64,000 bases of DNA from a candidate division WWE3 bacterium RAAC2_WWE3_1 (GTDB taxonomy: Bacteria > Patescibacteriota > WWE3 > UBA101185 > UBA10185). The notes below the pieces were generated by a model that saw nothing but the letters and a program-made list of their open reading frames with translations, did not search any database and was not told the origin of the DNA. The first letter of the stretch is position 1; each line of letters starts with the position of its first letter. The stretch is taken from assembly GCA_000503835.1 (NCBI GenBank), contig CP006914.1, positions 379,909-443,908 of the forward strand, in the 5' to 3' direction. Positions 1-64,000 of this stretch are shown one piece after another. Both the position numbers and the translations under genes were made by a program.

Positions 1-55
1 TACCTACACATAGCCAAAACTTCCCTTTTACCCAAAATAAATTATAGTTAAAAGT

Positions 56-2053
56 ATGAGCAAAGCTAAGCCGTACCTTCTCGCCGCATCACTTAGCCTG
101 ATACTGGTGTTTATTATCTTTCGCATATTTAACATAAACCCACTTTTGCCTCTCAATTACACCGGCGACGCCCTCGTCCATTACAACTTTGCAAAAAATA
201 TCGAAGCCACGGGATGGTGGGCGGTAAATCCGAGGTTCGGCGCACCGGTTGGACAAACACTCTACGATTTTCCACTTACCGAAAACACGCATCTTTTACT
301 CATAAAGCTTCTGATAATGTTGGGGCTTAACTGGTACGAAAGTGTGAATGTGTTTTTCATCCTATCTTTTCCTCTGGTCACCGTAGTTTCATTATTTGTA
401 ATGAAACAGTTCGGGTTAAAAACATATACCGCACTCCCGTTATCCATCGTGTATGCATTTTTACCGTACCACTTTCTACGGGGAGTAAATCACCTTTTTC
501 TCGCGGGTTACTTTGTTGTGCCGTTATCCATTTATTCGGCTTACCGTCTCGCGTCCAGCAATCCTATAAAACTAGCAGGAACTATCCTGCTCACACTGCT
601 AATTGCATCAAATGGCGCCTACTATACATTTCTTTCTCTCTTTTTTATAGTTTTGGGCGGTCTGTTCGGTTTATCAAAAGCGTGGAACAAAAAACTTCTG
701 TTTAACTTGATTGGATTCCTGGCAATAACCTCTTTTTTCTTTTTTATAAACTATCTTCCGACTCTATTGTACACACAAAAATACGGAATAAATTTGAACA
801 CTACTGTCAGACAGGCAAGCGATACCGAGGTGTTCGGGTTAAAGATTGCTCAGCTTGTCCTTCCCTTTGAAGATCACAACTTGAGCATTTTTAACAAGAT
901 ACAAAAACGTTATATGAACTACGGTTCGTCGGTAACAAATGAAAATCAGGATGCGGCCTTGGGTGTAACTGCCACGCTCGGTTTTATTTTTCTGATATTT
1001 TGGACCATTTTCAAACACCGACCGTTCAAATTAGAAGAAAATTCGGAGATGAAGCTGGACATACTGGGAGTTTTTAATCTAGCTTCTCTATTGTTCGCGA
1101 CGGTAGGCGGATTTGCCGTAATTTTGTCTACTTATATAAATCCGACTTTCAGATCTATGAATAGAATGAGCGTTTTTATTGCCTTTGTTTCACTTGTCGC
1201 CGTAGGTCTACTGATGCAACTCATTAAGTCACAAAAACTTGCGGTGTGGGCCTCTCTGCTAATTTTTCCGCTCGCACTTTTTGACCAGATTTCTCTTGGC
1301 GTAATGCAAAATTTTATCCGTGAACCTGCTGAATACCGCATGTTAGTAAAATACGCGGGTGAGATAAAAAGTAGGGTAGGGCAGAACGCAAAAATATACA
1401 CACTGCCGCTCGGACAATATCCTGAGGGCGGGGATAAAAAATTAATGCGCGTCGCCCTCCTCACCAACGGAATAGTATGGAGCACGGGAGCGGAAAAAAT
1501 GCGAGCGGGAAATTTTTGGCAGGAGCGTGTCGACCGACTTGAAATGAAACCTTTTCTGCGAAAAATTATCAGTGAAGGGTTTACCGGTTTACTGGTCAAC
1601 GTAAAGGAAATGAATCCAACAAAACTTGCGGAAATAGAAAAGGAACTTACCATAAAACCATTGCAGGACCAAAAAGGAGAGTATAGCTTTTACAATCTGA
1701 GAGCCTACGCCGTCTCTAATAAAATATCTTATGCACCTACAACTGTCTTTTATTATGTAGCCGGAAATTGTCTTTATGACACGGTGTCACTTTTTTATTG
1801 TGTGGACAAAGGAAGAGTTGAGTTTGAAAACATATCCGGCAATGAACAGGTCAGGATATTGAATCTGACATTAGAATTTCCTAAAGAAGAGGTAAAAAAG
1901 ATTAGCGAAAAAATAACGGTTCCGGCCGGCAAATCGCACTACTCTATAACCAAGGGCGCCGGAGATAGTGTTTTTCCGATTCCGACCGGTGTTGTATGGC
2001 CGATAAATATCGGCTACCCTAATTTTGTTATCCGGGAAATTGAATTGAAGTAA
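56..2053 (+). CDS. Polytopic integral membrane protein, possibly a glycosyltransferase-like (YfhO/PMT/ArnT-type topology); function not assignable
   Basis: 665-aa ORF with many hydrophobic helices in the N-terminal 400 aa and a soluble C-terminal domain; no catalytic motif recognised. Confidence 0.5.
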   Translation: MSKAKPYLLAASLSLILVFIIFRIFNINPLLPLNYTGDALVHYNFAKNIEATGWWAVNPRFGAPVGQTLYDFPLTENTHLLLIKLLIMLGLNWYESVNVFFILSFPLVTVVSLFVMKQFGLKTYTALPLSIVYAFLPYHFLRGVNHLFLAGYFVVPLSIYSAYRLASSNPIKLAGTILLTLLIASNGAYYTFLSLFFIVLGGLFGLSKAWNKKLLFNLIGFLAITSFFFFINYLPTLLYTQKYGINLNTTVRQASDTEVFGLKIAQLVLPFEDHNLSIFNKIQKRYMNYGSSVTNENQDAALGVTATLGFIFLIFWTIFKHRPFKLEENSEMKLDILGVFNLASLLFATVGGFAVILSTYINPTFRSMNRMSVFIAFVSLVAVGLLMQLIKSQKLAVWASLLIFPLALFDQISLGVMQNFIREPAEYRMLVKYAGEIKSRVGQNAKIYTLPLGQYPEGGDKKLMRVALLTNGIVWSTGAEKMRAGNFWQERVDRLEMKPFLRKIISEGFTGLLVNVKEMNPTKLAEIEKELTIKPLQDQKGEYSFYNLRAYAVSNKISYAPTTVFYYVAGNCLYDTVSLFYCVDKGRVEFENISGNEQVRILNLTLEFPKEEVKKISEKITVPAGKSHYSITKGAGDSVFPIPTGVVWPINIGYPNFVIREIELK

Positions 2054-2061
2054 TTTAGTCT

Positions 2062-2805
2062 TTAATTCTTCCTGGCAACTACATTTAGGGTAACACCGAA
2101 CGGTATGTGTGTTTTGAGCAGAATGCGGGTTTCAATCTTCAGCAGGGCGACAAAAAAATCGTTCAATTTTTTGGGTAACAACACATATGAAGTCTTGGGA
2201 TACGCAGACTTACCAAAAATATTTCCCCACATTCTGTACAGAATAATTAACGGGGAAATCACAGTAACAAAGTAGGAGTTAGAAACTATCTCAAAACCTG
2301 CGTCACTTAACTTTTTCGTTAACTCCACACGGTGGTAGCGGCGTTTATGTTCAAGCGCCTCATCATGCTCACTCCACAAGAATTTATGCGCCGGTACGTT
2401 TACAAAAAAGAGACCATCATCCGTTAGCATCTTGCGGATTTTTTGCATAACCAGTACGTCGTCCTGCACGTGTTCCAAAACATCCAGTGCAAGTATTAAA
2501 TTAAATTTTCGGGCGTACTGTTTTTCTTCAAGTTTAGAAACATCCTGAACGAAAACATTACCCAAGCCTTTGCTTTTGCAAAACGCGATTGCGTCCGATG
2601 ACACATCAAAACCTGTAACAGCCCCGAATTCTGTTAAGGCCCGCGCAAGCGCACCGGTGCCGCACCCGACATCAAGAATACTGAGATTTCTCTTGTCACC
2701 GAAATGCCGTTCGACCAGTGCCTTAACAAGGTGCCTTTTACCTATATGCCACCAGTACTCGTTTTCCATATCCGCCATTTTCTCGATCTCTGTAGAAGTC
2801 ACCAT
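2062..2805 (-). CDS. Class I SAM-dependent methyltransferase
   Basis: Motif I LDVGCGTGALARAL and downstream acidic-loop motif (LALDVLEH) typical of Rossmann-fold methyltransferases; convergent with upstream gene. Confidence 0.8.
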   Translation of the reverse strand: MVTSTEIEKMADMENEYWWHIGKRHLVKALVERHFGDKRNLSILDVGCGTGALARALTEFGAVTGFDVSSDAIAFCKSKGLGNVFVQDVSKLEEKQYARKFNLILALDVLEHVQDDVLVMQKIRKMLTDDGLFFVNVPAHKFLWSEHDEALEHKRRYHRVELTKKLSDAGFEIVSNSYFVTVISPLIILYRMWGNIFGKSAYPKTSYVLLPKKLNDFFVALLKIETRILLKTHIPFGVTLNVVARKN

Positions 2806-2892
2806 TCCATTTTCTCACATAAAAAATATATTTAAAGACGGTTCTGCGGCCATTGAGACCTCGATCTTACAATAACTGATACAATGTAGGCT

Positions 2893-3588
2893 ATGGAACT
2901 CAGAATAAACAAATACATGGCACTCTGCGGATTGGCATCACGCAGAAAAAGCGACGAGATACTTCTGAGCGGAGGGGTGCGGATAAACGGTCGTCCTGCA
3001 AAACCCGGGGATATCGTCAACACCGAAAAAGACACCGTTACTTACAAAGACATGCAATTGACCCCCGACAATAAGCTCGAATATTACGCTGTAAACAAGC
3101 CACTCGGTGTCATATCCTCAGCTAAAGATGAGTTCGGCAGGAAAAATGTCGTGGATATGGTCAAAACTGACCACAGACTTTTCCCTATAGGAAGATTGGA
3201 CCGAAATAGCACCGGACTTATCATACTAACTAACGACGGAGATCTTGCCCTTAAACTTACGCACCCCAGATATCATCTGCCAAAGGTTTACGAAGTTACA
3301 ACCGAAGAACCGGTTTCCGACGAACAGCTGGAAAAACTATCATCGGGAGTTTCCGTTTACCACGAAAAAACAATGCCTGCTGAAACCGAGCGTCTGGATT
3401 ATAACTTTTTCAAAATCACAATTTTTCAGGGTTTGAAGAGACAGATAAGGGAGATGTGTAAAAGTATAGGTCTTACAGTGCAGACACTTAACAGAACCGA
3501 AATCGGCCCGATAAAACTGGGAAATCTAAAAACCGGTTCATCCAGACCACTTTCCAAAGAGGAAGTAACGATGTTGAAATCCGACTAA
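2893..3588 (+). CDS. Pseudouridine synthase, RsuA/RluB family (S4 domain + PseudoU_synth_2)
   Basis: N-terminal S4-like RLNKYMALCGLASRR, catalytic-loop region FPIGRLDRNSTGLIILTNDGDL with conserved Asp (RLD). Confidence 0.85.
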   Translation: MELRINKYMALCGLASRRKSDEILLSGGVRINGRPAKPGDIVNTEKDTVTYKDMQLTPDNKLEYYAVNKPLGVISSAKDEFGRKNVVDMVKTDHRLFPIGRLDRNSTGLIILTNDGDLALKLTHPRYHLPKVYEVTTEEPVSDEQLEKLSSGVSVYHEKTMPAETERLDYNFFKITIFQGLKRQIREMCKSIGLTVQTLNRTEIGPIKLGNLKTGSSRPLSKEEVTMLKSD

Positions 3589-3642
3589 ACGTTCGGGAGT
3601 TGTTCATTAGCCAAACCGTCTTTCATTTTATATACTCATCAA

Positions 3643-4659
3643 GTGAAAAAGATATTTTTTATAACTATGGGGGCACTTTTGCTTGTTCTGGCTCCCATTT
3701 ATCTTTATATCAGGGTTTTTTCAAAAGAGAGCACGACACCCGCACAGCAACCTGAACAAAATGCAACTAAAGACAAAGAGTACATTTTTGAGGAACTTGG
3801 AATTTCTTTGGTCGTTCCGGAAGATCTGCACGTCATAAAATCTCCCGGTTTTAACGCAAGCACCGGAAAATTAGAATCTTACACTTTTTACATTCAAAAT
3901 TACGGAGACGAGAGCGGACCTGCGACAGGAGACTTTCAAATATACGGGCTATATCAACCTTCTCTGCCGGAAATTACTCCGGAAGATATTGCCGCAATAA
4001 AAGATGATGCCGAGAACTACGTCAATGTTAAGGAATTTTCGACAGGTGCGATACAGGGATACGAGGCCCGACAAAAAGGCGAACGTGCCAACTACGTTTA
4101 TTTCTTTCTTCTCAACGAGCGTATTTTGAAAATTGCCGTTTCTCAAGGAACCGAGATAAATAAGGCGGCGGCGGAAAAAATTTTAAAAACGCTCAAAGTC
4201 ATTGAAAAAATACAGACAATAGATGATACCGAAGCAACCGCGCCGGGGATGAGAAAGGAATATAATTTTTCCTACCCAAAAGGGTGGAAAGTGGCAAAAG
4301 TTAACAACGCCACCAGCGTAACCAGCCCCGATTATAAAATGTCAGGGGACGATACTGTTCTGGAGACAGGTATAGAACTGGCAGTTTATAAAAAGAGGGC
4401 CGATAGCGCTACCATCAACGAGGAATTGGCACTAAACCCGGTTACATTACAGATACCGAACAAAACTGACGCTGTTGTTGCGGGACAAAACGCAATAAGA
4501 TACGAGTACAGTTACGAAGGTGTAAATGCCATAATGACCGAATTTATTAAAGACGGCATGAGATATTCATTGAGATACAGGTTTACCGCTGAAGACAGCA
4601 AAAATATTTACATGGGTATTTACGAGGAAATGTTAAGGACTTTCGAATTTGTAAATTAG
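3643..4659 (+). CDS. Hypothetical membrane-anchored/secreted protein
   Basis: N-terminal TM/signal anchor (FFITMGALLLVLAPIYLYI), no recognisable motif. Confidence 0.5.
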   Translation: MKKIFFITMGALLLVLAPIYLYIRVFSKESTTPAQQPEQNATKDKEYIFEELGISLVVPEDLHVIKSPGFNASTGKLESYTFYIQNYGDESGPATGDFQIYGLYQPSLPEITPEDIAAIKDDAENYVNVKEFSTGAIQGYEARQKGERANYVYFFLLNERILKIAVSQGTEINKAAAEKILKTLKVIEKIQTIDDTEATAPGMRKEYNFSYPKGWKVAKVNNATSVTSPDYKMSGDDTVLETGIELAVYKKRADSATINEELALNPVTLQIPNKTDAVVAGQNAIRYEYSYEGVNAIMTEFIKDGMRYSLRYRFTAEDSKNIYMGIYEEMLRTFEFVN

Positions 4660-4763
4660 CATCGAGGAAAGCATTTTTAAGCCCTTCGGCATAGATTACT
4701 TTTTCGCAAAAATTAAAGATCCGATTCGGATAGAAATTCTGCAAAAATGATAAACTATATACC

Positions 4764-5945
4764 GTGACGATAACACAGACAGCAAGAACAGCTTTCCTGT
4801 CACTTCAAAAAAATAAACTCAGGAGCTTTCTGACCATGCTCGGTGTGATAATAGGCGTTTTTGCCGTAGCATCGCTGGTTTCGATAGTGAGAGGCTTCCA
4901 GAATTATGTAAAAAGCGAGTTTGATGCGTTAGGTTCCAATCTTATTTTCATAATGCCCGGAAAAATAGACTTTACCGGAGATCCTTCAAGGAATTTTACC
5001 GGGAACAAGCTCAAATACAACCATGTAGAAAGAATTCAGACGGATCTCGGAAACAAAATCAGCTCCATTTCGCCGTGGTACGAGCTCTCAAAAAATTTTA
5101 TTTATAAAACTAAATCATTTTACGGAGCGATTGGAGGAATAAACGATAGTGTTCTCAAGTTGTTTAACCTTAATGTGGCAAACGGGCGTTTTTTCACAAA
5201 AGCTGAGATGGACGCCAAAGCGAAAGTAGCGGTAATAGGATCAAAAGTTCTGGAGGAATTGTTCAATTCACGCAACCCCATCGGAGAAAAAATACAAATC
5301 GACGGAACATCGTATTTGATTTTAGGTGTGCTGGAAGAAAAGAGTCCTAATTACGATAATATTGTTTACATCCCATACACCACGGTTGAGTCCGAATTCA
5401 ACATTAAAAATATCGGCTCCATAGTTATAAAAGTCGGTAGCGGGGAGGATATAAACAGTGTAAAGAATGAGATCAGGCTCTCACTCTTGAAAGAACTAAA
5501 AGACGAAGAATTCTCGGTCTCAACACAGGAGGATCTTTTACAGAGAATAAACGATATTTTAAAGATAATAGAGAGCGGACTGACGGCAATTGCTGCTATC
5601 TCACTGCTTGTGGGCGGTATAGGGATTATGAACATCATGCTCGTCTCCGTTACCGAGAGAACCCGCGAAATAGGCCTTATCAAAGCATTGGGGGCGACCG
5701 GCAGGGACATAGCCCTCCAATTCCTATCCGAATCCGTATTTATAAGTTTCACCGGCGGATTAATAGGATTAGCGGCCGCGTGGATTGCCACACTTGTTGC
5801 AAAAACGTGGATACCTGCGGAGATACCTTTATGGGCAGTTGTGGTATCTTTGGGTTTTTCACTTCTTGTCGGAATCGGCTTCGGAACTTATCCTGCAATT
5901 AAGGCCGGAAAAAAGGACCCGATAGTTGCCCTTAGATATGAATAA
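4764..5945 (+). CDS. ABC transporter permease, MacB/FtsX family (MacB_PCD + FtsX domains)
   Basis: N-terminal TM, large periplasmic domain, three C-terminal TM helices with FtsX-type region (TERTREIGLIKALGATGRDI); no cognate ATPase gene adjacent. Confidence 0.8.
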   Translation: MTITQTARTAFLSLQKNKLRSFLTMLGVIIGVFAVASLVSIVRGFQNYVKSEFDALGSNLIFIMPGKIDFTGDPSRNFTGNKLKYNHVERIQTDLGNKISSISPWYELSKNFIYKTKSFYGAIGGINDSVLKLFNLNVANGRFFTKAEMDAKAKVAVIGSKVLEELFNSRNPIGEKIQIDGTSYLILGVLEEKSPNYDNIVYIPYTTVESEFNIKNIGSIVIKVGSGEDINSVKNEIRLSLLKELKDEEFSVSTQEDLLQRINDILKIIESGLTAIAAISLLVGGIGIMNIMLVSVTERTREIGLIKALGATGRDIALQFLSESVFISFTGGLIGLAAAWIATLVAKTWIPAEIPLWAVVVSLGFSLLVGIGFGTYPAIKAGKKDPIVALRYE

Positions 5946-7227
5946 AAATCTACAAAGCAAAATAATTGAAACTTTAGGCAACGGTCAGGTGGCTTTTTTC
6001 AAATCCGACACGATTTACGGATTACACGCAAAAGCGGACAACCAAAAAGCCGTAGAAAAGATCAATCAGCTAAAAGGGCGGGACATTAATAAACCCTTTA
6101 TTATACTAATCGGGAACATCGGGCAATTGGAAATATTCGGTGTTTCAATAAATAAAAATACCCGAAAATTAATTAAAAAACATTGGCCGGGGAAATTAAC
6201 ACTCGTGCTCAAAGCAAATTTAACCGAAACACTGAAATACTTAGGCCGGGGAGGCGAGACTCTCGCGTTCAGAATGCCTAAGGACAAAGATATTCAGAAC
6301 ATCATAAAGAGCACAGGACCGATAATAAGCACCTCCGCGAACCCTTCGGGAGAAGAACCCGCATCCACGGTAGAGGAAGCAAAAAAATATTTTGGGGACG
6401 GGGTAGATTTATACATTGATTCGGGAAATGTTGAAACCGGGCCTTCTACAGTAATAGATGCTACCGGAGAAGACATTAGGATTTTACGGGAAGGAGAAGT
6501 AAAGCTGTCGCCTATGCCCGCGAACAGCTATAATTCGGCTATGGGCAATAAGATTAATTACGCGGTTGCCACACTAATATTTTTAGCTATAGCTACCGGC
6601 GTTTGGCTTAACATTAAGGAACAAAAAAGCATCGACCATTCGAAATTGCCGGAAAAGGTCGAGCAAAGCAACGGGTTCCAAAGGTGGATCACAAATCTCA
6701 AGAACAAAGATATGGTAATAGAAGCTGACGAATTTACACTCAAAGAAGAGAATGAAATTTACAACACAAAATGGATGAAAGTTTACTCGATAGAAGAAGA
6801 GGGAATGAGAGAAAAATATAATGGGACAATTGAAAGTTTGCGCGGTGTAAAAAAAGTTGTTTTTTCCCCCAGCGAAAGAGAATTAATTGACTACCGCCCG
6901 GAATACAGAGACGGTTACGCACCGAACGAAGTTCATTTTTACGGATTGAAAGAGGATAAGATTATCGATGCGAGAATTTTGGACTGTTCCGCACATGCGA
7001 ATTGTTATTTCGACCGGGCATATTTTTTGGATAATGATGTTTTTGTTATTTCGGAATTTTCAAGAACGATTGATAAGAAGGATGAGGTCTCTGCTGTGTG
7101 CTCGGTGGAGGAAACGTGCGAGTATTCCGTAAAGGTTCACGTTATAGATTTAATAAACAATAAACGCCTGGTTTACGAATCCCGTCCTTTTCAGGCTGTT
7201 ATGACAGAATTGTTGCCGGAGTTGTGA
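5926..7227 (+). CDS. tsaC: L-threonylcarbamoyladenylate synthase (YrdC/TsaC domain) fused to a C-terminal TM helix + ~200-aa domain of unknown function
   Basis: N-terminal ~200 aa matches the YrdC fold (KSDTIYGL, KGR..NKPFIILI, PGKLTLVL, GPIISTSANPSG); TM helix INYAVATLIFLAIATGVWL follows, then an unknown Cys-containing domain; start overlaps upstream gene by 20 nt. Confidence 0.7.
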   Translation: MPLDMNKNLQSKIIETLGNGQVAFFKSDTIYGLHAKADNQKAVEKINQLKGRDINKPFIILIGNIGQLEIFGVSINKNTRKLIKKHWPGKLTLVLKANLTETLKYLGRGGETLAFRMPKDKDIQNIIKSTGPIISTSANPSGEEPASTVEEAKKYFGDGVDLYIDSGNVETGPSTVIDATGEDIRILREGEVKLSPMPANSYNSAMGNKINYAVATLIFLAIATGVWLNIKEQKSIDHSKLPEKVEQSNGFQRWITNLKNKDMVIEADEFTLKEENEIYNTKWMKVYSIEEEGMREKYNGTIESLRGVKKVVFSPSERELIDYRPEYRDGYAPNEVHFYGLKEDKIIDARILDCSAHANCYFDRAYFLDNDVFVISEFSRTIDKKDEVSAVCSVEETCEYSVKVHVIDLINNKRLVYESRPFQAVMTELLPEL

Positions 7228-7295
7228 GAGGGTAGGGGATAGGGTAAGATTCTCGCGGATATGTGCTTTTTCACGCCCTTGTCGCTTTCGTTCCT

Positions 7296-7372
7296 CGGGG
7301 TGTAGCTCAGTTGGCTAGAGTGCACGGTTTGGGACCGTGAGGCCGCAGGTTCGAGTCCTGTCACCCCGACCA
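7296..7372 (+). tRNA. tRNA-Pro (anticodon UGG), CCA encoded
   Basis: Hand-folded cloverleaf: acceptor CGGGGTG/CACCCCG, anticodon stem CACGG/CCGTG, loop TTTGGGA, T-loop TTCGAGT, 3' ACCA. Confidence 0.85.
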
Positions 7373-7502
7373 TTTTAAAAACCAATGACGCAAGTCATCG
7401 CTTAGAGACGTGGTTACACCAACTTCAACTAGCTCTTCCAATTCGAGTGGTACAAAAGAGGTATTAACAAATTCCTGATTATTAAATTCATATGGAGGTT
7501 AA

Positions 7503-7874
7503 ATGAAACCACAGAAAATATCCAACGGATTTTTAAGATTCCTGGTAGTGGTATTATCCCTAGTACTTTATTTCTTAAAGGTATCTCTTTCTGGTGCTTA
7601 CGCAGAAGAAATAGGGGCATTGCTCTTTGGGATATTGCTGTGTGGAGTAATTATATACTACCCAATAAGTTACAGATCAAAAGAAACTCCAAAAGAGACG
7701 CGGGTAAATAGACAGCTTAAAACCATGGTTTATGCTTCAGTGATATCCGTTGTCGACTTGTTTGTAGAAGGGAGCTACATAATACTCGGAATCATCGGGG
7801 TGATCTTACTCTACGTCAACATCCAGAAACAGAAACGGGAATTCGTAAATACAAATCCGATAAATAACAATTAG
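7503..7874 (+). CDS. Small 3-4 TM membrane protein (hypothetical; possible immunity/export partner of the adjacent RiPP-like pair)
   Basis: 123-aa ORF with GGAGG 5 nt upstream of ATG; hydrophobic helices FLRFLVVVLSLVLYFL, IGALLFGILLCGVIIYY, YIILGIIGVILLYV; convergent with peptide gene. Confidence 0.5.
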   Translation: MKPQKISNGFLRFLVVVLSLVLYFLKVSLSGAYAEEIGALLFGILLCGVIIYYPISYRSKETPKETRVNRQLKTMVYASVISVVDLFVEGSYIILGIIGVILLYVNIQKQKREFVNTNPINNN

Positions 7875-7951
7875 GTACATTAAAAAGAAAAGACCTGCCT
7901 ACAAGGATTGTGTCCCCATAAACAAGTCTTTCGTTGGTGTGCCCAGCTCGA

Positions 7952-8149
7952 CTAATTCTTACAGTCGGAACACTGGCACTGGCACTCGCAGTCACAGTCG
8001 TAGCAATCGCCGCCGCATTCGCAATCACAGTCTTTTTCGCACTGTTGGCTGCATTGCGTTGCGCAGTCATAATCGCATTCGCAATCCTTGCATTCGGCCT
8101 GGCTTCGGGAGCCCGCAACATGGATACCGAGAGCGCTCAGGGTAGTCAT
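7952..8149 (-). CDS. Cys-rich precursor-like peptide (65 aa; 19-aa leader + 46-aa core with 16 Cys and many Asp/Glu), putative RiPP precursor
   Basis: Sequence MTTLSALGIHVAGSRSQAE-CKDCECDYDCATQCSQQCEKDCDCECGGDCYDCDCECQCQCSDCKN; its start codon overlaps the stop of the upstream rSAM/SPASM gene (ATGA), so the two are translationally coupled. Confidence 0.6.
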   Translation of the reverse strand: MTTLSALGIHVAGSRSQAECKDCECDYDCATQCSQQCEKDCDCECGGDCYDCDCECQCQCSDCKN

Positions 8150-9489
8150 GTCTGCCTTACCTCCTTTCTTCGGATTTTTCTTCCCTCATACACGAGTATA
8201 GCGGGAAGTACGCCTTTCATCAGCTCGCACATAACTGATGGTTCTCCCAATGTGTTTGCGCTTAAAGCAAGCACGGCACATCCACCGCAGCACACATGTC
8301 GCCAAAGGCATTCGCCGCAAACCCCATCTCTACCTAAGGTTTCGACATGAGTTGCAAAAGGCAAGATGCCCCCTCTATCCAAAGCACGCCCCAGAGGCTT
8401 ATCAACGGTCATTTGGCAAAAGCAGACATTAGCTTCTGGGTCAACGGCGAAGTAGTTGCTACCCCCACCACAGATCCTTGTCCTGCTACCGTCAAACTGG
8501 ATACCGTTGAAGCTTAGTCTTGGAAGCTCGTTGTCAGGAAGTAGGCTGACTTGTTCCAAGAATGCAACCATCTTGCTAGTAACGTGGTCTACATTCATGG
8601 TCAAACCCACGCCGTGCTCGTAATCCCGGGACAGGCTTAGACTGAGTGTTAGACCTTTCCCTCTGACATACTGCATTAGCTCCCAAAGCCCGTCTACGTT
8701 CTTATCAGAAATCGTAGTTAGAATGGTTGGTTTAATCCCAGCCAATATCAAAGTTTCGATTCCTTGAAGAACGTGCTCCACACTTGGTCGGCCGTCTGCG
8801 TACTTTCGGGCATCGTTGTAGCTACCAAGCCCATCAAGCGATACCATCACGGAGAAGCCTTTCTCGTTTAGGAAGTGGGCTTTGGCCTCCGTAACCAATG
8901 TACCGTTGGTGATTATCGCCAACCGGACCTTGACACCCAAGGGCTCTAGTTTAGCCTTTGTTTGGTCTACCAAGTAAGCAATTATCTCCGTGTAAATAAG
9001 CGGTTCGCCACCAGCAAATTTCAACTCTACTTCTTTAACCTGTTGGGCCTCTACATCGTTGTGTAAAGCGGTAACGATTGCGTCGCACGCTTCCTTGGTC
9101 AGTCTGCGTTTGCCTTTATGCACATAGCAGTATTCGCACCGCAGATTACAGGCGTCCGTAACATGTATCCAGAGAGCCACGGACTTTGCACGTCTGGCCT
9201 TGGCTTTCTCCTGCTTAGGAACCTTCTTACCAAAAAGCCCCTCTTCCAGGAGAAACTGGATTATGGCGTGTAAAGACTCTTCCCAATCAGTATCATCTCT
9301 TGACTGGAGAATTTCCTGAAGGGTTAAACCGTTTGCCAGTTGTTCGTATACGTACAGAGCCGCGTCTGAAAGTACAAATGCCTTGCCGGAACCGTAAGGA
9401 CTGTAGATCACCGCCTCACCATTTTGTAGGTTTAGCTTAATGTGACCTGACATGTCCAATAACAGTCCCTGATACGTCAGGTCTGTCAT
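8146..9489 (-). CDS. Radical SAM/SPASM-domain peptide-modifying enzyme with N-terminal PqqD/RRE-like leader-binding domain
   Basis: CxxxCxxC at residues 114-121 (ACNLRCEYC); C-terminal auxiliary-cluster Cys pattern C-x16-CxC ... CGECLWRHVCCGGC (Cx2Cx5Cx3C) ... C typical of SPASM; ~100-aa N-terminal extension (SGKAFVLSDAALYVYEQLANGLTLQEILQ) resembles RRE; GGAGAG SD 7 nt upstream of ATG. Confidence 0.85.
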   Translation of the reverse strand: MTDLTYQGLLLDMSGHIKLNLQNGEAVIYSPYGSGKAFVLSDAALYVYEQLANGLTLQEILQSRDDTDWEESLHAIIQFLLEEGLFGKKVPKQEKAKARRAKSVALWIHVTDACNLRCEYCYVHKGKRRLTKEACDAIVTALHNDVEAQQVKEVELKFAGGEPLIYTEIIAYLVDQTKAKLEPLGVKVRLAIITNGTLVTEAKAHFLNEKGFSVMVSLDGLGSYNDARKYADGRPSVEHVLQGIETLILAGIKPTILTTISDKNVDGLWELMQYVRGKGLTLSLSLSRDYEHGVGLTMNVDHVTSKMVAFLEQVSLLPDNELPRLSFNGIQFDGSRTRICGGGSNYFAVDPEANVCFCQMTVDKPLGRALDRGGILPFATHVETLGRDGVCGECLWRHVCCGGCAVLALSANTLGEPSVMCELMKGVLPAILVYEGRKIRRKEVRQT

Positions 9490-9793
9490 GATGATCTCTC
9501 CTTTCAGTTGTATTTTGATTGTTGCCGTAGTTATAGCATAATTGTCGTATAGAGTAAAACCGAATTACCCACATGACTGCTGATTACTGTAGTATAATGA
9601 CCTCAACGATTCATCACTTCAAAGAAAGGAGTAGCACCGTGGGTAGACTTAGTGATTTAGGTATTTACGTATCCAAGTCTGAGGATCGGCATTAAGACTC
9701 AGATTGCCCGGCGGACTGCGAAATACCCGGTGACTGCGACGAAGGGCAGCACCCGCCCCAATCCTAACAGCCTAATAGAAAGAAGGAGCATTT
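9490..9793. promoter_or_regulatory. Divergent intergenic/promoter region of the rSAM operon and the 283-aa gene, containing a direct repeat GACTGCGA (x2, 18-bp spacing) and a small hairpin
   Basis: GACTGCGA at 9714..9721 and 9732..9739; hairpin TCTGAG(9677-9682)/CTCAGA(9698-9703); SD elements for both divergent genes at the edges. Confidence 0.3.
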
Positions 9794-10645
9794 GTGTTTG
9801 TTTTAATGCACATACGCCCCATTTCTCGATATATGTCAATAAGTCTTGGATTAATAAATAAAAATAAAAGAATAAGCGTCACCGAAATTATCGATAGCTA
9901 CGTTAATTCGCTGAACTCTGTTTTCGTTAATTCGGAGCTAGAATCTTTTGTCTACTCCAAAGAAAAAGGAGTTGTTTCATTGTTATTTGAGGGTAACGTT
10001 GAGAATTTCAATACTCAGGACGCAGGTCTACTAATCCAAACAGACAATATACTTGATAGAGAAATCACAACCATAAAAGTAGTTCATGAGAACTCATACA
10101 AATCCAGACAAAATTTATCAAATAGGCTCTCGTTTCTAAAGAGGCTAGAATGCGGTTTTGTACTCCTGGAACATACCGCACTGATAGACGATGTTTCTAA
10201 GAGACCTCCGAGAAAAACTACAAACGGCAACCTCTATTTGCCTGTTGGAGCCATTACAACGTATTTCAATCCCGATTCAACTGATTCGCGCTATGCAAAC
10301 GATAGACGTGGGGTTGATTTCCGAGAGTCAGTTGATTCTCCAGATATTATTACCACCACAGATTTGTATTATTCAAGTTTCATTGATAACAAAAATTTGG
10401 ATGGACTAACTGCTCCAGACCAATGCGGTTTGCAACACTTTACTACAGTAGTACATAATGTCGACGGTAAGCTTAATATATCATTTTTGCAGAATCAGAA
10501 TGCTAAGTTAGCCAGATACTTTTTCGAACCCGAAATTGTATTTTGCAGTAACGATTTTATCCTAAGAACATTTAGGGGTATTAGGTACCCACAGCAAGAG
10601 ATTTCCCTAAAAAATAATTTGCGAAAAGCATCTTTCGAGGTTTAA
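9794..10645 (+). CDS. Hypothetical protein (283 aa), divergent from rSAM gene
   Basis: GTG start with AAGGAG SD 6-7 nt upstream; no recognisable motif. Confidence 0.5.
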   Translation: MFVLMHIRPISRYMSISLGLINKNKRISVTEIIDSYVNSLNSVFVNSELESFVYSKEKGVVSLLFEGNVENFNTQDAGLLIQTDNILDREITTIKVVHENSYKSRQNLSNRLSFLKRLECGFVLLEHTALIDDVSKRPPRKTTNGNLYLPVGAITTYFNPDSTDSRYANDRRGVDFRESVDSPDIITTTDLYYSSFIDNKNLDGLTAPDQCGLQHFTTVVHNVDGKLNISFLQNQNAKLARYFFEPEIVFCSNDFILRTFRGIRYPQQEISLKNNLRKASFEV

Positions 10646-10750
10646 GTACCGGTTATACCTTCGCAAATTCCAGAATGTACATATAATCTGTATTTGTAAT
10701 AAAATAGTTGCAAACATCTTCTCGTGCAGTCGACCAGAAAAGTAAATATT

Positions 10751-11257
10751 ATGCCACGCAGAATATTCATCGGAATCAAACCCGACGACCACATAATCAG
10801 AGACATCAAATCCATGCACGAACAGCTAGCATTTCTGCCGGTGCACTGGGTTCCGCTCGAAAACCTGCACACAACCCTCATTCCTCCGTGGAAGCCGACA
10901 AACTACGAAAAAGATCTCGAAACGTTCAACTCGCTGAAAATAAAACAGCCATCGGCGCCCCTTACATTTACATCCGTTACATTTTTCAAACCAAAAAATA
11001 TGTTATGGGCAGTTGGACATAATTCTGAAACCCTATGCCCGATAATAGAAAACCTGCGTAACGCTTTTAATTTTGCTAAAGACGAAAGGGAATATTTGAT
11101 GCATATAACCCTGGCAAAACATGTTGCAGCCGAACTCAGCATTCCGGAAGTAAAAATACAGTGGCAGTTTGTCCCTACAGAACTAACTTTATTTGAGACT
11201 GTACAAACCAAAGGCGAAACACAATACAAAACCCTCTCTACTATAAGCATGACGTGA
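10751..11257 (+). CDS. ligT: RNA 2',3'-cyclic phosphodiesterase / 2'-5' RNA ligase family (2H phosphoesterase, LigT/ThpR)
   Basis: Two H-x-T/S-x motifs (HTTL and HITL) spaced ~80 aa, hallmark of the 2H superfamily; start taken at internal Met ([11 protein letters not shown]). Confidence 0.7.
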
Positions 11258-11270
11258 TATCATTGAACTT

Positions 11271-12212
11271 ATGAAAACAGTATTAGTAACAGGCGGCGCA
11301 GGATTTTTAGGAAGTCACCTTTGCGATTACTTAATTAATAAAGGTGAAAAAGTTATTTGCGTTGATAATCTTTTTACCGGAGATAAGAAAAATATTGAGC
11401 ATCTTTTGGAAAACCCCAATTTCAGATTTATAAACCACGACATCATTGATCCGTTGTATGTAGAGGACACAATCATCGATCAAATTTATAATCTCGCCTG
11501 TCCGGCATCACCGATTCACTATCAATTTAATCCAGTCAGAACTATTAAAGCTAACACCATCGGCGTTATAAATATGCTCGGTCTCGCCAAAACCCATAAA
11601 GCGAGGATATTGCAGGCTTCAACATCGGAAATTTATGGAGACCCCCTCGAACATCCTCAAAAAGAATCCTACCGCGGCAACGTAAACACAATCGGACCCA
11701 GAGCCTGTTACGACGAAGGCAAAAGGGTAGCAGAAACGCTTTTTTTCGACTACCACAGACAACACAATCTTGAAATTAAAGTCATTAGAATATTCAACAC
11801 ATACGGACCGCGTATGGCTCAAAACGACGGCAGGGTAGTATCGAATTTTATTTTGCAGGCACTGAGAAACGAACCTATCCAAATCTACGGTGACGGAAAA
11901 CAAACAAGATCATTTTGTTTCGTATCCGATCTAATAGAAGGAATGTATAGAATGATGAACACCGATGACTTTATAGGTCCCGTAAATATCGGAAATCCCG
12001 GAGAATTTACAATGCTCGAACTCGCAGAAAAAGTTATCGAGCTAACAGGTTCGAAATCGGAAATTATTCACAAACCGCTACCAACGGATGACCCTATGAA
12101 AAGAAAACCGGATATAACGCTGGCCAAAGAAAAATTAAAATGGGAACCTAAAGTACAACTGGCCGAGGGGTTAAAACAAACGATAGATTATTTTAGATTA
12201 GCCATCGAGTAA
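11271..12212 (+). CDS. UDP-glucuronate decarboxylase (UDP-xylose synthase), NAD-dependent SDR epimerase/dehydratase family
   Basis: [11 protein letters not shown] Rossmann motif, VDNLFTG, catalytic YDEGKR (YxxxK), strong resemblance to UXS enzymes. Confidence 0.85.
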
Positions 12213-12284
12213 ATCTCTAATCTCCTTAGAATCAATTTTTGTACATAGCAATTTTTTTATGTTATTCTTTTTGAGAATAGAAAT

Positions 12285-13085
12285 ATGAGTAGCTATCCCA
12301 AATTTTTTACAAAAGAAGGAAGAACTTTACGCCCTTTAAATATTCCCACGGTTGATGCTTCTTTTTCCAAAGAAAGAGGTCTTGATTCCATCAGTTCCTT
12401 GGTGTCGGAGAGCACCATTTTTCCGAATCATCCGCTAACACCGCGCAAAAACATACTTGAAACTATAAACACGAAGATAGAGCGTATGACAGCGGCCTTA
12501 CCCATTCAAAAATATGCGACCATGGGATTCGCAGTAGCATTAATAACGATTACCGGTATTACAGTTCACGCAGCAGTCGTCCCCCGAAAAATTTCTTTCA
12601 CGGAAGACGACGGTTACAACATTTATTCCTCCAAACCTCTTACCTACGATTACGCAGTTTCAAAGGTTAGCACGAAAGATTCAAGGGCAGAAAAGATCGA
12701 CGGCGTCTTTAACATTTATAAATGCCCTTTAGAAGGACTAGGCGGCAAGTTTGTAGAGGAAGCCGATAAATACGGTATCCCCTGGTGGTTAACAGCTTCC
12801 GTAGCGTTCAAAGAATCCAGCTGTGGCAAGAACACACCTACGGTAGACGGCCGGGAAAGCTACAACGCATGGGGTTGGGGAGTTTACGGTGATAACGTTC
12901 GTTCTTTCGACAACTTCGCCCGTGGTATTGAGACTGTGTCCAAGTACTTTTCCGACAAATTCTATTCGCGGGGTATTGAGGATCCCTGCGAGATTATGAA
13001 AGTGTATACTCCGCCCTCGGACGGTTCCTGGTGCCGCGATGTCGTTCACTTTTCGGAGGTTTTTGACCAGTACCGAACCCTTTAA
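12285..13085 (+). CDS. Membrane-anchored protein with C-terminal lysozyme-like (SLT/glucosaminidase-like) domain; paralog of next gene
   Basis: TM helix MGFAVALITITGITVHAAVV; C-terminal block YGIPWWLTASVAFKESSCGK...YNAWGWGVYGDN...YTPPSDGSW shared with 13152..13724. Confidence 0.5.
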   Translation: MSSYPKFFTKEGRTLRPLNIPTVDASFSKERGLDSISSLVSESTIFPNHPLTPRKNILETINTKIERMTAALPIQKYATMGFAVALITITGITVHAAVVPRKISFTEDDGYNIYSSKPLTYDYAVSKVSTKDSRAEKIDGVFNIYKCPLEGLGGKFVEEADKYGIPWWLTASVAFKESSCGKNTPTVDGRESYNAWGWGVYGDNVRSFDNFARGIETVSKYFSDKFYSRGIEDPCEIMKVYTPPSDGSWCRDVVHFSEVFDQYRTL

Positions 13086-13151
13086 TCTTTTCTAAAGAAT
13101 AACCCTATAGTATTTGACGGGTGAGCTAAATATGGTAGAATTAACGTTTGT

Positions 13152-13724
13152 ATGTGGAGAAAACCTCGGTTTAAACCGACGGTCATAGTCCTTTCCGCGC
13201 TAGTTTACGCTATTGCGGTACTAGGGGGAATGATCTCCACCAAAGCTGAGGCAAATGGAAAGATTTTAGCATCTTCCGGACAGGCCGAGACAGCTTTGGT
13301 TAAAGTAACTGTCGAGTATAAAAAGGTTAATAGGGAAGAGGTGCTAACAGCCTTCTTCGAAGACTTAAAGTCCCCTCTTAAACCTAATGCAAAGAAATTT
13401 ATCGAAGTTGCTGATAAATACGGGTTAGATTATCGTTTGCTGCCGGCCATTTCATGTATGGAGTCGACCTGCGGTAAGCGTATAATTCCCGAATCATATA
13501 ACCCTTTCGGGTGGGGCATTTACGGAAATACCCATATTGCTTTTGCTTCGTTTGACGAAGCAATCGAAACGGTGGGTAAAGGATTGGCTGAAAACTATGT
13601 TTCTAGGGGATTTGATACTCCCCGTGAAATAGCGCCGATCTACACCCCTCCCAACCACGTTAACTGGCTGAATGGAGTTAATTACTTCTATAGCAGGATG
13701 GAAACGCTGGAAGGACAAATTTAA
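13152..13724 (+). CDS. Membrane-anchored protein with lysozyme-like domain (paralog of 12285..13085)
   Basis: N-terminal TM TVIVLSALVYAIAVLGGMI; conserved block YGLDYRLLPAISCMESTCGK...YNPFGWGIYGNT...YTPPNHVNW. Confidence 0.5.
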   Translation: MWRKPRFKPTVIVLSALVYAIAVLGGMISTKAEANGKILASSGQAETALVKVTVEYKKVNREEVLTAFFEDLKSPLKPNAKKFIEVADKYGLDYRLLPAISCMESTCGKRIIPESYNPFGWGIYGNTHIAFASFDEAIETVGKGLAENYVSRGFDTPREIAPIYTPPNHVNWLNGVNYFYSRMETLEGQI

Positions 13725-13844
13725 TAGAAAAAACCGAATAGGGAAGGGCGGTTTAAGTACCGCCCTTTCTTTATGCTTTAATTAGGTGGTTTGGTTGGTA
13801 TAATATGGGAGCTAACTGGACTTAACTACGGGCTGGAAATATTT

Positions 13845-13878
13845 GGGCGAGTGGCGGAATGGCATACGCGCACGGCTT
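13845..13878 (+). repeat. 34-nt exact duplicate of the 5' half of tRNA-Leu (acceptor 5' strand through the 5' side of the anticodon loop), 98 nt upstream of the intact gene
   Basis: GGGCGAGTGGCGGAATGGCATACGCGCACGGCTT occurs at 13845..13878 and again at 13943..13976; first copy does not continue into a tRNA. Confidence 0.7.
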
Positions 13879-13942
13879 TAGTTTACTAACGTAAGCCGCC
13901 CAAGGATATAGTACTGAGAAACTTTAAAACTGAATAGTTCGG

Positions 13943-14026
13943 GGGCGAGTGGCGGAATGGCATACGCGCACGGCTTAGAACCGTGTTCCGAAAGGATTGG
14001 AGGTTCGAGTCCTCTCTCGCCCACCA
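13943..14026 (+). tRNA. tRNA-Leu (anticodon UAG), long variable arm, CCA encoded
   Basis: Acceptor GGGCGAG/CTCGCCC, anticodon stem CACGG/CCGTG, loop CTTAGAA, variable stem-loop TCCGAAAGGA, T-loop TTCGAGT, 3' ACCA. Confidence 0.85.
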
Positions 14027-14099
14027 TATTTTATGTTGGTTTAACAACCCCATTTTAACAAAACCCAAAAGGGACTCGAACTTTTGATACAATTAAGTT

Positions 14100-14720
14100 A
14101 TGGCAACACCTATCACTCACATAGTACTAACAGAAAAAGTTTTTAATAATCTATTTAATAATTTTAATAAAAAAGATTTTATAATCGGGACTAGTTTTCC
14201 AGATATAAGATACCTAGGAACAATAGGTAGAGAGAAAACTCATATTAATGTAAATAACCTTGTAGATCTAAGAGACAATAATCCATTCTTTGCAGGAATG
14301 AAGTTTCACACGTTAGTAGATAAAATCAGGGAAGATTTCTTACTTTCGAGAAATATCTATTCAAAATGTCCAGAATCCAAATACATAACTAAATCTATAA
14401 AGTTTGTTGAAGATAAAATTCTCTATGATAAAGTTACTAATTGGATTAGCTACCAAAATTATTTCGATAATTTACTACAGGAAGAGCTCGAATCAGGTGC
14501 AGGGAAAGAAGCTGTTTCTCAATGGCATGGCGTACTAAAGAAATATTTTGCAAAGAAACCAAACGAAGAAAGCATTCGTACTTTTGTTGCAGAAATCAAT
14601 TTACCAGAAAACGTAGCGACAGAGATACAAAATAACGTGAATGTGATTGAAAATATTCCAGAAATTAATATGTACGTAGAAGATTTATACAACACTTTTG
14701 AAGAGTTACTTAAAAAGTAA
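14100..14720 (+). CDS. Hypothetical protein (206 aa), strongly AT-rich coding sequence (islet gene)
   Basis: ORF immediately downstream of tRNA-Leu; composition visibly more AT-rich (~30% GC) than surrounding genes; no motif recognised. Confidence 0.5.
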   Translation: MATPITHIVLTEKVFNNLFNNFNKKDFIIGTSFPDIRYLGTIGREKTHINVNNLVDLRDNNPFFAGMKFHTLVDKIREDFLLSRNIYSKCPESKYITKSIKFVEDKILYDKVTNWISYQNYFDNLLQEELESGAGKEAVSQWHGVLKKYFAKKPNEESIRTFVAEINLPENVATEIQNNVNVIENIPEINMYVEDLYNTFEELLKK

Positions 14721-14821
14721 AATTAGTTCGCGCATCCTCACAAATGGTCCACCATATTTTCTGCATTGATACATCATCATATACAAAATAAAGATCGAAC
14801 TTTTTAAGCTATAATTAACAC

Positions 14822-15538
14822 ATGGTTACTAAAGGGATTACTGTACTGAAAAATATTATCGAAACTAATCCGCTATGGTATCAAGATGACCAAATAAAAT
14901 ACTTCATCAACTTATTCAATAAAAATACACTTACAAAGCGGGAAAAGTCAGATAAGAATAATTTTAAAACTTTATTGAAAGAGACTATCTTTTATATAGA
15001 TAGCAGTGGTTATAATTGGGATCAATGGCGACTGCCTATCGAGTATGCAGTAATACACCATACTTCAAGTTCACCAACAATAGGCTTGAAAGAACTAAAT
15101 GTGTTAGGACTGAGACTTTACATTCAACAGTATTTAACTGACAAAGATGTTAAAGATCAACCGCTTTATTCGGGACATTATTGGGTGGGACAACCCGAAA
15201 TTATAGAAAACATGACATTTGTTAGCTACCACTTTTTAGTAAGACCTAACGGTAAAATCATCCAGCTAACCGATACTTCTGCGTATCTATGGCATGCGGG
15301 AAATCTTGAAATAAATAGAAAATCTATAGGAATAGCGTTAGCTGGGAAATTTATAGATAAAGAACCAACTGCGGAAGCATTAATCTCAGCAGCAAGCATC
15401 ATAAAGAAATATAATATAGATGCGAATAAAGTCTTTGGTCACAAGGAGGTGATAAAGAAAGATCTACTTGGAGAGACAGAATGCCCGGGAAACTTATTTT
15501 CTGAAGGCTGGAAAAGTAAATTAATTTTCAATCTGTGA
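14822..15538 (+). CDS. N-acetylmuramoyl-L-alanine amidase (Amidase_2/PGRP-type, endolysin-like)
   Basis: Zn-ligand pattern AVIHHT ... WHAGN ... GHKEV ... ECPG characteristic of Amidase_2; AT-rich. Confidence 0.8.
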   Translation: MVTKGITVLKNIIETNPLWYQDDQIKYFINLFNKNTLTKREKSDKNNFKTLLKETIFYIDSSGYNWDQWRLPIEYAVIHHTSSSPTIGLKELNVLGLRLYIQQYLTDKDVKDQPLYSGHYWVGQPEIIENMTFVSYHFLVRPNGKIIQLTDTSAYLWHAGNLEINRKSIGIALAGKFIDKEPTAEALISAASIIKKYNIDANKVFGHKEVIKKDLLGETECPGNLFSEGWKSKLIFNL

Positions 15539-15641
15539 TAGCACAATAGTTCTCACTTGGTCGCTAGGAACCCACCACACATACTATCTATTCAGGTGAG
15601 TAATCCTGCCATCAAATCCGATTGACACTCTGTACATAGTA

Positions 15642-15911
15642 TTGTACATTCAAAACATGGACAAACTAATGTCGTTATCAAACGCCAGGGCATCTTTTCC
15701 CGAGATAGTCCGTAAAGTAAGCACTACTCTAAGTAGGGTAGTTATTACTGTAAACGGACAGCCAAAGGCTACACTGGTCAGCGCCGAAGAATTAGAATCT
15801 CTCGAAGAAACTGCAGAGGTTCTCTCAATTCCCGGAGCTAAAGACAGCATAATAAAAGGGTTGAAACAAGCTAAAAAGGGTACCGGAACCGCACTTTCTG
15901 ATATTGAGTAA
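15642..15911 (+). CDS. Type II antitoxin, Phd/YefM family
   Basis: Small acidic protein with Phd/YefM-like N-terminus (LSNARASFPEIVRKVSTTLSRVVITVNGQPKATLVS) immediately upstream (6-bp gap) of a RelE/ParE-like gene; true start may be ATG at 15657. Confidence 0.75.
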   Translation: MYIQNMDKLMSLSNARASFPEIVRKVSTTLSRVVITVNGQPKATLVSAEELESLEETAEVLSIPGAKDSIIKGLKQAKKGTGTALSDIE

Positions 15912-15917
15912 GACAAT

Positions 15918-16166
15918 ATGCAGGTAATTATTACCCCGACCGCATTAAAACAATATAAACACCTTCAAAAGTCCGACCAAACAAAAATTAAAAATAAAAT
16001 TCTTTTATTGGAAAAGCACCCCACGGAAGGAAAGAAACTAGCGGGAAAATTAGCTGAAGTAAGATCACTAAGAGCATGGCCCTACAGAATACTATATTAC
16101 GTGGGTAAAAAAGAAAGAAAAATATTTATCGTAACCATTGCGCACAGGCAGGGAGTGTATAAATAG
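15918..16166 (+). CDS. Type II toxin, RelE/ParE family
   Basis: 82-aa basic protein, C-terminal RelE-like region WPYRILYYVGKKERKIFIVTIAHRQ. Confidence 0.75.
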   Translation: MQVIITPTALKQYKHLQKSDQTKIKNKILLLEKHPTEGKKLAGKLAEVRSLRAWPYRILYYVGKKERKIFIVTIAHRQGVYK

Positions 16167-16223
16167 AGTAGGTGTTTTACGCTCACTGTTTCCTTCCCAC
16201 TAAATATCTCATACAATTAGCAT

Positions 16224-17498
16224 ATGAGATCTGCCACAAAACTTCCATCCATTTTAAAAAGCCCGGGATTGCCAAAAGCCGTCGTCAGCCCTTTCAACTC
16301 CTTCGCCATCTTAATAATGTTTATAACACTGGGTGATGCACTTATGGCGTACACAGTGCCGATATACTTAGACAGTGTCCTGCATAATACGTTTCTTATG
16401 GGATTAGTTATGGCTACGTCTTCCGCAGCCGGCCTACTGTTCGACTTTATAGTGAGCAAGAAATTCCGCACCAAAAATTACAAGTACTTTATGCACACCA
16501 CTTTTATTTTCGCCATATTATTTCCTGTGGCACTATTATTTTTCCCCCCGCACTTGGTATTTATTGTCATCGCTATGGCTCTTTGGGGAATATATTTCGA
16601 AACCAAGATATATGCCGAGTTTCATTTTATCGACCGACACGTACCTAAAGACGAGTACTCAAAATCGTGGGGACTAGTCAGCGTCCTTAATTCCTCGGCC
16701 TACTTTTTCGGATCATTAATTGCTACGTTAATAATCAGCATTTCGCTGAAATTCACATTCGCGACGGCACTTATACTATTCGGGTTGACTTACCTAATTT
16801 TTTCATTGCTGGCGATCAAAACAGAGTCTAATAAACCGGAAAACTTTGAAGAATCCTCCGGAATAACAAATTTATCTTTTAGACAGACGTTCCGGGTCTG
16901 GAGAACACTCCTAGGAAAAATTTGGCCGTTATGGACATTTAATTTTGTCATCACTTTAGTCGACGCCGCATTTTGGACCGTAGGTATAATTTTTTCCGAG
17001 CAAATGCGTGGCACCCATCCTGCAGGTGGTTTGATAATCACAGCCTACATGTTCCCACCTATTTTTATGGGATTCCTCTTGCCTAAAATAACGGCCAGAC
17101 TGGGTAAGAAAAAAACAGCTTTTATAAGCGCGCTCTTTGCTGCCACTTTTGTGCTGCTTTTTGGATTGGCTTCAAACGTCTACCTGCTTATCTTTCTGGT
17201 TTTTTCAGGGTCGGTTCTTCTTTCTATTGCAAACCCTGCCCTATACGCCGCCTACGAAGATTATGTTTCAAGACTGGGTAAATTTAATAACGACATGATA
17301 GGGCTGGAACAAACAGCGAGTAGTGTGGGTTACGTGGTCGGGCCGCTATTAGCCGGAGGGATTGCAGCAACGGCAGGTGTTCAGAATACTTTTGTTTTTA
17401 CCGGAGCGCTGCTGTTGGTAACCTCTTTGGTGTGCCTAGCCGTAGTCCCCAGAAAAATTAGAATGCCTCAGAAAGAGCTTGTCTCGGATTTGTATTAA
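16224..17498 (+). CDS. MFS transporter
   Basis: 424 aa, ~12 predicted TM helices in 6+6 arrangement with central loop (ESNKPENFEESSG). Confidence 0.75.
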   Translation: MRSATKLPSILKSPGLPKAVVSPFNSFAILIMFITLGDALMAYTVPIYLDSVLHNTFLMGLVMATSSAAGLLFDFIVSKKFRTKNYKYFMHTTFIFAILFPVALLFFPPHLVFIVIAMALWGIYFETKIYAEFHFIDRHVPKDEYSKSWGLVSVLNSSAYFFGSLIATLIISISLKFTFATALILFGLTYLIFSLLAIKTESNKPENFEESSGITNLSFRQTFRVWRTLLGKIWPLWTFNFVITLVDAAFWTVGIIFSEQMRGTHPAGGLIITAYMFPPIFMGFLLPKITARLGKKKTAFISALFAATFVLLFGLASNVYLLIFLVFSGSVLLSIANPALYAAYEDYVSRLGKFNNDMIGLEQTASSVGYVVGPLLAGGIAATAGVQNTFVFTGALLLVTSLVCLAVVPRKIRMPQKELVSDLY

Positions 17499-17584
17499 TA
17501 TATTTGACTGAAATACTAAAAATTCGTAGAATTCCATTGCACATTGATAACCTATAGAACACACATGAGAACACGGAGGACGAA

Positions 17585-18340
17585 ATGGATAACAAACCCG
17601 CAAAGCGCACCTCGACAACGGTTATTACCACTGGCAAAGGACAGAACAAGTCAATCGTTGCAAGTAAGCCGGTAATTACCAGTCAAACTGCTAAAATCGC
17701 CGGCGGTAACCAGGTAGACATTGTCTTTGTCTTTGACACCACTGGATCTATGGATGACGAAATTGACGGGCTGCTCTCGACCTGTACCCAATTCGTGAGC
17801 GAAACCCAAAGTATGGGATTGGACGCAAATTTTGAGCTTATCTCGTTTGGTGACATTTCGGTACCCGGAGGCGGCGACAAGATTGAAGTGGTAACCCCTC
17901 TTACGGGAGAAATTGAACGCATCAAATTCGGGTTAAGCCACATCCCGCGAAACAACGGGTTCGGCAATGTCGGGGAAACTTGTCTAGAAGCAATTCAAGA
18001 AGCCTTCAGGACACAATACCGACCAAAATCGGTAAAGGTGTTGATTTTGATTACCGACGAACCGGCCATCACCGAACGTTTCACTCCTGAACAAATCATC
18101 AGGGAACTCAAGCATCGGGAGTATCTGACTTTCGTTATAGCCATCGACACTCCGTACTACAGAGACATGGCCTTGAATAACGGAGGTATTTGGAAACAAA
18201 TAAGCTCCGACACCGACCTTTCCGAGATACTCAGGATATTCAACGAGATAGCAAAGAAGGTCTCCGTGGTAACAAAGCAAGTTCACCTTCTTGGAGGAAG
18301 TGTGAGCAAATACCTGGCACTCAATCCGCCAAAGCGCTGA
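17585..18340 (+). CDS. von Willebrand factor A (vWA) domain protein
   Basis: MIDAS motif DIVFVFDTTGSMDDE (DxTxS) plus downstream Thr/Asp ligand regions (LITDEP). Confidence 0.8.
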   Translation: MDNKPAKRTSTTVITTGKGQNKSIVASKPVITSQTAKIAGGNQVDIVFVFDTTGSMDDEIDGLLSTCTQFVSETQSMGLDANFELISFGDISVPGGGDKIEVVTPLTGEIERIKFGLSHIPRNNGFGNVGETCLEAIQEAFRTQYRPKSVKVLILITDEPAITERFTPEQIIRELKHREYLTFVIAIDTPYYRDMALNNGGIWKQISSDTDLSEILRIFNEIAKKVSVVTKQVHLLGGSVSKYLALNPPKR

Positions 18341-18425
18341 TTAAAAGGGGAGTGGGATTTTGAAACTCCCACTCTCAAATTCATGACTCGATTATTTTCA
18401 TGGCCGTATTCCTTAGGAGGAGAAC

Positions 18426-19226
18426 ATGCCCACAGACAGCTCTGACTACTATGCCATTCTTGGTGTAGCGAAGAACGCACCCCTTGACGAGATTAAGGCC
18501 CAATACAAAAAGCTGGTAAAGGAAAACCACCCTGATCAGTACAACGGCCTCAAGTCCAGGTATGAGCAAAATGGAGACAACGCTCTCTTAAAGCTTATAA
18601 AGGAAAAAATCCTGGAATCAGAGAGGTTTTGTAAACTCCTCAATGAGGCCTTCGGCATGCTATCGGATCCTGTTAAGAGGAAGCAGTACGATGCACATAT
18701 TTTTGAACCCGTAATTGAGGCACCAAGGGTAATCGTATTTCCGAGACGACTTTCATTCGGAAATTTGCTGGAAGGTCAAAAAAAATCTTCTTTCTTTACA
18801 ATCAAAAATGAGGAAGGTCGTGCAGCATCCATCGATATTAATTGGGAAGGGGAAAAACCCGATTGGGGTGATCTAGTCGTCGAGCCAGATGAGAGCGCTA
18901 CATTTCCCATCAAAATTACAGTGGCTGTCAACACTACAGGAATCCCATCCGGTCAGAAAAGCGACAGGGTAGTGGTCATCGTAGACGGCGTAACGTTTGG
19001 GGTTGAGGTACTATTGAACGTTGAGAAAAGAGTGGAACTGCGTACAACACCCCCAACATACAGACCTTCCATAGCCACGCCTGCTGCAAGTACATTGGGG
19101 TCTATGACAACGCCAAGGAAACCCTCGAGATGGGTGATACCACTTATCCTCCTTCTGATAATGATTTGTGGCGGAGCGCTTATTGCTGATGTGCAGAACG
19201 GAATTGTCCTCCTAACCAACTGGTAA
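18426..19226 (+). CDS. J-domain (DnaJ-like) protein with C-terminal membrane anchor
   Basis: N-terminal J-domain DYYAILGVAKNAPLDEIKAQYKKLVKENHPDQ with HPD tripeptide; C-terminal TM WVIPLILLLIMICGGALIA; no Zn-finger/CTD of canonical DnaJ. Confidence 0.75.
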   Translation: MPTDSSDYYAILGVAKNAPLDEIKAQYKKLVKENHPDQYNGLKSRYEQNGDNALLKLIKEKILESERFCKLLNEAFGMLSDPVKRKQYDAHIFEPVIEAPRVIVFPRRLSFGNLLEGQKKSSFFTIKNEEGRAASIDINWEGEKPDWGDLVVEPDESATFPIKITVAVNTTGIPSGQKSDRVVVIVDGVTFGVEVLLNVEKRVELRTTPPTYRPSIATPAASTLGSMTTPRKPSRWVIPLILLLIMICGGALIADVQNGIVLLTNW

Positions 19227-19324
19227 CAACGGGTGACTCGGTTGGATTTATCCAATTCACAATCCAAAACCAGACGGGTATACCGAAAGCCACACACAGT
19301 ATTGCGGAAGGAGGTTAAACCATA

Positions 19325-19366
19325 CCCCCGAAATTTTTTAACCATGAAAATTTCGGGGGATTTTTT
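19325..19366 (+). terminator. Rho-independent terminator (13-bp perfect stem + T6)
   Basis: CCCCCGAAATTTT-ttaaccatg-AAAATTTCGGGGG followed by ATTTTTT, ~100 nt downstream of the J-domain gene. Confidence 0.7.
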
Positions 19367-19531
19367 ATCACCCAGCAATTCCTGACCATCGGTAATCCCT
19401 CATACCCTAAATATTTTACTGACTACATCTGTGATGTGCCTTTTGGTAGTACCCTAAAAGAACTTACGAACTTACTTTTCTAACAAAAACCCTAGCATTC
19501 CAACCCCCTAATGTGCTAATATACTCAGGTC

Positions 19532-20431
19532 ATGCAAACAAAAATCGAAAAACTACCAAAGTCCACTATAAAAATTACCGTAACTGTTGACAATGACACC
19601 GTTAAAAAGGCGTACGAAAAAACTCTGGATAACGCCGTAAAAACAACAACCGTCGAGGGTTTTAGACCCGGAACAGCACCCAAAGACATGGTAAAAGAGA
19701 AGATAGGCCAGTCAAAACTCTATGGCGACACCATAAACGACATACTGGAGACTTACTACCCCCAGGCCCTGAAAGAGAATTTAATTAATCCTGTCTCCAA
19801 CCCGAAAGTTGAAATAAAAGAACTTGACCTCGAAAAAGACCTCGAATTTACCGCTACAGTGGCCGTCCGACCCGAAATGAAAATAGGGGAGTACAAGAAA
19901 AAACTTAAAGAAAAATTCGACCAGAAATGGGACGCCGCAGTAAAAGAATCGGAAAAGGCCAAAGCCGAAGGAAAAGAAGCTCACGAGCCTCATGTTCACA
20001 TGACAACAAACGATGTGCTGGAAACGTTGATGGCCGTAACCGACACCGAGATTTCCGAGATACTTCTGGAAGATGAAACCGATAGATTACTATCAAGATT
20101 TATGGATCAGGCACAATCAATCGGCCTGTCAGTTGAGCAGTATCTTAAATCCCAGAACAAAACAGGGGAACAGTTGAGAAGTGAGTACACAAAGATTGCC
20201 GAAAACAACATTAAAGCTGAATTCGTCCTCTCGGAATTAATAAAAATGGAAAACGTCGAGGTTTCGGATGAGGAAGTAGAAGATATGATAAAAGCAGCGG
20301 GAGATCCAAAACTGGTAAAAGCCGAGGATCCGATGCAGCGACTTTACATTAAGAGCATTTTGCAGAAAAATAAGCTTATTAGTAAGTTGGTTGAAGAAGC
20401 CGAAGGAAATAAACACCATGAGCATAAATAA
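19532..20431 (+). CDS. tig: Trigger factor (short form, ribosome-binding N-domain + C-domain; PPIase domain apparently absent/reduced)
   Basis: TF signature GFRPGTAPK in N-domain; 299 aa vs ~430 aa typical; immediately upstream of clpP (canonical tig-clpP synteny). Confidence 0.75.
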   Translation: MQTKIEKLPKSTIKITVTVDNDTVKKAYEKTLDNAVKTTTVEGFRPGTAPKDMVKEKIGQSKLYGDTINDILETYYPQALKENLINPVSNPKVEIKELDLEKDLEFTATVAVRPEMKIGEYKKKLKEKFDQKWDAAVKESEKAKAEGKEAHEPHVHMTTNDVLETLMAVTDTEISEILLEDETDRLLSRFMDQAQSIGLSVEQYLKSQNKTGEQLRSEYTKIAENNIKAEFVLSELIKMENVEVSDEEVEDMIKAAGDPKLVKAEDPMQRLYIKSILQKNKLISKLVEEAEGNKHHEHK

Positions 20432-21029
20432 TAATACTTTGGTTCCTATAGTTGTAGAAAAAGAACCGAACGGAATGGAACGTTCGTACGATATCTATTC
20501 CCGCTTATTGAAGGACTTTATCGTCTTTGTAACAGGCGCCATAGATATGGGAGTAGCCAACACTTTTATTGCCCAGCTCCTGTTCCTGGAAAATCAGGAC
20601 CCCGACAGAGACATAAAAATATACATTAATAGCCCGGGAGGAGAAGTCTACGCCGGAATCGCTATGTACGACACAATAAAACACGTTAAAAACGACATCG
20701 TTACTATCAATGTCGGTCTTTCCGCCAGCGCCGCATCTTTATTGCTGGTCAGCGGAACAAAAGGAAAAAGGTACGCCTTGCCTAATACCTACTCCATGAT
20801 TCACCAGCCCATTATTTCAGGAGGTATGCAGGGTCAAACTACCGACATCGAGATAGAGGCTAAACACATGGTAGAGCTGAAGCACAAATTAGCTCAGATT
20901 ACGGCAGATAACGTAGGAAAACCTCTCGACGACGTACTGAAGGACATGGAAAGAGATTACTGGATGGGAGCAGATGAGACCTTGAAATACGGCTTGATTG
21001 ATAAGATAATGCAGCCTAAGAAGAAATAA
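20418..21029 (+). CDS. clpP: ATP-dependent Clp protease proteolytic subunit
   Basis: Catalytic triad context GLSASAAS (Ser), MIHQP (His), conserved ClpP core; start taken at ATG with GAAGGAAAT SD, overlapping tig end. Confidence 0.9.
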   Translation: MSINNNTLVPIVVEKEPNGMERSYDIYSRLLKDFIVFVTGAIDMGVANTFIAQLLFLENQDPDRDIKIYINSPGGEVYAGIAMYDTIKHVKNDIVTINVGLSASAASLLLVSGTKGKRYALPNTYSMIHQPIISGGMQGQTTDIEIEAKHMVELKHKLAQITADNVGKPLDDVLKDMERDYWMGADETLKYGLIDKIMQPKKK

Positions 21030-21070
21030 TGGGTTTCTCAGGAGGAAGTAACTCCTTTTCTTAGCGATAT

Positions 21071-21147
21071 GGGCGGTTAGCTCAGCTGGTTAGAGCGCCA
21101 CATTGACATTGTGGAGGTCATTGGTTCGAGTCCATTACCGCCCACCA
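21071..21147 (+). tRNA. tRNA-Val (anticodon GAC), CCA encoded
   Basis: Acceptor GGGCGGT/ACCGCCC, D-arm GCTCAGCTGGTTAGAGC, anticodon loop TTGACAT, T-loop TTCGAGT. Confidence 0.85.
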
Positions 21148-21169
21148 GTAAAAAACAAACTTACTCAAA

Positions 21170-21583
21170 ATGCAGGAAGATTTTTCTAACAATCTAGTTA
21201 AAACATATAAGTATTGGGATGTTTACGTTCACCAAAATCAGGGCTATTTGGGACGATGCGTCATCTGGTGCAAACGGGAAAACTCTTTGGATTTAACTGA
21301 CGCGACACCTCCCGAACAAAAAGAACTTTATATAATTCTAAATAAGCTCAAAAAAGCTTCAACCAAAGTTTTTAAGCCGGATTGGTTCAATTACTCATTC
21401 CTTGGTAACGAGACACGCCATCTGCACGGACATTTTATTCCCCGTTACTCAGAACCAAAAACATTTATGGGCGTCGTGTTTGAAGACAAATTGTACGGAC
21501 ATAATTACAAAACCGACTATAATTTTAAAACCTCACGCGAAGTGCTAATCGGAATAAGAGATGGTTTGAAATCAGCTTTATAG
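21170..21583 (+). CDS. HIT (histidine triad) family protein
   Basis: HxHxHxx motif RHLHGHFIPR near C-terminus. Confidence 0.7.
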   Translation: MQEDFSNNLVKTYKYWDVYVHQNQGYLGRCVIWCKRENSLDLTDATPPEQKELYIILNKLKKASTKVFKPDWFNYSFLGNETRHLHGHFIPRYSEPKTFMGVVFEDKLYGHNYKTDYNFKTSREVLIGIRDGLKSAL

Positions 21584-21606
21584 ATAACAGGAACAAACCT
21601 AAGACA

Positions 21607-24126
21607 CTACCCATTAGTTCTCGTAAAATATGCCTTCTTAACAACTTCGGATACTACAAAATAGGCTACGACCAACACACCCACGACTGCCAAGTTGTAA
21701 TAAGTGGGGGCAACAAAGTTAAACGATACCTGCCCTAAGATAGAGAAGGGTAGTGCTACTGTAACTACCACAGCAGTGATAGACAACAACACGAGTCCGG
21801 CAGATGCTGCCTTGGCTTTAAAGAACCATCCCTTTGTCCTAATCGAATAAATAAATGCCAGCTCAGTAAGAACTGAGGCAATAAACCAGTACGTCTGCAA
21901 AGTGCGCTCGCCTTTCCCAAAAAATAAGCCGAATACGGTTAGGTCGAACACGGTGCTCACCAAACCCAGCAAACTTGCAAGAACCGCAAACTGTTTCAAA
22001 TTAAATTTGGACGGTTTAGTCAACTCATTAGAATCCACAGTATCGCCTGAAATAGCGATCATCGGAAAATCGCTCAACAAATTAAGAAGCAGGAGTTGGA
22101 CGGGCAGCATCGGTAGAAAATCGATAAACAAAGTAGAAATAGCCACGGCATAAAAATTTCCGAAATTAGATGCTAACGTTGCGCGAATATATTTAGAAAC
22201 ATTCGCAAATACTTTGCGACCCTCGTGCACACCGTCTACTAAAACTTCCAAGCCTTTGTTCAGCAAAATAATGTCGGCAGATTCACGGGCAATGTCGCTG
22301 GCGTCTTTAACAACTATCCCGACGTTCGCGGCTTTCAATGCGGGAGCATCGTTTATCCCTTCACCCAAATACCCGACGGAATAAAAATTTTTTAAGGTAT
22401 TAATAATTTTATGTTTTTGCTCAGGCGAAACTCTGGCGAATACTTTATATTTTAAACACGCTTCGGCCAGGTCATTTGCAGATAAACCTTCCAGTTCCGT
22501 ACCTGTTATAACATCTTCCGGGGAGCGGGTTAATCCTGCTGAGTAAGCTACGGCTCCTGCAATTTCACGGCTGTCACCGGTCAATATTTTAATTTCGACC
22601 CCGAGCTTTTGTGCCTTTCGTACCGCCGCGACAGTAGTCTTTTTCAGAGGGTCGCTAAAAGAAATTAGACCGATGATTTCGAGCCCTGTTTCTTCAAAAC
22701 GCGGTTTATAATCCGAAGGCTTTTTCAATTTCTTCGCCGCAACGGCCAACACGCGCTCTCCCAATCTTCCTCTTACAGCTACCCATTTTAAAATTTTCTC
22801 CCGATCGTCTGCACCAATAGGCGCGTAATTAATTAAAATCTCAGGCGCCCCCCTTACAATTAATTCGTAACTTCCGCCCAGTTGAACAAGTACGCTATTT
22901 CTACGTCGGTCGGGGTCGAACGGAAGTTCTAATATCTTTGGAACTTTCTTCATAAGCTCCCGAGCTTTATCAGTAAGTTTCATGTGAATTGCCATGTCGA
23001 AAGAATTGTTTGCATTTTTCTTGTCTATAATATCGGAACTGCAAATTCCTCCGTAAAAAAGTGTTTTACCCATATCCGCTGACAACACTTCGCGCACTTC
23101 TAATTTGTTTTCCGTTAAAGTGCCGGTTTTGTCGGAACACAGAACTTCAATCGAACCAAGGTCTTCAATCGAAGCCAATCTTTTCACAACAACTTGCTTT
23201 TTAGCCAAATTCAGCGCACCGGTAGATAACGCAAATGTTGCTACTACAGGCAAAGCCTCCGGAATAACTGACACCGCTAACGCAATAGAAAATAGAGTAA
23301 GTTTTATTAAATCGGTTCCGCCCGGTTTTACAAAAATATTCAGTATAAAAACAAGGAGTAGGGTAGAGAAGACCAATTTTAAAATGAACCCGCTCAGTTT
23401 TCTTAATTCTTTTTCAAAAGCTCCCTCTCTTACGGTGTTTATTGCTAGTTCGGAAATCCTGCCGATTTGAGTTTCTTTTCCTACAGCAATAACGACTCCA
23501 CGCGCCTGTCCGGAAACAACGTGCGTTCCCGAAAAGAGTATGTTTTCCGCGAGAAATATGTGTCCGACATTTTTTTTCAAAGCTGCGGTACGTTTTCTAA
23601 CACTGACAGACTCGCCACTCAAAGCAGACTCGTCGACAGCAAAGTCATTAAGTGAAACAAGACGCACGTCCGCTGGGACAACATCTCCCGCTTCTAATAC
23701 TACGAGGTCCCCAACTACCAGCTCCTTAGTGTCCAGAGTTTTTATTATTCCTCCCCTTATGACGTGGGACTCAGCCGCAACAAACTTTCTCAGGAGCTGA
23801 ATTGTTTTTTCACTCCTGTACTCATGAAAAAACCCCAACCCACAGTTTATGACCACAAATATAATAATGAAGAAAGCATCGGTTCTTTCACCCAGCACGA
23901 GCGATATCAACGCGGCAAATAATAATAAATATATGAAGGACGATTGAACTTGTTTAAGAAGTATCCGAACCCAAGAAACCGTATTTTCACGGAGAGTGTT
24001 CGCACCGTACTTGGATAAATTAAAGCTAACCTGCTTTTGAGTTAAACCTCTCGTAACATCGCATCCCAATAGGGACACGGTCTTTTCAGGCGTAAGGGCA
24101 GTGAACTTGGAAAAGCGCATATACAT
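21607..24126 (-). CDS. P-type cation-transporting ATPase (P2/P3-type; Mg2+/Ca2+-like)
   Basis: Phosphorylation motif CSDKTGTLT, hinge GEGINDAPALKAANVGI, TGD/…KILTGD, ~10 TM helices. Confidence 0.9.
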   Translation of the reverse strand: MYMRFSKFTALTPEKTVSLLGCDVTRGLTQKQVSFNLSKYGANTLRENTVSWVRILLKQVQSSFIYLLLFAALISLVLGERTDAFFIIIFVVINCGLGFFHEYRSEKTIQLLRKFVAAESHVIRGGIIKTLDTKELVVGDLVVLEAGDVVPADVRLVSLNDFAVDESALSGESVSVRKRTAALKKNVGHIFLAENILFSGTHVVSGQARGVVIAVGKETQIGRISELAINTVREGAFEKELRKLSGFILKLVFSTLLLVFILNIFVKPGGTDLIKLTLFSIALAVSVIPEALPVVATFALSTGALNLAKKQVVVKRLASIEDLGSIEVLCSDKTGTLTENKLEVREVLSADMGKTLFYGGICSSDIIDKKNANNSFDMAIHMKLTDKARELMKKVPKILELPFDPDRRRNSVLVQLGGSYELIVRGAPEILINYAPIGADDREKILKWVAVRGRLGERVLAVAAKKLKKPSDYKPRFEETGLEIIGLISFSDPLKKTTVAAVRKAQKLGVEIKILTGDSREIAGAVAYSAGLTRSPEDVITGTELEGLSANDLAEACLKYKVFARVSPEQKHKIINTLKNFYSVGYLGEGINDAPALKAANVGIVVKDASDIARESADIILLNKGLEVLVDGVHEGRKVFANVSKYIRATLASNFGNFYAVAISTLFIDFLPMLPVQLLLLNLLSDFPMIAISGDTVDSNELTKPSKFNLKQFAVLASLLGLVSTVFDLTVFGLFFGKGERTLQTYWFIASVLTELAFIYSIRTKGWFFKAKAASAGLVLLSITAVVVTVALPFSILGQVSFNFVAPTYYNLAVVGVLVVAYFVVSEVVKKAYFTRTNG

Positions 24127-24226
24127 ATATTACTTTGGACTTTGTCTTTCCTCAATCACATTCCGGAACTTGAACAATCTGTCTGTTAGCTTTAAAGTGT
24201 ATGTGTATAAATTTCCGGAGGAATAT

Positions 24227-24604
24227 ATGGCAAAATTTGTAGCTAACATAATGAACGAAACAATGAGTAATGAAAATTTCCGAAAAGTTCTCGCGACAAA
24301 TAAATTTAGTCAGTTGGTCGTGATGGCACTGCAGCCGGGGGAAAATATCGGAATGGAAGTGCACACTGATGTAGATCAGTTTATTAGAATAGAACAGGGC
24401 ACCGGACAGGCAATACTCGACGGAGAAGTTTCCAACATTTCCGATGATTTTGCAGTTGTAATTCCTGCAGGAACAGAGCACGACATTATAAATACTTCCG
24501 ACACCAAACTAATGAAACTTTACACGATTTACAGTCCTGCTGAACACCCTGATGGTGTTGTTTTCCGAACTAAAGCAGAAGCCGAAGCAGCTCATCACGC
24601 GTAA
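24227..24604 (+). CDS. Cupin-domain protein
   Basis: Cupin motifs G(X)5HXH-like (GMEVHTDVDQF) and PAGTEHDIIN; GGAGGAA SD 5 nt upstream of internal ATG chosen as start. Confidence 0.65.
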   Translation: MAKFVANIMNETMSNENFRKVLATNKFSQLVVMALQPGENIGMEVHTDVDQFIRIEQGTGQAILDGEVSNISDDFAVVIPAGTEHDIINTSDTKLMKLYTIYSPAEHPDGVVFRTKAEAEAAHHA

Positions 24605-24683
24605 GATCGGGGTTGCGGCAAAAATATAAACTGTCCCTTCAATATTTTGATACATATGACATTTCTATGTATCATTAAAAGGT

Positions 24684-25571
24684 ATGAAATCTGCATGGTA
24701 TTACGTAAAGCTCGGGGTATTGATGGTAGTGCTGTTCTCCGAGACTTTTTTACTCACTACGATTATCAACATTTTTGTAAGTAGGGGGGATTTTTTTAAT
24801 ATAAACATCCCCTTCAGTCTGCAGGTTGTCGGCCTGATGACTGCTATTATTCTAACGTTCGCTCTTACCGTCGGAGCCTGGGATGTTTGGTACTTCAACA
24901 TTCTGACGCCGCTCGCGATTGCCGCGGGTATTATGGTTCCGCTTTTATCTGCCAACACCACCTATGCTTTAATTGCTGCGGGGGTAGCATTTATTATAAT
25001 GGCTGCCGAATCTTTTAGAAGCTACAAAATAAAAGCTTTGCTAATCAAGTTTGATTCGCTACTTGTATTAAGATTTGCAGTCAAGGGCATCTTGCTCGTT
25101 TTCAGCATACTGGCGGGTCTCATAATTATCCTGGATGCCAGCAATGTTAAAGAAATAGATTTCGGAAAATTAATTGCCGAAGTCGCAGAAAAACCGATAA
25201 AAAGCACGGTTAACTCGCAGCTACAGCAAACAATCGAGAGGCAAACCATTTACTCCGGTTACTCCGCGGAGGAAGTTCAAAAACTACTTGATGAGTATGG
25301 AATAGAAACGGGCACAGGAACAGAGTTAATTACAAACGACCTGGATATCAAATCCATGATACAAACTCAGGTTAATGACTTGATTGCCCCCTACAAAGAA
25401 CTTGTTAGGCCATTGATAGCGGTACTGGTTTTCGGATTATTCCAGCTTTACGCAACGGTAAGTTACGCCATTTACAGCTTACTTGTAGGATTATTCATAG
25501 CGGCAGCGAAAAAAACCGGCTTGTTGAAAACCGTTACTACAACTGTTGAGAAACAAGATCTTCAATTTTAA
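24684..25571 (+). CDS. Hypothetical integral membrane protein
   Basis: 295 aa with ≥6 hydrophobic helices; no motif. Confidence 0.5.
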   Translation: MKSAWYYVKLGVLMVVLFSETFLLTTIINIFVSRGDFFNINIPFSLQVVGLMTAIILTFALTVGAWDVWYFNILTPLAIAAGIMVPLLSANTTYALIAAGVAFIIMAAESFRSYKIKALLIKFDSLLVLRFAVKGILLVFSILAGLIIILDASNVKEIDFGKLIAEVAEKPIKSTVNSQLQQTIERQTIYSGYSAEEVQKLLDEYGIETGTGTELITNDLDIKSMIQTQVNDLIAPYKELVRPLIAVLVFGLFQLYATVSYAIYSLLVGLFIAAAKKTGLLKTVTTTVEKQDLQF

Positions 25572-26232
25572 CTGAATCTTCGACTCTATATTGACCAATC
25601 GCACTTCTGATGAGTGATTTTAGTACGCCTCCCGTCTTCAATTTTTCACCGAGCTCGTGTGCCAGCGACCGGACAAATGTACCTGACGAGCATCTGATTT
25701 TCATTGTCACTGCGGGCAAAGAAATTAATCCGGCGTCGGTCTCCAGTTCTTTTGACCCCATTTCAAGTATGTCTATAGACCGGATGGTTACTTTTTTAGT
25801 CTGTCTCGGGACTTCCACGCCTTTACGTGCCAGCTTATACATTTCTTTTCCCTGAATTTTCTTAGCAGAGTATGGAGGTACAGATTGTTCAATCTCACCC
25901 GTAAACATGGGCAGTATTTCTCTTAATTTTTCGAACAGCTCTTCACTTTTAGGTTCGGTATTCAGATGCGGCAATATTTCCAGATCGTAGGTGGGAGTTT
26001 CAGCACCGAACGCAATTTCGGCAATATACTCTTTTTCCATCTCCATAAACTTGGCCTGTTTTTGGGTGTCGTCATTAGTTAGGACTATGAGTACGCCTTC
26101 GGCCATGGGGTCGAGCGTGCCCGCGTGGCCGGCCTTCTTAAGCCTGAGAACACCTCTGGCTTTAGCTACAACGTCAAAGCTCGTCCAATTCTTAGGTTTA
26201 TAAATGTTTATAATCATCTGCGTCCCGTTCAT
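25537..26232 (-). CDS. truB: tRNA pseudouridine(55) synthase
   Basis: TruB motif KAGHAGTLDPMAEGVLIV with catalytic Asp; start ambiguous (ATG at 26232 or 26217; ORF finder used TTG at 26259). Confidence 0.85.
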   Translation of the reverse strand: MNGTQMIINIYKPKNWTSFDVVAKARGVLRLKKAGHAGTLDPMAEGVLIVLTNDDTQKQAKFMEMEKEYIAEIAFGAETPTYDLEILPHLNTEPKSEELFEKLREILPMFTGEIEQSVPPYSAKKIQGKEMYKLARKGVEVPRQTKKVTIRSIDILEMGSKELETDAGLISLPAVTMKIRCSSGTFVRSLAHELGEKLKTGGVLKSLIRSAIGQYRVEDSVKIEDLVSQQL

Positions 26233-26333
26233 CTTTATACCACGACCGGGCTTTTGCAAGTAAGTCCAACCGCCAAACCATATATTTTTTGCTAAGATGT
26301 CTTATAATAGATTAATTGCTATAGGAGCAAGGT

Positions 26334-28133
26334 ATGGCTAAAGAAAAAGTAATAGACAAATTAAAAAATGATCCGCTGATGCCTTTGCGTCACTCCGCTG
26401 AGCATGTTCTTCATACAGCGGTGGAGAAGGTTTTCCCCGGAGCGAAAAAAGTCATGGGACCGCCTATTGAAAACGGTTTTTATTGCGACTTTGACTACGA
26501 CGGCAAGATAAACGAAGAAGACTTTCCAAAAATCGAGCAGGTAATGCAGGAAATTATCGACGCCGAACTCCCGGTTAAAAAACACACTTTATCTGCCGAC
26601 GAAGCAAAAAAAATATTTAAAGACAACCCTTTCAAACTGGAGCTTATTGAAGAACACTCTAAAGACAGTGAAAAGCTTACTTTCTATACATTCGGAGAAG
26701 AAGGAGATAAATATTACGATATCGACCTGTGCGCCGGGCCCCACGTGGACAATACAAGAGAAATAAAAGCATTCAAACTACTAAGCGTGGCCGGAGCCTA
26801 CTGGAGAGGGAACGAGAAAAATAAAATGCTTGTGAGAATTTACGCCACTGCCTTCGACACCAAAGAGAAATTAGACGCTTATCTTGAACTTTTGGAAGAA
26901 CAAAAAAGACGCGACCACAGAAAACTTGGAAAAGATCTTGAGATCTTCACTATCAGTGAAGAAGTAGGTCCCGGTCTCCCGTTATGGCTCCCGAATGGGG
27001 CAATAATGAAGGAAGAGCTCGAAAAGTGGGGGAAACAAACAGAGGATGACTGGGGATACAAAAGAGTATCCACACCCTTCATGACCAAACGTACTCTCTT
27101 CGAAATATCCGGTCACGTTCCTTACTTCGAAGAAGAAATGTATAAGGTGGAAATTCCCGGAGAAGGTGAAGAGGAGTATTTCATAAAACCCATGAACTGT
27201 CCCTTTCATCATTTAATCTACAAGTCGAAACCGCGCAGTTATAGAGACCTCCCATTAAGACTCGCCGAGTACGGGACAGTCGCGAGGTACGAAAACCGTG
27301 GTTCCCTTAACGGTATTTTAAGACCCAGGGTTTTTACTCAAAACGATGCGCATGTTTACTGCTCCGAAGAACAGGCAATTGACGTTTTTGTGGAGATAAT
27401 GGATCTGCACAGGTATTACTACGACAAACTCGGTTTAAAAGACTACCGCGTTGTCCTGGGACTTCCTGACCCCGAGATAAGGGGTAAGTATCACGGAGAC
27501 AAGGAGATGTGGGAAAAGGCCGAAAAAATGTCCAGGACGGCTCTGGAAAAAGCCGGAGTAGATTATGAGGAAGAGATTGGCGGTGCGGCTCACTACGGCC
27601 CCAAAATGGACTTAAAAATAAGGTCGGCGATAGGAAACGAGTACGCGATTTCCACTAATCAAATAGATTTGTACATGCCGGGAAGATTTGGCCTCACGTT
27701 CACCGACAAGGATGGAAAAGAGAAACCTGTAGTCGTTCAGCACCGCGCACCTTTGGGTTCCGACGAGCGTTTTATCGGGTTTCTGCTTGAACAGTTCGCC
27801 GGGAACATGCCTGTCTGGTTATCACCGGTCCAGATAGTAATAATACCCATCGGCGAAAAACACCACGAATACGCCGCCTCGCTTGAAAAAGTACTAAAAG
27901 AGGAGGGCTTGAGAGCTCAGACAGACAACAGAAGCGAACCCATGAACGCAAGGATTAGAGACGCACAGATGATGAAAATCCCTTACATGTTGATTGCAGG
28001 CGATAAAGAGGTAGAATCAGAAACGGCCAGTGTCCGCTTAAGGACGGGCGAAAACCTGGGTCCGGTCAAAACAAGCGAAATAATAAGCAAGGTCAAGGAA
28101 ATATATTTGACCAGAGACCTATCTTTATGGTAA
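26334..28133 (+). CDS. thrS: Threonyl-tRNA synthetase (lacking N-terminal TGS domain)
   Basis: Class II motifs (NCPFHHLIY..., FTQNDAHVY, HRAPLGSDERFIGFLLE), C-terminal anticodon-binding domain; followed by infC-rpmI-rplT as in most bacteria. Confidence 0.9.
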   Translation: MAKEKVIDKLKNDPLMPLRHSAEHVLHTAVEKVFPGAKKVMGPPIENGFYCDFDYDGKINEEDFPKIEQVMQEIIDAELPVKKHTLSADEAKKIFKDNPFKLELIEEHSKDSEKLTFYTFGEEGDKYYDIDLCAGPHVDNTREIKAFKLLSVAGAYWRGNEKNKMLVRIYATAFDTKEKLDAYLELLEEQKRRDHRKLGKDLEIFTISEEVGPGLPLWLPNGAIMKEELEKWGKQTEDDWGYKRVSTPFMTKRTLFEISGHVPYFEEEMYKVEIPGEGEEEYFIKPMNCPFHHLIYKSKPRSYRDLPLRLAEYGTVARYENRGSLNGILRPRVFTQNDAHVYCSEEQAIDVFVEIMDLHRYYYDKLGLKDYRVVLGLPDPEIRGKYHGDKEMWEKAEKMSRTALEKAGVDYEEEIGGAAHYGPKMDLKIRSAIGNEYAISTNQIDLYMPGRFGLTFTDKDGKEKPVVVQHRAPLGSDERFIGFLLEQFAGNMPVWLSPVQIVIIPIGEKHHEYAASLEKVLKEEGLRAQTDNRSEPMNARIRDAQMMKIPYMLIAGDKEVESETASVRLRTGENLGPVKTSEIISKVKEIYLTRDLSLW

Positions 28134-28162
28134 TTTATTGCAGTTATGGGAGGAAATAGGCT

Positions 28163-28669
28163 ATACAGAACCAACACATTTTAAACGATAGGATAAGAGT
28201 CCGACAGCTGGTGGTAATTGATGAGGAAGGCAAGAATTTAGGGGTTTTGGACACATTCAAAGCTTTAAATATTGCGAGAGAAAGGGAACTTGATTTGCTC
28301 TTGGTGGCTCCGAACGCGCAGATTCCGGTAGCCAAGATTGTGGACTACTCTAAGTTCCTCTACGAAGAAAGAAAGAAACTGAGCGCGGCAAGAGTGAAAA
28401 GCAAAAAAAGTGAGCTCAAAGAACTGAGGTTCGGTCCGCATACGGACGAAGGTGATCTGAACAGATACATCGAAAGAGCCAAAGAGTTTCTGAGCGACGG
28501 GAACAGGGTGAAGATAACGATAAAAATGCGGGGTAGGGAAGGCATATTTCCCGAAGTTGCGTTTGAAAAATTAAAAAAAGTAGAAGAAGGTTTGACTGAA
28601 AACGGAAAGATAGAATCTCCGCCCAAAAGGATGGGTCAAATGGTCTGGGAGATATTCATTCCTAGATGA
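28163..28669 (+). CDS. infC: Translation initiation factor IF-3, non-AUG start (AUA at 28163 or AUU at 28178)
   Basis: Conserved IF3 N-terminus ILNDRIRVRQLVVIDEEGKNLGV lies upstream of the first ATG/GTG; frame opens after TAG at 28157; GGAGG at 28149 is 9 nt upstream of ATA 28163. Confidence 0.8.
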   Translation: MQNQHILNDRIRVRQLVVIDEEGKNLGVLDTFKALNIARERELDLLLVAPNAQIPVAKIVDYSKFLYEERKKLSAARVKSKKSELKELRFGPHTDEGDLNRYIERAKEFLSDGNRVKITIKMRGREGIFPEVAFEKLKKVEEGLTENGKIESPPKRMGQMVWEIFIPR

Positions 28670-28696
28670 GTTTCGTTCCGAAAGAAGAAAGAAAAA

Positions 28697-28912
28697 ATGC
28701 CTAAGATAAAATCGAAAAAAACATTATTAAAAAGGGTAAAGGTTACCAAAACCGGCAAAATTATGAAAAAAAACGTGAGCACCGGACACCTGAAAAGGAA
28801 GTGGAGTGCAAGCTCGCAACACAGAAAAAAAGGCCGTGAAGAACAGCTTGACAGAGGCCACATTAAAATTATAAGGAACCTGTTGGTTAAGAAAGGTAAA
28901 GGAATAAAGTAA
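28697..28912 (+). CDS. rpmI: 50S ribosomal protein L35
   Basis: MPKIKSKKTLLKRVKVTKTGK... typical L35; synteny infC-rpmI-rplT. Confidence 0.85.
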   Translation: MPKIKSKKTLLKRVKVTKTGKIMKKNVSTGHLKRKWSASSQHRKKGREEQLDRGHIKIIRNLLVKKGKGIK

Positions 28913-29262
28913 TGGCTAGAGTAAAAGGCGGGCCAAGAGCCCACGCAAAACATAAAAAAGTATTAAAACTGGCAGAGGGCTATAGAGGCACCAGGAACAG
29001 GCTCTTCAGAAGAGCTCAGGAAGGTGTGATCAGAGCTGGAGAGCACGCATTCGAAGGAAGAAGACAAAGAAAAAGAGATATGAGAAGACTCTGGATAACC
29101 AGATTAAGCGCTGCTTTAATACAATACGACATGAAATATTCCAGATTTATCGCAGGCCTGAAGAAGAGCGACATACTCCTCAATAGAAAAACTCTTTCTG
29201 AGATGGCAATAAATGAACCCAAAGACTTTGAAAAGGTAGTCAACGCAGTAAAGAAAGGCTAA
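28912..29262 (+). CDS. rplT: 50S ribosomal protein L20
   Basis: MARVKGGPRAHAKHKKVLKLAEGYRG... typical L20. Confidence 0.9.
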   Translation: MARVKGGPRAHAKHKKVLKLAEGYRGTRNRLFRRAQEGVIRAGEHAFEGRRQRKRDMRRLWITRLSAALIQYDMKYSRFIAGLKKSDILLNRKTLSEMAINEPKDFEKVVNAVKKG

Positions 29263-29279
29263 CCCGAAAAGAAGTTTTT

Positions 29280-31112
29280 ATGGATACTGCCACAAACGTT
29301 TCCAGATACGAAGCAGATAAAGTAGATCTGAACGAATTTGTAAAAATAACCAAATGGGTTTTGGGACTTATTTACAACATTAGTCCGTTACACTTTATTC
29401 TCAATATTACGGCAACGATAATCTGGAAGTGGGAAGACCTTATTTATTCTTTTATTTACGCCAAAGCAATAGATGAACTTATTAAAGTCGCACAACTACC
29501 CGGCGCATCTCTCACATATCTATATCCATATTTAGGAATCTTATTAGCATACAATTTTTTCTCCACAATCATCTCCTTTATCAGATCATATTCCTCCCAG
29601 CACATACGCGTAGTAAGCCGTTATGCCATAAGAAAAAAAGAATACGACAAACTCAACTCTATAGGTATACAAACTCTGGAAATTCCTGAGGTAAACAACA
29701 AAATAAACAGAGCCAACGACTACCTTAATAATCTGATGCCTTATATGGAACAAACGGTGAATTTTATAGCGGACATCGTAAAGTTGGTTACGGCGGTTGG
29801 GCTGACTATAAAATTTATTCCCGCATTCGCCCCCCTGATATTAATCGCGTCTGTACCATATCTTCTTTTTGACAGATCAATGAGAAAAAAACTCTACAAG
29901 TTTGACTACGACAATACTGAGAAAGGACGTGTGGCAGGAAATGTCCACAGCGACCTAACGAATTCAGTTAAACTTCACGAGGTAAGCATTAACAACGCAT
30001 ACGCGTACCTGGACAAGAAATATACCGATATCCGGGATTTTTTTGTCAGCAATAGGCTGGAAATTTTCAAAAAATGGCGGTTAGGCGGCAGTTCGCTAGG
30101 ATTTTTAAACGACATTGTGATTTTATTCGGGTACACCCAAATCTTCCAAAAACTCATTAACAAAGTCATCTCTGTCGGAGATACGGTTTTTTGGATGAGA
30201 ACGTTGGGTATTTTTCAAAATTCTCTCCATAACGTTATACGCGGGTTAAACGACCTGTTTGAGTGGTCGTTACAACTAAAAGACACGTACCTGTTGTTCC
30301 AGACACAACCGGCCTTCGAAGACGGAAATATAAAGTTCCCTAAATTTACACAAGGCCCGGGAATAATTTTTAAAGACATTACCTTCACATATCCGAACAC
30401 TTCTAGACCTGTTATAGAAAATCTTAACCTGGAAATTAATCCAGGTGAAAAGATTGCGATAGTAGGTCAAAACGGAGCGGGAAAAACTACATTGATAAAA
30501 CTACTTTCCCGTTTTTACAAAGTAAATTCCGGTAAAATTTTAATAAACGATACGGATATCAATGCCCTCGAGATTAATACCTTATATCAAAATATGGGCG
30601 TCCTATTTCAGGATTTTAATACACACCAACACCTCACTGTTAAAGAAAATATATTTTTAGGAGCACCGGAGGGGGAAATTGATATGGACAAGATTAAAAT
30701 AGCCGCAGAAGCGGCGGATGCCGACAAGTTTATAGAAAAATACACTAATAAATACAATCAGGTGTTAAGTGAAAAATTTAAGGGCGGGATAAGACCGAGC
30801 ACGGGGCAATGGCAAAAACTTGCACTTGCCAGGTTCTTTTACAGGAACTCTCCAATTGTCATTTTTGATGAACCTACCGCCTCAATCGACCCGGTTTCCG
30901 AATACAACATCTTTAATAAAATTTACGAATTTTTCAAAAATAAGACGGTTATAATTGTTTCCCATAGATTTTCTACGGTGCGAAACGCCGACCGAATTGT
31001 TGTAATGGAAAATGGTCAGATAATTGAATCGGGTTCGCATGAGACTTTAATGTCTCAAAACGGGAATTATGCAAACGCATTTAAACTTCAGGCTCAGGGT
31101 TACACAGTTTAA
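29280..31112 (+). CDS. ABC exporter, fused transmembrane + ATP-binding domains (MsbA/type I exporter-like)
   Basis: Six N-terminal TM helices; Walker A GQNGAGKTT, degenerate signature STGQWQKLALAR, Walker B IVIFDEPTASID, H-loop VSHR. Confidence 0.85.
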   Translation: MDTATNVSRYEADKVDLNEFVKITKWVLGLIYNISPLHFILNITATIIWKWEDLIYSFIYAKAIDELIKVAQLPGASLTYLYPYLGILLAYNFFSTIISFIRSYSSQHIRVVSRYAIRKKEYDKLNSIGIQTLEIPEVNNKINRANDYLNNLMPYMEQTVNFIADIVKLVTAVGLTIKFIPAFAPLILIASVPYLLFDRSMRKKLYKFDYDNTEKGRVAGNVHSDLTNSVKLHEVSINNAYAYLDKKYTDIRDFFVSNRLEIFKKWRLGGSSLGFLNDIVILFGYTQIFQKLINKVISVGDTVFWMRTLGIFQNSLHNVIRGLNDLFEWSLQLKDTYLLFQTQPAFEDGNIKFPKFTQGPGIIFKDITFTYPNTSRPVIENLNLEINPGEKIAIVGQNGAGKTTLIKLLSRFYKVNSGKILINDTDINALEINTLYQNMGVLFQDFNTHQHLTVKENIFLGAPEGEIDMDKIKIAAEAADADKFIEKYTNKYNQVLSEKFKGGIRPSTGQWQKLALARFFYRNSPIVIFDEPTASIDPVSEYNIFNKIYEFFKNKTVIIVSHRFSTVRNADRIVVMENGQIIESGSHETLMSQNGNYANAFKLQAQGYTV

Positions 31113-31114
31113 CG

Positions 31115-32977
31115 TTAAACTTTCAATTTAATTCCGTACTTAGAATCCAGATTTTTTATTATTGCGTCCCTTATACCCTTTGTTTCTTCTGAAGTTATTT
31201 GTTTCGCCCGATCTAAAAATTCTATCGAGAGGGTTAGCGCATCTTCATACATATCCTTGAAGCCGACTTTATTGACCCGAACGTCAGTGCTACTTACTAC
31301 ACTTACTATTTCGGAAAAAGATGTGGCGTCCCCTACAATAATTGTTATGTCTTCTTTTATAGAATTGAATCCAGTCAGCGGCGAATACACCCTGCTACCC
31401 CCGGCTGAATCTACCATTTTATCGAAAGGTAACTCGCAGCTTATAATCGCGCCGGAGTGTTCAGTAATTTCATATGGAAAGTCTCCTGTAACACCCAACT
31501 CCTCAAAAAGAGCCTCCACAATCCCTTTAAATACAAGGAAATCGACGCCTCTTGCCACCATCCCCAGCATGTAAGGCTGCTCCGGCAAATCTCCTTTTTT
31601 AGCGAGATACACAGAGGAAAGTTCAAAAAGTTTTACAGTTTCGGAGTAACCTTTGTTCTTGTTTAGAACATCTAGAAGTTTGGGCGTTAAAGATGTTCTC
31701 AAAAATTCAAGGTCGGCATTAAGCGGATTTTTCACTTTCAGTGCTCCGTGCCCCGCCATACTACCCGGAACTGCAGAATAGTTGTAGCATTCGAAAAATC
31801 CCATATGTTTCAAGAAGTCTTTAGTCTTATCTTCAAGTGCGAAATTGTCGGTCTTAGTGTGATGGGGTAGGGTACCGCCGGGAAGTTCGTTGGGCAGTTC
31901 CTGGTAACCGTATATTCTTATTACTTCTTCAGCGAGATCTTCAATAATTTCGATGTCGTCGTATCTCCACGAAGGAACATAAACATCACTTCCTTTAATT
32001 ACAAAACCCAAAGAAGTAAGCGTCGAGTTTACAAAATCTTTTTTTATTTCGGTGCCCGCAATTTTGTTAATTTTTTCGTAATCAATCTTAATATGTTTTT
32101 TTGTATAGACAGTTCCTGTTAAATCTATAAGCTCTGAGGAAACTTCGCCCCCGCTCAGCTCAGTCAACATTCCCACCGCAGTTTGTAAGGAAGGAATAAC
32201 GCTCTCAAAATCCACGCCCTTTTCAAAACGGAGAGCCGCTTCAGTGCGGTGTCCCAGGCTCATTGATGATTTTCTTATTCTGACGGGGTCGTAAACCTGT
32301 ACAAATAAGAGAACTTTGGTGGTGTTTTCGTCCACCTCGCTGTTCAAACCTCCCATGATTCCGCAAAGATCTATTAGTCTGCCGTCGCCATCTTCGATTA
32401 CGATTACGCCTTCGGGCAAGACCCTTTTTACCCCGTCTAAAGTAACAATCTCTTCGCCCCTTTTGGATTCTCTGACTGTCATTTCGTGACCGGTAATCTT
32501 GTTGTAATCAAAAGCGTGCATCGGCTGACCAAGTTCTATCATGCAGTAATTTGTCACGTCCACAATATTGTTAATTGCCCTTATTCCAACCTTTGACAAT
32601 CTTTCTTTTACCAATGCGGGAGATTCTTTTACTTTAACTTTATCAATTACAACCGCGCTGAAACGCGGGACCAAAGAGTTGTCGGATATTTTTACCTTTA
32701 ATTTGTCCCTTCCGGAATATTTCTTTACGGGAAATGATTTTTTTACCCAATCCGCGGAAAAGCCCTTCACGGGAAGTACTGCCGCAAGTTCTCTGGCAAT
32801 ACCCAGCACTGAGAGACCATCGCCTCTGTTGGGAGTTACTTCGATTTCCAGTGTATCGTCGTCTATTATTTTCTCGACGCTGAAAGAGTGCTCCGATAAA
32901 GCTTTAGCAACATCACGGATACCCGCGTTCGTTTTCACATAATCTTTAAGCCATGAAAAAGGTATTAGCACATTCAT
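31115..32977 (-). CDS. pheT: Phenylalanyl-tRNA synthetase beta subunit (short form, 620 aa)
   Basis: B3/B4 and B5 region similarity (NRGDGLSVLGIARELAAV...), immediately downstream of pheS. Confidence 0.85.
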   Translation of the reverse strand: MNVLIPFSWLKDYVKTNAGIRDVAKALSEHSFSVEKIIDDDTLEIEVTPNRGDGLSVLGIARELAAVLPVKGFSADWVKKSFPVKKYSGRDKLKVKISDNSLVPRFSAVVIDKVKVKESPALVKERLSKVGIRAINNIVDVTNYCMIELGQPMHAFDYNKITGHEMTVRESKRGEEIVTLDGVKRVLPEGVIVIEDGDGRLIDLCGIMGGLNSEVDENTTKVLLFVQVYDPVRIRKSSMSLGHRTEAALRFEKGVDFESVIPSLQTAVGMLTELSGGEVSSELIDLTGTVYTKKHIKIDYEKINKIAGTEIKKDFVNSTLTSLGFVIKGSDVYVPSWRYDDIEIIEDLAEEVIRIYGYQELPNELPGGTLPHHTKTDNFALEDKTKDFLKHMGFFECYNYSAVPGSMAGHGALKVKNPLNADLEFLRTSLTPKLLDVLNKNKGYSETVKLFELSSVYLAKKGDLPEQPYMLGMVARGVDFLVFKGIVEALFEELGVTGDFPYEITEHSGAIISCELPFDKMVDSAGGSRVYSPLTGFNSIKEDITIIVGDATSFSEIVSVVSSTDVRVNKVGFKDMYEDALTLSIEFLDRAKQITSEETKGIRDAIIKNLDSKYGIKLKV

Positions 32978-32978
32978 T

Positions 32979-34013
32979 TTAAAATTGCTCCAAAAACTTT
33001 AAATTATTTTCAAAAAGGTAGCGTATATCGTCAATCTTTAATCCGGTTCTCATCATGAGAACCCTCTCAACGCCCCATCCGAAAGCAAATCCGGAGTAAA
33101 CCTCCGGGTCTATCCCACCCGCTCTTAAAACGTTGGGGTGCACCATTCCCGCGCCGCCAAGCTCGACCCATCCTTCTTTGCAGAAACGGCATCCTTTACC
33201 TCCGCATATCCCGCACGTGACGTCGACTTCAAAACTTGGCTCTGTGAACCTGAAATCATAGGGTCTTAAACGAAACTTGGTGTCCTTACCAAAAAAATTA
33301 TAAATCAGGTATTCAAGAACGCCTTTTAAATGGGTGATACTAATATCCTTATCTACAACAAACCCCTCGAATTGATAAAAGGTGGGGACGTGGTTAATGT
33401 CGCTTTGTCTTCTCCCGCAACGTGAAATATTAAGCATTCTTATAGGCAACCTGCCTTTCAGCATCTCGCGTATCTGCCCGTTGGACGTGTGTGGGGTAAT
33501 CACGACTTTCCCAAGTTTAGGGTCTTCCGGAAGATCTATAAAAAACGTTTCCCACTCATCGCGCGCCGGGTGCGTTTTGGGCATGTTTAAGGCTTCAAAA
33601 GAGTAGTAGTCCCATTCTACTTCCGGATATCTGACTCTTATAAAACCCAGCTTCGAGAACACCTCGTTTATTTCGCGTATTGCCTGGGTTATTAAGTGGA
33701 GATGGCCGATTTCGGGCTTCTTGCCGGGTAAGGTTTTGTAAAAATTCTCCAAGGACTTATCTTTTTTTATTGAAGTAACAGAGTTGAGACTGCTAGAGTA
33801 GATATCTTCTAAAAAGGATCTAAGTTCGTTCACCCCGCGACCCAGCTCTTTTTTTTCTTCCGGCGTTAACCCGGACACATCCGAGGTCAGCGACCTGAGA
33901 ACACCTTTTTTGCCCAGATATTTAGAATGCCACTCGGATAAACTCCTGAGGTCCGGTGTCTTTTCTAATTCATCTTTAGCTTCCGATTTAATGGATCGTA
34001 AATCTAATTTCAT
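32979..34013 (-). CDS. pheS: Phenylalanyl-tRNA synthetase alpha subunit
   Basis: Class II motifs: FRLRPYDFRFTEPSFEVDV (motif 2 region), GFAFGWGVERVLMM (motif 3). Confidence 0.9.
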   Translation of the reverse strand: MKLDLRSIKSEAKDELEKTPDLRSLSEWHSKYLGKKGVLRSLTSDVSGLTPEEKKELGRGVNELRSFLEDIYSSSLNSVTSIKKDKSLENFYKTLPGKKPEIGHLHLITQAIREINEVFSKLGFIRVRYPEVEWDYYSFEALNMPKTHPARDEWETFFIDLPEDPKLGKVVITPHTSNGQIREMLKGRLPIRMLNISRCGRRQSDINHVPTFYQFEGFVVDKDISITHLKGVLEYLIYNFFGKDTKFRLRPYDFRFTEPSFEVDVTCGICGGKGCRFCKEGWVELGGAGMVHPNVLRAGGIDPEVYSGFAFGWGVERVLMMRTGLKIDDIRYLFENNLKFLEQF

Positions 34014-34075
34014 AATCTCTAACCAAATATTGCAGGGCAGGGCAGTATTGTCAAGGGAAATGGTGCCTTTAATGC

Positions 34076-36796
34076 CTATTGCCTCGCGTAACCGACCACG
34101 TTAAGTCTAATCTTGGCACTTCCCTTATTATCATCGTCGTCGGTAACGGTAGCCTCAAATTCGTGGCTTCCGATTTTTGACGCATCGAGCTCAAAATTAT
34201 AGCCGTATGGACTTGCATCGTCTTCCGCCACTTTGTCCCCGTCCATATAGATACGTACTATTTTAATGTCGTTGTAGGCTGACACCTCCACGTTCAATCT
34301 GAAATTTAGCGGAACGTTTTGGCCTTCTTTCACACCGACTATCTCAACATTTACATCGTCTTTGTTTGAAACCTCATCTCCGTCGAACTCAAGCTTAGAC
34401 TGCATTAGTGGGGGAAAGAATCTATCATCCTCCTTGTATTTTTCTTTAACCCAGGCATCGACCGCCGGCTGCCACTCGCTATAAGGGGCAGTCACACGGA
34501 CAAAGCTTATTTCGTCGGTTTCGCCCGCATCTTTACAACCTTCGTTGGCAATCCTACCGTCTATTTTGCAGACCTCAAGTCTCTGAAACCAATCGCTCTT
34601 TGCCGTAGGCTCGGTGCCTTTTATAAACCATTCATTTCTTGTGTCAAAACCTTCGAAGGGCAAACCTCCGGTAAGCTTGTCCACCTCGAATTTTTCAACA
34701 TTCGACGGTGCTTTAAACTTTTCATCTGTTTTATCCTTCAGGTACTCTTTTACAAAAGAGTTCCAAATTGGGGAAGCTCCGGTAATACCCGATGCGATAT
34801 AAGGATTCATCTTCTCGTTGTTGCTGTTGCCGACCCACACTCCGACAACAACCGAAGGTGTGTATCCTATGGCGTAGTTATCTCTTTTGTCGTCGGTAGT
34901 TCCCGTTTTTACTGCAACGGTATGACCGGGAATATTCAATAAACTTCCGGTACCAAATACGTCAGAGCGTGCTCCATTATCCGATAAGATATCTGATATT
35001 AAAAATGCGGTTCCCTCTTCGAGTGCCCTAACCCCCTGCACCTGAGGTTTATAAACGACTTTGCCGTTGGAATCCTGAACTTCTATTATTGGTACGGGCT
35101 GATGGAACATTCCTCCGGCAGCAAATACTGAGTACGCCCCTGCAAGCTCCAGTAACTTGGTTTCACCTCCGCCCAAAGTCAGTGCCAATCCGTATCTTTG
35201 TCTATCCTTGAACGTTGTAATGCCCATCTTTTCCGCCAAGTCAATCATGTTATCTATTCCGCCGATTTTCAGGGCTTCAACTGCGGGAATGTTTAACGAG
35301 TTGCCCAAGGCACGTCTCAGCGGAACAACGCCTCTGAAAATACCGTCATAGTTCTCCGGAATATACGGCTTGTCGGGCGCGGATCCTTCAAAGGAAATAG
35401 GCATATCTAAGAGAGGGTAGGCTGCCGAGTATCCCTGAGCCAGCATATTTGCGTAGGTTATTGGTTTAATCGCCGAACCCGGCTGTCTGTCCGACACCGC
35501 TACATTTACATAAGGGTCGAATTTGCATGAATTTTCTCCGGAAGTTCCGGATATACAGCCTTCGGGCTGAGCATCCAGGTTGTACCCTTTAGAACCGACC
35601 ATCGCCAGTATTTGTCCTGTTTTAGGGTCCAGAACAACCATCGCCCCGTTCCAGACGTTAAGATTGACCGATTCCTCAAGTTCATTGGTAACTGTCTCCT
35701 GAGCCACCTTCTGCAAATCCAGATCGATCGAAGTTTTAACTTTCAAACCGCCTTTTTCTACCGCGTCCTCACCTAAGATATCTATCAGGTACTGCTTGGC
35801 GTAAAAAACGAAATGAGGTGCTTCCAATGGAACGCGTGCAGTCTCAAACTTTAATTCTTCGTTCCTGGCTGCATCATAGTCTTCCTGGCTGAGATAATGC
35901 CTCTTTCCGTCACCCGCAATCCAGCCCCTTTCACGCATTAAATAAAGGACGTAATCTTTCCTTTCAATCCCGGCCTCAGGATTAACCCCGAACTGCGAGT
36001 AATAGCTCGGTCTTTGGGGCAGTCCGGCAAGATAAGCCGATTCGGCTACAGTGAGATCTTTAGGTAATTTGTTGAAATAGGCTTTGGAGGCACTGTATAT
36101 CCCGTAGTTCTGTCCGCCATAGGGAGTTTCGTTTAAATACATCTGGATTATCTCATCTTTGCTGTAACGGTTCTCAAGCTGTAAAGAAAGAATCATTTCC
36201 TTGATTTTACGCACTAAAGTTCTATCCTGAGTTAAAAGAGTGTTCTTTATGACCTGCTGGGTTAATGTGGAGCCTCCCTGAAGACCTTCGCCCGTGAAAG
36301 TATTTACCAAAGCTCTCGCCATACCCCGCAACGAGTACCCCTGGTGCAAATAAAATTCAGCATCCTCGGTGGACAACGTGGCGTAGGTAACGTAGGGGTT
36401 TACATCTTCCATTTTAACGAGAGTCCTGTTCTTGTCACCGAACACTTCGTAGATGAGCTTGTCATTGCGGTCGTAAAACCTCGTGGAAAGCTCAAAGCTT
36501 CTTTCGAGCAGTTGCGTAGGATTGGGCAATTCTCTTGAAAAATAGGCAAAAACTACAACCGTCCCGAACAAACCTGCTACCATCAAGGTTAAAACTGCAG
36601 AAGCGATAACTGTATAAGTTTTGAGTTTTTTTGCACCCAAACCTGCAAGAGAAACGGTGTCGGGTTTGTTTTTCTTGTAGAAACCCGTTACAGCCTTTAC
36701 GCCCGAGAAATCGAAGATGCCCGACAATTTAAATTTCTTTAAAAAGTTATTTTTCGGTTTATACGTTCTGTATTTTCCCGTTTTCCTAACCGGCAT
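34076..36796 (-). CDS. Class A penicillin-binding protein (bifunctional GT51 transglycosylase / transpeptidase) with ~150-aa C-terminal extension
   Basis: N-terminal TM; GT51 motifs EDAEFYLHQGYSLRG, GGSTLTQQVIKN; TPase SxxK (SAIKP), SxN region, KTGTT. Confidence 0.9.
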   Translation of the reverse strand: MPVRKTGKYRTYKPKNNFLKKFKLSGIFDFSGVKAVTGFYKKNKPDTVSLAGLGAKKLKTYTVIASAVLTLMVAGLFGTVVVFAYFSRELPNPTQLLERSFELSTRFYDRNDKLIYEVFGDKNRTLVKMEDVNPYVTYATLSTEDAEFYLHQGYSLRGMARALVNTFTGEGLQGGSTLTQQVIKNTLLTQDRTLVRKIKEMILSLQLENRYSKDEIIQMYLNETPYGGQNYGIYSASKAYFNKLPKDLTVAESAYLAGLPQRPSYYSQFGVNPEAGIERKDYVLYLMRERGWIAGDGKRHYLSQEDYDAARNEELKFETARVPLEAPHFVFYAKQYLIDILGEDAVEKGGLKVKTSIDLDLQKVAQETVTNELEESVNLNVWNGAMVVLDPKTGQILAMVGSKGYNLDAQPEGCISGTSGENSCKFDPYVNVAVSDRQPGSAIKPITYANMLAQGYSAAYPLLDMPISFEGSAPDKPYIPENYDGIFRGVVPLRRALGNSLNIPAVEALKIGGIDNMIDLAEKMGITTFKDRQRYGLALTLGGGETKLLELAGAYSVFAAGGMFHQPVPIIEVQDSNGKVVYKPQVQGVRALEEGTAFLISDILSDNGARSDVFGTGSLLNIPGHTVAVKTGTTDDKRDNYAIGYTPSVVVGVWVGNSNNEKMNPYIASGITGASPIWNSFVKEYLKDKTDEKFKAPSNVEKFEVDKLTGGLPFEGFDTRNEWFIKGTEPTAKSDWFQRLEVCKIDGRIANEGCKDAGETDEISFVRVTAPYSEWQPAVDAWVKEKYKEDDRFFPPLMQSKLEFDGDEVSNKDDVNVEIVGVKEGQNVPLNFRLNVEVSAYNDIKIVRIYMDGDKVAEDDASPYGYNFELDASKIGSHEFEATVTDDDDNKGSAKIRLNVVGYARQ

Positions 36797-36906
36797 TACA
36801 AAATTATACCATTATGCTGCGGGTCGGGGGCAGTTTAAAAGCGGTTTGATTATTGCGTCTTTTTGCTGTAATATGGCGTGATTCCATAAGAGAGGAGAGC
36901 AACAAA

Positions 36907-37170
36907 TTGGACGTCAGGATAGCACTGGTACGGAACGGCGAGCCCGTTATCTTATGCAACGCGCAGATATTTAGGGAGAAAACCCGGTACAGCAAGGACT
37001 ATTTTGTAAAGACACCGACACTGCTCGGCGGAACGGGTCAGATAAAAGCGACCACGAGAGGCGGGGAGGAGTATATCCTCAGAATTAAATTCGACCGTCG
37101 CGATGATTCGGAAAAAGAGTTTCCCTGTATACACCGTATACTCTACGCAGAACCATCGCTGTCATTTTGA
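36907..37170 (+). CDS. Hypothetical small protein (~87 aa), TTG start
   Basis: GGAGAG SD ~8 nt upstream of TTG at 36907; ORF finder's ATG start at 36853 lacks SD; no homolog recognised. Confidence 0.3.
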   Translation: MDVRIALVRNGEPVILCNAQIFREKTRYSKDYFVKTPTLLGGTGQIKATTRGGEEYILRIKFDRRDDSEKEFPCIHRILYAEPSLSF

Positions 37171-37215
37171 TACAGTTGTACCAATCACAAATCTCTGACT
37201 GAAGGGAGCAAGAGA

Positions 37216-37359
37216 ATGGGTTGTCAAAAGCTGAAGGGGAAAGAAAAGGCAGAACTGCAGTGTCTGGAAAAGAAACTCGCAAAGGGTATCAAACTCTGCA
37301 AAGAAGAGACCGAGCGCCTTAAGGAACTGAGACGGAGATTGAGTAGTTACGGCAGTTAA
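37216..37359 (+). CDS. Small protein (47 aa, basic, helical; MGCQKLKGKEKAELQCLEKKLAKGIKLCKEETERLKELRRRLSSYGS)
   Basis: AAGGGAG SD 7-9 nt upstream of ATG; followed 33 nt later by stem + T8 terminator; not in the supplied ORF track (below length cutoff). Confidence 0.4.
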   Translation: MGCQKLKGKEKAELQCLEKKLAKGIKLCKEETERLKELRRRLSSYGS

Positions 37360-37391
37360 ATCGACGCCTGAAAACAAATAAATGGCATACC

Positions 37392-37435
37392 GCCGGGACA
37401 ACACCGAACAAATTCGATGCTCCCGGCTTTTTTTT
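37392..37435 (+). terminator. Putative rho-independent terminator (GCCGGGA ... TCCCGGC + T8)
   Basis: 7-bp GC-rich stem with large (22-nt) loop followed by TTTTTTTT. Confidence 0.45.
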
Positions 37436-37506
37436 ATCCTCTTTTTTTTATTCAACGGAAAATGTTAATCTCTTTTTCATATCAGAACTGGGAGGAGGGT
37501 AGAGAA

Positions 37507-37752
37507 GTGTACAGGAAAAATCTTACCCGCGTCAAAAAAAACGGTAAAAGTCCGCCCGGCAGCAGCGATAACCCGTTGGTTTTTAAGGGCACAGCTTCCT
37601 GCAGAAGCGAACTTCTTTCGGACCATGCTTATCCGAAAGGGGCTTTTATCCTTGTAGGAGAAAGGGCGGTGTACAGAATAACAGGACAGGCCGAAGAGTG
37701 CTCAGGTACCTACCGATATTCCTATCCTGCCAAACCAATCGGTTTTATCTAG
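37507..37752 (+). CDS. Hypothetical small protein (~81 aa), GTG start
   Basis: GGGAGGAGGG SD ~8 nt upstream of GTG 37507; ORF finder extended it to 37417. Confidence 0.35.
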   Translation: MYRKNLTRVKKNGKSPPGSSDNPLVFKGTASCRSELLSDHAYPKGAFILVGERAVYRITGQAEECSGTYRYSYPAKPIGFI

Positions 37753-37856
37753 ACCCACGGGGCCGCTTATACTTAAAAGGTATGGGTGGCTCTTTTTTTA
37801 CTCAAACTGTCCTTACCCATATAGTTTTCAGAATCGAATTATAATATACTTGTAAC

Positions 37857-39071
37857 ATGCCGAAAGTCAGTACTGACGAAAAATTAATCAACACTTTTCT
37901 TGAAAGAGGAGTTGACTCGATTTACCCCTCAAAAGACGCCCTAAAAAAGAAACTACTTTCCGGAGAAAGAATAAAAGCTTACCAGGGTTTTGATCCGTCC
38001 GGACCATACTTACATGTGGGACACGCCATGGGAATAAGAGCACTGAGAATATTGCAGCAGCTGGGGCACGAAGCCATATTTTTGGTCGGAGATTTTACAA
38101 CTTTGGTAGGTGATCCGGACAAAGACACCGCAAGGCCTCTTATGACCGAGGAGCAGATCCAGAAAAATATGGCGGGGTGGAAGGAGCAAGCCGCCCAGCT
38201 CATAGATTTTGAAGGTGAAAATCCGGTTAAGTTTATGCGCAACCACGAGTGGCTTTCAAAAATCGGACTGGCCGATCTTATTAAACTGTTGTCGAACGCC
38301 ACAGTTCAGCAAATGATCGAGCGCGACCTCTTTGCAAAAAGGCTCAAACGAAACAATCCTATCGGTTTACAGGAATTTATCTACCCCCTTATGCAAGGCT
38401 TTGACAGCGTAGCCATGGGCGTGGATCTCGAGATCGGCGGTACCGACCAAACCTTTAATATGCTTATGGGACGTGAACTGGTAAAAAGGTACCTTGGAAA
38501 AGATAAATATGTAAGAACAAACGAAATGATGGAAGCTCCGGACGCGCTGACCATGAGCAAGACCAAAGGCAACGGTATAAATCTCTCCGACAAATCCGAA
38601 GTTATGTACGGAAAGGCCATGTCTTACCCGGATGAGCTTATTACAAAGTGTCTGAGACTTTTGACGGACATGCCCATGGAAGAGATCTGGGAAATTAACA
38701 AGAAGATCCAGGACGGAGAAAATCCGATGATCTTTAAAAAACAAATGGCCCACGAAGTGGTAAAAGTTATCAAAGGAGCGGAAGAAGCAGAAAAAGCTCA
38801 AAAACACTTTGAGAGGACAGTTCAGAAAAAAGAAATTTCCGACGAGGACACTGAGGTTGTAAATATCTCGGGAATTATGCCTGTGCAGGAATTTTTAAAG
38901 AAAGCTTTAAAGAATTCGGAGTCGGCCAGCCACATAAAGAGAATAGTAGAGCAGGGTGGGGTAGAGGTGAATGGGAAAAAAGTGGCAACCACTCAAATAG
39001 AAATTGAATTTGCTCCCGGAACACTAGTAAAATTCGGCAAAAGAAAATATTTTAAAATAGAAGATAAATAA
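37857..39071 (+). CDS. tyrS: Tyrosyl-tRNA synthetase
   Basis: HIGH motif (PYLHVGHAM), KMSKS variant (TMSKTKGNG), C-terminal S4-like domain. Confidence 0.9.
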   Translation: MPKVSTDEKLINTFLERGVDSIYPSKDALKKKLLSGERIKAYQGFDPSGPYLHVGHAMGIRALRILQQLGHEAIFLVGDFTTLVGDPDKDTARPLMTEEQIQKNMAGWKEQAAQLIDFEGENPVKFMRNHEWLSKIGLADLIKLLSNATVQQMIERDLFAKRLKRNNPIGLQEFIYPLMQGFDSVAMGVDLEIGGTDQTFNMLMGRELVKRYLGKDKYVRTNEMMEAPDALTMSKTKGNGINLSDKSEVMYGKAMSYPDELITKCLRLLTDMPMEEIWEINKKIQDGENPMIFKKQMAHEVVKVIKGAEEAEKAQKHFERTVQKKEISDEDTEVVNISGIMPVQEFLKKALKNSESASHIKRIVEQGGVEVNGKKVATTQIEIEFAPGTLVKFGKRKYFKIEDK

Positions 39072-39196
39072 TGATCAGCAAAGAAATAAAGAAAAAAATA
39101 AAAAGAGCGTTCAGAAAAGATAACGTCTATAAAGCTGTCATAATCATAAGCACTTTGGCACTTATAGCAACATCGGTCCTTCCTTACGTCCTGTAA
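39071..39196 (+). CDS. Possible 41-aa single-TM micro-protein translationally coupled to tyrS (MISKEIKKKIKRAFRKDNVYKAVIIISTLALIATSVLPYVL)
   Basis: ATG overlaps tyrS TAA (TAATG); basic N-terminus + one hydrophobic helix; below ORF-track cutoff. Confidence 0.3.
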   Translation: MISKEIKKKIKRAFRKDNVYKAVIIISTLALIATSVLPYVL

Positions 39197-39201
39197 GAAA
39201 T

Positions 39202-39242
39202 GCCGGGCGTTTGATCCTTTAAGGGAAGCAAAAAAACCCGGC
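39202..39242. terminator. Intergenic hairpin between convergent genes (possible bidirectional terminator)
   Basis: GCCGGGCGTTT...AAAAAAACCCGGC: 6-bp GC stem extended by T/A pairs, flanked by T-run on + side and A-run (T-run on - strand). Confidence 0.35.
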
Positions 39243-39252
39243 TTACGTAATG

Positions 39253-39471
39253 TTAACCACCTGCAACTACCATGAAAGCAAAATCGAAGTTAGTATACTT
39301 TTCTTTAGGAACATTTATCACCACCGAAAAACCGTTTGCATCGCAGCACTTTTCAATCTCCGGCACGTAGTCGTCTTCGGGAAACAAATCCTTATATTCC
39401 TTAACGATCCTCGAGGCAATGTCGATGTCACTAAATCCGACAGGTAAGGTCTCACCGTTGAGTACGCTCAT
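39253..39471 (-). CDS. Hypothetical 72-aa protein
   Basis: Strong SD GAGGAGAG 5 nt upstream of ATG (minus strand); acidic, no TM, no motif. Confidence 0.45.
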   Translation of the reverse strand: MSVLNGETLPVGFSDIDIASRIVKEYKDLFPEDDYVPEIEKCCDANGFSVVINVPKEKYTNFDFAFMVVAGG

Positions 39472-39541
39472 TTTTACTCTCCTCTCATATGGCTAACCGA
39501 TAAATATTACGTTAATTCTAAAAACAAGTAAAATATATTTA

Positions 39542-41551
39542 ATGAAGCTGACTTCGCCCGTCGGAATTGTGCCAAAGATCGGGCCTAAATATAAAAAACT
39601 TTTGGAAAATTTAGAAATCAGGACGGTTCAGGATCTGGTGTATCACTTTCCTTTCAGATACGAAGATTATTCTAACGTAAAACACATTCGCAAATTACTG
39701 GAAAATGAAACAGCAACTGTTAAAGGAATTGTTGAATCGGTAACAAACATATTTACCCGAAACGGAAAAAGACTTACAAAAGTAGCCGTAAGCAACGGCA
39801 CTGAGAAAATCGATCTGATATTTTTCAATCAGCATTATTTAAAAACAACAATAAAAACTGGTCATGAGTATACGGTCAGCGGAAAAGTAGGAACCTTCGA
39901 CAGAAAACTTTCTTTTATAAGTCCCGAACTGGAAGAGAGTAGAGAAGTTAATTTGAACACCGGACGCCTGGTCCCGGTATATCCCGAGACTTATGGGGTA
40001 ACTTCCAAGTGGCTCCGGGCTAGAATTAACGACGTCGTGTCGGGGGAAATTGAACTTGAGGAATTTTTACCCGAAAATACGTTAAATAAACTTAATTTGA
40101 GTAATTTTAGTTGGGCACTTAACCAAATTCACTTTCCGGATATAGAAATTAACGCTCAAAAAGCTAAGATAAGGTTCCAATTCGAAGAGTTATTCCTTGA
40201 ACTTCTGAAAGTGGAAAAAAGACGCGTTCAGTGGGAATCTAAGCTTAAAAGTGTCGTAATGACGGTAAAAAATACTCAGATTGACTCTTTCATCCGTACG
40301 CTGCCCTTTAAACTCACAAATTCTCAGGAAAAAGCTATCAACGAGGTACTGAAAGACCAGACATTGGAACATCCTATGAACCGTTTACTGGAGGGGGATG
40401 TCGGCACAGGTAAAACGCTTGTTGCCCTGATTGCGGCCTACAACACGCACCTTAACGGGTTTAAAACTCTTTACATGGCTCCTACGGAGATACTTGCAAC
40501 CCAGCACTATGAAACTTTCACACGTCTTTTATCCCCACTGGGAGTAAAAATTGCCCTCATTACCGGATCCGTCAAGCCGGATGGCACCGACTTTGACATT
40601 CTTATAGGTACACACGCCCTCATCTATTCCAAAGAAAAATTTAAAAACGTAGAGCTGGTTGTTATAGACGAACAACACAGATTTGGCGTAGAGCAGAGGG
40701 GAAAAATCCTGGAAATGGCCAACGATGGAACAGTACCTCATCTACTTGCTATGACAGCCACGCCAATACCAAGAACACTTGCCCTTACCATTTACGGCGA
40801 CCTTTCAATATCGGTTTTAGATACTCATCCGAATAAGGAGAGGAAAATTTCCACAAAAGTGATACCCGAAAATGCGCGGGATAAGGCTTACCAATGGATA
40901 AGACAGAGAAACGAGCCCACTTTTATCGTCTGCCCTCTAATTGAAGAAAGCGAAACTCCGAGTTTTGAGAACGTAAAGGCCGCCGAAGCCGAATACGCCT
41001 TACTCAAAAAAACCTACTTTAAGGGCATCGAAATGGGTCTTCTCCACGGAAAAATGAAACCGAAAGAAAAAGAAGATGTTATTGAAAAGTTCAGAAAAGG
41101 CAAAATAAAGGTATTGGTGTCGACCCCGGTCATAGAAGTTGGGATAGACGTGCCTGAAGCCACCGTGATGGTCATAGAGAGCGCGGAAAGGTACGGACTG
41201 GCCAGTTTACATCAATTGCGGGGAAGAGTGGGCAGGGGGTCAGAAAAGGGCTACTGCTTTGCTTTTTTGAGTACTTATTCAAGAAACGCCTATACCAGAT
41301 TAAAAAACCTCGAAACCACAGACAACGGCATTGAACTTTCCGAGATAGACATGCAGGCAAGGGGACAAGGCGATATTTTCGGAGCAAGCCAGCACGGTTT
41401 CAAAAGATTTAAAATAGCCGACATGTTTAATGTCAAAATGCTCGAGGAAGCAAAACAGGAAGCTCAACAAATATACCCATTCTTGGACTATTACCCCCTA
41501 CTAAAGGAAAGGTTGACACAGGAAGCGGGAGAATATATACCTAACAACTAG
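39542..41551 (+). CDS. recG: ATP-dependent DNA helicase RecG
   Basis: N-terminal wedge/OB region, helicase motifs GDVGTGKT (I), DEQHRFGV (II), TATPIPRT (III), QLRGRVGRG (VI). Confidence 0.9.
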   Translation: MKLTSPVGIVPKIGPKYKKLLENLEIRTVQDLVYHFPFRYEDYSNVKHIRKLLENETATVKGIVESVTNIFTRNGKRLTKVAVSNGTEKIDLIFFNQHYLKTTIKTGHEYTVSGKVGTFDRKLSFISPELEESREVNLNTGRLVPVYPETYGVTSKWLRARINDVVSGEIELEEFLPENTLNKLNLSNFSWALNQIHFPDIEINAQKAKIRFQFEELFLELLKVEKRRVQWESKLKSVVMTVKNTQIDSFIRTLPFKLTNSQEKAINEVLKDQTLEHPMNRLLEGDVGTGKTLVALIAAYNTHLNGFKTLYMAPTEILATQHYETFTRLLSPLGVKIALITGSVKPDGTDFDILIGTHALIYSKEKFKNVELVVIDEQHRFGVEQRGKILEMANDGTVPHLLAMTATPIPRTLALTIYGDLSISVLDTHPNKERKISTKVIPENARDKAYQWIRQRNEPTFIVCPLIEESETPSFENVKAAEAEYALLKKTYFKGIEMGLLHGKMKPKEKEDVIEKFRKGKIKVLVSTPVIEVGIDVPEATVMVIESAERYGLASLHQLRGRVGRGSEKGYCFAFLSTYSRNAYTRLKNLETTDNGIELSEIDMQARGQGDIFGASQHGFKRFKIADMFNVKMLEEAKQEAQQIYPFLDYYPLLKERLTQEAGEYIPNN

Positions 41552-41552
41552 G

Positions 41553-42113
41553 ATGGAACTAAGAATCACAACAGGCTCCGCAAAAAATAAAAAGCTAGTA
41601 GCACCGGAATTACCCGGTTTCAGGGCAGTTCAGGAGATTGCCAAATCCTCAATGTTTTCTATTATCGGGGATCAGGTAGAGGGGGCTGTATGTTTGGATC
41701 TGTTCGCGGGAAGCGGAAATTTAGGTATTGAGGCTTTGAGCAGGGGCGCCGCCTGGTGCGATTTCGTGGATGGAAATAAGGAAAGCGTCGAAGCGATAAA
41801 GAAAAACGTGGAAAACTGCGGCTTTTTTGATAAGTCTTCGGTTTCCCTGAAAAACGCTGTTAAGTACGCCGCGGCTACCGACAAAAAGTACAATCTTATC
41901 TTTATGGATCCTTTCTACAACGACCTAAACCAGAGACACCTTCTCGGGCTACTTGCCGAAAGAATTAAGGAAAACGGTATTTTAGTGTATTTTCACTCTC
42001 CTGAATGCACCACAGAAGTGAACGACATGGTACAGAAAAGCGGACTTGTAATAACCGATAGTAGGGAATTTGGGGGAAGCGTTTTTGCCGTCATAACAAG
42101 GCTAGACAAATAA
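41553..42113 (+). CDS. rsmD: 16S rRNA (guanine966-N2)-methyltransferase
   Basis: LDLFAGSGNLGIEALSRGA SAM motif, DPFY motif (MDPFYND). Confidence 0.85.
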   Translation: MELRITTGSAKNKKLVAPELPGFRAVQEIAKSSMFSIIGDQVEGAVCLDLFAGSGNLGIEALSRGAAWCDFVDGNKESVEAIKKNVENCGFFDKSSVSLKNAVKYAAATDKKYNLIFMDPFYNDLNQRHLLGLLAERIKENGILVYFHSPECTTEVNDMVQKSGLVITDSREFGGSVFAVITRLDK

Positions 42114-42178
42114 TTAAGTAAATGGTATTATCCCTATAGTTTGTTTCCAAAAATCCGGTACTAAAAAGGAGTAGAGCG

Positions 42179-42514
42179 ATGACAGTTTTTGATAGGGCGT
42201 TTTCGTACAATAAGGATTTGCATTTCATCAAAGAATTGGAAGCGGGAAACATAAGAATAAAAATAAGAATCACCCCCTTCCAGGCAGAAACCATCCGTAT
42301 GGAAGCATTTAAGGATGGCAAGAAAGTCGATACTTATATCGGCAGAAACGAGCTCGGGAGACATGACTTCCCAATCGTCTGGTGGATAGAAAGAAACAGT
42401 AAGTCAGGAAACAACTGGAACACCCTATTGCTTACTTGGTGGCTTGATACGGTTGTTCCTGAGATAGAGAGGGAAACTCTCAAAAGGAACATGCTGTCTC
42501 CAAGCGCCCGTTAG
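42179..42514 (+). CDS. Hypothetical protein (111 aa)
   Basis: AAGGAG SD 8 nt upstream; followed by terminator hairpin. Confidence 0.5.
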   Translation: MTVFDRAFSYNKDLHFIKELEAGNIRIKIRITPFQAETIRMEAFKDGKKVDTYIGRNELGRHDFPIVWWIERNSKSGNNWNTLLLTWWLDTVVPEIERETLKRNMLSPSAR

Positions 42515-42520
42515 CAATAA

Positions 42521-42568
42521 AAAGCCGTTTGTATAACCTTAAAGGTTATCGGGCGGCTTTCTTTTTTG
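42521..42568 (+). terminator. Rho-independent terminator
   Basis: Imperfect long hairpin AAAGCCGTTTGTATAACC-ttaaa-GGTTATCGGGCGGCTTT followed by CTTTTTT. Confidence 0.55.
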
Positions 42569-42623
42569 CCTAAAACGGGTTCTATTTGACAGCAAAGCCT
42601 CAAACCTTTATATTTCACACTGT

Positions 42624-42770
42624 ATGGCAGTACCAAAAAGAAAACATTCTATATCAAGAACGAGACAGAAAAGGGACGCTCATTACAAAAGAGTGCGTGT
42701 CCATGCTGTAAAAACTTCGGACGACAAAGCTTATAAAAGACCTCACGTCGAAGAGTATATCGAGCTTTAA
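42624..42770 (+). CDS. rpmF: 50S ribosomal protein L32
   Basis: MAVPKRKHSISRTRQKRDAHYK... matches L32 N-terminal signature; 48 aa, below ORF-track cutoff. Confidence 0.8.
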   Translation: MAVPKRKHSISRTRQKRDAHYKRVRVHAVKTSDDKAYKRPHVEEYIEL

Positions 42771-42791
42771 GAATTCGGATATAATTACACA

Positions 42792-43229
42792 ATGAAATCT
42801 TTCGCGGATCCGAGGCACACTTCCAGAAAACTTGCTTTGACTTCTATTTTTTGCTGGCTTTTTACGGAAACGGATAAAAACGACGCGATTATGCTGTCAA
42901 AAGACCTTTTGGAAGAGCAACCCGGAGAACAGGATACCGAGCTTACCGAATACATTTTTGAGGGCGTCAAAACCCACATTAATGAGATAGACAAGGTAAT
43001 AGAGGAGAGCGCGCCGGAGTGGCCTATTGACAAAATAGCCAAAGTTGATTTAGTAGTACTCAGAATCGCGGTTTTTGAACTGCTGTTCGGTAAAAAGGCA
43101 CCGGCCAAGGTTGTGGTGGATGAAGCCGTTGAACTGGCCAAGGAGTTCGGAAACGATACTTCACATAAATTTGTGAACGGGGTTCTAGGCACAGTAATAG
43201 GAAATTATTTGGAGAAAAAAGATGACTAG
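42792..43229 (+). CDS. nusB: Transcription antitermination factor NusB
   Basis: C-terminal NusB signature PAKVVVDEAVELAKEFGNDTSHKFVNGVLG. Confidence 0.8.
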   Translation: MKSFADPRHTSRKLALTSIFCWLFTETDKNDAIMLSKDLLEEQPGEQDTELTEYIFEGVKTHINEIDKVIEESAPEWPIDKIAKVDLVVLRIAVFELLFGKKAPAKVVVDEAVELAKEFGNDTSHKFVNGVLGTVIGNYLEKKDD

Positions 43230-43458
43230 CGATTATTTTGCAAAAACTAAAAAGGTTATAGAAGAAAAAACAGGCGTTTCGCCCGCCGACATACACGAAA
43301 CCTCCTTTTTCGAGGATGATCTCAACGTCGGAGAAATGGAGCTTCTTGAAATACTGTCCGAGCTTGAAGAGATGTTCAAAGTAGACCTTGTTTCCGAACA
43401 GGAAAACATTGTAACCGTTCAGGACATACTGGACCTGCTCAGCGAAAAAATTGATTAG
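43222..43458 (+). CDS. Acyl carrier protein homolog lacking the 4'-phosphopantetheine attachment Ser (DSL replaced by GEM)
   Basis: Aligns with ACP helix II/[27 protein letters not shown] vs E. coli [34 protein letters not shown] vs ITTVQAAIDYI; no Ser at the acceptor position. Confidence 0.65.
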   Translation: [78 protein letters not shown]

Positions 43459-43527
43459 TATCCGGCCGTATTTTACCCATGACTTTTGTCGCGGAGAAAG
43501 TTCGGAACGGACACGGAAAAGTCGATA

Positions 43528-44226
43528 ATGGCCTTTGATTTCGTCAAAACAAAACAAATATTGGGCGAAGATTTGTCCGATGAGAATCTGTTTAAAACAG
43601 CTTTTACCCATCGTTCTTATCTGAATGAACACCACGAATACGCGAACCCCTCCAACGAAAGACTGGAGTTCCTTGGGGACGCCGTACTTCAGCTCCTTTC
43701 CAGCGAATTTCTTTATAATACCTATACCGACGCCCCGGAAGGCGACCTAACGAACTACCGCTCATCGGTAGTTTGCACGTCTTCGCTTGCCCGGGAAGCT
43801 AAAAGAATGGAATACGGCAGTCTACTGCTCCTTTCCAACGGCGAAGAGGCAACAGGAGGAAGAGACCGGGAATACATTCTTGCAAACACATTCGAGGCTG
43901 TACTGGGTGCCCTTTACCTTGATAGAGGCCTTGAAAAATGTAGGAAGTTCCTGGAGAAAGAGCTTTTTTTCAAAATAAGTGATATCGTTACCGATAACGT
44001 CTACAGAGACGCCAAGTCCCAGTTTCAGGAGATGGCCCAGGATAAATTCGGTGTAACCCCCGTATATCAGGTAATCGACTCATGGGGCCCCGATCATGAA
44101 AAAACCTTTAAAATGGGCGTTTTCATAGGCAAAGAGAATTGGGGAACCGGCGAGGGAAAAAGTAAACAGAGGGCAGAGCAGGCAGCGGCCGAAAATGGTT
44201 TAAAAAGAATGGAGAAAGGAGATTAA
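43528..44226 (+). CDS. rnc: Ribonuclease III
   Basis: RNase III signature NERLEFLGDAVLQL, catalytic E (TFEAVLGALYLD), C-terminal dsRBD; start at internal Met MAFDF. Confidence 0.9.
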   Translation: MAFDFVKTKQILGEDLSDENLFKTAFTHRSYLNEHHEYANPSNERLEFLGDAVLQLLSSEFLYNTYTDAPEGDLTNYRSSVVCTSSLAREAKRMEYGSLLLLSNGEEATGGRDREYILANTFEAVLGALYLDRGLEKCRKFLEKELFFKISDIVTDNVYRDAKSQFQEMAQDKFGVTPVYQVIDSWGPDHEKTFKMGVFIGKENWGTGEGKSKQRAEQAAAENGLKRMEKGD

Positions 44227-44281
44227 AGGTTACCGTGGGTGTATAGACAACCACAACCCCATCTGCTAAAATCAACCAGTT

Positions 44282-44602
44282 ATGTCGGTATCAATCAGAT
44301 TAACAAGAACAGGTAGAAAAAATCTGCCCTCCTACAGGGTGGTGGCTACGCAGACCAGAACCAAAAGGGATGGTAAATTTTTGGACATAATAGGTTTCTA
44401 CAATCCCTCAACAATCCCGGCTTCCTTTGATTACGACAAAAAAAAGTTCCAGGAATGGGTCTCAAAAGGTGCGATAGTCTCGGATGCGGTAAAGAAAATG
44501 GTAGAGGGCAAGTACGAATATACAAAATATAAACCCGGTAAAGAAGAAGTGACAAAAGAAGTCGCTCCTGCCAAAGAAGAAGCTCCGGAACAAACAGCCT
44601 AA
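44282..44602 (+). CDS. rpsP: 30S ribosomal protein S16
   Basis: MSVSIRLTRTGRKNLPSYRVVATQTRTKRDGKFLDIIGFYNP typical S16. Confidence 0.9.
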   Translation: MSVSIRLTRTGRKNLPSYRVVATQTRTKRDGKFLDIIGFYNPSTIPASFDYDKKKFQEWVSKGAIVSDAVKKMVEGKYEYTKYKPGKEEVTKEVAPAKEEAPEQTA

Positions 44603-44603
44603 C

Positions 44604-44846
44604 ATGAAAGAGTTCATAACATACATTGTTCAACAGATAGTTTCCCACCCCGAAGCAATTGAAGTTGAGGAAGTCACCGAGGAAGGGGTTTTCGTCTACA
44701 CGATATCTGCGGCTAAAGAAGATATGGGTACACTTATCGGCAAAGAAGGCAGGAACATCAAAAGCATCAGAAATATGGCCAAGGCCAAGGCTATAAAAGA
44801 CGACATAAGGATAAGTGTTAACATTAAAGAAGATGATCAGATTTAA
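44604..44846 (+). CDS. KH-domain RNA-binding protein (YlqC/UPF0109-like)
   Basis: GxxG-like KH loop LIGKEGRNIKSIR; conserved position between rpsP and trmD. Confidence 0.75.
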   Translation: MKEFITYIVQQIVSHPEAIEVEEVTEEGVFVYTISAAKEDMGTLIGKEGRNIKSIRNMAKAKAIKDDIRISVNIKEDDQI

Positions 44847-45501
44847 CGTCCTCACTTTATTTCCCGAACTAATACAACCTCATTTAGATTTTTTACCCTT
44901 TAAAAGGGCGGTTGAAAAAAAGGCGGCCGAGTATAGATTATGGAATCTAAGAAATTACGCTCTCGACAAAAGAGGAACTGTGGACGACAAGCCTTATGGA
45001 GGGGGCACCGGAATGTTGTTAATGCCCGAACCCATTTACGACGCCTTAAGCGACATCCACACCATGCCGCCGGAAGATGTTATAAAAAAGGACGGTGTGC
45101 GGGTAATACTGTTATCTCCGCGCGGTAAAAAATATGATCAAAAGTACGCGGAGGATCTATCAAAGGCACGGGAAATTACCTTGATTTGCGGAAGATACGA
45201 AGGTATTGACGCCAGAATAGAGGAAAATTACGTGACCGACGTTGTAAGCATAGGTGATTTCGTTCTTTCCGGCGGGGAAGTGCCGGTTTTAGCAATTTTA
45301 GAGAGCGTTACACGATTACTTCCACAGGTTATTGAAAAGGAAGACGCCGTAACCAATGAGTCATTCTCGAACGGCACCATTGAGTACCCGCAGTACACCA
45401 GACCCGAGGTCTTCAAAGGAAAAAAAGTGCCTGACGTTCTTCTTTCCGGCAACCATAAAGAAATAGAGAAGTGGAAAAGAGAGAATTCTCCGACAGTATA
45501 A
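44815..45501 (+). CDS. trmD: tRNA (guanine37-N1)-methyltransferase
   Basis: MIRFNVLTLFPEL N-terminus, SPOUT knot motifs (YGGGTGMLLMPEP, LICGRYEGIDAR). Confidence 0.9.
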   Translation: MLTLKKMIRFNVLTLFPELIQPHLDFLPFKRAVEKKAAEYRLWNLRNYALDKRGTVDDKPYGGGTGMLLMPEPIYDALSDIHTMPPEDVIKKDGVRVILLSPRGKKYDQKYAEDLSKAREITLICGRYEGIDARIEENYVTDVVSIGDFVLSGGEVPVLAILESVTRLLPQVIEKEDAVTNESFSNGTIEYPQYTRPEVFKGKKVPDVLLSGNHKEIEKWKRENSPTV

Positions 45502-45528
45502 AAAAGAAGTTTCCTCACCCGCAACTAA

Positions 45529-46392
45529 CTATAAATCGAAGGGCGTTTCCGGTGTTTCGGTGGCCCCCGCCGGTTGTTCTACAGGTACCTCTTCGGCAGC
45601 TTCCCCCGCAGGAGCGGGAGTTTCCGTACTCTCAACTACTTCGCTTTCTGCAATATCAGGATTAAGAAATTCGTAATATCTATAATCTTTTATGCTGTTT
45701 ATAAATGCGACAAAAGCCGGGGACGTAATATCCAAGGTGATGGGGTCATCCGTTACCGCAACAGATTGAACATACATATACGGAGAATCAACATTCACGT
45801 TAACATTCACCAAACCAGTTTCCTGCGTACTGGAATCCTCACCAAATCTGAATGTGGTTACATAGGCTATTCTTGCAGATTTTTCGATTTCCTGCATAAA
45901 CACTACCATTTGGTCATAAGAACCGGTCACGGTCGCCGCAACATTAACAATACCGCTTATATCTTCCTTCCTCTGGTCAGAGATAGCATCCGCGGCAGCT
46001 CCGGTTGCCCCCGAATAGGAGTAGTTCAAACGATCGACGGACATACCGGCGTTGGTCGCGATTTGGTGTATCTGGTCAAGAAGCTGTGGGACGTTAGATT
46101 CGGAAACGTACAGCTTCTCGACAAGATCGGCATTCTCCTGCAGAACGGTATTAAAATCTTTCATTTTAGAAAGAGCCGAAGCTTTGGTATTTAACACTTC
46201 CAGCACAGCGGTCTGTGAAGTAAGCTGTGTCTTAAGTTCGTTAACCTTGGTGTAGGTAGGTTTGATATATAAAAAGAACAATAAAGCGGTAACCGCCAAA
46301 CCAATGATAGGGAAGACAAAATCCACAATAATGTCTTTTATGGCACCTATGTTTATTTCTTTTATTTTATTTTCTATGTTCTCTTCGTTCAT
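45529..46392 (-). CDS. pilO: Type IV pilus assembly protein PilO-like (with acidic/Pro-rich C-terminal tail)
   Basis: Single N-terminal TM, coiled-coil, position directly downstream of pilM-pilN. Confidence 0.6.
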   Translation of the reverse strand: MNEENIENKIKEINIGAIKDIIVDFVFPIIGLAVTALLFFLYIKPTYTKVNELKTQLTSQTAVLEVLNTKASALSKMKDFNTVLQENADLVEKLYVSESNVPQLLDQIHQIATNAGMSVDRLNYSYSGATGAAADAISDQRKEDISGIVNVAATVTGSYDQMVVFMQEIEKSARIAYVTTFRFGEDSSTQETGLVNVNVNVDSPYMYVQSVAVTDDPITLDITSPAFVAFINSIKDYRYYEFLNPDIAESEVVESTETPAPAGEAAEEVPVEQPAGATETPETPFDL

Positions 46393-46402
46393 ATTTCTTC
46401 GT

Positions 46403-46978
46403 TTACAATTTTATTTTCGACGTATCGTAGTTAACCACAATAAAAAACCTGACCGTACTTTTATTTTGATCCAGTGTCACGGAATTAAGTTTTACTTCGG
46501 TAAAAAGTTCTTTTAGTTCTGCGTCACCCCCGGGAAAATCTTTGTTTAAAAGGCTGTTTATAAAATTGGCGATCAGAATATAATTGTCGGCGTCCCCCGT
46601 GTAATTTACGATTCCGTCCTTTATATCCATGGAGTCTATTCTTACACCCTCAGGCTGTCTCACTTTCAGTTCGGCCAATAAACGGGAGTAATGCGGTCTT
46701 TCGGCAATAACTTTGGAGATAGAATTATATTTCAGGTCCAAATTTCTCACAACTATCTCGGTGGCGGAAAGAGATTTTATTTTTGCTCGCTGACTTTCAA
46801 TCTGCGAATTTACGTCGTTTACCTTCGTGGATATCTCCGAATGTGCGTAGTAAAGATATCCGGAAACGCCCAGCGCCGCAACTGTCAACAGAATAAAAAG
46901 CACCGTAGTGCCCTTAACAGCCTTGCCTTTGGCTTGATACTGTATTTCTTCCTGCGGGATAAGGTTAATATTTTCCAT
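46403..46978 (-). CDS. pilN: Type IV pilus assembly protein PilN
   Basis: N-terminal INLIPQEE motif and single TM typical of PilN; follows pilM. Confidence 0.7.
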   Translation of the reverse strand: MENINLIPQEEIQYQAKGKAVKGTTVLFILLTVAALGVSGYLYYAHSEISTKVNDVNSQIESQRAKIKSLSATEIVVRNLDLKYNSISKVIAERPHYSRLLAELKVRQPEGVRIDSMDIKDGIVNYTGDADNYILIANFINSLLNKDFPGGDAELKELFTEVKLNSVTLDQNKSTVRFFIVVNYDTSKIKL

Positions 46979-48010
46979 TTAAACCTCTCTTAGAGCCAAA
47001 CCTACGGCGGTAGAATACATCGGACCGTCCTGGCTCAGATCCTTTCTTCGTGGCTCTAACTTTTGTGAAAACTGGAAATTGGCCAGCGGATTGGCAAGTT
47101 GTACCTCAAAATCAACATTTTTTGCTACATAAGTTAAAAGTTCAGGCATTAGGGCAGTACCTCCGGTTAGTATCAACCTCTTAATGTTAGCAGAGCTATT
47201 ATGCTTTGTGAAGAATACTGTTGCTCTTTTTATCTCAAGAATCAGGTTGTCCATTATAGGTCTTATTACGTTAAATATTTTGCCCTCGGCCTGCATGGGA
47301 TCCATTCCATAAACTTTTTTGTATTCTTCAGCCTGTTGAACATCCAAGTTCAGCTCCTGCTGGATTGCCTTTGTAATTATGTCCCCTCCCACCGGAATGC
47401 TTCTGGTAAAGCGTACCGCGCCGCCGTAGGTAACGACTATTATCGATCCCGAGAATCCCAAATCCATAACTATAGTCCCGAGAGGGGCGTCGGCCGAATC
47501 TCCTAAGACCCTGCCCAAAGCAAGAGTTTCGGGTTCTATTGCGTAAGGCACGAGCTTGGCTTTTTTAGCGATGGCAACATACCTTTCTAAAACATCTTTT
47601 TTGGCGGCGACTACCTGAACATTTATTTTATCTTTTTCGGTAAGATCGGGGTCGAGTCTTTGATATGAGAGGTTTATCTGGTCAAGTGGCAGGGGAATAT
47701 ATTGCTCAGCCTCATATCTCACGGCACTTCTCAGCTCCTTATCACTCATTGCGGGCACTTTTATAACGCGCATAAATACCTGACTCTCGTCCAAACCCAT
47801 TACAACATGGGAGGTTCCGAATCCCATTTCCTTGAAAAACTCGGCTATATGCTCGGCGATCAGATCCATATCTTCTCTTTTATCGGACAAAAAGTTGACC
47901 TTGGGATTTTCGTACGTGCCTATATTGGAAATTATCAACCCTTCTTTACGTTTATCCAGTTCTACGGCTCTAAATGTACTTCTGCCAAAATTTAAACCTA
48001 CAATGGGCAT
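46979..48010 (-). CDS. pilM: Type IV pilus assembly ATPase-like protein PilM (actin-like fold)
   Basis: N-terminal IGLNFGRSTFRAVEL and actin/FtsA-like phosphate motifs (IVMDLGFSGS). Confidence 0.85.
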   Translation of the reverse strand: MPIVGLNFGRSTFRAVELDKRKEGLIISNIGTYENPKVNFLSDKREDMDLIAEHIAEFFKEMGFGTSHVVMGLDESQVFMRVIKVPAMSDKELRSAVRYEAEQYIPLPLDQINLSYQRLDPDLTEKDKINVQVVAAKKDVLERYVAIAKKAKLVPYAIEPETLALGRVLGDSADAPLGTIVMDLGFSGSIIVVTYGGAVRFTRSIPVGGDIITKAIQQELNLDVQQAEEYKKVYGMDPMQAEGKIFNVIRPIMDNLILEIKRATVFFTKHNSSANIKRLILTGGTALMPELLTYVAKNVDFEVQLANPLANFQFSQKLEPRRKDLSQDGPMYSTAVGLALREV

Positions 48011-48078
48011 ACTAAAATTCTACTATCCTTTCAGGACTCAGACAAGACCGATTTTACGTTTATTCTGCGACTTTTAGG

Positions 48079-48900
48079 CTAAGGTCCGTAATTGTTGGTA
48101 AGATCCGAAACTTCGCTTGTCTGAAGTAGTGCATAATCGAAGAAAGCCGGAGCCATGGCATCTGTTTTAAGAACAGTTATATGCTTCACCGTTTCTCCGG
48201 AGTAACCGTGAGCGTCCATTATTATCCCCTGCCTTGGGATCGTCTGACCAATCGCAGGTACCGCATAAACGACCGCTCTTTCGTAATAGGGTCTGATACG
48301 GATATATTTAGGCGTCACCATAGTATTTATTGTGAAACAGTTTGGGTAGCCGTGGTTGGCCACGGCAGTATCAAATCCGTTGCCGCTGTAAGGAGAAGAC
48401 ACGGAATTTACGGCATAGGAATTTATTTTTGTGACCGCACTTTCTTCGTATATATACGCCGCATGTATTGAGGACGCACTTTGCCAGCAAACATCAAGGG
48501 AGGAACCTGATGTGTACCCCTGCAAACTTATTTGACCGGCCTCTCCCGGCTCGAGGCCTAGCGAAAAAGGATCGGTGGAATTTCCGGAATACTCTAAAGT
48601 AACATTGGCGCTGATAATATTTCCGTTGGGCTCCGTTATGCTGTAGGTGCAGGCACTTCCGCAGTTCCCGAACGCTATGTATCCTTCCAATGTTTCATTT
48701 GGAACCACCAGAAGACGCTCAATTATAGCCTCTGCGGCTCTGAGAGCTTTTGTACTGTCATCTGTCCTTACAAAACCTTTAAGTGTGCTCATGAAACGGT
48801 TCGATATGGTTACCCCGATTGTCGTGGCGACTATCATTAAGAAAACCATCACTACCAGGGTTTGCCCTGTCTGGTCTTTGATTTTTGACGGAATTCTCAT
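48079..48900 (-). CDS. PilX/ComGG-like pilus-associated protein (paralog of 52832..53710)
   Basis: Degenerate pilin-like N-terminal helix GQTLVVMVFLMIVATTIGV without G/E cleavage motif; shared motifs DDSTKALRAAEAIIERLL and C-terminal APAFFDYA with paralog. Confidence 0.45.
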   Translation of the reverse strand: MRIPSKIKDQTGQTLVVMVFLMIVATTIGVTISNRFMSTLKGFVRTDDSTKALRAAEAIIERLLVVPNETLEGYIAFGNCGSACTYSITEPNGNIISANVTLEYSGNSTDPFSLGLEPGEAGQISLQGYTSGSSLDVCWQSASSIHAAYIYEESAVTKINSYAVNSVSSPYSGNGFDTAVANHGYPNCFTINTMVTPKYIRIRPYYERAVVYAVPAIGQTIPRQGIIMDAHGYSGETVKHITVLKTDAMAPAFFDYALLQTSEVSDLTNNYGP

Positions 48901-48911
48901 ATCAATATGGC

Positions 48912-49436
48912 CTAATAGCTCCTGATAGTAACCGCGTTAAGTATATCCGAATACTCGCCGCTATTTCCTGACACCGGTGCAAATCTTATGTGCATCTTCA
49001 CCGTTTGTGGGGTAGTTCCCACAACGGAGAAACATGTGCTACCTGTCAACATACAGGAAACAGCCACGCCACCGGTACCAAAGCTGCTGGTCAGGTCCAC
49101 GGCGGCTGCACCGGTGGGGTTTTCTACCTGCAACTTATTTCCATTAAGTTTATAGGTGACGCTAGCACTTCCTTCTTTTGAAATAGTGAGAGTATTGGTG
49201 TATCCTACTGAGGTAATGCCCGTAGCGCTGCGTAACTCACGTTCAATCTTTAGTCCCACAAAATTTGCCTGCTGTTCAACTTCATTTTTTATCTGAGTCT
49301 TATTGTAACTGCGAACAAGGGAAACCAGTATATCGTTCGTCACCCCAATGGATATTCCCAAAAGAGCAATAACTACCAACAACTCCACAAGGGTAAATCC
49401 TTTATTTTCTTTTTCCAAAGTTGCCCTGATTTTCAT
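48912..49436 (-). CDS. Minor (pseudo)pilin, prepilin-type N-terminal methylation domain
   Basis: KGFTLVELLVVIALLGI class III signal; start at internal Met (ATGA overlap with upstream gene). Confidence 0.7.
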   Translation of the reverse strand: MKIRATLEKENKGFTLVELLVVIALLGISIGVTNDILVSLVRSYNKTQIKNEVEQQANFVGLKIERELRSATGITSVGYTNTLTISKEGSASVTYKLNGNKLQVENPTGAAAVDLTSSFGTGGVAVSCMLTGSTCFSVVGTTPQTVKMHIRFAPVSGNSGEYSDILNAVTIRSY

Positions 49437-49915
49437 TTTTGTTGCCAATTCGTAAAATCGGTATATACAAATGTTTCTTTGTTCTGACCGCCGACACTCC
49501 ACGCAGACTGCACTGTGACCTGGATGGCCGTGCTAACGGGCGCGGCGTAAAAACGTGTGAGGATGGGTGTGCCCCCGGCGGCTGTCGGTACACTTCCGGC
49601 TTTTACAACTAACGGATCCGCATTAATATCTATATAACACCCGCCCAACGCCGGCGTACATCCGGATGTCGTACTAACAAAAGTTGCCCAGCTGGTTGCT
49701 GATTGATCCCTGTAAGCCCGGACTAACTCCATTTGTGTATTGGCAGCTTTTGTACCTTCCATCAATAAAGTACTCTGCAACGATGTCCTTAACGAAAACA
49801 GGGTGAGGGAGAGTAGAGAAGTAATTACCACAACCGAAATACCCAACGCCGCTATTACTTCCACAAGTCCTATCCCTTTTTGTTCTTTCAAAAAATTTTT
49901 TAAAGTTTGCCGCAT
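49433..49915 (-). CDS. Minor (pseudo)pilin
   Basis: KGIGLVEVIAALGISVVV prepilin-like N-terminus (Glu5 present). Confidence 0.65.
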   Translation of the reverse strand: MRQTLKNFLKEQKGIGLVEVIAALGISVVVITSLLSLTLFSLRTSLQSTLLMEGTKAANTQMELVRAYRDQSATSWATFVSTTSGCTPALGGCYIDINADPLVVKAGSVPTAAGGTPILTRFYAAPVSTAIQVTVQSAWSVGGQNKETFVYTDFTNWQQK

Positions 49916-49920
49916 AGTTA

Positions 49921-50469
49921 CTAATTTGAATTGAATATCAACCCGGCTTTATTAATTAGTATGTTTTTGACTGTTGCTGTATCCGACGAATGCCGAAGGC
50001 TTATAGTGGTATCCGGTATAGGAACAGTTAATCCGGTAGTAGCATTTCTCTCAAAAACCGAACCGTCTTCTAAACTGAATAGGAGACAATGTGCGCCGGA
50101 TGAAACAATCGAAATGCCGGACGAAAGTGTTACTGTCTGCTGGAGTGTTGCGTTAACAGTACAGCTGTTGGAAGCAGTTAAGTAAAAGCTGTATGTTCCA
50201 TTAGAACCTGCTACGTCGGAATATAGAACAGCCCAATAAAGAGCGGGGTTGCCGTTTATCAAAGTGTCTGCCCCTGTTCCCGTCAGCGCCCTATTTTGTG
50301 CACTCCTCAAGTCGCTTTTCAAATTTTCCTGCGCCTGCTTTAAAGTTTGGTTTCTGGTGTAACCGGAAAAAGAGGGAATCATTATCCCTGAAACTACCGC
50401 AAGAATACCTACAACAATCATTAACTCCACCAATGTAAATCCTTTACTAGCCGAGCGGGGCAGTTTCAT
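49921..50469 (-). CDS. Minor (pseudo)pilin (GspH/FimT-like)
   Basis: KGFTLVELMIVVGILAVV class III signal. Confidence 0.7.
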   Translation of the reverse strand: MKLPRSASKGFTLVELMIVVGILAVVSGIMIPSFSGYTRNQTLKQAQENLKSDLRSAQNRALTGTGADTLINGNPALYWAVLYSDVAGSNGTYSFYLTASNSCTVNATLQQTVTLSSGISIVSSGAHCLLFSLEDGSVFERNATTGLTVPIPDTTISLRHSSDTATVKNILINKAGLIFNSN

Positions 50470-50490
50470 ATATAAATACTAGCACAAAAA

Positions 50491-50982
50491 TTATGGTGTA
50501 ATCAGCAGTAAGTTGACGCCCATCTCATATTTTGCGGGATCGTTGCCGCCGTCGGAAGAAGCTTCCTCGGTTAATTGCTCTAAACGGGTGCTGATCTCGT
50601 AGCCTGCAGTGTTGTGGATATACTCATAATGGTATGTCGTATCATTTATAGGATCGGTGGGATATTTTGATATGTAATCGGAGAGATCTACCGGAATCCA
50701 ACCCGCCACAGCCGAGTATATATTCGGCGATCCTGTGGGAACTATATCGCTCGTGTACAAAAAACTTTCCTGCCCGGGATATTGACCGTAATCAAGTTTG
50801 TATTCATTAACGGCCCTGTCTAAAGTTGAGACGTCTGATAATCTTTTGTTATCACGGGCTTTGCCTTTTGAAGAAGCCGGGGATATAAGTGAAATGACGG
50901 TACCCATGAGTACCAGTAAGACTGCCGTAACGATGGCTATCTCCAGAAGAGTGAATGCGTTTGTATCAACGAACCTTTTCAT
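50491..50982 (-). CDS. Type IV pilin / GspG-like pseudopilin
   Basis: NAFTLLEIAIVTAVLLVL (Ala at -1) followed by GspG-type KARDNKRLSD. Confidence 0.65.
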   Translation of the reverse strand: MKRFVDTNAFTLLEIAIVTAVLLVLMGTVISLISPASSKGKARDNKRLSDVSTLDRAVNEYKLDYGQYPGQESFLYTSDIVPTGSPNIYSAVAGWIPVDLSDYISKYPTDPINDTTYHYEYIHNTAGYEISTRLEQLTEEASSDGGNDPAKYEMGVNLLLITP

Positions 50983-50984
50983 GA

Positions 50985-51512
50985 TTAAAAAGGGTTTTGG
51001 ACGGCGTAACAGTTAGTATTGGTACCACAATTACACCATGACGCAAAAGTACAGGCAGAAACAGCACTGCATCTTGAAGTGATGGATGCATCTATTTCCA
51101 TACGGGCTATTAAAGCATATCTCGAGGCAGTTGCTCTATAACTGTAGCCATAGGCAGCATCTGCGCAACCCGCAAAAACATCGGTACCCTGAGACGGGTC
51201 CACAGGTAATTGACTTATATAACTTGTAGGGGATATGAGAGCTCCTAAACCTGTGGTTGCATTATTGACACTTGCCGAAACGAAGGCTGCACTTGGGACC
51301 GGATAACTACGTTTGTCCGTAAAATATAACTCTAAGGCTGTTTGTATCCTTTTTAAATCAGATACCCTCTGCGAGTCACGGGACTTCTGCCTGACACCCT
51401 GAACATTTATTGCATTTAAAACAACACCACTTAGAATACCTATTACGCTTATAACTATTAGAAGCTCTATTAAGGTGAATCCTAAATTGGTTTTTTTGTT
51501 TTTAAAATTCAT
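50985..51512 (-). CDS. Type IV pilin / GspG-like
   Basis: LGFTLIELLIVISVIGILSG ... KSRDSQRVSDL. Confidence 0.75.
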   Translation of the reverse strand: MNFKNKKTNLGFTLIELLIVISVIGILSGVVLNAINVQGVRQKSRDSQRVSDLKRIQTALELYFTDKRSYPVPSAAFVSASVNNATTGLGALISPTSYISQLPVDPSQGTDVFAGCADAAYGYSYRATASRYALIARMEIDASITSRCSAVSACTFASWCNCGTNTNCYAVQNPF

Positions 51513-51524
51513 GGTGTTGCAAAA

Positions 51525-52067
51525 TTAAAGACAAGACGCCCCTGTCGAAGCCAGGTTACATACCTGTCCCCCCGCACCAAGGTCATTTCCAGTTGCAGAA
51601 CCGTTGCAGGTAGCTGCGATCGGACAATCCAATACAACCCCGCCACACTCAGGTTTGCCGCCGGTATACGAAGCGTTATGGGGAGACACAAATTTGTAAA
51701 GCCTGCTCTGTGAATTTAAAACGCCCACGCAGAAGAAATTTATATTACCCTCCGTCATCGTATAGTAAACATACTGAGAACCGGGCCAGGAGTTTAGATA
51801 AGTCGACAGCATAGGATTGACAAGAACATTTGTATCAGGAACACCCGCACTACTGACGGGATACTTACCCTCACCGGCATAGTAAGCTTCGATTGCGGCA
51901 GCAACATTCTGTAAGTTCGATATCTTTACACCATCCTGAGCCCTTTCCCTTTGTTTTGTAGGATTTATAACTGCCACAGTTATACCAGCCAATATCCCTA
52001 TAATAGAAATTACTAAGAGTAATTCAACTAAAGTGAGTCCCTGATTTTTATAATTGTAATTTTTCAC
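51525..52067 (-). CDS. Type IV pilin / GspG-like
   Basis: QGLTLVELLLVISIIGILAG ... RERAQDGVKISNL. Confidence 0.75.
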   Translation of the reverse strand: MKNYNYKNQGLTLVELLLVISIIGILAGITVAVINPTKQRERAQDGVKISNLQNVAAAIEAYYAGEGKYPVSSAGVPDTNVLVNPMLSTYLNSWPGSQYVYYTMTEGNINFFCVGVLNSQSRLYKFVSPHNASYTGGKPECGGVVLDCPIAATCNGSATGNDLGAGGQVCNLASTGASCL

Positions 52068-52121
52068 GATATTTTAAAAACTTACCGGGCTCAATAAAGA
52101 GCCCGGAAGTATATAACCTAA

Positions 52122-52685
52122 CTAAGGCGTCACACAGTTCGCGGGAGGCGATGCGGTATCACAATGCTGGATTTGTCCTGCTGCAGTACCATTGTTCATG
52201 TATCTGAACACAGTAGTTCCGGCACCAAACGATTTAGCGTAAATCGTAAAATTGGGGCTCGAGGCGGTCCCCATGTAGCGGTACAAACACGTGTTACCGG
52301 AACCCGGAGCTGTTGAACCCGTGTACCCGTTCACCGCACCGCAAGTATCTGGTAGTTGATTTCCCGTAACAATAAAGTCACAAGTGTAATCCGCACCACC
52401 GGCAGCACAGCTGGCATTAGGCGAAGAGGCTGAGGCCGAAAGTCCGGAAATAAACTGTACATCGTTAGGAGAGTTACCATACGCTGAAATATACCCCTGC
52501 GTAGCAAGAGCCACTTTGTTTATTGTAGCCTTAACATTGGCATCCCTGGCCTTACTTTGTTGGGCTTGGGGATCTATAACAGCAATCAAAACACCGGCTA
52601 AAATACCGATGATAACGATAACCAATAAAAGCTCGATAAGTGTAAAACCCGAAGCAGAAATCATTCTCTTTCTCAATTCTTTCAT
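52122..52685 (-). CDS. Type IV pilin / GspG-like
   Basis: SGFTLIELLLVIVIIGILAG ... KARDANVKATIN. Confidence 0.75.
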   Translation of the reverse strand: MKELRKRMISASGFTLIELLLVIVIIGILAGVLIAVIDPQAQQSKARDANVKATINKVALATQGYISAYGNSPNDVQFISGLSASASSPNASCAAGGADYTCDFIVTGNQLPDTCGAVNGYTGSTAPGSGNTCLYRYMGTASSPNFTIYAKSFGAGTTVFRYMNNGTAAGQIQHCDTASPPANCVTP

Positions 52686-52831
52686 CTGCTTCTCACCCCC
52701 CTCCTTCTATCTAATCCAATTCCAGATTTTAAAATTAACTTGGGCAGTTTATACATCTCTTCTTAAATTATGACTTCGCCCATAATGAGTGTCAATACGA
52801 TTCCGCCTTTATCGGGCAGGCTTTGAATAAA

Positions 52832-53710
52832 CTAGGGCACATCGTTGTTCGAAAATATTGCGTAGTCAAAAAATGCAGGGGCTGTATTGTAAGATCTGTA
52901 GACCACGATTGCCTTTGTGGTTTTAATGTCTCCATCCTGAACAAGCTCTCCCCTTGAATACAATCTGTACCCCTGAGCCGGTAGAGAAGAGGGGCTCACG
53001 GGGACGACTGCAACTTTTGAACCCTGAAAGATACTCCTGACTCTGAGCCCGGTCATGCCTGTAACCGACACATTGTGACAATAGGGAAGGGGATACCCCT
53101 CGCGGATAGCCTCGCCTTTGGCATCCGTAAAACCGGTTGAGGATATGTCGGTGCTAAAAACCAAATTTCCCGAAGCTTTTAAAAAATTTCGGGTCGTCGT
53201 AACCGGTCCGTACAAAATATATTCTATTGCGGAGCTGCTATTCTGCCAGCACAGTCTTATCGAGTTCATGCCGGTCAACTCGATATTCTTGGTCTGACCT
53301 GACGGAATATCGGTTTCGTAGTATGCGGTGCTACCCATAATATCCGTGTGGCTGAAAGTTTTAGCGCTCAACACCGCTCTTGACTCAGCGTTGTCGGACA
53401 CGGCTTTTTGATAATTCAGGACACATCTGGTTGTATCGCCGGGGATTGAAGAAAAACCCATTTCCTGACAATTTGGGTTTTTAGCTGAAAGCCTGTCTAA
53501 AAGCTGTTCGGACTGCGCAAGTAGTCTGTCTATACCGCCTTCGGCGGCAGCGAACACTCTGGCGGATGTGTCAGACCTGGAGACCCGTGAAGACACCTGC
53601 AGCGTTCGACTGCTCACTGCAACTCCCACGGACAGAGCTATGGTCATCGCAACAACAACGAATAATAGAGCCTGACCATTGTTATTTAATTTCCTAAATT
53701 GTCCTTTCAT
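52832..53710 (-). CDS. PilX/ComGG-like pilus-associated protein (paralog of 48079..48900)
   Basis: GQALLFVVVAMTIALSVGV N-helix, DTSARVFAAAEGGIDRLL, C-terminal APAFFDYAIF; start at internal Met overlapping upstream stop. Confidence 0.45.
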   Translation of the reverse strand: MKGQFRKLNNNGQALLFVVVAMTIALSVGVAVSSRTLQVSSRVSRSDTSARVFAAAEGGIDRLLAQSEQLLDRLSAKNPNCQEMGFSSIPGDTTRCVLNYQKAVSDNAESRAVLSAKTFSHTDIMGSTAYYETDIPSGQTKNIELTGMNSIRLCWQNSSSAIEYILYGPVTTTRNFLKASGNLVFSTDISSTGFTDAKGEAIREGYPLPYCHNVSVTGMTGLRVRSIFQGSKVAVVPVSPSSLPAQGYRLYSRGELVQDGDIKTTKAIVVYRSYNTAPAFFDYAIFSNNDVP

Positions 53711-53711
53711 A

Positions 53712-55850
53712 TTAATTTTCCGTCTCACGCACGTTTTCAAATTCGTACCTGACATCGAAAACTTCAAGCCCGGTCTTTATGCCTCTTTCCGAATTGTATT
53801 TTATAAATTTTGTAACCTTGTCCAGAAGATCCAAAGGATAATTGACCGCCGTGGCAGGATGTGTATTGTTGCCAAGCCCCAGGTCGCGCAGCATCTGCAG
53901 TCCTTTGTTCAACGAACCGCCCGGTTTGGTGTTTATCAAAGATCCGTTAAAGACGATCGGATCGTCAGGAGAGACCTCAGTATAATCACTGCCTACCTCG
54001 ATACCGGTAGAAGAAATAATAACCGCCTCGACCTGTGGGGGAGTATCGGGGTTAAATGTGGAAAGGGGAGTGGAAAGCGACGGGTCTATCTTTACATGAG
54101 CTTTGGTTATGATTACGACATTTCCGGGCGCAGTTGTGACACCCAGGGGAGCGGCGGTACTTTTGATAGGGCTGTCTATAATAAGGGTATCCGACGGGTT
54201 CCCTTCTACGTAAACAAACGCTACGGCGGGGGAATTGCTTACTCTATAACCTCCGGTGAATTGTCTCGGGGAGTCGTAGGGCGATGGTATGGGTGTTAAG
54301 TAACTGGTTCCGGTCAAGGGAAAATAGTAAAGACCCGAGCTGCCGTTAAAATCAGCAACACTCATTTTATGTACACCCGGCCTTATCTGGCCACCCAGGT
54401 TCGTCAGGGTTCGGGCGGTGTCCGGTATCTTTATGTCCAATCTTTCGGAAACAACCTCTTCCTCCCCGATATTTTTAGCATACCCGCCGCCGGTGCCCTC
54501 AGAAATGTCCGGGGGAAACGGGGAGTTACGCATGGACAATGCGTAGATATTACTTCCTAAACTGAGTTTGTTAAGGTTCAGCATACCGCCGTAGAACTTT
54601 TTTTCCTTCGTTTGGGTCATTGCGGTCTCGGAAGAACACGGACCGGGGTTTGTGAAAGTTCTTGAAAAGGCATCACCGTCTACAACGGCAACCCAGGGAT
54701 CTTTTTTAATCTTGGACATCTGCAGGGTAGTAGTTTGCGTTGTCAAAGTGGTGGTTTGATTAATCGTAATGCAGTTCTGTTGAGTGTCGTATTTTGTACT
54801 ATCTGCACACCGAACACTATATGTCTGACACATATCTTCTGAATAAGACGGACATAGCTGGATTGTTTTCGACGGAGAATAACTAAGGGTCATCTTAACC
54901 TGACCGTTCGCGTCCGTAATATAAGATAAATTTGTGGTGGGCTCGTACACAGATGCTTTGGGCAATACTCTAATAGATGTGCCCGGACATGCGTTGGTGT
55001 CATATAATGTTTCCTTGACGGTAACGGTCAGTTCCATTTTAGTTACGTTCGTAAAAATGTAAGTAGCAGAGGTGTTGGTTTCTGTCCCATTATCAGAAAT
55101 AACATACCAGCTATATGTTCTATTCACAGAAGTATCCAGTGCATAGGTAATTTCCGTCGTAGGGTCCAAAATATTTCCCCCTTGTTGGACAAAACCGACC
55201 CCGTCCCCCTTATCGACATACACCCTATAAATTTTTGACTCATCTCCTGTGCAATTTTCGCCCCAACCTGCAATAGCATTCCAGTCTAAAACTACCGTTC
55301 CGGCGTTTTGAAAAGAAGTTCCGTTTGCGGGACTCTGCAGAGTAACCTGATCGGGAGCGGTGTCTGTACAGATAGAACCACCTGCGCAGTATTCGCATTT
55401 GTCGTCCGGATTAATATAAATACGGTTGTTTATGGCATTTTCAGGACACGTCGGGCTGAGTCTCTCCTTGCATTTCGGGGAGAACCAACATAAACCCTCA
55501 TCCAAACACTCAGTCCTCGTCCTAGGCCAGGCATCGTCCGTTTCAGTAGATGTTTTAGGGCATGCGCCCGGAGTCTTCTCGGTGCATACCCCCACCGCCC
55601 CATACCAACACCCGTTATTGGATTTCTGACAATCATCGCTCGGACAGCCATTAGCATAACAGCACATGTCATCGTACCCTCCTGTTAGCGGGGAAGAGTC
55701 ACAAACCCACCAACCGGAGCGGCATTCTCCGACAGAACAGGTGGCTGCATAGGTTTTATTAGAGTAGAGTGCACCAAAAAATATAACAAACGCCGTAACT
55801 AACAGGGCTGTGGTTTTTAGGTTGTACTTAAATATGCTCAGGTTTTTCAT
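53712..55850 (-). CDS. Large secreted Cys-rich protein (putative pilus-associated adhesin/tip protein)
   Basis: Signal peptide MKNLSIFKYNLKTTALLVTAFVIFFGALYS; N-terminal module with ~30 Cys in 200 aa (CSVGECRSGWWVC...CCYANGC...), then beta-rich repeats. Confidence 0.55.
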   Translation of the reverse strand: MKNLSIFKYNLKTTALLVTAFVIFFGALYSNKTYAATCSVGECRSGWWVCDSSPLTGGYDDMCCYANGCPSDDCQKSNNGCWYGAVGVCTEKTPGACPKTSTETDDAWPRTRTECLDEGLCWFSPKCKERLSPTCPENAINNRIYINPDDKCEYCAGGSICTDTAPDQVTLQSPANGTSFQNAGTVVLDWNAIAGWGENCTGDESKIYRVYVDKGDGVGFVQQGGNILDPTTEITYALDTSVNRTYSWYVISDNGTETNTSATYIFTNVTKMELTVTVKETLYDTNACPGTSIRVLPKASVYEPTTNLSYITDANGQVKMTLSYSPSKTIQLCPSYSEDMCQTYSVRCADSTKYDTQQNCITINQTTTLTTQTTTLQMSKIKKDPWVAVVDGDAFSRTFTNPGPCSSETAMTQTKEKKFYGGMLNLNKLSLGSNIYALSMRNSPFPPDISEGTGGGYAKNIGEEEVVSERLDIKIPDTARTLTNLGGQIRPGVHKMSVADFNGSSGLYYFPLTGTSYLTPIPSPYDSPRQFTGGYRVSNSPAVAFVYVEGNPSDTLIIDSPIKSTAAPLGVTTAPGNVVIITKAHVKIDPSLSTPLSTFNPDTPPQVEAVIISSTGIEVGSDYTEVSPDDPIVFNGSLINTKPGGSLNKGLQMLRDLGLGNNTHPATAVNYPLDLLDKVTKFIKYNSERGIKTGLEVFDVRYEFENVRETEN

Positions 55851-56377
55851 GGCCGTTCTTTCACAATGATACAGTCCGGTCCAAGAATACTGCAATCATC
55901 ATTCTTACATTTTGTAAACACCATATCTCCGACTATAGCTGTCTTCATAAAATCAAATCCGGAAGATATAAATATCTGGTTTATATTTGTAAATGCTGCA
56001 GTTCTGTCGGAAGAACATTCAAAAGACCGGTCCGACTTGATTCCTGAATCCGTAACGGTAACTCGGCCTGTGTTTAAATCCAAAATATTATCTATAACAA
56101 AAAGCTTGTAGTTATTAAAAATTTCTGCCCGTTTCTCAGGATTGCTGTTGTAATCACTAAATTCTTCAGACCCTTTGTTTTGCTTGTTTACACCGGGATA
56201 CCGCCCGACATTGGGATCTACCACATACGACTCGTCAAAATATATGGAAAATCGGGAATCTTCCCGGGTCCCGGCACTTTTTCGGACAAGGCTGTTCTCA
56301 AAGAAACGGCTCACAAAATACATTCCCAAGCCTATGAGAATCAAAATCATGAGCAGCAAGATCTTTTCTCTCTTCAC
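55847..56377 (-). CDS. Membrane-anchored hypothetical protein
   Basis: N-terminal TM KILLLMILILIGLGMYFV, 176 aa. Confidence 0.5.
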   Translation of the reverse strand: MKREKILLLMILILIGLGMYFVSRFFENSLVRKSAGTREDSRFSIYFDESYVVDPNVGRYPGVNKQNKGSEEFSDYNSNPEKRAEIFNNYKLFVIDNILDLNTGRVTVTDSGIKSDRSFECSSDRTAAFTNINQIFISSGFDFMKTAIVGDMVFTKCKNDDCSILGPDCIIVKERP

Positions 56378-56476
56378 TAGTTAATTATATGAAGATTATC
56401 AAGGTTAGGTCAATGAAAAAGAAGGGGGTCGGTTAAAGTTACATTTAAACCGACCCTTAAGTAAAAGTTCCTTAAA

Positions 56477-57238
56477 CTACTTGTGACTTTCTACCCAACC
56501 GGGAAAGATATCGGGGCGGGACAGGATGAGCGAATACTCTTCCGCGGTAACCGGTATGATCTTCAGAGGATCGGGCGGTAAATCATCCGGAAAATTAAGC
56601 CCGTATTCCGAAGCCACGTTCTGCATGAACTTTGTTTCGTGCACCCACTCCCAAACAGAAGTCGGGTTGTACACCGACCAGTTAACGTCCGGGTCTATGA
56701 ACGGGCCGTTGTACGGGTAGAGCATGTATGCGTAGGACGTAGACACGTTTGAACCCTTTGCAAATTTATAGAAATTTGCAAGAAACAAGTAGTTACCGGG
56801 GGTTACGGTTCTCTTAGGCTGGTAAATTCCGATAACACATGAATCGGGTTTGTTTACAACAGCGTTCGCCACACCGTTCAAGCCGTTCCCGCAGACGGAG
56901 GTCTCGTAGTTCCATCCCAGGTTTATCCGCAAAAACTCGAGCTGTGAACCGTAAAATGTATACCCACTTAGCGGTGTAGCAGACAGTACCGGAGTCCGGG
57001 TTGCTGTCGATGTGGCGGTACTGGAAGGAACTGGTGTACTTGAGGGAACCTGCGTACCCGTCGGAACCGGAGTAAATTCTATCGTATTTGTTGCACTAGC
57101 AACTAAAGTCACACCCGTGACCTCTACAGCTTCCGGCTTCGGAAGAGTCCCCGATATCCCCGACCACGCTACCACACCAATGACTACAGCAACGAGCAAA
57201 ACAGCAACTCCAACCGGAAAGAACCGTTTTTTGTCCAT
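56477..57238 (-). CDS. Secreted/membrane-anchored protein with Thr/Pro/Ser-rich linker
   Basis: N-terminal anchor FFPVGVAVLLVAVVIGVVAW followed by low-complexity TPVPSSTPVPSSTATSTATRTPV. Confidence 0.5.
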   Translation of the reverse strand: MDKKRFFPVGVAVLLVAVVIGVVAWSGISGTLPKPEAVEVTGVTLVASATNTIEFTPVPTGTQVPSSTPVPSSTATSTATRTPVLSATPLSGYTFYGSQLEFLRINLGWNYETSVCGNGLNGVANAVVNKPDSCVIGIYQPKRTVTPGNYLFLANFYKFAKGSNVSTSYAYMLYPYNGPFIDPDVNWSVYNPTSVWEWVHETKFMQNVASEYGLNFPDDLPPDPLKIIPVTAEEYSLILSRPDIFPGWVESHK

Positions 57239-57392
57239 CTCCTCGCCTCCTTTTCTCTCTCAGATTATTTGACTTTATTTGGGATAATTGCTCTTAAAGA
57301 CTAACTGCAAAATAGCATAAAAAGGCCTGCGGTACAACTTAAGGCACATTAATTGAAAATACCGGTCGAGCAAAACGGAGTCTTATTTTAGA

Positions 57393-57776
57393 TTAAACGC
57401 CCGAAAACCTTCCCACTTCCTCAACAACCTTATCGGGATTCACTTCGGATTTTATCAGGTAGCCGTCGGCGCCAAGCTTAAAAGCTTCCTGAATAATGTG
57501 CTCACTGTTCAGGTTGGTAAGAACAACCACAGGGCCTTTTTTCAACTCCGGTGTTTCCTTAAGGTCCTTCAATATCTTAAGACCGTCCTTACCCGGAAGC
57601 ATTATATCCAGGAGCAGTATGCTCCAGTCGGAATTTTTAATCTTGTCTCCTCCAATCTCCCCGTTAGGAGCTTGGTCAACCACATAACCCGCATTTTGCA
57701 GGACTTCCGCATAGATGGTTCTAATATCCTGCTCGTCCTCAATTATTAGTACTTTGTTTTTTGTTTTATCAGGCAT
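57393..57776 (-). CDS. Stand-alone response regulator receiver (CheY-like)
   Basis: KVLIIEDE...LLLDIMLPGKDG (phospho-acceptor Asp), T and K positions conserved (LTNL ... K). Confidence 0.8.
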   Translation of the reverse strand: MPDKTKNKVLIIEDEQDIRTIYAEVLQNAGYVVDQAPNGEIGGDKIKNSDWSILLLDIMLPGKDGLKILKDLKETPELKKGPVVVLTNLNSEHIIQEAFKLGADGYLIKSEVNPDKVVEEVGRFSGV

Positions 57777-57837
57777 AAGTTATTTATAACACACCCTGCT
57801 ATAGTCAACAAACAAATTTTCTAGTTTAATATACATA

Positions 57838-59232
57838 ATGCCCGATAGAATAGTAGAGATAAAAGAGAGTGAAATATTCAAACTCATTGATAAGAACCGT
57901 GCGCTTGACGCCACATATAAATTAGTCGAAACAATTTTAGAGACCACTGAATTTGACGAACTCACACAAAAAATAGCCGACATAATACCTAACGCCCTCG
58001 GATATGAATTGGGGATTCTGGCGTTGATAGACCATAAAAGTAACGTCCTAAGAAAAATCTCTCTCTCAAAGGGCATGGGGGACACAGAAAAACAGGTGCA
58101 ATTAGAGGAATTTTTCGGAGAGCTGACGATACCTTTCGGCTACGCGGACAACATTTGTATACAATCTATAGAAACCAAAAAACAGGTGGTCAGTCCTTAC
58201 ATATGGGATGTTTTCAAACCGACTTTAACCAGACAACAGGCAGAAAGCATCCAGGAAATAACAGGAACAAGATCACATATTGTAACCCCGCTGTTCTCGC
58301 ATGATAGGGTTATCGGTGCAATCATAGTAAGCCTCGCCAAAGAGGTTGATAAAGTAACTGATTTCGAAAAAGAAATGCTGAAAAAATTCTCCGAAAGTGC
58401 GGGTGTCGCAGTAGAGAACTCAAAACTTTACACAAACCTAAAAAGGGCCAAAGAAGATTTGCACAAAGCGTACGAAAATATGAAAGTGTTAAACACCCTG
58501 AAAGATGAGTTTCTCTCCGTGGCTTCTCATGAACTTAGAACTCCCATGACAATAGTAAAAAGCTATCTTTGGATGCTGGAAAAACAAAAAGCCGGAAAAT
58601 TGAACCAAAAACAACTTGAATATCTTAATAAAGCTTTGGTAGGTACCCAGAGAATGATTTCCCTTATAAACGATATGCTGGACATTTCCAAGTTCGAGAG
58701 GAAGAAGGTTTCGTTCTCTATTACTCAAATCAACCTTGTCAATGTCATTAAAGACGTACTCTCTAACTTTGACGTCAGGGTAGGGGAGAAGGGTTTAAAG
58801 TTAGAATTCAATTCTCCGACGGATGAGGTTCTGGTCGACGCTGATCCTGAAAAGCTGAGAGATGTGTTCACAAATCTGGTGGAAAACGCAGTGAAGTTCA
58901 CGAAGGAAGGTACCATATCCATATCGATAGAGGAGTACGAAGAGTTTTACAGAATTTCCATAAAGGACACCGGGGCGGGTGTGGACAAAAAAGACCTTCC
59001 CAAGCTTTTCCATAAGTTCGGGAGGATAGACAACAGCTACACTATCGCCACCGATTCGGGAGGCACGGGCCTGGGATTGTACATTGTAAAGCTCTACATT
59101 CACGGTATGGGTGGGATGGTAGGAGCCGATTCAGAAGGTATCGGAATGGGAAGCACTTTTTGGATTACTCTTCCGAAAAACAAAATTAAAAAGTTCGGTG
59201 TCAGTTTAAGACAGGTTGAGATACCAGTTTAA
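57838..59232 (+). CDS. Cytoplasmic sensor histidine kinase with GAF domain
   Basis: H-box FLSVASHELRTPM; HATPase N (LVENAVKFT), G1 DTGAGV, G2 GGTGLGLYIVK; no TM helices; 3' end overlaps pilD by 27 nt. Confidence 0.85.
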   Translation: MPDRIVEIKESEIFKLIDKNRALDATYKLVETILETTEFDELTQKIADIIPNALGYELGILALIDHKSNVLRKISLSKGMGDTEKQVQLEEFFGELTIPFGYADNICIQSIETKKQVVSPYIWDVFKPTLTRQQAESIQEITGTRSHIVTPLFSHDRVIGAIIVSLAKEVDKVTDFEKEMLKKFSESAGVAVENSKLYTNLKRAKEDLHKAYENMKVLNTLKDEFLSVASHELRTPMTIVKSYLWMLEKQKAGKLNQKQLEYLNKALVGTQRMISLINDMLDISKFERKKVSFSITQINLVNVIKDVLSNFDVRVGEKGLKLEFNSPTDEVLVDADPEKLRDVFTNLVENAVKFTKEGTISISIEEYEEFYRISIKDTGAGVDKKDLPKLFHKFGRIDNSYTIATDSGGTGLGLYIVKLYIHGMGGMVGADSEGIGMGSTFWITLPKNKIKKFGVSLRQVEIPV

Positions 59233-60096
59233 TATTTCAATACCCCAGACAAAAGCAACCAGACTTCCCAGAATCAGGAACGGGCCGAACGGTACAACAC
59301 TTTTTAGTGTTTTTTTGCGGGACAGAACAAGCCCGATACTTACAACCGCTCCTATAAAAAATCCCAGAAATACTGCTAACAAATTGTACGGAAAACCATT
59401 CACCAGTCCGACAAGTAACCCAAGCCTTATGTCTCCGCCACCCATACCTCTTCCGCGCGTTACCCAAACAATAAAGAAAAAGAATAAGGCGATAGCTATA
59501 GCAGAAACAAAATTAAAACCGAGAGAACGCACCGCTGTCTCAACCTGACTCTCAAAAAATCCTGCTTTTAACAGATAGCGCCCGAAGTCATCATTCTGCA
59601 GTCTGTCTCGATACTCGTACAGATTGATTACCGTTGTTGATAAATTAAAAAGCGCAACAAAAATTATGGCGGGAACTACTATTTTATCGGGAACAAGTAA
59701 ATATTTAAGATCCGTGAGCAATAGAATCTCAAAAAATGAAAATACTACGGCCAAAAAGAGAAACCCTACTAAAGTAGAGACGGAAAAGGGTTCGAAAAAA
59801 GAAAACTTTGACAGAGTCGCGGCAAGAACCAAAAACAGCCCGGCGAGTACTTCGGAAAAAGGGTGGTACCACGAAAGACCGGTCTTACAATACGAACACT
59901 TTCCTTTCTGCACCAAGAATGAAATAACCGGAATAAGGTTGAGGGGTTTTAATTCCTCTCCGCACTTATCGCATTTCGAATGATCGGCGACGATTTTTCC
60001 GCCCTTTACAACACGGTCCGAAACAAGATTTAAAAAAGAACCCAGAGCGGTTCCGAAAATAAAAATAAGACCAAGATTGATATAACTTAACACCAT
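59206..60096 (-). CDS. pilD: Prepilin peptidase (A24 family)
   Basis: N-terminal CxxC...CxxC Zn motif (CDKCGEEL...CSYCKTGL), catalytic Asp-containing helices, 8 TM. Confidence 0.85.
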   Translation of the reverse strand: MVLSYINLGLIFIFGTALGSFLNLVSDRVVKGGKIVADHSKCDKCGEELKPLNLIPVISFLVQKGKCSYCKTGLSWYHPFSEVLAGLFLVLAATLSKFSFFEPFSVSTLVGFLFLAVVFSFFEILLLTDLKYLLVPDKIVVPAIIFVALFNLSTTVINLYEYRDRLQNDDFGRYLLKAGFFESQVETAVRSLGFNFVSAIAIALFFFFIVWVTRGRGMGGGDIRLGLLVGLVNGFPYNLLAVFLGFFIGAVVSIGLVLSRKKTLKSVVPFGPFLILGSLVAFVWGIEILNWYLNLS

Positions 60097-60129
60097 ATAG
60101 CAGATTCTCGCACCTTTTTAAAAATTGCA

Positions 60130-60156
60130 CAACAAAAAAGGCCCCCGTTAGAGAGC
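60130..60156 (-). terminator. Possible intrinsic terminator/attenuator after major pilin gene (minus strand)
   Basis: Minus-strand GGCTC-tctaacg-GGGGCC followed by TTTTTTGTTG between pilin stop and pilD start. Confidence 0.4.
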
Positions 60157-60182
60157 CTTTCTCGCTGATTGCCGGCAACCAA

Positions 60183-60695
60183 CTAAGGAAGTATCAAAAG
60201 ACTTGTACCAGCTTCATATGCTGCTGCATTATTTCCTCCGTCCGTAGTCATCTTCGCTGTGTTGTCCGCGTGTTCTAGCACAACATTGACCTCGAAATCA
60301 GTTGCTGTGGATCCGAATGTGTATACGTGCGTGCCCACTGCAGATACTGTGCCGTTAATAGGATCTATCGGCAAAACAGGAACGAACTTCGAAAGCCCTG
60401 TCTTTCCTGTCGGGATCGAGAACTTTACCCAACCCGTACCGTCCAGACCTCTGTTCGTTTCGGTACTTGTACAGCTCGCGCAGACACCTGTCGGACTGAG
60501 AGTAATCTCAGTATCGGTAAGAGCCAAGTTAATAGCTTTGGTTAATGAGTCAATGTCGGACAGTCTTTTCGCATCTCTTGATTTCTGGATCATCGACTGA
60601 GGATTAATAGCAACTAACAGAGCACCTGCTAAGATACCTACGATGGCAATAACCACCAAAAGCTCGACTAATGTAAAACCTTTTTGTTTTCTCAT
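60183..60695 (-). CDS. pilA: Type IV major pilin candidate (PilA/GspG-like)
   Basis: KGFTLVELLVVIAIVGILAGALLVAI class III signal, SRDAKRLSDI; positioned between pilC and pilD. Confidence 0.8.
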   Translation of the reverse strand: MRKQKGFTLVELLVVIAIVGILAGALLVAINPQSMIQKSRDAKRLSDIDSLTKAINLALTDTEITLSPTGVCASCTSTETNRGLDGTGWVKFSIPTGKTGLSKFVPVLPIDPINGTVSAVGTHVYTFGSTATDFEVNVVLEHADNTAKMTTDGGNNAAAYEAGTSLLILP

Positions 60696-60740
60696 AGTAG
60701 TTCTATCTTTTTCACCTCCTCGCTCAATAAAATCTTTTAA

Positions 60741-61943
60741 CTAGATTGACTGTGTAATTTTGTAAATAGGTGTAATGATCGAGATGATTAAAAATCCTAC
60801 CATAACACCCAATATAATGAGTATGATAGGTTCGAGCGCGGCTGACAAGCCTTTTACTTTATTATCCACTTCGCCCTCATAATATATGGCAACACGATCC
60901 AGTACCTCATCCATCTTTCCTGTTTCTTCCCCGACATTTGCCATTTGCGAGAGAAGGGGAGGGAATTGTTCTGAAGATTTAAAAAAGCTGGAGAGTGATG
61001 TTCCTTTTTCAACCTGTCTTGCCGCGTTCAGCACGGCCATTCTGAATGTGGGGCTGGACATGACGGTCGAAACTATTCCCAGTGCCTCAACTATAGGGAC
61101 TGCCGAGTTTATGAGCAAGGCCAGGGTTTTGCTGAATTGCGCAAAATCCTTGTCCTTGTTTATTTTCCCAAAAACAGGGAGCCTCATTGTTACTTCCGCG
61201 ATATAATATTTCCCTTTGTCACTTTTTGCGTAATACCTGATCGCAAGCACCAGCGCGGCGGCAATGATGGATATCACAACTATATTTTTGACCATAAAAT
61301 CCGAGGTTGAGATCATCACGCGCGTCACTATAGGAAGCTCGACATCCATACTTTTGTACATGTCCGCAAGTTTGGGGACGACAAAAACCATAAGTACCAC
61401 GAATACACCGATCATTGCTATCATGACAACAATGGGATATATCATCGCACCTTTGAACCTGGAATTCAGATCCCTCTGGGCTTCCATATTGTCAGCCAAT
61501 CTTTTTAAAATAATATCCATTTTGCCTGAAGATTCTCCGGCTTTCACAAGTGCCTGATAAGTAACCGAAAATACTTCCGGGTATCTTCCGAGTGCCGTAG
61601 AAAGCGAGGCGCCCCCTTCAACATTTCTTAGAATATCGTAGATGATCTTTTTAAAATTCTGGCTTTGAGTTTGAGCGGCCAGCACTTCCAGGGCACGGGA
61701 AATAGGCAGTCCTGCCGAAATCATGGTAGAAAACTGTCTCGTAAATGTGACAACATCCCCTTGGGAAACTCCGCGAAAATTCAAAAACGTATCGAAAATG
61801 GTTTCTCTCTTCTCCTGGATGGAAATAACATACATCCCCTGGCCTTTTAACAAGGACACCGCAAGATCTTTGGTCCGTGCGTCGACAGATCCGCCGACCG
61901 TCTTTCCTGCCATGTTCTTAGCTGTATACGTGTATATCGCCAT
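60741..61943 (-). CDS. pilC: Type IV pilus inner-membrane platform protein PilC (GspF family)
   Basis: Two GspF repeats, 400 aa, three TM segments; downstream of pilT. Confidence 0.9.
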   Translation of the reverse strand: MAIYTYTAKNMAGKTVGGSVDARTKDLAVSLLKGQGMYVISIQEKRETIFDTFLNFRGVSQGDVVTFTRQFSTMISAGLPISRALEVLAAQTQSQNFKKIIYDILRNVEGGASLSTALGRYPEVFSVTYQALVKAGESSGKMDIILKRLADNMEAQRDLNSRFKGAMIYPIVVMIAMIGVFVVLMVFVVPKLADMYKSMDVELPIVTRVMISTSDFMVKNIVVISIIAAALVLAIRYYAKSDKGKYYIAEVTMRLPVFGKINKDKDFAQFSKTLALLINSAVPIVEALGIVSTVMSSPTFRMAVLNAARQVEKGTSLSSFFKSSEQFPPLLSQMANVGEETGKMDEVLDRVAIYYEGEVDNKVKGLSAALEPIILIILGVMVGFLIISIITPIYKITQSI

Positions 61944-61945
61944 AC

Positions 61946-63019
61946 CTATTTCACCATTTTAGAATCTATTAAGCGTCTAAAATCTTCGGGTCTTAAGGTG
62001 TACTTTATACCTTCCTGGAAATCGACAAGTCCGTTATTCACCAGATAAGCTATTGATCTGTCTAAACTCACCATTCCCACCTGAGAACTGGTATTAATGA
62101 CGTTGTCTATCATGTGAGCTTTACCTTCGCGGATCAAATTCTTCACGGCGTCACTTCCCAGCATTATTTCCACGGCCGGGACTACACCTTTAGTGGGGGA
62201 GGGTATTAATCTTTGTGAAATGACTACTTCCAGCACTTGCGATAGCTGAACCCTTACTTCATTCTGCTTTTCCGAAGGGAAGGACGAAACTATTCTTTCG
62301 ACGGTCTGCGAAGCAGAATTGGTGTGTAAGGTGGCAAAAACCAAATGTCCTGTTTCGGCAATTTCCAGCGCGGAAGAGATTGTTTCCGAATCCCTCATTT
62401 CACCGACGAGAATGACATTGGGATCCTGTCGGAGCATGGATTTTAAGGCAACGGTCCAGTCGTGTGTGTCCAGAAACATTTCTCTTTGCTCAACTAAAGA
62501 TTTTTTATTGGCGAAAATGTATTCGATAGGGTCTTCGACCGTCAGTATGTGCTCGGGACGGTCTTCGTTTATTTTATCTATCATCGATGCTATGGTGGTC
62601 GATTTACCGTGACCGGTAGGTCCCACGACCAATATCAACCCCGACTTTATCCTGCATAGATTCACCAAGTAAGGAGGAAGGTTTAGGGCCTCAAGGGAGG
62701 GTATCGACATAGGTATGTGACGTAGAGCCGCCGAAGGGTATCCTTTTTGAAAAAACGCGTTGACCCTAAACCTGGCCTTGCCACCGAGCGCAACCGAAAA
62801 ATCCAGCTCTTTATTAACTTCCAGTACTTCTCTTTGCTGAGTGTCCAGTATTTGTGAGAGGAAGTATTCGACGTCATCGACCGTAAGTACATCAAAATCT
62901 TCGAGCGTGGAAAGGACGGTCTTGATCCTAACATAAGGCTTACTTCCCACAGAAACGTGCAGATCCGACGCATTCAGCGAAACGACCCTTTCTAATAGTT
63001 GTGTTGCATTAAGTTTCAT
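61946..63019 (-). CDS. pilT: Twitching-motility retraction ATPase PilT
   Basis: Walker A GPTGHGKSTT, Asp box, Walker B ILVGEMRD, His box, 357 aa without N-terminal extension. Confidence 0.9.
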   Translation of the reverse strand: MKLNATQLLERVVSLNASDLHVSVGSKPYVRIKTVLSTLEDFDVLTVDDVEYFLSQILDTQQREVLEVNKELDFSVALGGKARFRVNAFFQKGYPSAALRHIPMSIPSLEALNLPPYLVNLCRIKSGLILVVGPTGHGKSTTIASMIDKINEDRPEHILTVEDPIEYIFANKKSLVEQREMFLDTHDWTVALKSMLRQDPNVILVGEMRDSETISSALEIAETGHLVFATLHTNSASQTVERIVSSFPSEKQNEVRVQLSQVLEVVISQRLIPSPTKGVVPAVEIMLGSDAVKNLIREGKAHMIDNVINTSSQVGMVSLDRSIAYLVNNGLVDFQEGIKYTLRPEDFRRLIDSKMVK

Positions 63020-63043
63020 AATTTTATCCTCTCCTTATCTTAT

Positions 63044-64000
63044 TTACTTGGCGACCCTCAATACCTCTTCGAGCGTTGTCATACCTTCAACAATGCGAAG
63101 GTAACCGTCCTGAAGCAAGGTCAACATGCCAAGTTTTACCGCAGTTTCGTGAATCTTGCTTGATGGGGCGTTCTCAAGGATAAGGTGTGATATTTCTTCG
63201 GACATGTAGAGAAGTTCAAAAATTCCCAGTCGTCCTCTGTAACCGACGTTGCCGCATTTCGGACAACCTTTTCCGCGCCATAACATGAGTTTTTCTTTAC
63301 CGCTCACATTTTTCAAGATCTTTGAAATCTCAGGGTCTCTGGCTAATAACACTTTGTTCTCAGCAACTTCCGCCATTATTTTCTTTACACTTTCCTGTAC
63401 CTCTTCGGGAGGTTCGTATTCTTCTTTGCAGTCCACACAAATCTTTCGGACCAATCGTTGGGCAAGAATGGCATTAACAGTAGAGGCAAGTAAGAAATTC
63501 TCGACTCCCATGTCAAGCAGCCTGGGCAACGCACCTGCCGCTGAATTGGTGTGAAGAGTAGACAGGACCAAGTGTCCTGTAAGAGCGGCATGAACCGCGA
63601 GCTCTGCCGTATCTCCGTCGCGTATCTCACCGACCATGATAATGTTGGGGTCCTGTCTTAAAAATGATCTCAACCCGTCGGCAAAATTTAACCCCGCCTG
63701 AGGATTGACTTGTACCTGATTTACCCCCGGCACCCGTATTTCTACCGGGTCTTCCAGTGTGACGATGTTAACGCGAATAGTGTTCAATTTACTCAAAGCG
63801 GACGCCAAAGTTACGGTTTTCCCTGAACCTGTAGGACCTGTTACCAGAAGCATTCCGTTCGGCTTTAATGAAGCCTCTTCAAATCTTTTTAAAGTAGAAC
63901 CGCGCATACCGAGGTCGCGGAATGAAAAAACCGTACCTTCTTCTTTGAGCAACCTGATAACAACTTTTTCACCGTAAATAGTGGGCAGGGTAGAGATTCT
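63044..64000 (-). CDS. pilB: Type IV pilus assembly ATPase PilB/GspE (5'-truncated by window edge)
   Basis: Walker A GPTGSGKTVT, Walker B IMVGEIRD, tetracysteine CVDC...CPKC; reading frame stays open to position 64000 (…RISTLPTIYGEKVVIRLLKEEG…). Confidence 0.85.
   Translation of the reverse strand, partial: RISTLPTIYGEKVVIRLLKEEGTVFSFRDLGMRGSTLKRFEEASLKPNGMLLVTGPTGSGKTVTLASALSKLNTIRVNIVTLEDPVEIRVPGVNQVQVNPQAGLNFADGLRSFLRQDPNIIMVGEIRDGDTAELAVHAALTGHLVLSTLHTNSAAGALPRLLDMGVENFLLASTVNAILAQRLVRKICVDCKEEYEPPEEVQESVKKIMAEVAENKVLLARDPEISKILKNVSGKEKLMLWRGKGCPKCGNVGYRGRLGIFELLYMSEEISHLILENAPSSKIHETAVKLGMLTLLQDGYLRIVEGMTTLEEVLRVAK

Follow-up and report, generated by a model that had tools for sequence, protein, structure and literature searches.

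The window analyzed here is a stretch of 64,000 nt from contig CP006914.1 (assembly GCA_000503835.1, positions 379,909-443,908 of the forward strand) of candidate division WWE3 bacterium RAAC2_WWE3_1, an uncultured member of the candidate phyla radiation (CPR) whose complete genome measures 878 kb. Downstream of a tRNA-Leu(TAG) gene lie an open reading frame of 206 aa (orf206), a gene for an Amidase_2 protein, a Phd/YefM-ParE/RelE toxin-antitoxin (TA) pair, and an MFS gene. Recomputation of the open reading frames and tRNAs reproduced the gene calls and coordinates of the first-pass annotation, and the features of the locus are collected in Table 1. The paper describing the genome (PMC3812714) makes no mention of mobile elements.

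Table 1. Features at the tRNA-Leu(TAG) locus, in window coordinates.
Feature	Position	Strand	Basis and remarks
tRNA-Leu(TAG) 5'-half copy (positions 1-34)	13845..13878	+	34/34 identical to 13943-13976
tRNA-Leu(TAG)	13943..14026	+	ARAGORN; Rfam tRNA 57.2 bits
Leader 1	14027..14099	+	semi-conserved, ~70 nt, promoter-like; TACAAT 14088-14093; precedes orf206
Segment missing in empty-site relatives (two cassettes + TA module)	14029..16202	+	blastn vs L089/L090/L091
orf206, 206 aa	14100..14720	+	~205-aa all-helical family, putative metal-dependent hydrolase
Boundary element copy 1, AGTTCGCGCATCCTCACAAATGGTCCACCA	14725..14754	+	nhmmer E 1.2e-8; between orf206 and amidase
Leader 2	14755..14821	+	TATAAT 14810-14815; read from sequence; precedes amidase; nhmmer E 0.34 (weak)
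Amidase_2 protein, 238 aa	14822..15538	+	PF01510 74.7 bits vs cutoff 26
Diverged element variant, AGTTCTCAC-TTGGTCGCTAGGAA-CCCACCA	15548..15577	+	anchored pattern; 10 nt past amidase stop
TA promoter, TTGACA-17-TACATT, two overlapping TGTACA palindromes	15622..15650	+	promoter scan
Phd/YefM antitoxin	15642..15911 (TTG 15642 = 89 aa; ATG 15669 = 80 aa)	+	PF02604, TIGR01552
ParE/RelE-superfamily toxin, 82 aa	15918..16166	+	PF05016, phrog_1213

The earlier impression that the two genes past the tRNA are more AT-rich than the rest of the window was borne out by calculation, both overall GC and third-position GC (GC3) being depressed. Relative to the 63 window ORFs that encode 100 aa or more (mean GC 0.431, sd 0.034), orf206 has a GC of 0.298 (z -3.87) and a GC3 of 0.242 (z -3.85), and the amidase gene has a GC of 0.342 (z -2.59) and a GC3 of 0.305 (z -2.64), which makes them the two lowest-GC ORFs of the set. 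Furthermore, the ten lowest-GC sliding windows of 1,440 nt in the 64 kb all start within 13851-14301. The TA pair does not clearly stand out in composition (GC 0.42 for the antitoxin gene and 0.357 for the toxin gene, the latter being short). Across hosts of GC 0.36-0.44, the GC of the amidase gene is constant at 0.33-0.36. Part of the low GC of orf206 is a trait of its family, whose members fall below their flanks in 89% of 65 loci by a mean of -0.04; the deviation in the window, -0.124, lies about 2.5 sd beyond that family mean. The nearest relative of orf206 resides in a genome of GC 0.325, and the low GC of the islet probably reflects an origin in related CPR genomes that form a pool of lower GC.

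Comparison loci amounting to 1.41 Mb were fetched, and are referred to by labels (L004, L015, L074, L079-L109 and others). In three independent contigs from close relatives (L089-L091) the site is empty, with the region upstream of the MFS gene following about 20 nt after tRNA-Leu. Homology between these contigs and the window stops at 14028 and restarts at 16203, which leaves 21 nt to the MFS start codon. Since tRNA-Leu is joined directly to the MFS gene in these relatives, the intervening segment of the window is an insertion, and its left boundary is CCCACCA, the last 7 nt of the tRNA (14020-14026). Other relatives have this g266-g190-tRNA-Leu(TAG) site filled with cargo of other kinds: a 118-aa ORF, a radical SAM gene, a 273-aa ORF, a 30-nt boundary element and the TA pair in L082-L086; NUDIX and nucleotidyltransferase genes, the element and the TA pair in L088; and a YecM-like gene, the element and a 169-aa ORF in L094. 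The flanks are kept at 76-86% nucleotide identity among these relatives and the cargo between them is wholly different, so that synteny around tRNA-Leu does not extend to the islet genes within the lineage. The unusual composition, the empty site in close relatives and the boundary at a tRNA 3' end together support the view that the AT-rich orf206 and amidase genes were inserted next to the 3' end of tRNA-Leu by horizontal exchange and are specific to this strain.

A partial duplicate of the tRNA had been taken as a sign of integration. The duplicate does exist, and is perfectly identical over its 34 nt, but it corresponds to the 5' half of the tRNA, lies 98 nt upstream of it and outside the insertion, and recurs in L094, L082, L089 (an empty site) and L004 at spacings of 52, 99, 99 and 106 nt, respectively. 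That genomes with an empty site, and a distant relative as well, possess this copy speaks against an integration scar. No direct repeat of the 3' part of the tRNA, as would represent attR, was found distally; apart from the upstream 5' half there is no long tRNA repeat, and the downstream boundaries have just CCCACCA in common with the tRNA. An interpretation of the 5'-half copy as a tRNA-like RNA devoid of the T-arm was rejected, because the closing CGCCC of the window copy is not kept in L082 or L089.

The boundary element conforms to the consensus AGTTCGCACATCCT[G/C]ACA[G/A]ATGGCCCACCA, a sequence of 30 nt whose last 7 nt are again CCCACCA. Copy 1, which separates orf206 from the amidase gene, is unique in the window, with none expected from shuffled sequence, and the fetched 1.41 Mb contain 59 matches as compared with 0 in shuffles. 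Beyond the window the element occurs in about 25 other contigs (L004, L015, L079-L082, L088 and L092-L109), and an alignment of 38 unique copies reveals 80-100% conservation over exactly 30 nt, with background levels on both sides. The variant that follows the amidase gene retains the 9+14+7 layout of the canonical element. It was not detected by the HMM search, and its support is therefore its position and its layout; a comparable lineage-specific variant follows the amidase gene in Collierbacteria.

In these approximately 25 contigs, the element stands between units of one to three genes, within arrays that begin at tRNAs ending in CCCACCA. The copies number five in L102, four in L079, three in L101 and L096, and two in L015, L081, L092 and L097, and are spaced 0.6-7.6 kb apart, mostly by less than 2 kb. 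The initial tRNAs are Leu-TAG, Leu-TAA, Ile and Tyr, all of which end in CCCACCA, an ending that is found in only 35 of the 126 tRNAs of the fetched loci. Array cargo consists of diverse accessory and metabolic enzymes, without recombinase or phage genes. Leader 1 precedes the first unit of the window and is matched at an nhmmer E of 3.5e-16, this copy having itself been part of the model; its homologs follow tRNA-Leu in L088 and L081, and follow the element in L004, L079, L097, L098 and L101. One type of leader is thus seen 3' of either the tRNA end or the element. Leader 2 resembles leader 1 in the pattern TCGAACTTTT...TAnAAT.

Several observations bear on the nature of the element. Its orientation follows that of the tRNA even where the cargo genes lie on the opposite strand (L095, L097 and L103), it folds no better than shuffled sequences (z of -0.16 and +0.69), and it has no match in Rfam, all of which points to a site that acts as DNA. 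A structured RNA or an attC-like hairpin was accordingly rejected, as the two variants moreover show no covariation. A decayed tRNA 3' end was likewise discarded, since no tRNA in the fetched loci matches the element beyond GTTCG plus CCCACCA (best local score 10/30). No clear inverted core-binding arms were found around CCCACCA, and the element is absent from all viral contigs.

The amidase gene exemplifies how a single unit recurs in different contexts. Five unrelated settings, namely the window, L081, L096, L079 and L074, have it bordered by the element or a tRNA end. In L081 it is flanked by elements on both sides (7895 / 8001-8717 / 8736) and stands second after tRNA-Leu(TAA); in L096 an element lies 3' of the gene; in L079 a decayed element and a canonical leader precede it; and in L074 it lies between a tRNA-Ala ending in CCACCA and a variant element. 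For orf206, the informative case is L004, where the gene is located downstream of the same tRNA-Leu(TAG), with another cassette between the two. Homology between the window and L004 at orf206 (78% at the nucleotide level) starts exactly at CCCACCA, which in the window is joined to the body of the tRNA and in L004 to the element.

The amidase itself had been described as phage-type. It does share the Amidase_2 superfamily domain, and its best match among the PHROG lysis families has an E of 5e-13, but no phage relatives specific to it were found, and its neighbors are cellular genes or cassette elements. A tblastn search with the amidase and orf206 against 50,697 phage genomes returned nothing, and IMG/VR yielded only two remote relatives, in the amidase core only. 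The gene has no holin or spanin neighbors and its product is not close to phage endolysins. All 29 homologs are from CPR bacteria, in chromosomal contexts. In common with the Amidase_2, PGRP, AmpD and T7-lysozyme-type amidases, the protein has an above-threshold domain and His/His/Cys zinc ligands (H79/H80 and H207 are invariant and C221 is nearly so among 24 family members), and its best PDB matches are PGRP domains (E 1e-7). It differs from them in a family-specific N-terminal module of about 65 aa (PLWYQ), in failing to qualify as an AmpD equivalog, and in the lack of a phage context or holin; a signal peptide is absent. The 238-aa protein is therefore a member of a small, CPR-only chromosomal family without specific phage relatives, and can be annotated as a CPR-specific mobile peptidoglycan amidase instead of a prophage endolysin. 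A recycling pair with the neighboring MFS gene, in the manner of AmpD and AmpG, was considered and dismissed: the AmpD model scores 27 bits, well short of its cutoff of 143, the MFS protein has generic MFS matches and none to an AmpG model, the TA pair lies between the two genes, and relatives keep the MFS gene without the amidase.

The type II TA module proposed in the first-pass annotation to follow the AT-rich genes is indeed present, with both proteins above the Pfam thresholds. The antitoxin (80-89 aa according to the gene callers) matches PF02604 with 57.3 bits against 29.8 and TIGR01552 with 46.1 bits, and the toxin matches PF05016 with 40.9 bits against 23 and the RelE-like phrog_1213 with 56.4 bits, in agreement with its NCBI annotation as a RelE/ParE family toxin. 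The toxin gene starts 6 nt past the antitoxin stop codon, completing the hallmarks of a type II pair. The two TGTACA palindromes that overlap the sigma-70-like promoter are likely to constitute its operator; this promoter is conserved in L082 and L088, and homology with those relatives begins at 15621. The divergence of the pair from relatives (76% nucleotide identity) is about that of the adjacent MFS gene (79%), which marks the pair as an older resident and not part of the acquired AT-rich DNA. As no motif was found after the ParE gene, the pair is not demonstrably a cassette itself. Standing distal to the two AT-rich genes, the pair may plausibly have a stabilizing, or "addiction", role for the array.

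Taken together, these results lead us to regard the islet, with moderate confidence, as one example of the tRNA-anchored arrays of gene cassettes seen in WWE3/Katanobacteria-like CPR bacteria, without an integrase of its own and presumably moved by an unlinked recombinase. Two single-gene units are arranged in tandem from the CCCACCA end of tRNA-Leu(TAG), each comprising its own short promoter-like leader, a gene, and a terminal 30-bp element ending in CCCACCA: leader and orf206 form unit 1, leader and Amidase_2 gene unit 2, and the Phd/YefM-ParE/RelE module is an older distal component. The insertion with its boundaries, the element, the arrays, their varied cargo and the recurrence of one cassette in several settings are all observed. 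In the model built on them, the cassettes, carrying no recombinase, would be inserted, excised or swapped by site-specific recombination, and we infer that the crossover takes place between the 30-bp element and sites ending in CCCACCA, with the tRNA end serving as attB, the element plus leader as attP, and a recombinase encoded elsewhere as the catalyst. Once DNA has been taken up, homologous recombination at conserved flanks or elements may provide an additional route. Several observations count against the cassette model: the identity between tRNA end and element is short (7 nt plus GTTCG), clear inverted arms are lacking around CCCACCA, the post-amidase element of the window is strongly diverged, no motif follows the ParE gene, many orf206 homologs occur elsewhere without the element, and part of the low GC of orf206 is a family trait. 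In addition, no recombinase was linked to any array or present among the window ORFs tested; specifically, Phage_integrase, resolvase and transposase domains were absent from the called genes from about -10 to +10 kb, the variant cargos and 10 further window ORFs.

This last result would also be expected if the site were a replacement hotspot served by natural transformation and RecA, similar to the minimal mobile elements of Neisseria, with a slot between the tRNA-Leu/g190 and MFS/TA flanks and with the 30-nt element acting as an intergenic signal (a terminator, regulator or processing site) or as a homology anchor, rather than as a recombinase site. The conserved flanks around completely different cargo are in keeping with such replacement, as is a type IV pilus/competence-type cluster in the window (PilM, PilO, PilB/T-like, PilC-like and prepilin peptidase). 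Yet this explanation, which we consider unlikely, does not account for the sharp 30-nt conservation in dozens of unrelated contexts, for the tie between element and tRNA orientation and the start of arrays at CCCACCA-ending tRNAs, or for the exact start of the window-L004 homology at CCCACCA; moreover, 30 nt is short for efficient RecA recombination, and the distribution of the amidase already suggests that cassettes move between non-homologous flanks. Differential loss, in which orf206 and the amidase gene would be ancestral residents of odd composition that were deleted in relatives, could draw on the low GC of the orf206 family in general, on the position of orf206 3' of the same tRNA in L004, and on the L089 junction, which could represent a deletion between short ATTTCC repeats. 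It is nevertheless quite improbable: the window deviates well beyond the family mean and GC3 is equally depressed, relatives hold unrelated cargo in the slot and not a mere absence, the amidase gene is found at other tRNAs and in other contexts in other lineages, and in L004 another cassette intervenes between tRNA and orf206.

The first-pass annotation had favored a degraded prophage or integrative element at tRNA-Leu, of which the endolysin, the unknown gene, the TA pair and the partial tRNA copy would be remnants. While the adjoining tRNA, the AT-rich DNA and an Amidase_2 domain that is common to endolysins are all compatible with this origin, no integrase, structural, holin or replication gene is present in the islet, its neighbors or the variant cargos, and among phage protein families (PHROGs) matches were obtained with the TA pair and the amidase domain only. 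Annotated phage genomes contain no match to orf206 or the amidase, the element does not occur in viral contigs, the homologs of the amidase are found among chromosomal genes of CPR bacteria, and the tRNA fragment is an upstream 5' half that empty-site genomes also possess. The prophage reading is thus largely refuted and, in our estimation, very improbable. As for the suggestion of a defense islet, in which the TA pair and hydrolases would act as an abortive-infection module, the variability of the locus fits, and defense islands often contain hydrolases and type II TA modules. However, PADLOC assigned none of six proteins (the four of the islet and a neighboring VWA/DnaJ pair) to a defense family, the cargo elsewhere is metabolic or accessory, and none of 70 orf206 loci has the amidase or TA pair nearby, a pattern of co-occurrence that argues against a functional unit; this proposal is scarcely credible.

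The cassette arrays invite comparison with integrons, in particular sedentary chromosomal ones whose attC repeats are nearly identical, such as those containing the Vibrio VCRs. In both, a conserved repeat in one orientation separates units that for the most part hold one gene and that serve diverse accessory functions, and both have strain-variable content, a TA module associated with the array, and cassettes without a recombinase of their own. Unlike integrons, the CPR arrays have neither intI nor attI and start at a tRNA 3' end, and no tyrosine recombinase was found upstream of the arrays in the window, L081, L015, L093, L094 and L106. In addition, the 30-nt element is unstructured, whereas attC is a folded imperfect palindrome, and the CPR cassettes carry their own TATAAT-type leaders and cargo on either strand.

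Work on ICESt elements and CIMEs in Streptococcus thermophilus has reportedly described integrase-less elements that are mobilized in cis and accrete in tandem at tRNA or other att sites. The CPR arrays resemble CIMEs and tandem genomic islands in architecture, with integrase-less units, candidate att-type direct repeats, location at a tRNA 3' end, presumed mobilization in trans, and an intact tRNA as the left junction with att copies as the internal ones. They differ in that the CPR units are tiny (0.6-2 kb, one to three genes) and in that the repeat includes only 7 nt (plus GTTCG) of the tRNA and is highly conserved across genomes and different tRNAs. We know of no parent integrase-bearing element for the CPR cassettes. 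The pdif modules of Acinetobacter plasmids are bounded by 11-6-11 XerC/XerD sites in alternating orientation. Small TA or accessory modules, sites of about 28-30 bp and a recombinase encoded elsewhere (presumed for the CPR arrays) are shared features, but the CPR element is in direct orientation, lacks dif-like ATAA/TTAT arms, is chromosomal and is anchored at tRNAs. Finally, the minimal mobile elements of Neisseria, a naturally competent organism, similarly occupy a fixed slot between conserved genes with different cassettes in each strain; they are not known to have a conserved inter-cassette repeat or tRNA anchoring and are exchanged by purely homologous recombination.

The genomes of CPR bacteria (Patescibacteria) are very small and streamlined, and the ways in which accessory genes are gained and exchanged in them are poorly understood; no description of such cassette arrays in the CPR was found in the literature. 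These comparisons raise the broader possibility, which we advance only tentatively, that WWE3/Katanobacteria-like CPR bacteria capture cassettes in a way that has not been described before, integron-like yet mechanistically distinct, in which promoter-bearing cassettes of one to three genes with an unstructured 30-bp site would be inserted serially at CCCACCA tRNA ends (Leu, Ile, Tyr and Ala) by an unlinked recombinase, with a TA pair guarding the array. If this is true, it would offer a testable mechanism for strain-level gene flux in uncultured CPR episymbionts, provide ultra-small genomes with a swappable rack of accessory genes, and extend cassette-capture platforms beyond integrons; the 30-mer would also serve as a sequence tag for mining the accessory genes of the lineage from metagenomes.

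The product of orf206, which had been called an orphan, belongs to a family with 1,097 representative clusters of ~205-aa proteins that is without a Pfam family. In more than 60 other loci its homologs are ordinary chromosomal genes without the element. A conserved functional pair with the amidase was rejected, as the 70 other orf206 loci contain neither the amidase nor the TA pair within +/-8 kb. Adjacency to tRNAs was not accepted as a general trait of the family either: it occurs in 9 of 67 cases as compared with about 4 expected (P 0.017, with a background that is biased), a weak enrichment, and these cases lack the element. Comparison of the orf206 profile with PDB sequences gave only artefactual matches to designed TPR repeats, and Foldseek searches against the PDB and a comparison of the fold with BFVD gave no match. 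A distant likeness to zinc-dependent phospholipase C (PLC; PF00882) was detected, at 18.7 bits for orf206, below the gathering score of 26.8, with sub-threshold matches in 9 of 67 family members (best E 3.4e-4). Relative to the zinc PLC / S1-P1 nuclease superfamily, the protein is shorter, lacks a signal peptide, and superposes over just ~112 residues at 10-12% identity. This distant resemblance makes orf206 a putative PLC-like or P1-nuclease-like metallohydrolase, and provides a candidate annotation for a family of more than 1,000 clusters.

The gene content downstream of tRNA-Leu(TAG) is as the first-pass annotation had described it: a 206-aa open reading frame (orf206), an Amidase_2 protein and a type II toxin-antitoxin (TA) module, here a canonical Phd/YefM-ParE/RelE pair. 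The same locus is also present in other assemblies. The AT-richness ascribed to the first two genes holds when computed. Against the 63 window ORFs of at least 100 aa (mean GC 0.431, sd 0.034), orf206 (GC 0.298, GC3 0.242; z -3.9) and the amidase gene (GC 0.342, GC3 0.305; z -2.6) are the two lowest, and every one of the lowest-GC 1.4-kb windows in all 64 kb falls in the islet. The antitoxin gene is normal in composition and the short toxin gene merely mildly AT-rich.

Features of the tRNA-Leu(TAG) islet, its surroundings and compared loci (window positions unless a contig is named)
Feature	Position	Remark
tRNA-Leu(TAG)	13943-14026	
5'-half copy of tRNA-Leu(TAG)	13845-13878	
orf206	14100-14720	206 aa
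Canonical element	14725-14754	AGTTCGCGCATCCTCACAAATGGTCCACCA
Amidase_2 protein	14822-15538	AHB40346.1, identical
Diverged element copy	15548-15577	AGTTCTCAC-TTGGTCGCTAGGAA-CCCACCA
Phd/YefM antitoxin	15642 or 15669-15911	
ParE/RelE toxin	15918-16166	AHB40348.1, identical
Trigger factor		AHB40352.1, identical
5'-half copy, L004	6737-6772	
5'-half copy, L082	5152-5185	
5'-half copy, L089	8454-8487	
5'-half copy, L094		minus strand
Elements, L081	7895; 8736	
Amidase, L081	8001-8717	
Variable region 3' of tRNA-Pro	7373-10700	L082 5338-8000; L089 3737-5400
Radical-SAM gene	8146-9489	minus strand
g279	9806-10645	
Paralogous genes	12285-13085; 13152-13724	34% identity
VWA/DnaJ segment	17482-19500	
VWA-domain gene	17585-18340	
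DnaJ-domain gene	18426-19226	C-terminal TM segment
Type IV pilus/competence-type cluster	45529-63019	PilO-like, PilM, prepilin peptidase, T2SSF/PilC-like protein, T2SSE ATPase

Close relatives were reached through the trigger-factor cluster at 90% identity. In three independent contigs from these genomes (L089-L091), the order g313 - g266 - g190 - tRNA-Leu(TAG) - MFS - trigger factor - ClpP leaves the site empty. Homology with the window ends at 14028, the tRNA 3' end, and restarts at 16203, 21 nt 5' of the MFS start codon; 14029-16202 (2,174 bp) is therefore an indel, in agreement with the extent of the islet. Elsewhere the slot carries other cargo: a 118-aa ORF, a radical-SAM gene and a 273-aa ORF before Phd-ParE (L082-L086), NUDIX and nucleotidyltransferase genes before Phd-ParE (L088), a YecM-like gene with a 169-aa ORF (L094) or, in the more distant L004, a 242-aa ORF on the minus strand, an orf206 homolog and pyrH. 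Neither a normal composition nor conservation of these genes in the lineage, the two outcomes named beforehand as refuting, was found; the islet is strain-specific.

Comparison of the junctions places a conserved 30-nt element in the orf206-amidase spacer. In L082-L086 and L088 a nearly identical copy closes the variable cargo on its right side, just 5' of the TA promoter, and in L004 the element lies directly 5' of the leader and orf206. The canonical form occurs once in the window, where none is expected by chance (nhmmer E 1.2e-8), and was found on 18 metagenomic contigs; it was absent from the viral contigs searched. A fuzzy scan of 1.41 Mb of fetched sequence returned 59 matches, against 0 in shuffled sequence, and 38 unique aligned copies are 80-100% conserved across exactly 30 nt, beyond which conservation drops at once to background on either side. 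The element folds no better than chance and has no Rfam match, and its two main variants, …CCTGACAGATGG… and …CCTCACAAATGG…, exhibit no stem-like covariation. The element keeps the tRNA orientation even where the enclosed genes lie on the opposite strand (L095, L097, L103), which speaks for a DNA site rather than an element of the mRNA. We are highly confident that both the islet and the element are real.

The elements stand in same-orientation arrays between units of one to three genes, with five copies in L102, four in L079/L080, three each in L101 and L096, and two each in L015, L081, L092 and L097. Arrays start at tRNA-Leu(TAG) (the window, L082, L088, L094, L095, L004), tRNA-Leu(TAA) (L015, L081, L093, L098, L103, L106), tRNA-Ile (L105) or tRNA-Tyr (L102). 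Each of them has CCCACCA at its 3' end, the heptamer that also closes the element; only 35 of the 126 tRNAs in the fetched loci have this ending. A semi-conserved leader of ~70 nt (…TTGT.ATA.CAAC…ATTTTTA…ACCCAAGA.GG…TCGAACTTTT…TAnAAT) is found behind elements and tRNA ends alike, so that the two are interchangeable as left cassette boundary. The cargo comprises GNAT, radical-SAM, nucleotidyltransferase, NUDIX, HAD and MBL hydrolase, histidine phosphatase, peptidase S51, SDR, polysaccharide deacetylase, ECF sigma factor and LigT-like genes; no integrase, transposase or phage gene is among it.

Both AT-rich genes belong to this system as cassettes. Five contexts are known for the amidase. The order in L081, tRNA-Leu(TAA) - leader - HD-domain gene - element - leader - amidase - element, closely parallels the window; in L096 a canonical element lies 17 nt past the stop of a 73%-identical amidase, and in L079 the gene is preceded by a decayed element and a canonical leader. 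The amidase of L074 (Collierbacteria) lies between tRNA-Ala…CCACCA and a lineage-specific element variant, AGCTCGCAATATTGTTCATAACAGCCCACCA. In the window, the copy 10 nt past the amidase stop has the 9+14+7 layout of the element and is diverged, its identification coming from position only. For orf206, 78%-identical DNA homology with L004 begins exactly at CCCACCA, a heptamer that continues the tRNA body in the window and an element in L004, where the homolog is followed by a decayed element. Amidase genes have a GC of 0.33-0.36 across hosts of 0.36-0.44, the host genome of the nearest orf206 relative has a GC of 0.325, and about -0.04 of the orf206 deviation is a family trait; the constancy of the former and the low-GC home of the latter fit exchange from a lower-GC pool.

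The partial tRNA duplicate, previously taken as a sign of integration, is not an integration scar of this islet, being an exact 5' half that lies upstream of the intact tRNA and also occurs in empty-site genomes. It is spaced 98 nt from the tRNA in the window and 99, 99, 52 and 106 nt in L089, L082, L094 and L004, the last within a perfect 106-nt tandem repeat. In at least five lineages each copy is identical to its own genome's tRNA, and the break is always in the anticodon loop; tRNA-Leu(TAA) loci are without it. A TATAAT box just 5' of the copy suggests that it probably belongs to the pre-tRNA leader.

The pattern [tRNA…CCCACCA] - leader - gene - [23 nt + CCCACCA] - leader - gene - [23 nt + CCCACCA] is the product that would be expected of serial site-specific integration. 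A circular cassette would provide element plus leader as attP and the tRNA end would serve as attB, with a crossover inside or close to the heptamer they share. The enzyme would have to be a recombinase supplied in trans; neither the surroundings of the arrays nor the window ORFs tested yielded one. The main rival is homologous-recombination exchange after DNA uptake, with the element as a conserved signal or homology anchor. This would account for slot-level replacement, and the window encodes a type IV pilus/competence-type cluster, of interest here because cassettes might be exchanged by way of DNA uptake. However, homologous exchange leaves unexplained the sharp conservation of the element, its orientation rule, the CCCACCA-ending tRNAs and the occurrence of the amidase at non-homologous sites. 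We favor site-specific recombination, with moderate confidence.

The arrays work like integron cassette arrays, yet lack intI and attI, and their site is not a folded attC, so that the defining tests of an integron fail; they also work like a stack of CIME-type integrase-less units. What sets them apart from classical tRNA islands is that their repeat does not copy the tRNA 3' end. While a small acquired islet at a tRNA is an ordinary object, the novelty lies in the cassette-boundary element and its arrays; a literature search, including the genome paper, found no description of this cassette system.

The TA promoter (TTGACA-17-TACATT) is overlapped by two TGTACA palindromes. The window and L082-L088 share the pair at 76% nt identity; the MFS gene has a similar value (79%) and g313-g190 a somewhat higher one (85.5%). 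The pair is an older resident that did not arrive with the AT-rich genes. It stands at the distal array end in the three cassette-bearing lineages with this MFS flank and is missing from the empty one. TA cassettes in chromosomal integrons have been proposed to counter-select deletion of the array, and by analogy this module may do the same. As for the suggested defence role, no islet protein matched a PADLOC model. The stretch that follows the final element of L082 (8058-8075 / 8640-8660), ATAGAATTTCC, resembles the one that follows the tRNA in empty-site L089 (8637-8660), TAATAGGTTTATTTCC, and in L082 the motif GTTTATTTCC appears again behind ParE. It therefore looks as if the TA module had been gained by, or lost from, the region 5' of the MFS gene, between short ATTTCC repeats.

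The Pfam score of the amidase far exceeds the threshold, and its His/His/Cys zinc ligands are conserved; the protein also has an N-terminal module peculiar to its family and is without signal peptide. Full-length family members are few (29 matches, CPR only), and homologs sit among cellular genes; 50,697 phage genomes gave no match, and IMG/VR contains only two remote relatives of the catalytic core. The label "phage-type" is therefore true at the superfamily level only. Nor is orf206 an orphan. At least 148 homologs came up in a word-indexed search (Nomurabacteria, WWE3, Shapirobacteria, Yanofskybacteria and others), reference genomes yielded 70 loci (Patescibacteria, Dependentiae, Chloroflexota, Chlamydiales, Myxococcota), and an exhaustive profile search returned 1,097 representative clusters (421 at E <= 1e-30), nearly all ~205 aa and aligned from residue 1. 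H7, D35, H48, H70, D74, E104 and W142 are invariant, the N-terminus MA-P-TH is nearly so, and the AlphaFold model is confidently all-helical (pLDDT 95.8). The sole recurrent Pfam family is Zn_dep_PLPC, always sub-threshold. With low to moderate confidence, as for the predicted functions of the islet enzymes generally, orf206 is a putative metallohydrolase, distantly PLC/P1-nuclease-like. The closest reference-genome homolog (L004, 73% identity) has one in-frame stop at codon 87 (8259-8261), a Tyr codon in the window, and is either a pseudogene or an assembly error; P0004 is an intact version, 72% identical.

Other variable regions lie nearby. Between the MFS gene and trigger factor, joined directly in all close relatives, the VWA/DnaJ segment is a second strain-specific indel of ~2 kb, with normal GC, no 30-nt element and no PADLOC match. 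The region 3' of tRNA-Pro also differs among relatives: homologs of its radical-SAM gene (68% nt) and g279 (a short 79% match, 3' end) follow tRNA-Leu in L082-L086, so the block moved between two tRNA-adjacent slots. The paralogs immediately 5' of tRNA-Leu(TAG), conserved in the window, L082, L089, L094 and L004, each have a hydrophobic segment at the N-terminus and match Glucosaminidase (PF01832) only weakly, below threshold; they are probably core-genome cell-wall hydrolases. Finally, ARAGORN labels a CTA-anticodon tRNA in L081 (6538-6613), ~0.5 kb 5' of the tRNA-Leu(TAA) heading the array, as tRNA-Pyl (amber-suppressor type), and a TTA-anticodon tRNA in L006 is labelled 'Stop'.

Follow-up and report, generated by a model that had tools for sequence, protein, structure and literature searches.

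A serine-less homolog of acyl carrier protein between nusB and rnc in WWE3 and Microgenomates bacteria

The serine that accepts the phosphopantetheine arm of acyl carrier protein (ACP) is usually described as strictly conserved. In a stretch of 64,000 nucleotides from a WWE3 bacterium, which we refer to as the window (64 kb), a gene between nusB and rnc encodes a small ACP-like protein that does not have this serine. What could such a protein do, and why would its gene be maintained? An earlier note, made from the letters of the DNA, read it as an ACP relic repurposed for a role other than acyl carriage.

The gene and its neighborhood

The ACP-like gene is part of a row of genes with the following features.

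39542..42113, + strand: recG and rsmD, upstream synteny anchors (Pfam Cons_hypoth95 for rsmD; tblastn synteny; RecG domains in relatives)
42586..42614, + strand: promoter-like site before rpmF, TTGACA-17-TATATT, 11/12 (consensus scan only)
42624..42770, + strand: rpmF (L32), upstream anchor (Pfam Ribosomal_L32p, 7e-7; TIGR01031)
42792..43229, + strand: nusB (Pfam NusB, 2.9e-32; TIGR01951, 2.3e-35)
43222..43458, + strand: ACP-like gene, 78 aa, acpP positional ortholog without a phosphopantetheine acceptor (ORF, ACP HMM and PDB matches, fold, dN/dS)
43315..43344, + strand: degenerate "DSL" site, codons D32-D-L-N-V-G-E-M-E-L41 (ungapped HMMER alignment; MAFFT alignments; start of helix II in the model)
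43336..43377, + strand: helix II, residues 39-52, acidic "recognition helix" (acidic conservation in relatives)
43528..44226, + strand: rnc (RNase III; TIGR02191, 4.8e-73)
44282..45501, + strand: rpsP, a KH-domain protein gene (KhpA-like), and trmD, downstream anchors (tblastn synteny; Pfam labels in relatives)

The order of rpmF, nusB, the ACP-like gene, and rnc that the earlier note had read from the letters is borne out by the Pfam and TIGR matches and by the coordinates. The note was also right that plsX and fab genes are absent locally: a Pfam scan of ~50 ORFs across the 64 kb window recovered no plsX, fab, acpS, or other PPTase gene. The ACP-like ORF runs from an ATG start to a TAG stop, with GGAG 7 nt upstream of the start, and its beginning is overlapped by the last 8 nt of nusB. 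This overlap, which is also found in distant relatives, suggests translational coupling between the two genes. Specifically, the ACP-like start and the nusB stop overlap by 4-11 nt in relatives down to ~30% identity, and in the same relatives rnc starts ~-20 to +70 nt from the ACP-like stop. The mechanically called rnc ORF opens at TTG 43486, but the true start is ATG 43528, because an in-frame stop interrupts the 43486-43527 leader of one relative (L003), and homologs match from residue 15. A consensus scan of the + strand from rpmF through rnc was free of terminator-like sites, and the arrangement suggests that rpmF, nusB, the ACP-like gene, and rnc form one transcription unit.

NCBIfam ACP models match residues 3-76 of the encoded protein with E = 8e-11 to 1e-8, at scores of 34-42 bits against curated cut-offs of 66-106. 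The top score is 41.6 bits (cut-off 71), and TIGR00517 gives 34.4 (cut-off 70.45). The Pfam PP-binding model (PF00550) scores 16.1 bits, below its gathering score of 20.8, so that the protein lies under all of the curated ACP family thresholds. In a phmmer search of the PDB, the protein matched 51 ACP chains, with 2l0q at the top (E = 5e-7). Membership in the PKS/NRPS carrier domains (PCP or tandem ACP) was considered and rejected, the gene standing alone among housekeeping genes at all loci examined. PKS proteins score high in the search solely through their summed tandem carrier domains. Two other matches, P0131 and P0154, are canonical ACPs on contigs too short to show their gene context.

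An ACP fold is confidently predicted. The AF2 model (pLDDT 88.9) has helices at residues 2-17, 38-52, 57-62, and 66-77, and compares with T. maritima apo-ACP (6lvu) at a TM score of 0.91 and an rmsd of 1.2 A. The best 50 Foldseek matches to the model are all ACPs; the best structural neighbors include 9mvz, 7bvc, and 5wkp (AcpM on MmpL5 and EmbA-EmbB, and mitochondrial ACP complexes), and the MukB-related 9gm6 is among the fold matches. Homology to ACP, as the earlier note proposed, thus stands by sequence and by fold, but its restriction to helices II-III does not, since the whole protein aligns. With ~78 aa, a net charge of ~-15 (family mean, -16.7), a four-helix fold, and an acidic helix II, the protein resembles E. 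coli AcpP and B. subtilis AcpA.

The resemblance extends to the chromosomal slot. In E. coli, the reference cluster is rpmF-plsX-fabHDG-acpP, and in B. subtilis, acpA belongs to the operons fapR-plsX-fabD-fabG-acpA (PMC1950310) and acpA-rnc-smc-ftsY (PMC4838370). The ACP-like gene follows rpmF as in E. coli and directly precedes rnc as in B. subtilis but, unlike acpP and acpA, is without plsX or fab neighbors. From bacteria of the WWE3 and Microgenomates groups, we gathered 182 distinct relatives that lack the serine, and the order at every ACP-like locus examined was recG-rsmD-(rpmF)-nusB-ACPlike-rnc-rpsP-KH-trmD. The segment from nusB to trmD was recovered at 32/32 genome loci (tblastn), in 6/6 divergent members, and at 8 metagenome loci; recG and rsmD lie upstream in all 32 of the genome loci by tblastn synteny, with RecG domains in divergent relatives as well. 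For context, we used a metagenome scan centered on rnc, which covered 80 related rnc loci. Among metagenome loci with an ordinary acpP, 11 read plsX-acpP(DS)-rnc and three read fabD/G-acpP-fabF-rnc. Because plsX or fab genes, a serine-bearing acpP, and rnc occupy the matching place in other bacteria, the ACP-like gene is, as judged from gene order, the positional ortholog of a housekeeping acpP whose lipid-gene neighbors have been deleted, which gives substance to the earlier note's comparison with the E. coli cluster. The nusB-X-rnc order may have been kept as inherited synteny of compact genomes and not through functional linkage.

The acceptor site

The central claim of the earlier note, that the acceptor serine has been replaced, survived both pairwise and multiple alignment. 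In the ungapped HMMER alignment and in MAFFT alignments, Glu38 (codon 43333-43335) stands at the place of the acceptor Ser36 of E. coli ACP, and Gly37 (codon 43330-43332) stands at the place of Asp35. The HMMER alignment to 2l0q, which has no gaps across helix II and is gapless from residue 7 to 58, pairs DLGADSLD of the true ACP with DLNVGEME, and helix II of the AF2 model begins precisely at residue 38. An acceptor serine restored by gap adjustment was ruled out: the serines closest to Glu38 are S28 (-10) and S46 (+8), so no small gap shift puts a serine at the site. Furthermore, serine is absent from this column in the window protein and in the 182 Ser-less relatives alike.

What replaces the serine is mostly acidic. 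Across the 182 unique Ser-less sequences, the acceptor column holds E in 108, D in 45, Q in 12, P in 5, A in 4, H in 3, N in 2, K in 2, and G in 1; Glu or Asp make up 84%, and Phe never occurs. A strict phosphate mimic at this column therefore appears to be a weakened reading, since A, G, K, P, H, N, and Q are also found there. The -1 column of the same sequences holds G in 98, T in 37, S in 26, and D in 13. None of the other columns has a conserved serine among the 182, and Ser28 is kept in 80% of them. One ACP-like subgroup reads DLNADQL, which is the canonical DLNADSL with the serine alone altered. A Woesebacteria ortholog (L031) has serine in the acceptor column, in the context G-S-G; a search for its relatives returned two near-identical proteins and no others.

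The neighboring substitution also bears on modification. The change D35N by itself stops modification by AcpS in vivo (bioRxiv 10.1101/2025.01.28.635281), and with Gly37 in place of Asp35 a residue needed for AcpS recognition is gone in addition to Ser36. As far as can be judged from these two positions, the protein is thus no longer capable of acyl carriage by known chemistry.

Conservation, loss, and decay

The ORF is intact, at 75-83 aa, in all 182 distinct Ser-less sequences. Its dN/dS is 0.037-0.10, the same range as for NusB, Rnc, S16, KH, and TrmD in the same genome pairs, values that are approximate because dS exceeds 1 and is near saturation. For Rnc and TrmD, dN/dS was calculated without the mechanical TTG/GTG leaders, which are non-coding and contain stops in relatives. 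The retention of the gene, which the earlier note had asserted, is thus backed by purifying selection that is, on these approximate figures, as strong as on essential neighbors. Within helix II, E40, E43, E49, and E50 are the counterparts of E. coli D38, E41, E47, and E48, and acidic residues fill these sites in at least 96% of 111 Ser-less relatives. Among the ACP-like relatives, the DDLN motif does not vary.

Over long distances, the ACP-like gene evolves somewhat faster than NusB and Rnc (in L013, 49% identity versus 73% and 66%). At 31 of the 80 related rnc loci, including that of a fairly close relative (L050), the gene is absent and nusB directly abuts rnc. Further decay with loss of the acidic helix was seen in L083, L095, L104, L112, and L122. 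Given the outright loss at 31 loci and the decay in other lineages, the function of the protein is dispensable or replaceable in many lineages of the Candidate Phyla Radiation (CPR).

Function of a serine-less carrier homolog

We consider it probable (roughly 0.65) that the ACP-like protein is a descendant of acpP that now serves some other protein as a docking or regulatory subunit, independently of the cofactor. In the WWE3/Microgenomates part of the CPR, loss of the plsX and fab genes before acpP would have been followed by loss of the prosthetic-group site, through the replacement of Ser36 by Glu or Asp and of Asp35 by Gly, Thr, or Ser. The protein has kept the predicted ACP fold as well as helix II, the acidic recognition helix by which ACPs dock on the basic patches of their partners, and it may act by protein binding through this helix. 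The mostly acidic residue at the old serine position could mimic a phosphate or cap the helix, and the gene probably shares a transcript with nusB and rnc and is translationally coupled to them. In this way, one of the "moonlighting" protein-protein functions of ACP known in other organisms would have been preserved. A role other than acyl carriage would follow as a matter of logic; that the partner belongs to the machinery for rRNA transcription or processing (NusB/NusE or RNase III) is a first guess, which we hold with low confidence.

There are precedents for ACPs that work as protein subunits. The mitochondrial ACP (mACP) of P. falciparum, in which the serine is changed to Phe, is essential through cofactor-independent binding of Isd11-Nfs1 (PMC8547962). 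Like the ACP-like protein, it is a Ser-substituted ACP ortholog kept under selection. It was retained after local loss of FASII and PPTase; a parallel loss may hold for the ACP-like protein, to judge from the 64 kb window and the CPR/WWE3 literature. Unlike the ACP-like protein, mACP is eukaryotic and organellar, and its hydrophobic Phe lies in the interface with Isd11, a LYR-motif protein; the ACP-like proteins have an acidic residue instead (Glu or Asp in 84%, Phe in none), and their sequences do not predict an LYR interface of the mACP type. LYR-motif proteins are eukaryotic and are not known from bacteria. In E. coli, the ATPase of MukB is stimulated equally by apo- and holo-AcpP, a precedent, from bacteria, for ACP in the role of a pure protein subunit (PMC8602292), but AcpP keeps its serine and also serves FASII, and MukBEF is limited to gamma-proteobacteria. 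Neither smc nor mukB adjoins the ACP-like gene, whereas B. subtilis has smc in the acpA-rnc operon (PMC4838370). AcpM on MmpL5 and EmbA-EmbB, and mitochondrial ACP-LYRM in NFS1-ISD11, illustrate how ACPs dock unrelated partners via helices II and III, but most of these contacts use the (acyl-)phosphopantetheine arm, which the ACP-like protein cannot carry. By analogy, the best reading would be that the ACP-like protein is a bacterial counterpart of apicomplexan mACP.

Other explanations place the protein closer to lipid synthesis or deny it a function. It could be a second, specialized ACP paralog, with a canonical serine-bearing ACP, AcpS, and acyl-ACP-using enzymes elsewhere in the genome. 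Our view of the genome spans 64 kb, partial FASII gene sets occur in some CPR bacteria such as Nealsonbacteria (bioRxiv 465690), and horizontal acquisition of acpP has been reported for some Patescibacteria (PMC12455944). Nevertheless, we regard a paralog as improbable: the ACP-like gene itself sits between rpmF and rnc in the ancestral place of acpP, ACP-making and ACP-using enzymes are absent from the CPR genomes surveyed (bioRxiv 465690), no lipid pathway was identifiable in the complete WWE3 genome RAAC2 (PMC3812714), and neither the 64-kb window nor any inspected WWE3/Microgenomates flank with CPR synteny showed a canonical ACP. To judge from the window and the CPR/WWE3 literature, fatty-acid synthesis and acpS are probably absent from the source genome. 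A non-functional acpP relic on its way to deletion would fit the many related lineages that have lost the gene, the strong degeneration in others, and the faster change relative to NusB and Rnc, but it is very hard to reconcile with an approximate dN/dS equal to that of essential neighbors, an ORF intact throughout the 182 sequences, an invariant DDLN, a conserved acidic helix II, and a confidently predicted fold. Equally far-fetched, if not more so, is a protein that is still a carrier, modified at a non-canonical residue (a -1 Ser/Thr or Ser28) or by a non-canonical transferase. The 26 sequences with Ser and 37 with Thr at -1, the frequency of Ser28, and the acceptor-column serine of L031 speak for it. 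However, in the window protein and most WWE3 members the -1 residue is Gly and no serine lies within 8-10 residues, Ser28 varies and is located in loop I and not at a helix N-terminus, and the window contains no PPTase gene. Moreover, the -1 residue swaps among G, T, S, D, and A in close relatives, and a shifted acceptor at that column was rejected for want of a conserved site.

A narrower version of the docking-subunit explanation makes the protein a specific subunit or regulator of the flanking rRNA transcription-processing machinery, that is, of the NusB/NusE antitermination complex or RNase III, for example as an acidic, RNA-mimicking RNase III regulator or as an assembly factor. The tight nusB overlap and rnc spacing in relatives to ~30% identity, the lack of a terminator-like site, and the strongly negative charge favor it, as does a mirror-tree analysis of rate covariation among five proteins, in which the ACPlike-NusB pair had the top partial correlation (0.52). 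Mitochondrial ACP, in turn, belongs to the MALSU1-L0R8F8-ACP module on large-subunit assembly intermediates of the mitoribosome, which also favors this version. Yet ordinary ACPs beside plsX or fab genes adjoin rnc too, so the position of the ACP-like gene is inherited and not newly selected, and nusB and rnc still adjoin at the 31 loci without it. Against a seven-protein background, the ACPlike-NusB correlation was 0.37, not above unrelated pairs such as TrmD-RecG (0.45), and the ACPlike-rnc spacer gave no support for a structured RNA or an RNase III autoregulatory hairpin (z = -0.87). On balance, we find this version unlikely. More doubtful still is the proposal that the Ser-less ACP serves ribosome or rRNA biogenesis as a dedicated component and binds NusB/NusE, RNase III, or an assembly intermediate of the large subunit via its acidic helix II. 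If it were true, ACP and ribosome biogenesis would be joined by an ancient, cofactor-independent link, which would underlie the widespread rpmF-plsX-acpP and acpP-rnc linkages as well as the part that mitochondrial ACP plays in mitoribosome assembly, and CPR bacteria would hold a natural "separation-of-function" allele of ACP in which moonlighting is set apart from lipid synthesis.

Non-lipid functions of ACP are known from scattered cases (MukB, SpoT, and IscS), and because model organisms cannot make lipids without ACP, these functions are difficult to study there. The Ser-less family offers a natural experiment in which the non-lipid functions of bacterial ACP could be isolated. In the literature that we searched, we found no earlier description of Ser-less ACPs from bacteria or the CPR, and the authors of the Plasmodium mACP study reported none beyond Apicomplexa and Vitrella (PMC8547962). 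To that lineage-wide exception, the only one that we found in the literature, a bacterial case is now added: a housekeeping ACP ortholog that is Ser-less in two or more candidate phyla (WWE3/Katanobacteria and part of Microgenomates) and under selection that, by approximate dN/dS, is as strong as that on ribosomal and RNA-processing genes. Relatives of the ACP-like protein carry the database labels "acyl carrier protein" or "phosphopantetheine-binding protein," and such labels can falsely imply a capacity for lipid synthesis in metabolic reconstructions of CPR bacteria.

The ACP-like gene and its acceptor site

The order rpmF, nusB, ACP-like gene, rnc, which the earlier note described, is found in the window, preceded by recG and rsmD and followed by rpsP, a KH-domain gene, and trmD. 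The ACP-like gene starts inside nusB, the two genes sharing 8 nt.

42624-42770, + strand, rpmF
42792-43229, + strand, nusB
43222-43458, + strand, ACP-like gene (ATG start, TAG stop, 78 aa, GGAG 7 nt upstream)
43528-44226, + strand, rnc from its true ATG (MAFDF...)

We place the start of rnc at ATG 43528 rather than at TTG 43486, where its longest ORF begins, because the 43486-43527 leader has an in-frame stop in the close relative L003 and because homolog matches start at residue 15 of the TTG-initiated ORF. The GTG 44815 start of trmD has the same over-extension problem. A 191-aa opposite-strand ORF spanning the region (43060-43635) was rejected as spurious, since the conserved proteins lie in plus-strand frames, where dN/dS is far below 1.

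The gene encodes an ACP homolog, as the earlier note had proposed. Specifically, NCBIfam ACP models match residues 3-76 (E = 8e-11 to 1e-8), 51 ACP chains in PDB were matched by phmmer with no gaps through loop I and helix II, and the AlphaFold2 model (34-sequence alignment, pLDDT 88.9) has four helices, with helix II starting exactly at residue 38. The top 50 Foldseek matches in PDB were all ACPs, the best being T. maritima apo-ACP (TM 0.91, rmsd 1.2 Å). Scores were just 34-42 bits against curated NCBIfam cut-offs of 66-106, and 16.1 bits for Pfam PP-binding, under its gathering score of 20.8.

The phmmer alignment pairs Glu38 with Ser36, the residue that is phosphopantetheinylated in E. coli ACP, and Gly37 with Asp35. 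MAFFT alignments agree with this register; since no serine is closer than S28 and S46, a plausible shift of gaps cannot put a Ser back at the acceptor site. According to a recent preprint, D35N by itself blocks AcpS modification of ACPs in vivo (bioRxiv 10.1101/2025.01.28.635281), which argues that the protein has lost a key recognition residue along with the acceptor. Our comparisons show that, to judge from its residues, it would be unable to carry phosphopantetheine at the canonical site. Weighing the ACP-family features that are missing (acceptor Ser, Asp35, scores above curated thresholds) against those that are present (fold, acidic helix, synteny), we class it as ACP-derived rather than as a functional ACP.

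The Ser-less family and its gene order

Judged by sequence comparison, Ser-less ACP-like proteins are a family, not an accident. A word-indexed protein search returned 34 homologs at 49-96% identity, several of which carry the label candidate division WWE3 or Patescibacteria, and a scan of species-representative genomes found 32 loci with the gene, almost all WWE3. Profile searches returned 141 proteins below 1e-10 among 1.84 billion cluster representatives and, in a second search, 183 below 1e-8, among them a large subgroup of 80-83 aa to which a Curtissbacteria (Microgenomates) protein belongs. Pooling the searches and dropping duplicates left 182 distinct Ser-less sequences, which extends the earlier claim of a replaced acceptor Ser well beyond one protein. 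Their acceptor column holds Glu (108), Asp (45), Gln (12), Pro (5), Ala (4), His (3), Asn (2), Lys (2), or Gly (1), and position -1 holds mainly Gly (98), Thr (37), Ser (26), Asp (13), or Ala (5). No other column has a conserved Ser among the 182, the highest being S28 at 80%. One subgroup reads DLNADQL, that is, canonical DLNADSL with the Ser alone altered, which confirms the alignment register.

Directly before helix II, D33-L34-N35 is essentially invariant, and positions matching E. coli D38, E41, E47, and E48, which canonical ACPs use for partner docking, are acidic in at least 96% of 111 Ser-less relatives (mean net charge, -16.7 over 182 sequences). Among syntenic orthologs, an acceptor-column Ser occurs only in one Woesebacteria protein (L031:4846-5088; DDLHMGSGDISDLIHLINNKY) and two near-identical relatives; in these it is flanked by Gly on both sides (G-S-G), and the acidic character of helix II has not been conserved. 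Database labels for the family are "acyl carrier protein," "phosphopantetheine-binding protein," or "hypothetical."

The order recG-rsmD-(rpmF)-nusB-ACPlike-rnc-rpsP-KH-trmD is kept in 32/32 genome loci and in 6/6 contigs of divergent members, down to ~30% identity. In those six, nusB runs 4-11 nt into the ACP-like gene, and rnc begins within a few nt of the end of that gene.

Arrangements upstream of rnc in 80 loci examined after an RNase III profile scan of metagenomes
plsX-acpP-rnc, canonical D-S-(L/V) ACP: 11 loci
fabD/G-acpP-fabF-rnc: 3 loci
Ser-less ACP with a high score, flanked by nusB and rnc: 8 loci
More degenerate ACP-like ORF flanked by nusB and rnc, lacking the acidic helix as well: 5 loci
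nusB abutting rnc, without an ACP-like ORF: 31 loci (within L050-L121, e.g., L050:1-900)

The 31 loci in which nusB abuts rnc are of CPR type and include L050, whose NusB C terminus is 72% identical to the window's; they indicate that the ACP relic was deleted repeatedly. The degenerate ORFs (L083:1136-1462, L095:1424-1744, L104:3584-3928, L112:453-728, and L122:1-210; E = 1e-6 to 1e-10) have neither the acceptor Ser nor an acidic helix II; they may represent subfamilies in other CPR lineages that have diverged further.

The ACP-like gene is the positional ortholog of housekeeping acpP. The ancestral arrangement is given by three references, one being the E. coli cluster yceD-rpmF-plsX-fabH-fabD-fabG-acpP-fabF. 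The wider B. subtilis order, recG-fapR-plsX-fabD-fabG-acpA-rnc-smc-ftsY-ylxM-ffh-rpsP-ylqC(KH)-ylqD-rimM-trmD, presumably corresponds to the window's backbone, the window being without the lipid, smc, and SRP genes. The other two references are the B. subtilis operons fapR-plsX-fabD-fabG-acpA (PMC1950310) and acpA-rnc-smc-ftsY (PMC4838370). Set side by side, the arrangements run from plsX/fab-acpP-rnc through nusB-ACP(no Ser)-rnc to nusB-rnc. In line with the absence of plsX and fab genes noted previously, a Pfam scan of ~50 ORFs across the 64-kb window detected no gene of the fab, pls, acpS, or Sfp type. The complete WWE3 genome RAAC2 is without an identifiable lipid biosynthesis pathway (PMC3812714).

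On short metagenome contigs (L037:170-948), a canonical (DS) ACP, P0131, is translationally coupled to a CDP-alcohol phosphatidyltransferase gene, an unusual acpP neighbour.

Selection and proposed function

The ACP-like gene is clearly not evolving neutrally, and at longer distances its protein has changed somewhat more rapidly than NusB and Rnc.

Nei-Gojobori dN/dS, window versus five WWE3 relatives, neighbours on the same genome pairs (approximate, because dS is above 1 in most pairs)
ACP-like: 0.037-0.10
NusB: 0.02-0.07
Rnc: 0.017-0.037
S16: 0.03-0.07
KH: 0.01-0.06
TrmD: 0.04-0.08
L32: 0.04-0.18
RsmD: 0.085-0.15

Our analyses show that the protein has retained the ACP fold, the acidic docking helix, and selection. 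They support the earlier interpretation of an ACP relic with a non-acyl-carrier role; we infer a cofactor-independent protein-binding subunit or regulator. The predominance of Glu and Asp at the former Ser would fit phosphodiester-charge mimicry or helix capping, yet Ala, Gly, Lys, and Pro also occur there, so an acidic residue is not obligatory. As a first guess, tight coupling with nusB and rnc points to a partner in the rRNA transcription or processing machinery. However, this proximity to rnc goes back to the ordinary acpP-rnc arrangement, and nusB-rnc persists in many lineages without the ACP-like gene. A mirror-tree rate-covariation analysis ranked the ACPlike-NusB pair first with five proteins (partial correlation 0.52), but with seven proteins the pair reached 0.37, no higher than unrelated pairs such as TrmD-RecG (0.45).

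A binding role for the ACP-like protein would have precedents. Apo-AcpP activates the MukB ATPase as effectively as holo-AcpP (PMC8602292), and the fold matches include ACP as a structural subunit of MmpL5, EmbA-EmbB, NFS1-ISD11, and MukBEF. In Plasmodium, the mitochondrial ACP has Phe in place of the Ser and is essential via Isd11-Nfs1 binding after FASII loss (PMC8547962). By analogy, the ACP-like protein would be cofactor independent and kept after pathway loss, although it differs in domain of life, replacement residue, and presumed partner. Our literature searches turned up no previous account of bacterial ACP orthologs without the Ser, and the mitochondrial ACP authors reported no Ser-less ACP outside Apicomplexa and Vitrella (PMC8547962). 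On the scale of a phylum, the family makes a clean exception to a residue called "strictly conserved" and could help in approaching ACP moonlighting, a significance tempered by repeated loss of the gene in sister lineages.

Surroundings in the window

The window otherwise holds typical CPR housekeeping DNA and one large cluster.

45529-63952, - strand, type IV pilus cluster (pilO/N/M, several N-methyl pseudopilins, prepilin peptidase, PilC-like T2SSF, two T2SSE ATPases)

The junction of trmD with pilO-pilN-pilM is common to loci from WWE3 through Curtissbacteria (L035, L041-L044). The slot between rsmD and rpmF differs in content among relatives; here it holds a 111-aa ORF (42179-42514) without a family match, found only in the closest relative (L001, 50% identity). 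A consensus scan gave strong sigma-70-like -35/-10 matches at 42586-42614 and 44244-44272, each ending just 9 nt before an ATG (rpmF, 42624; rpsP, 44282), a spacing that would yield leaderless or nearly leaderless mRNAs. Two large ORFs, 56-2053 (665 aa) and 53712-55895 (727 aa), had no Pfam match at E <= 1e-5. The trigger factor ORF (19532-20431) is just 299 aa, with Trigger_N and Trigger_C and no match to a PPIase (FKBP) domain.
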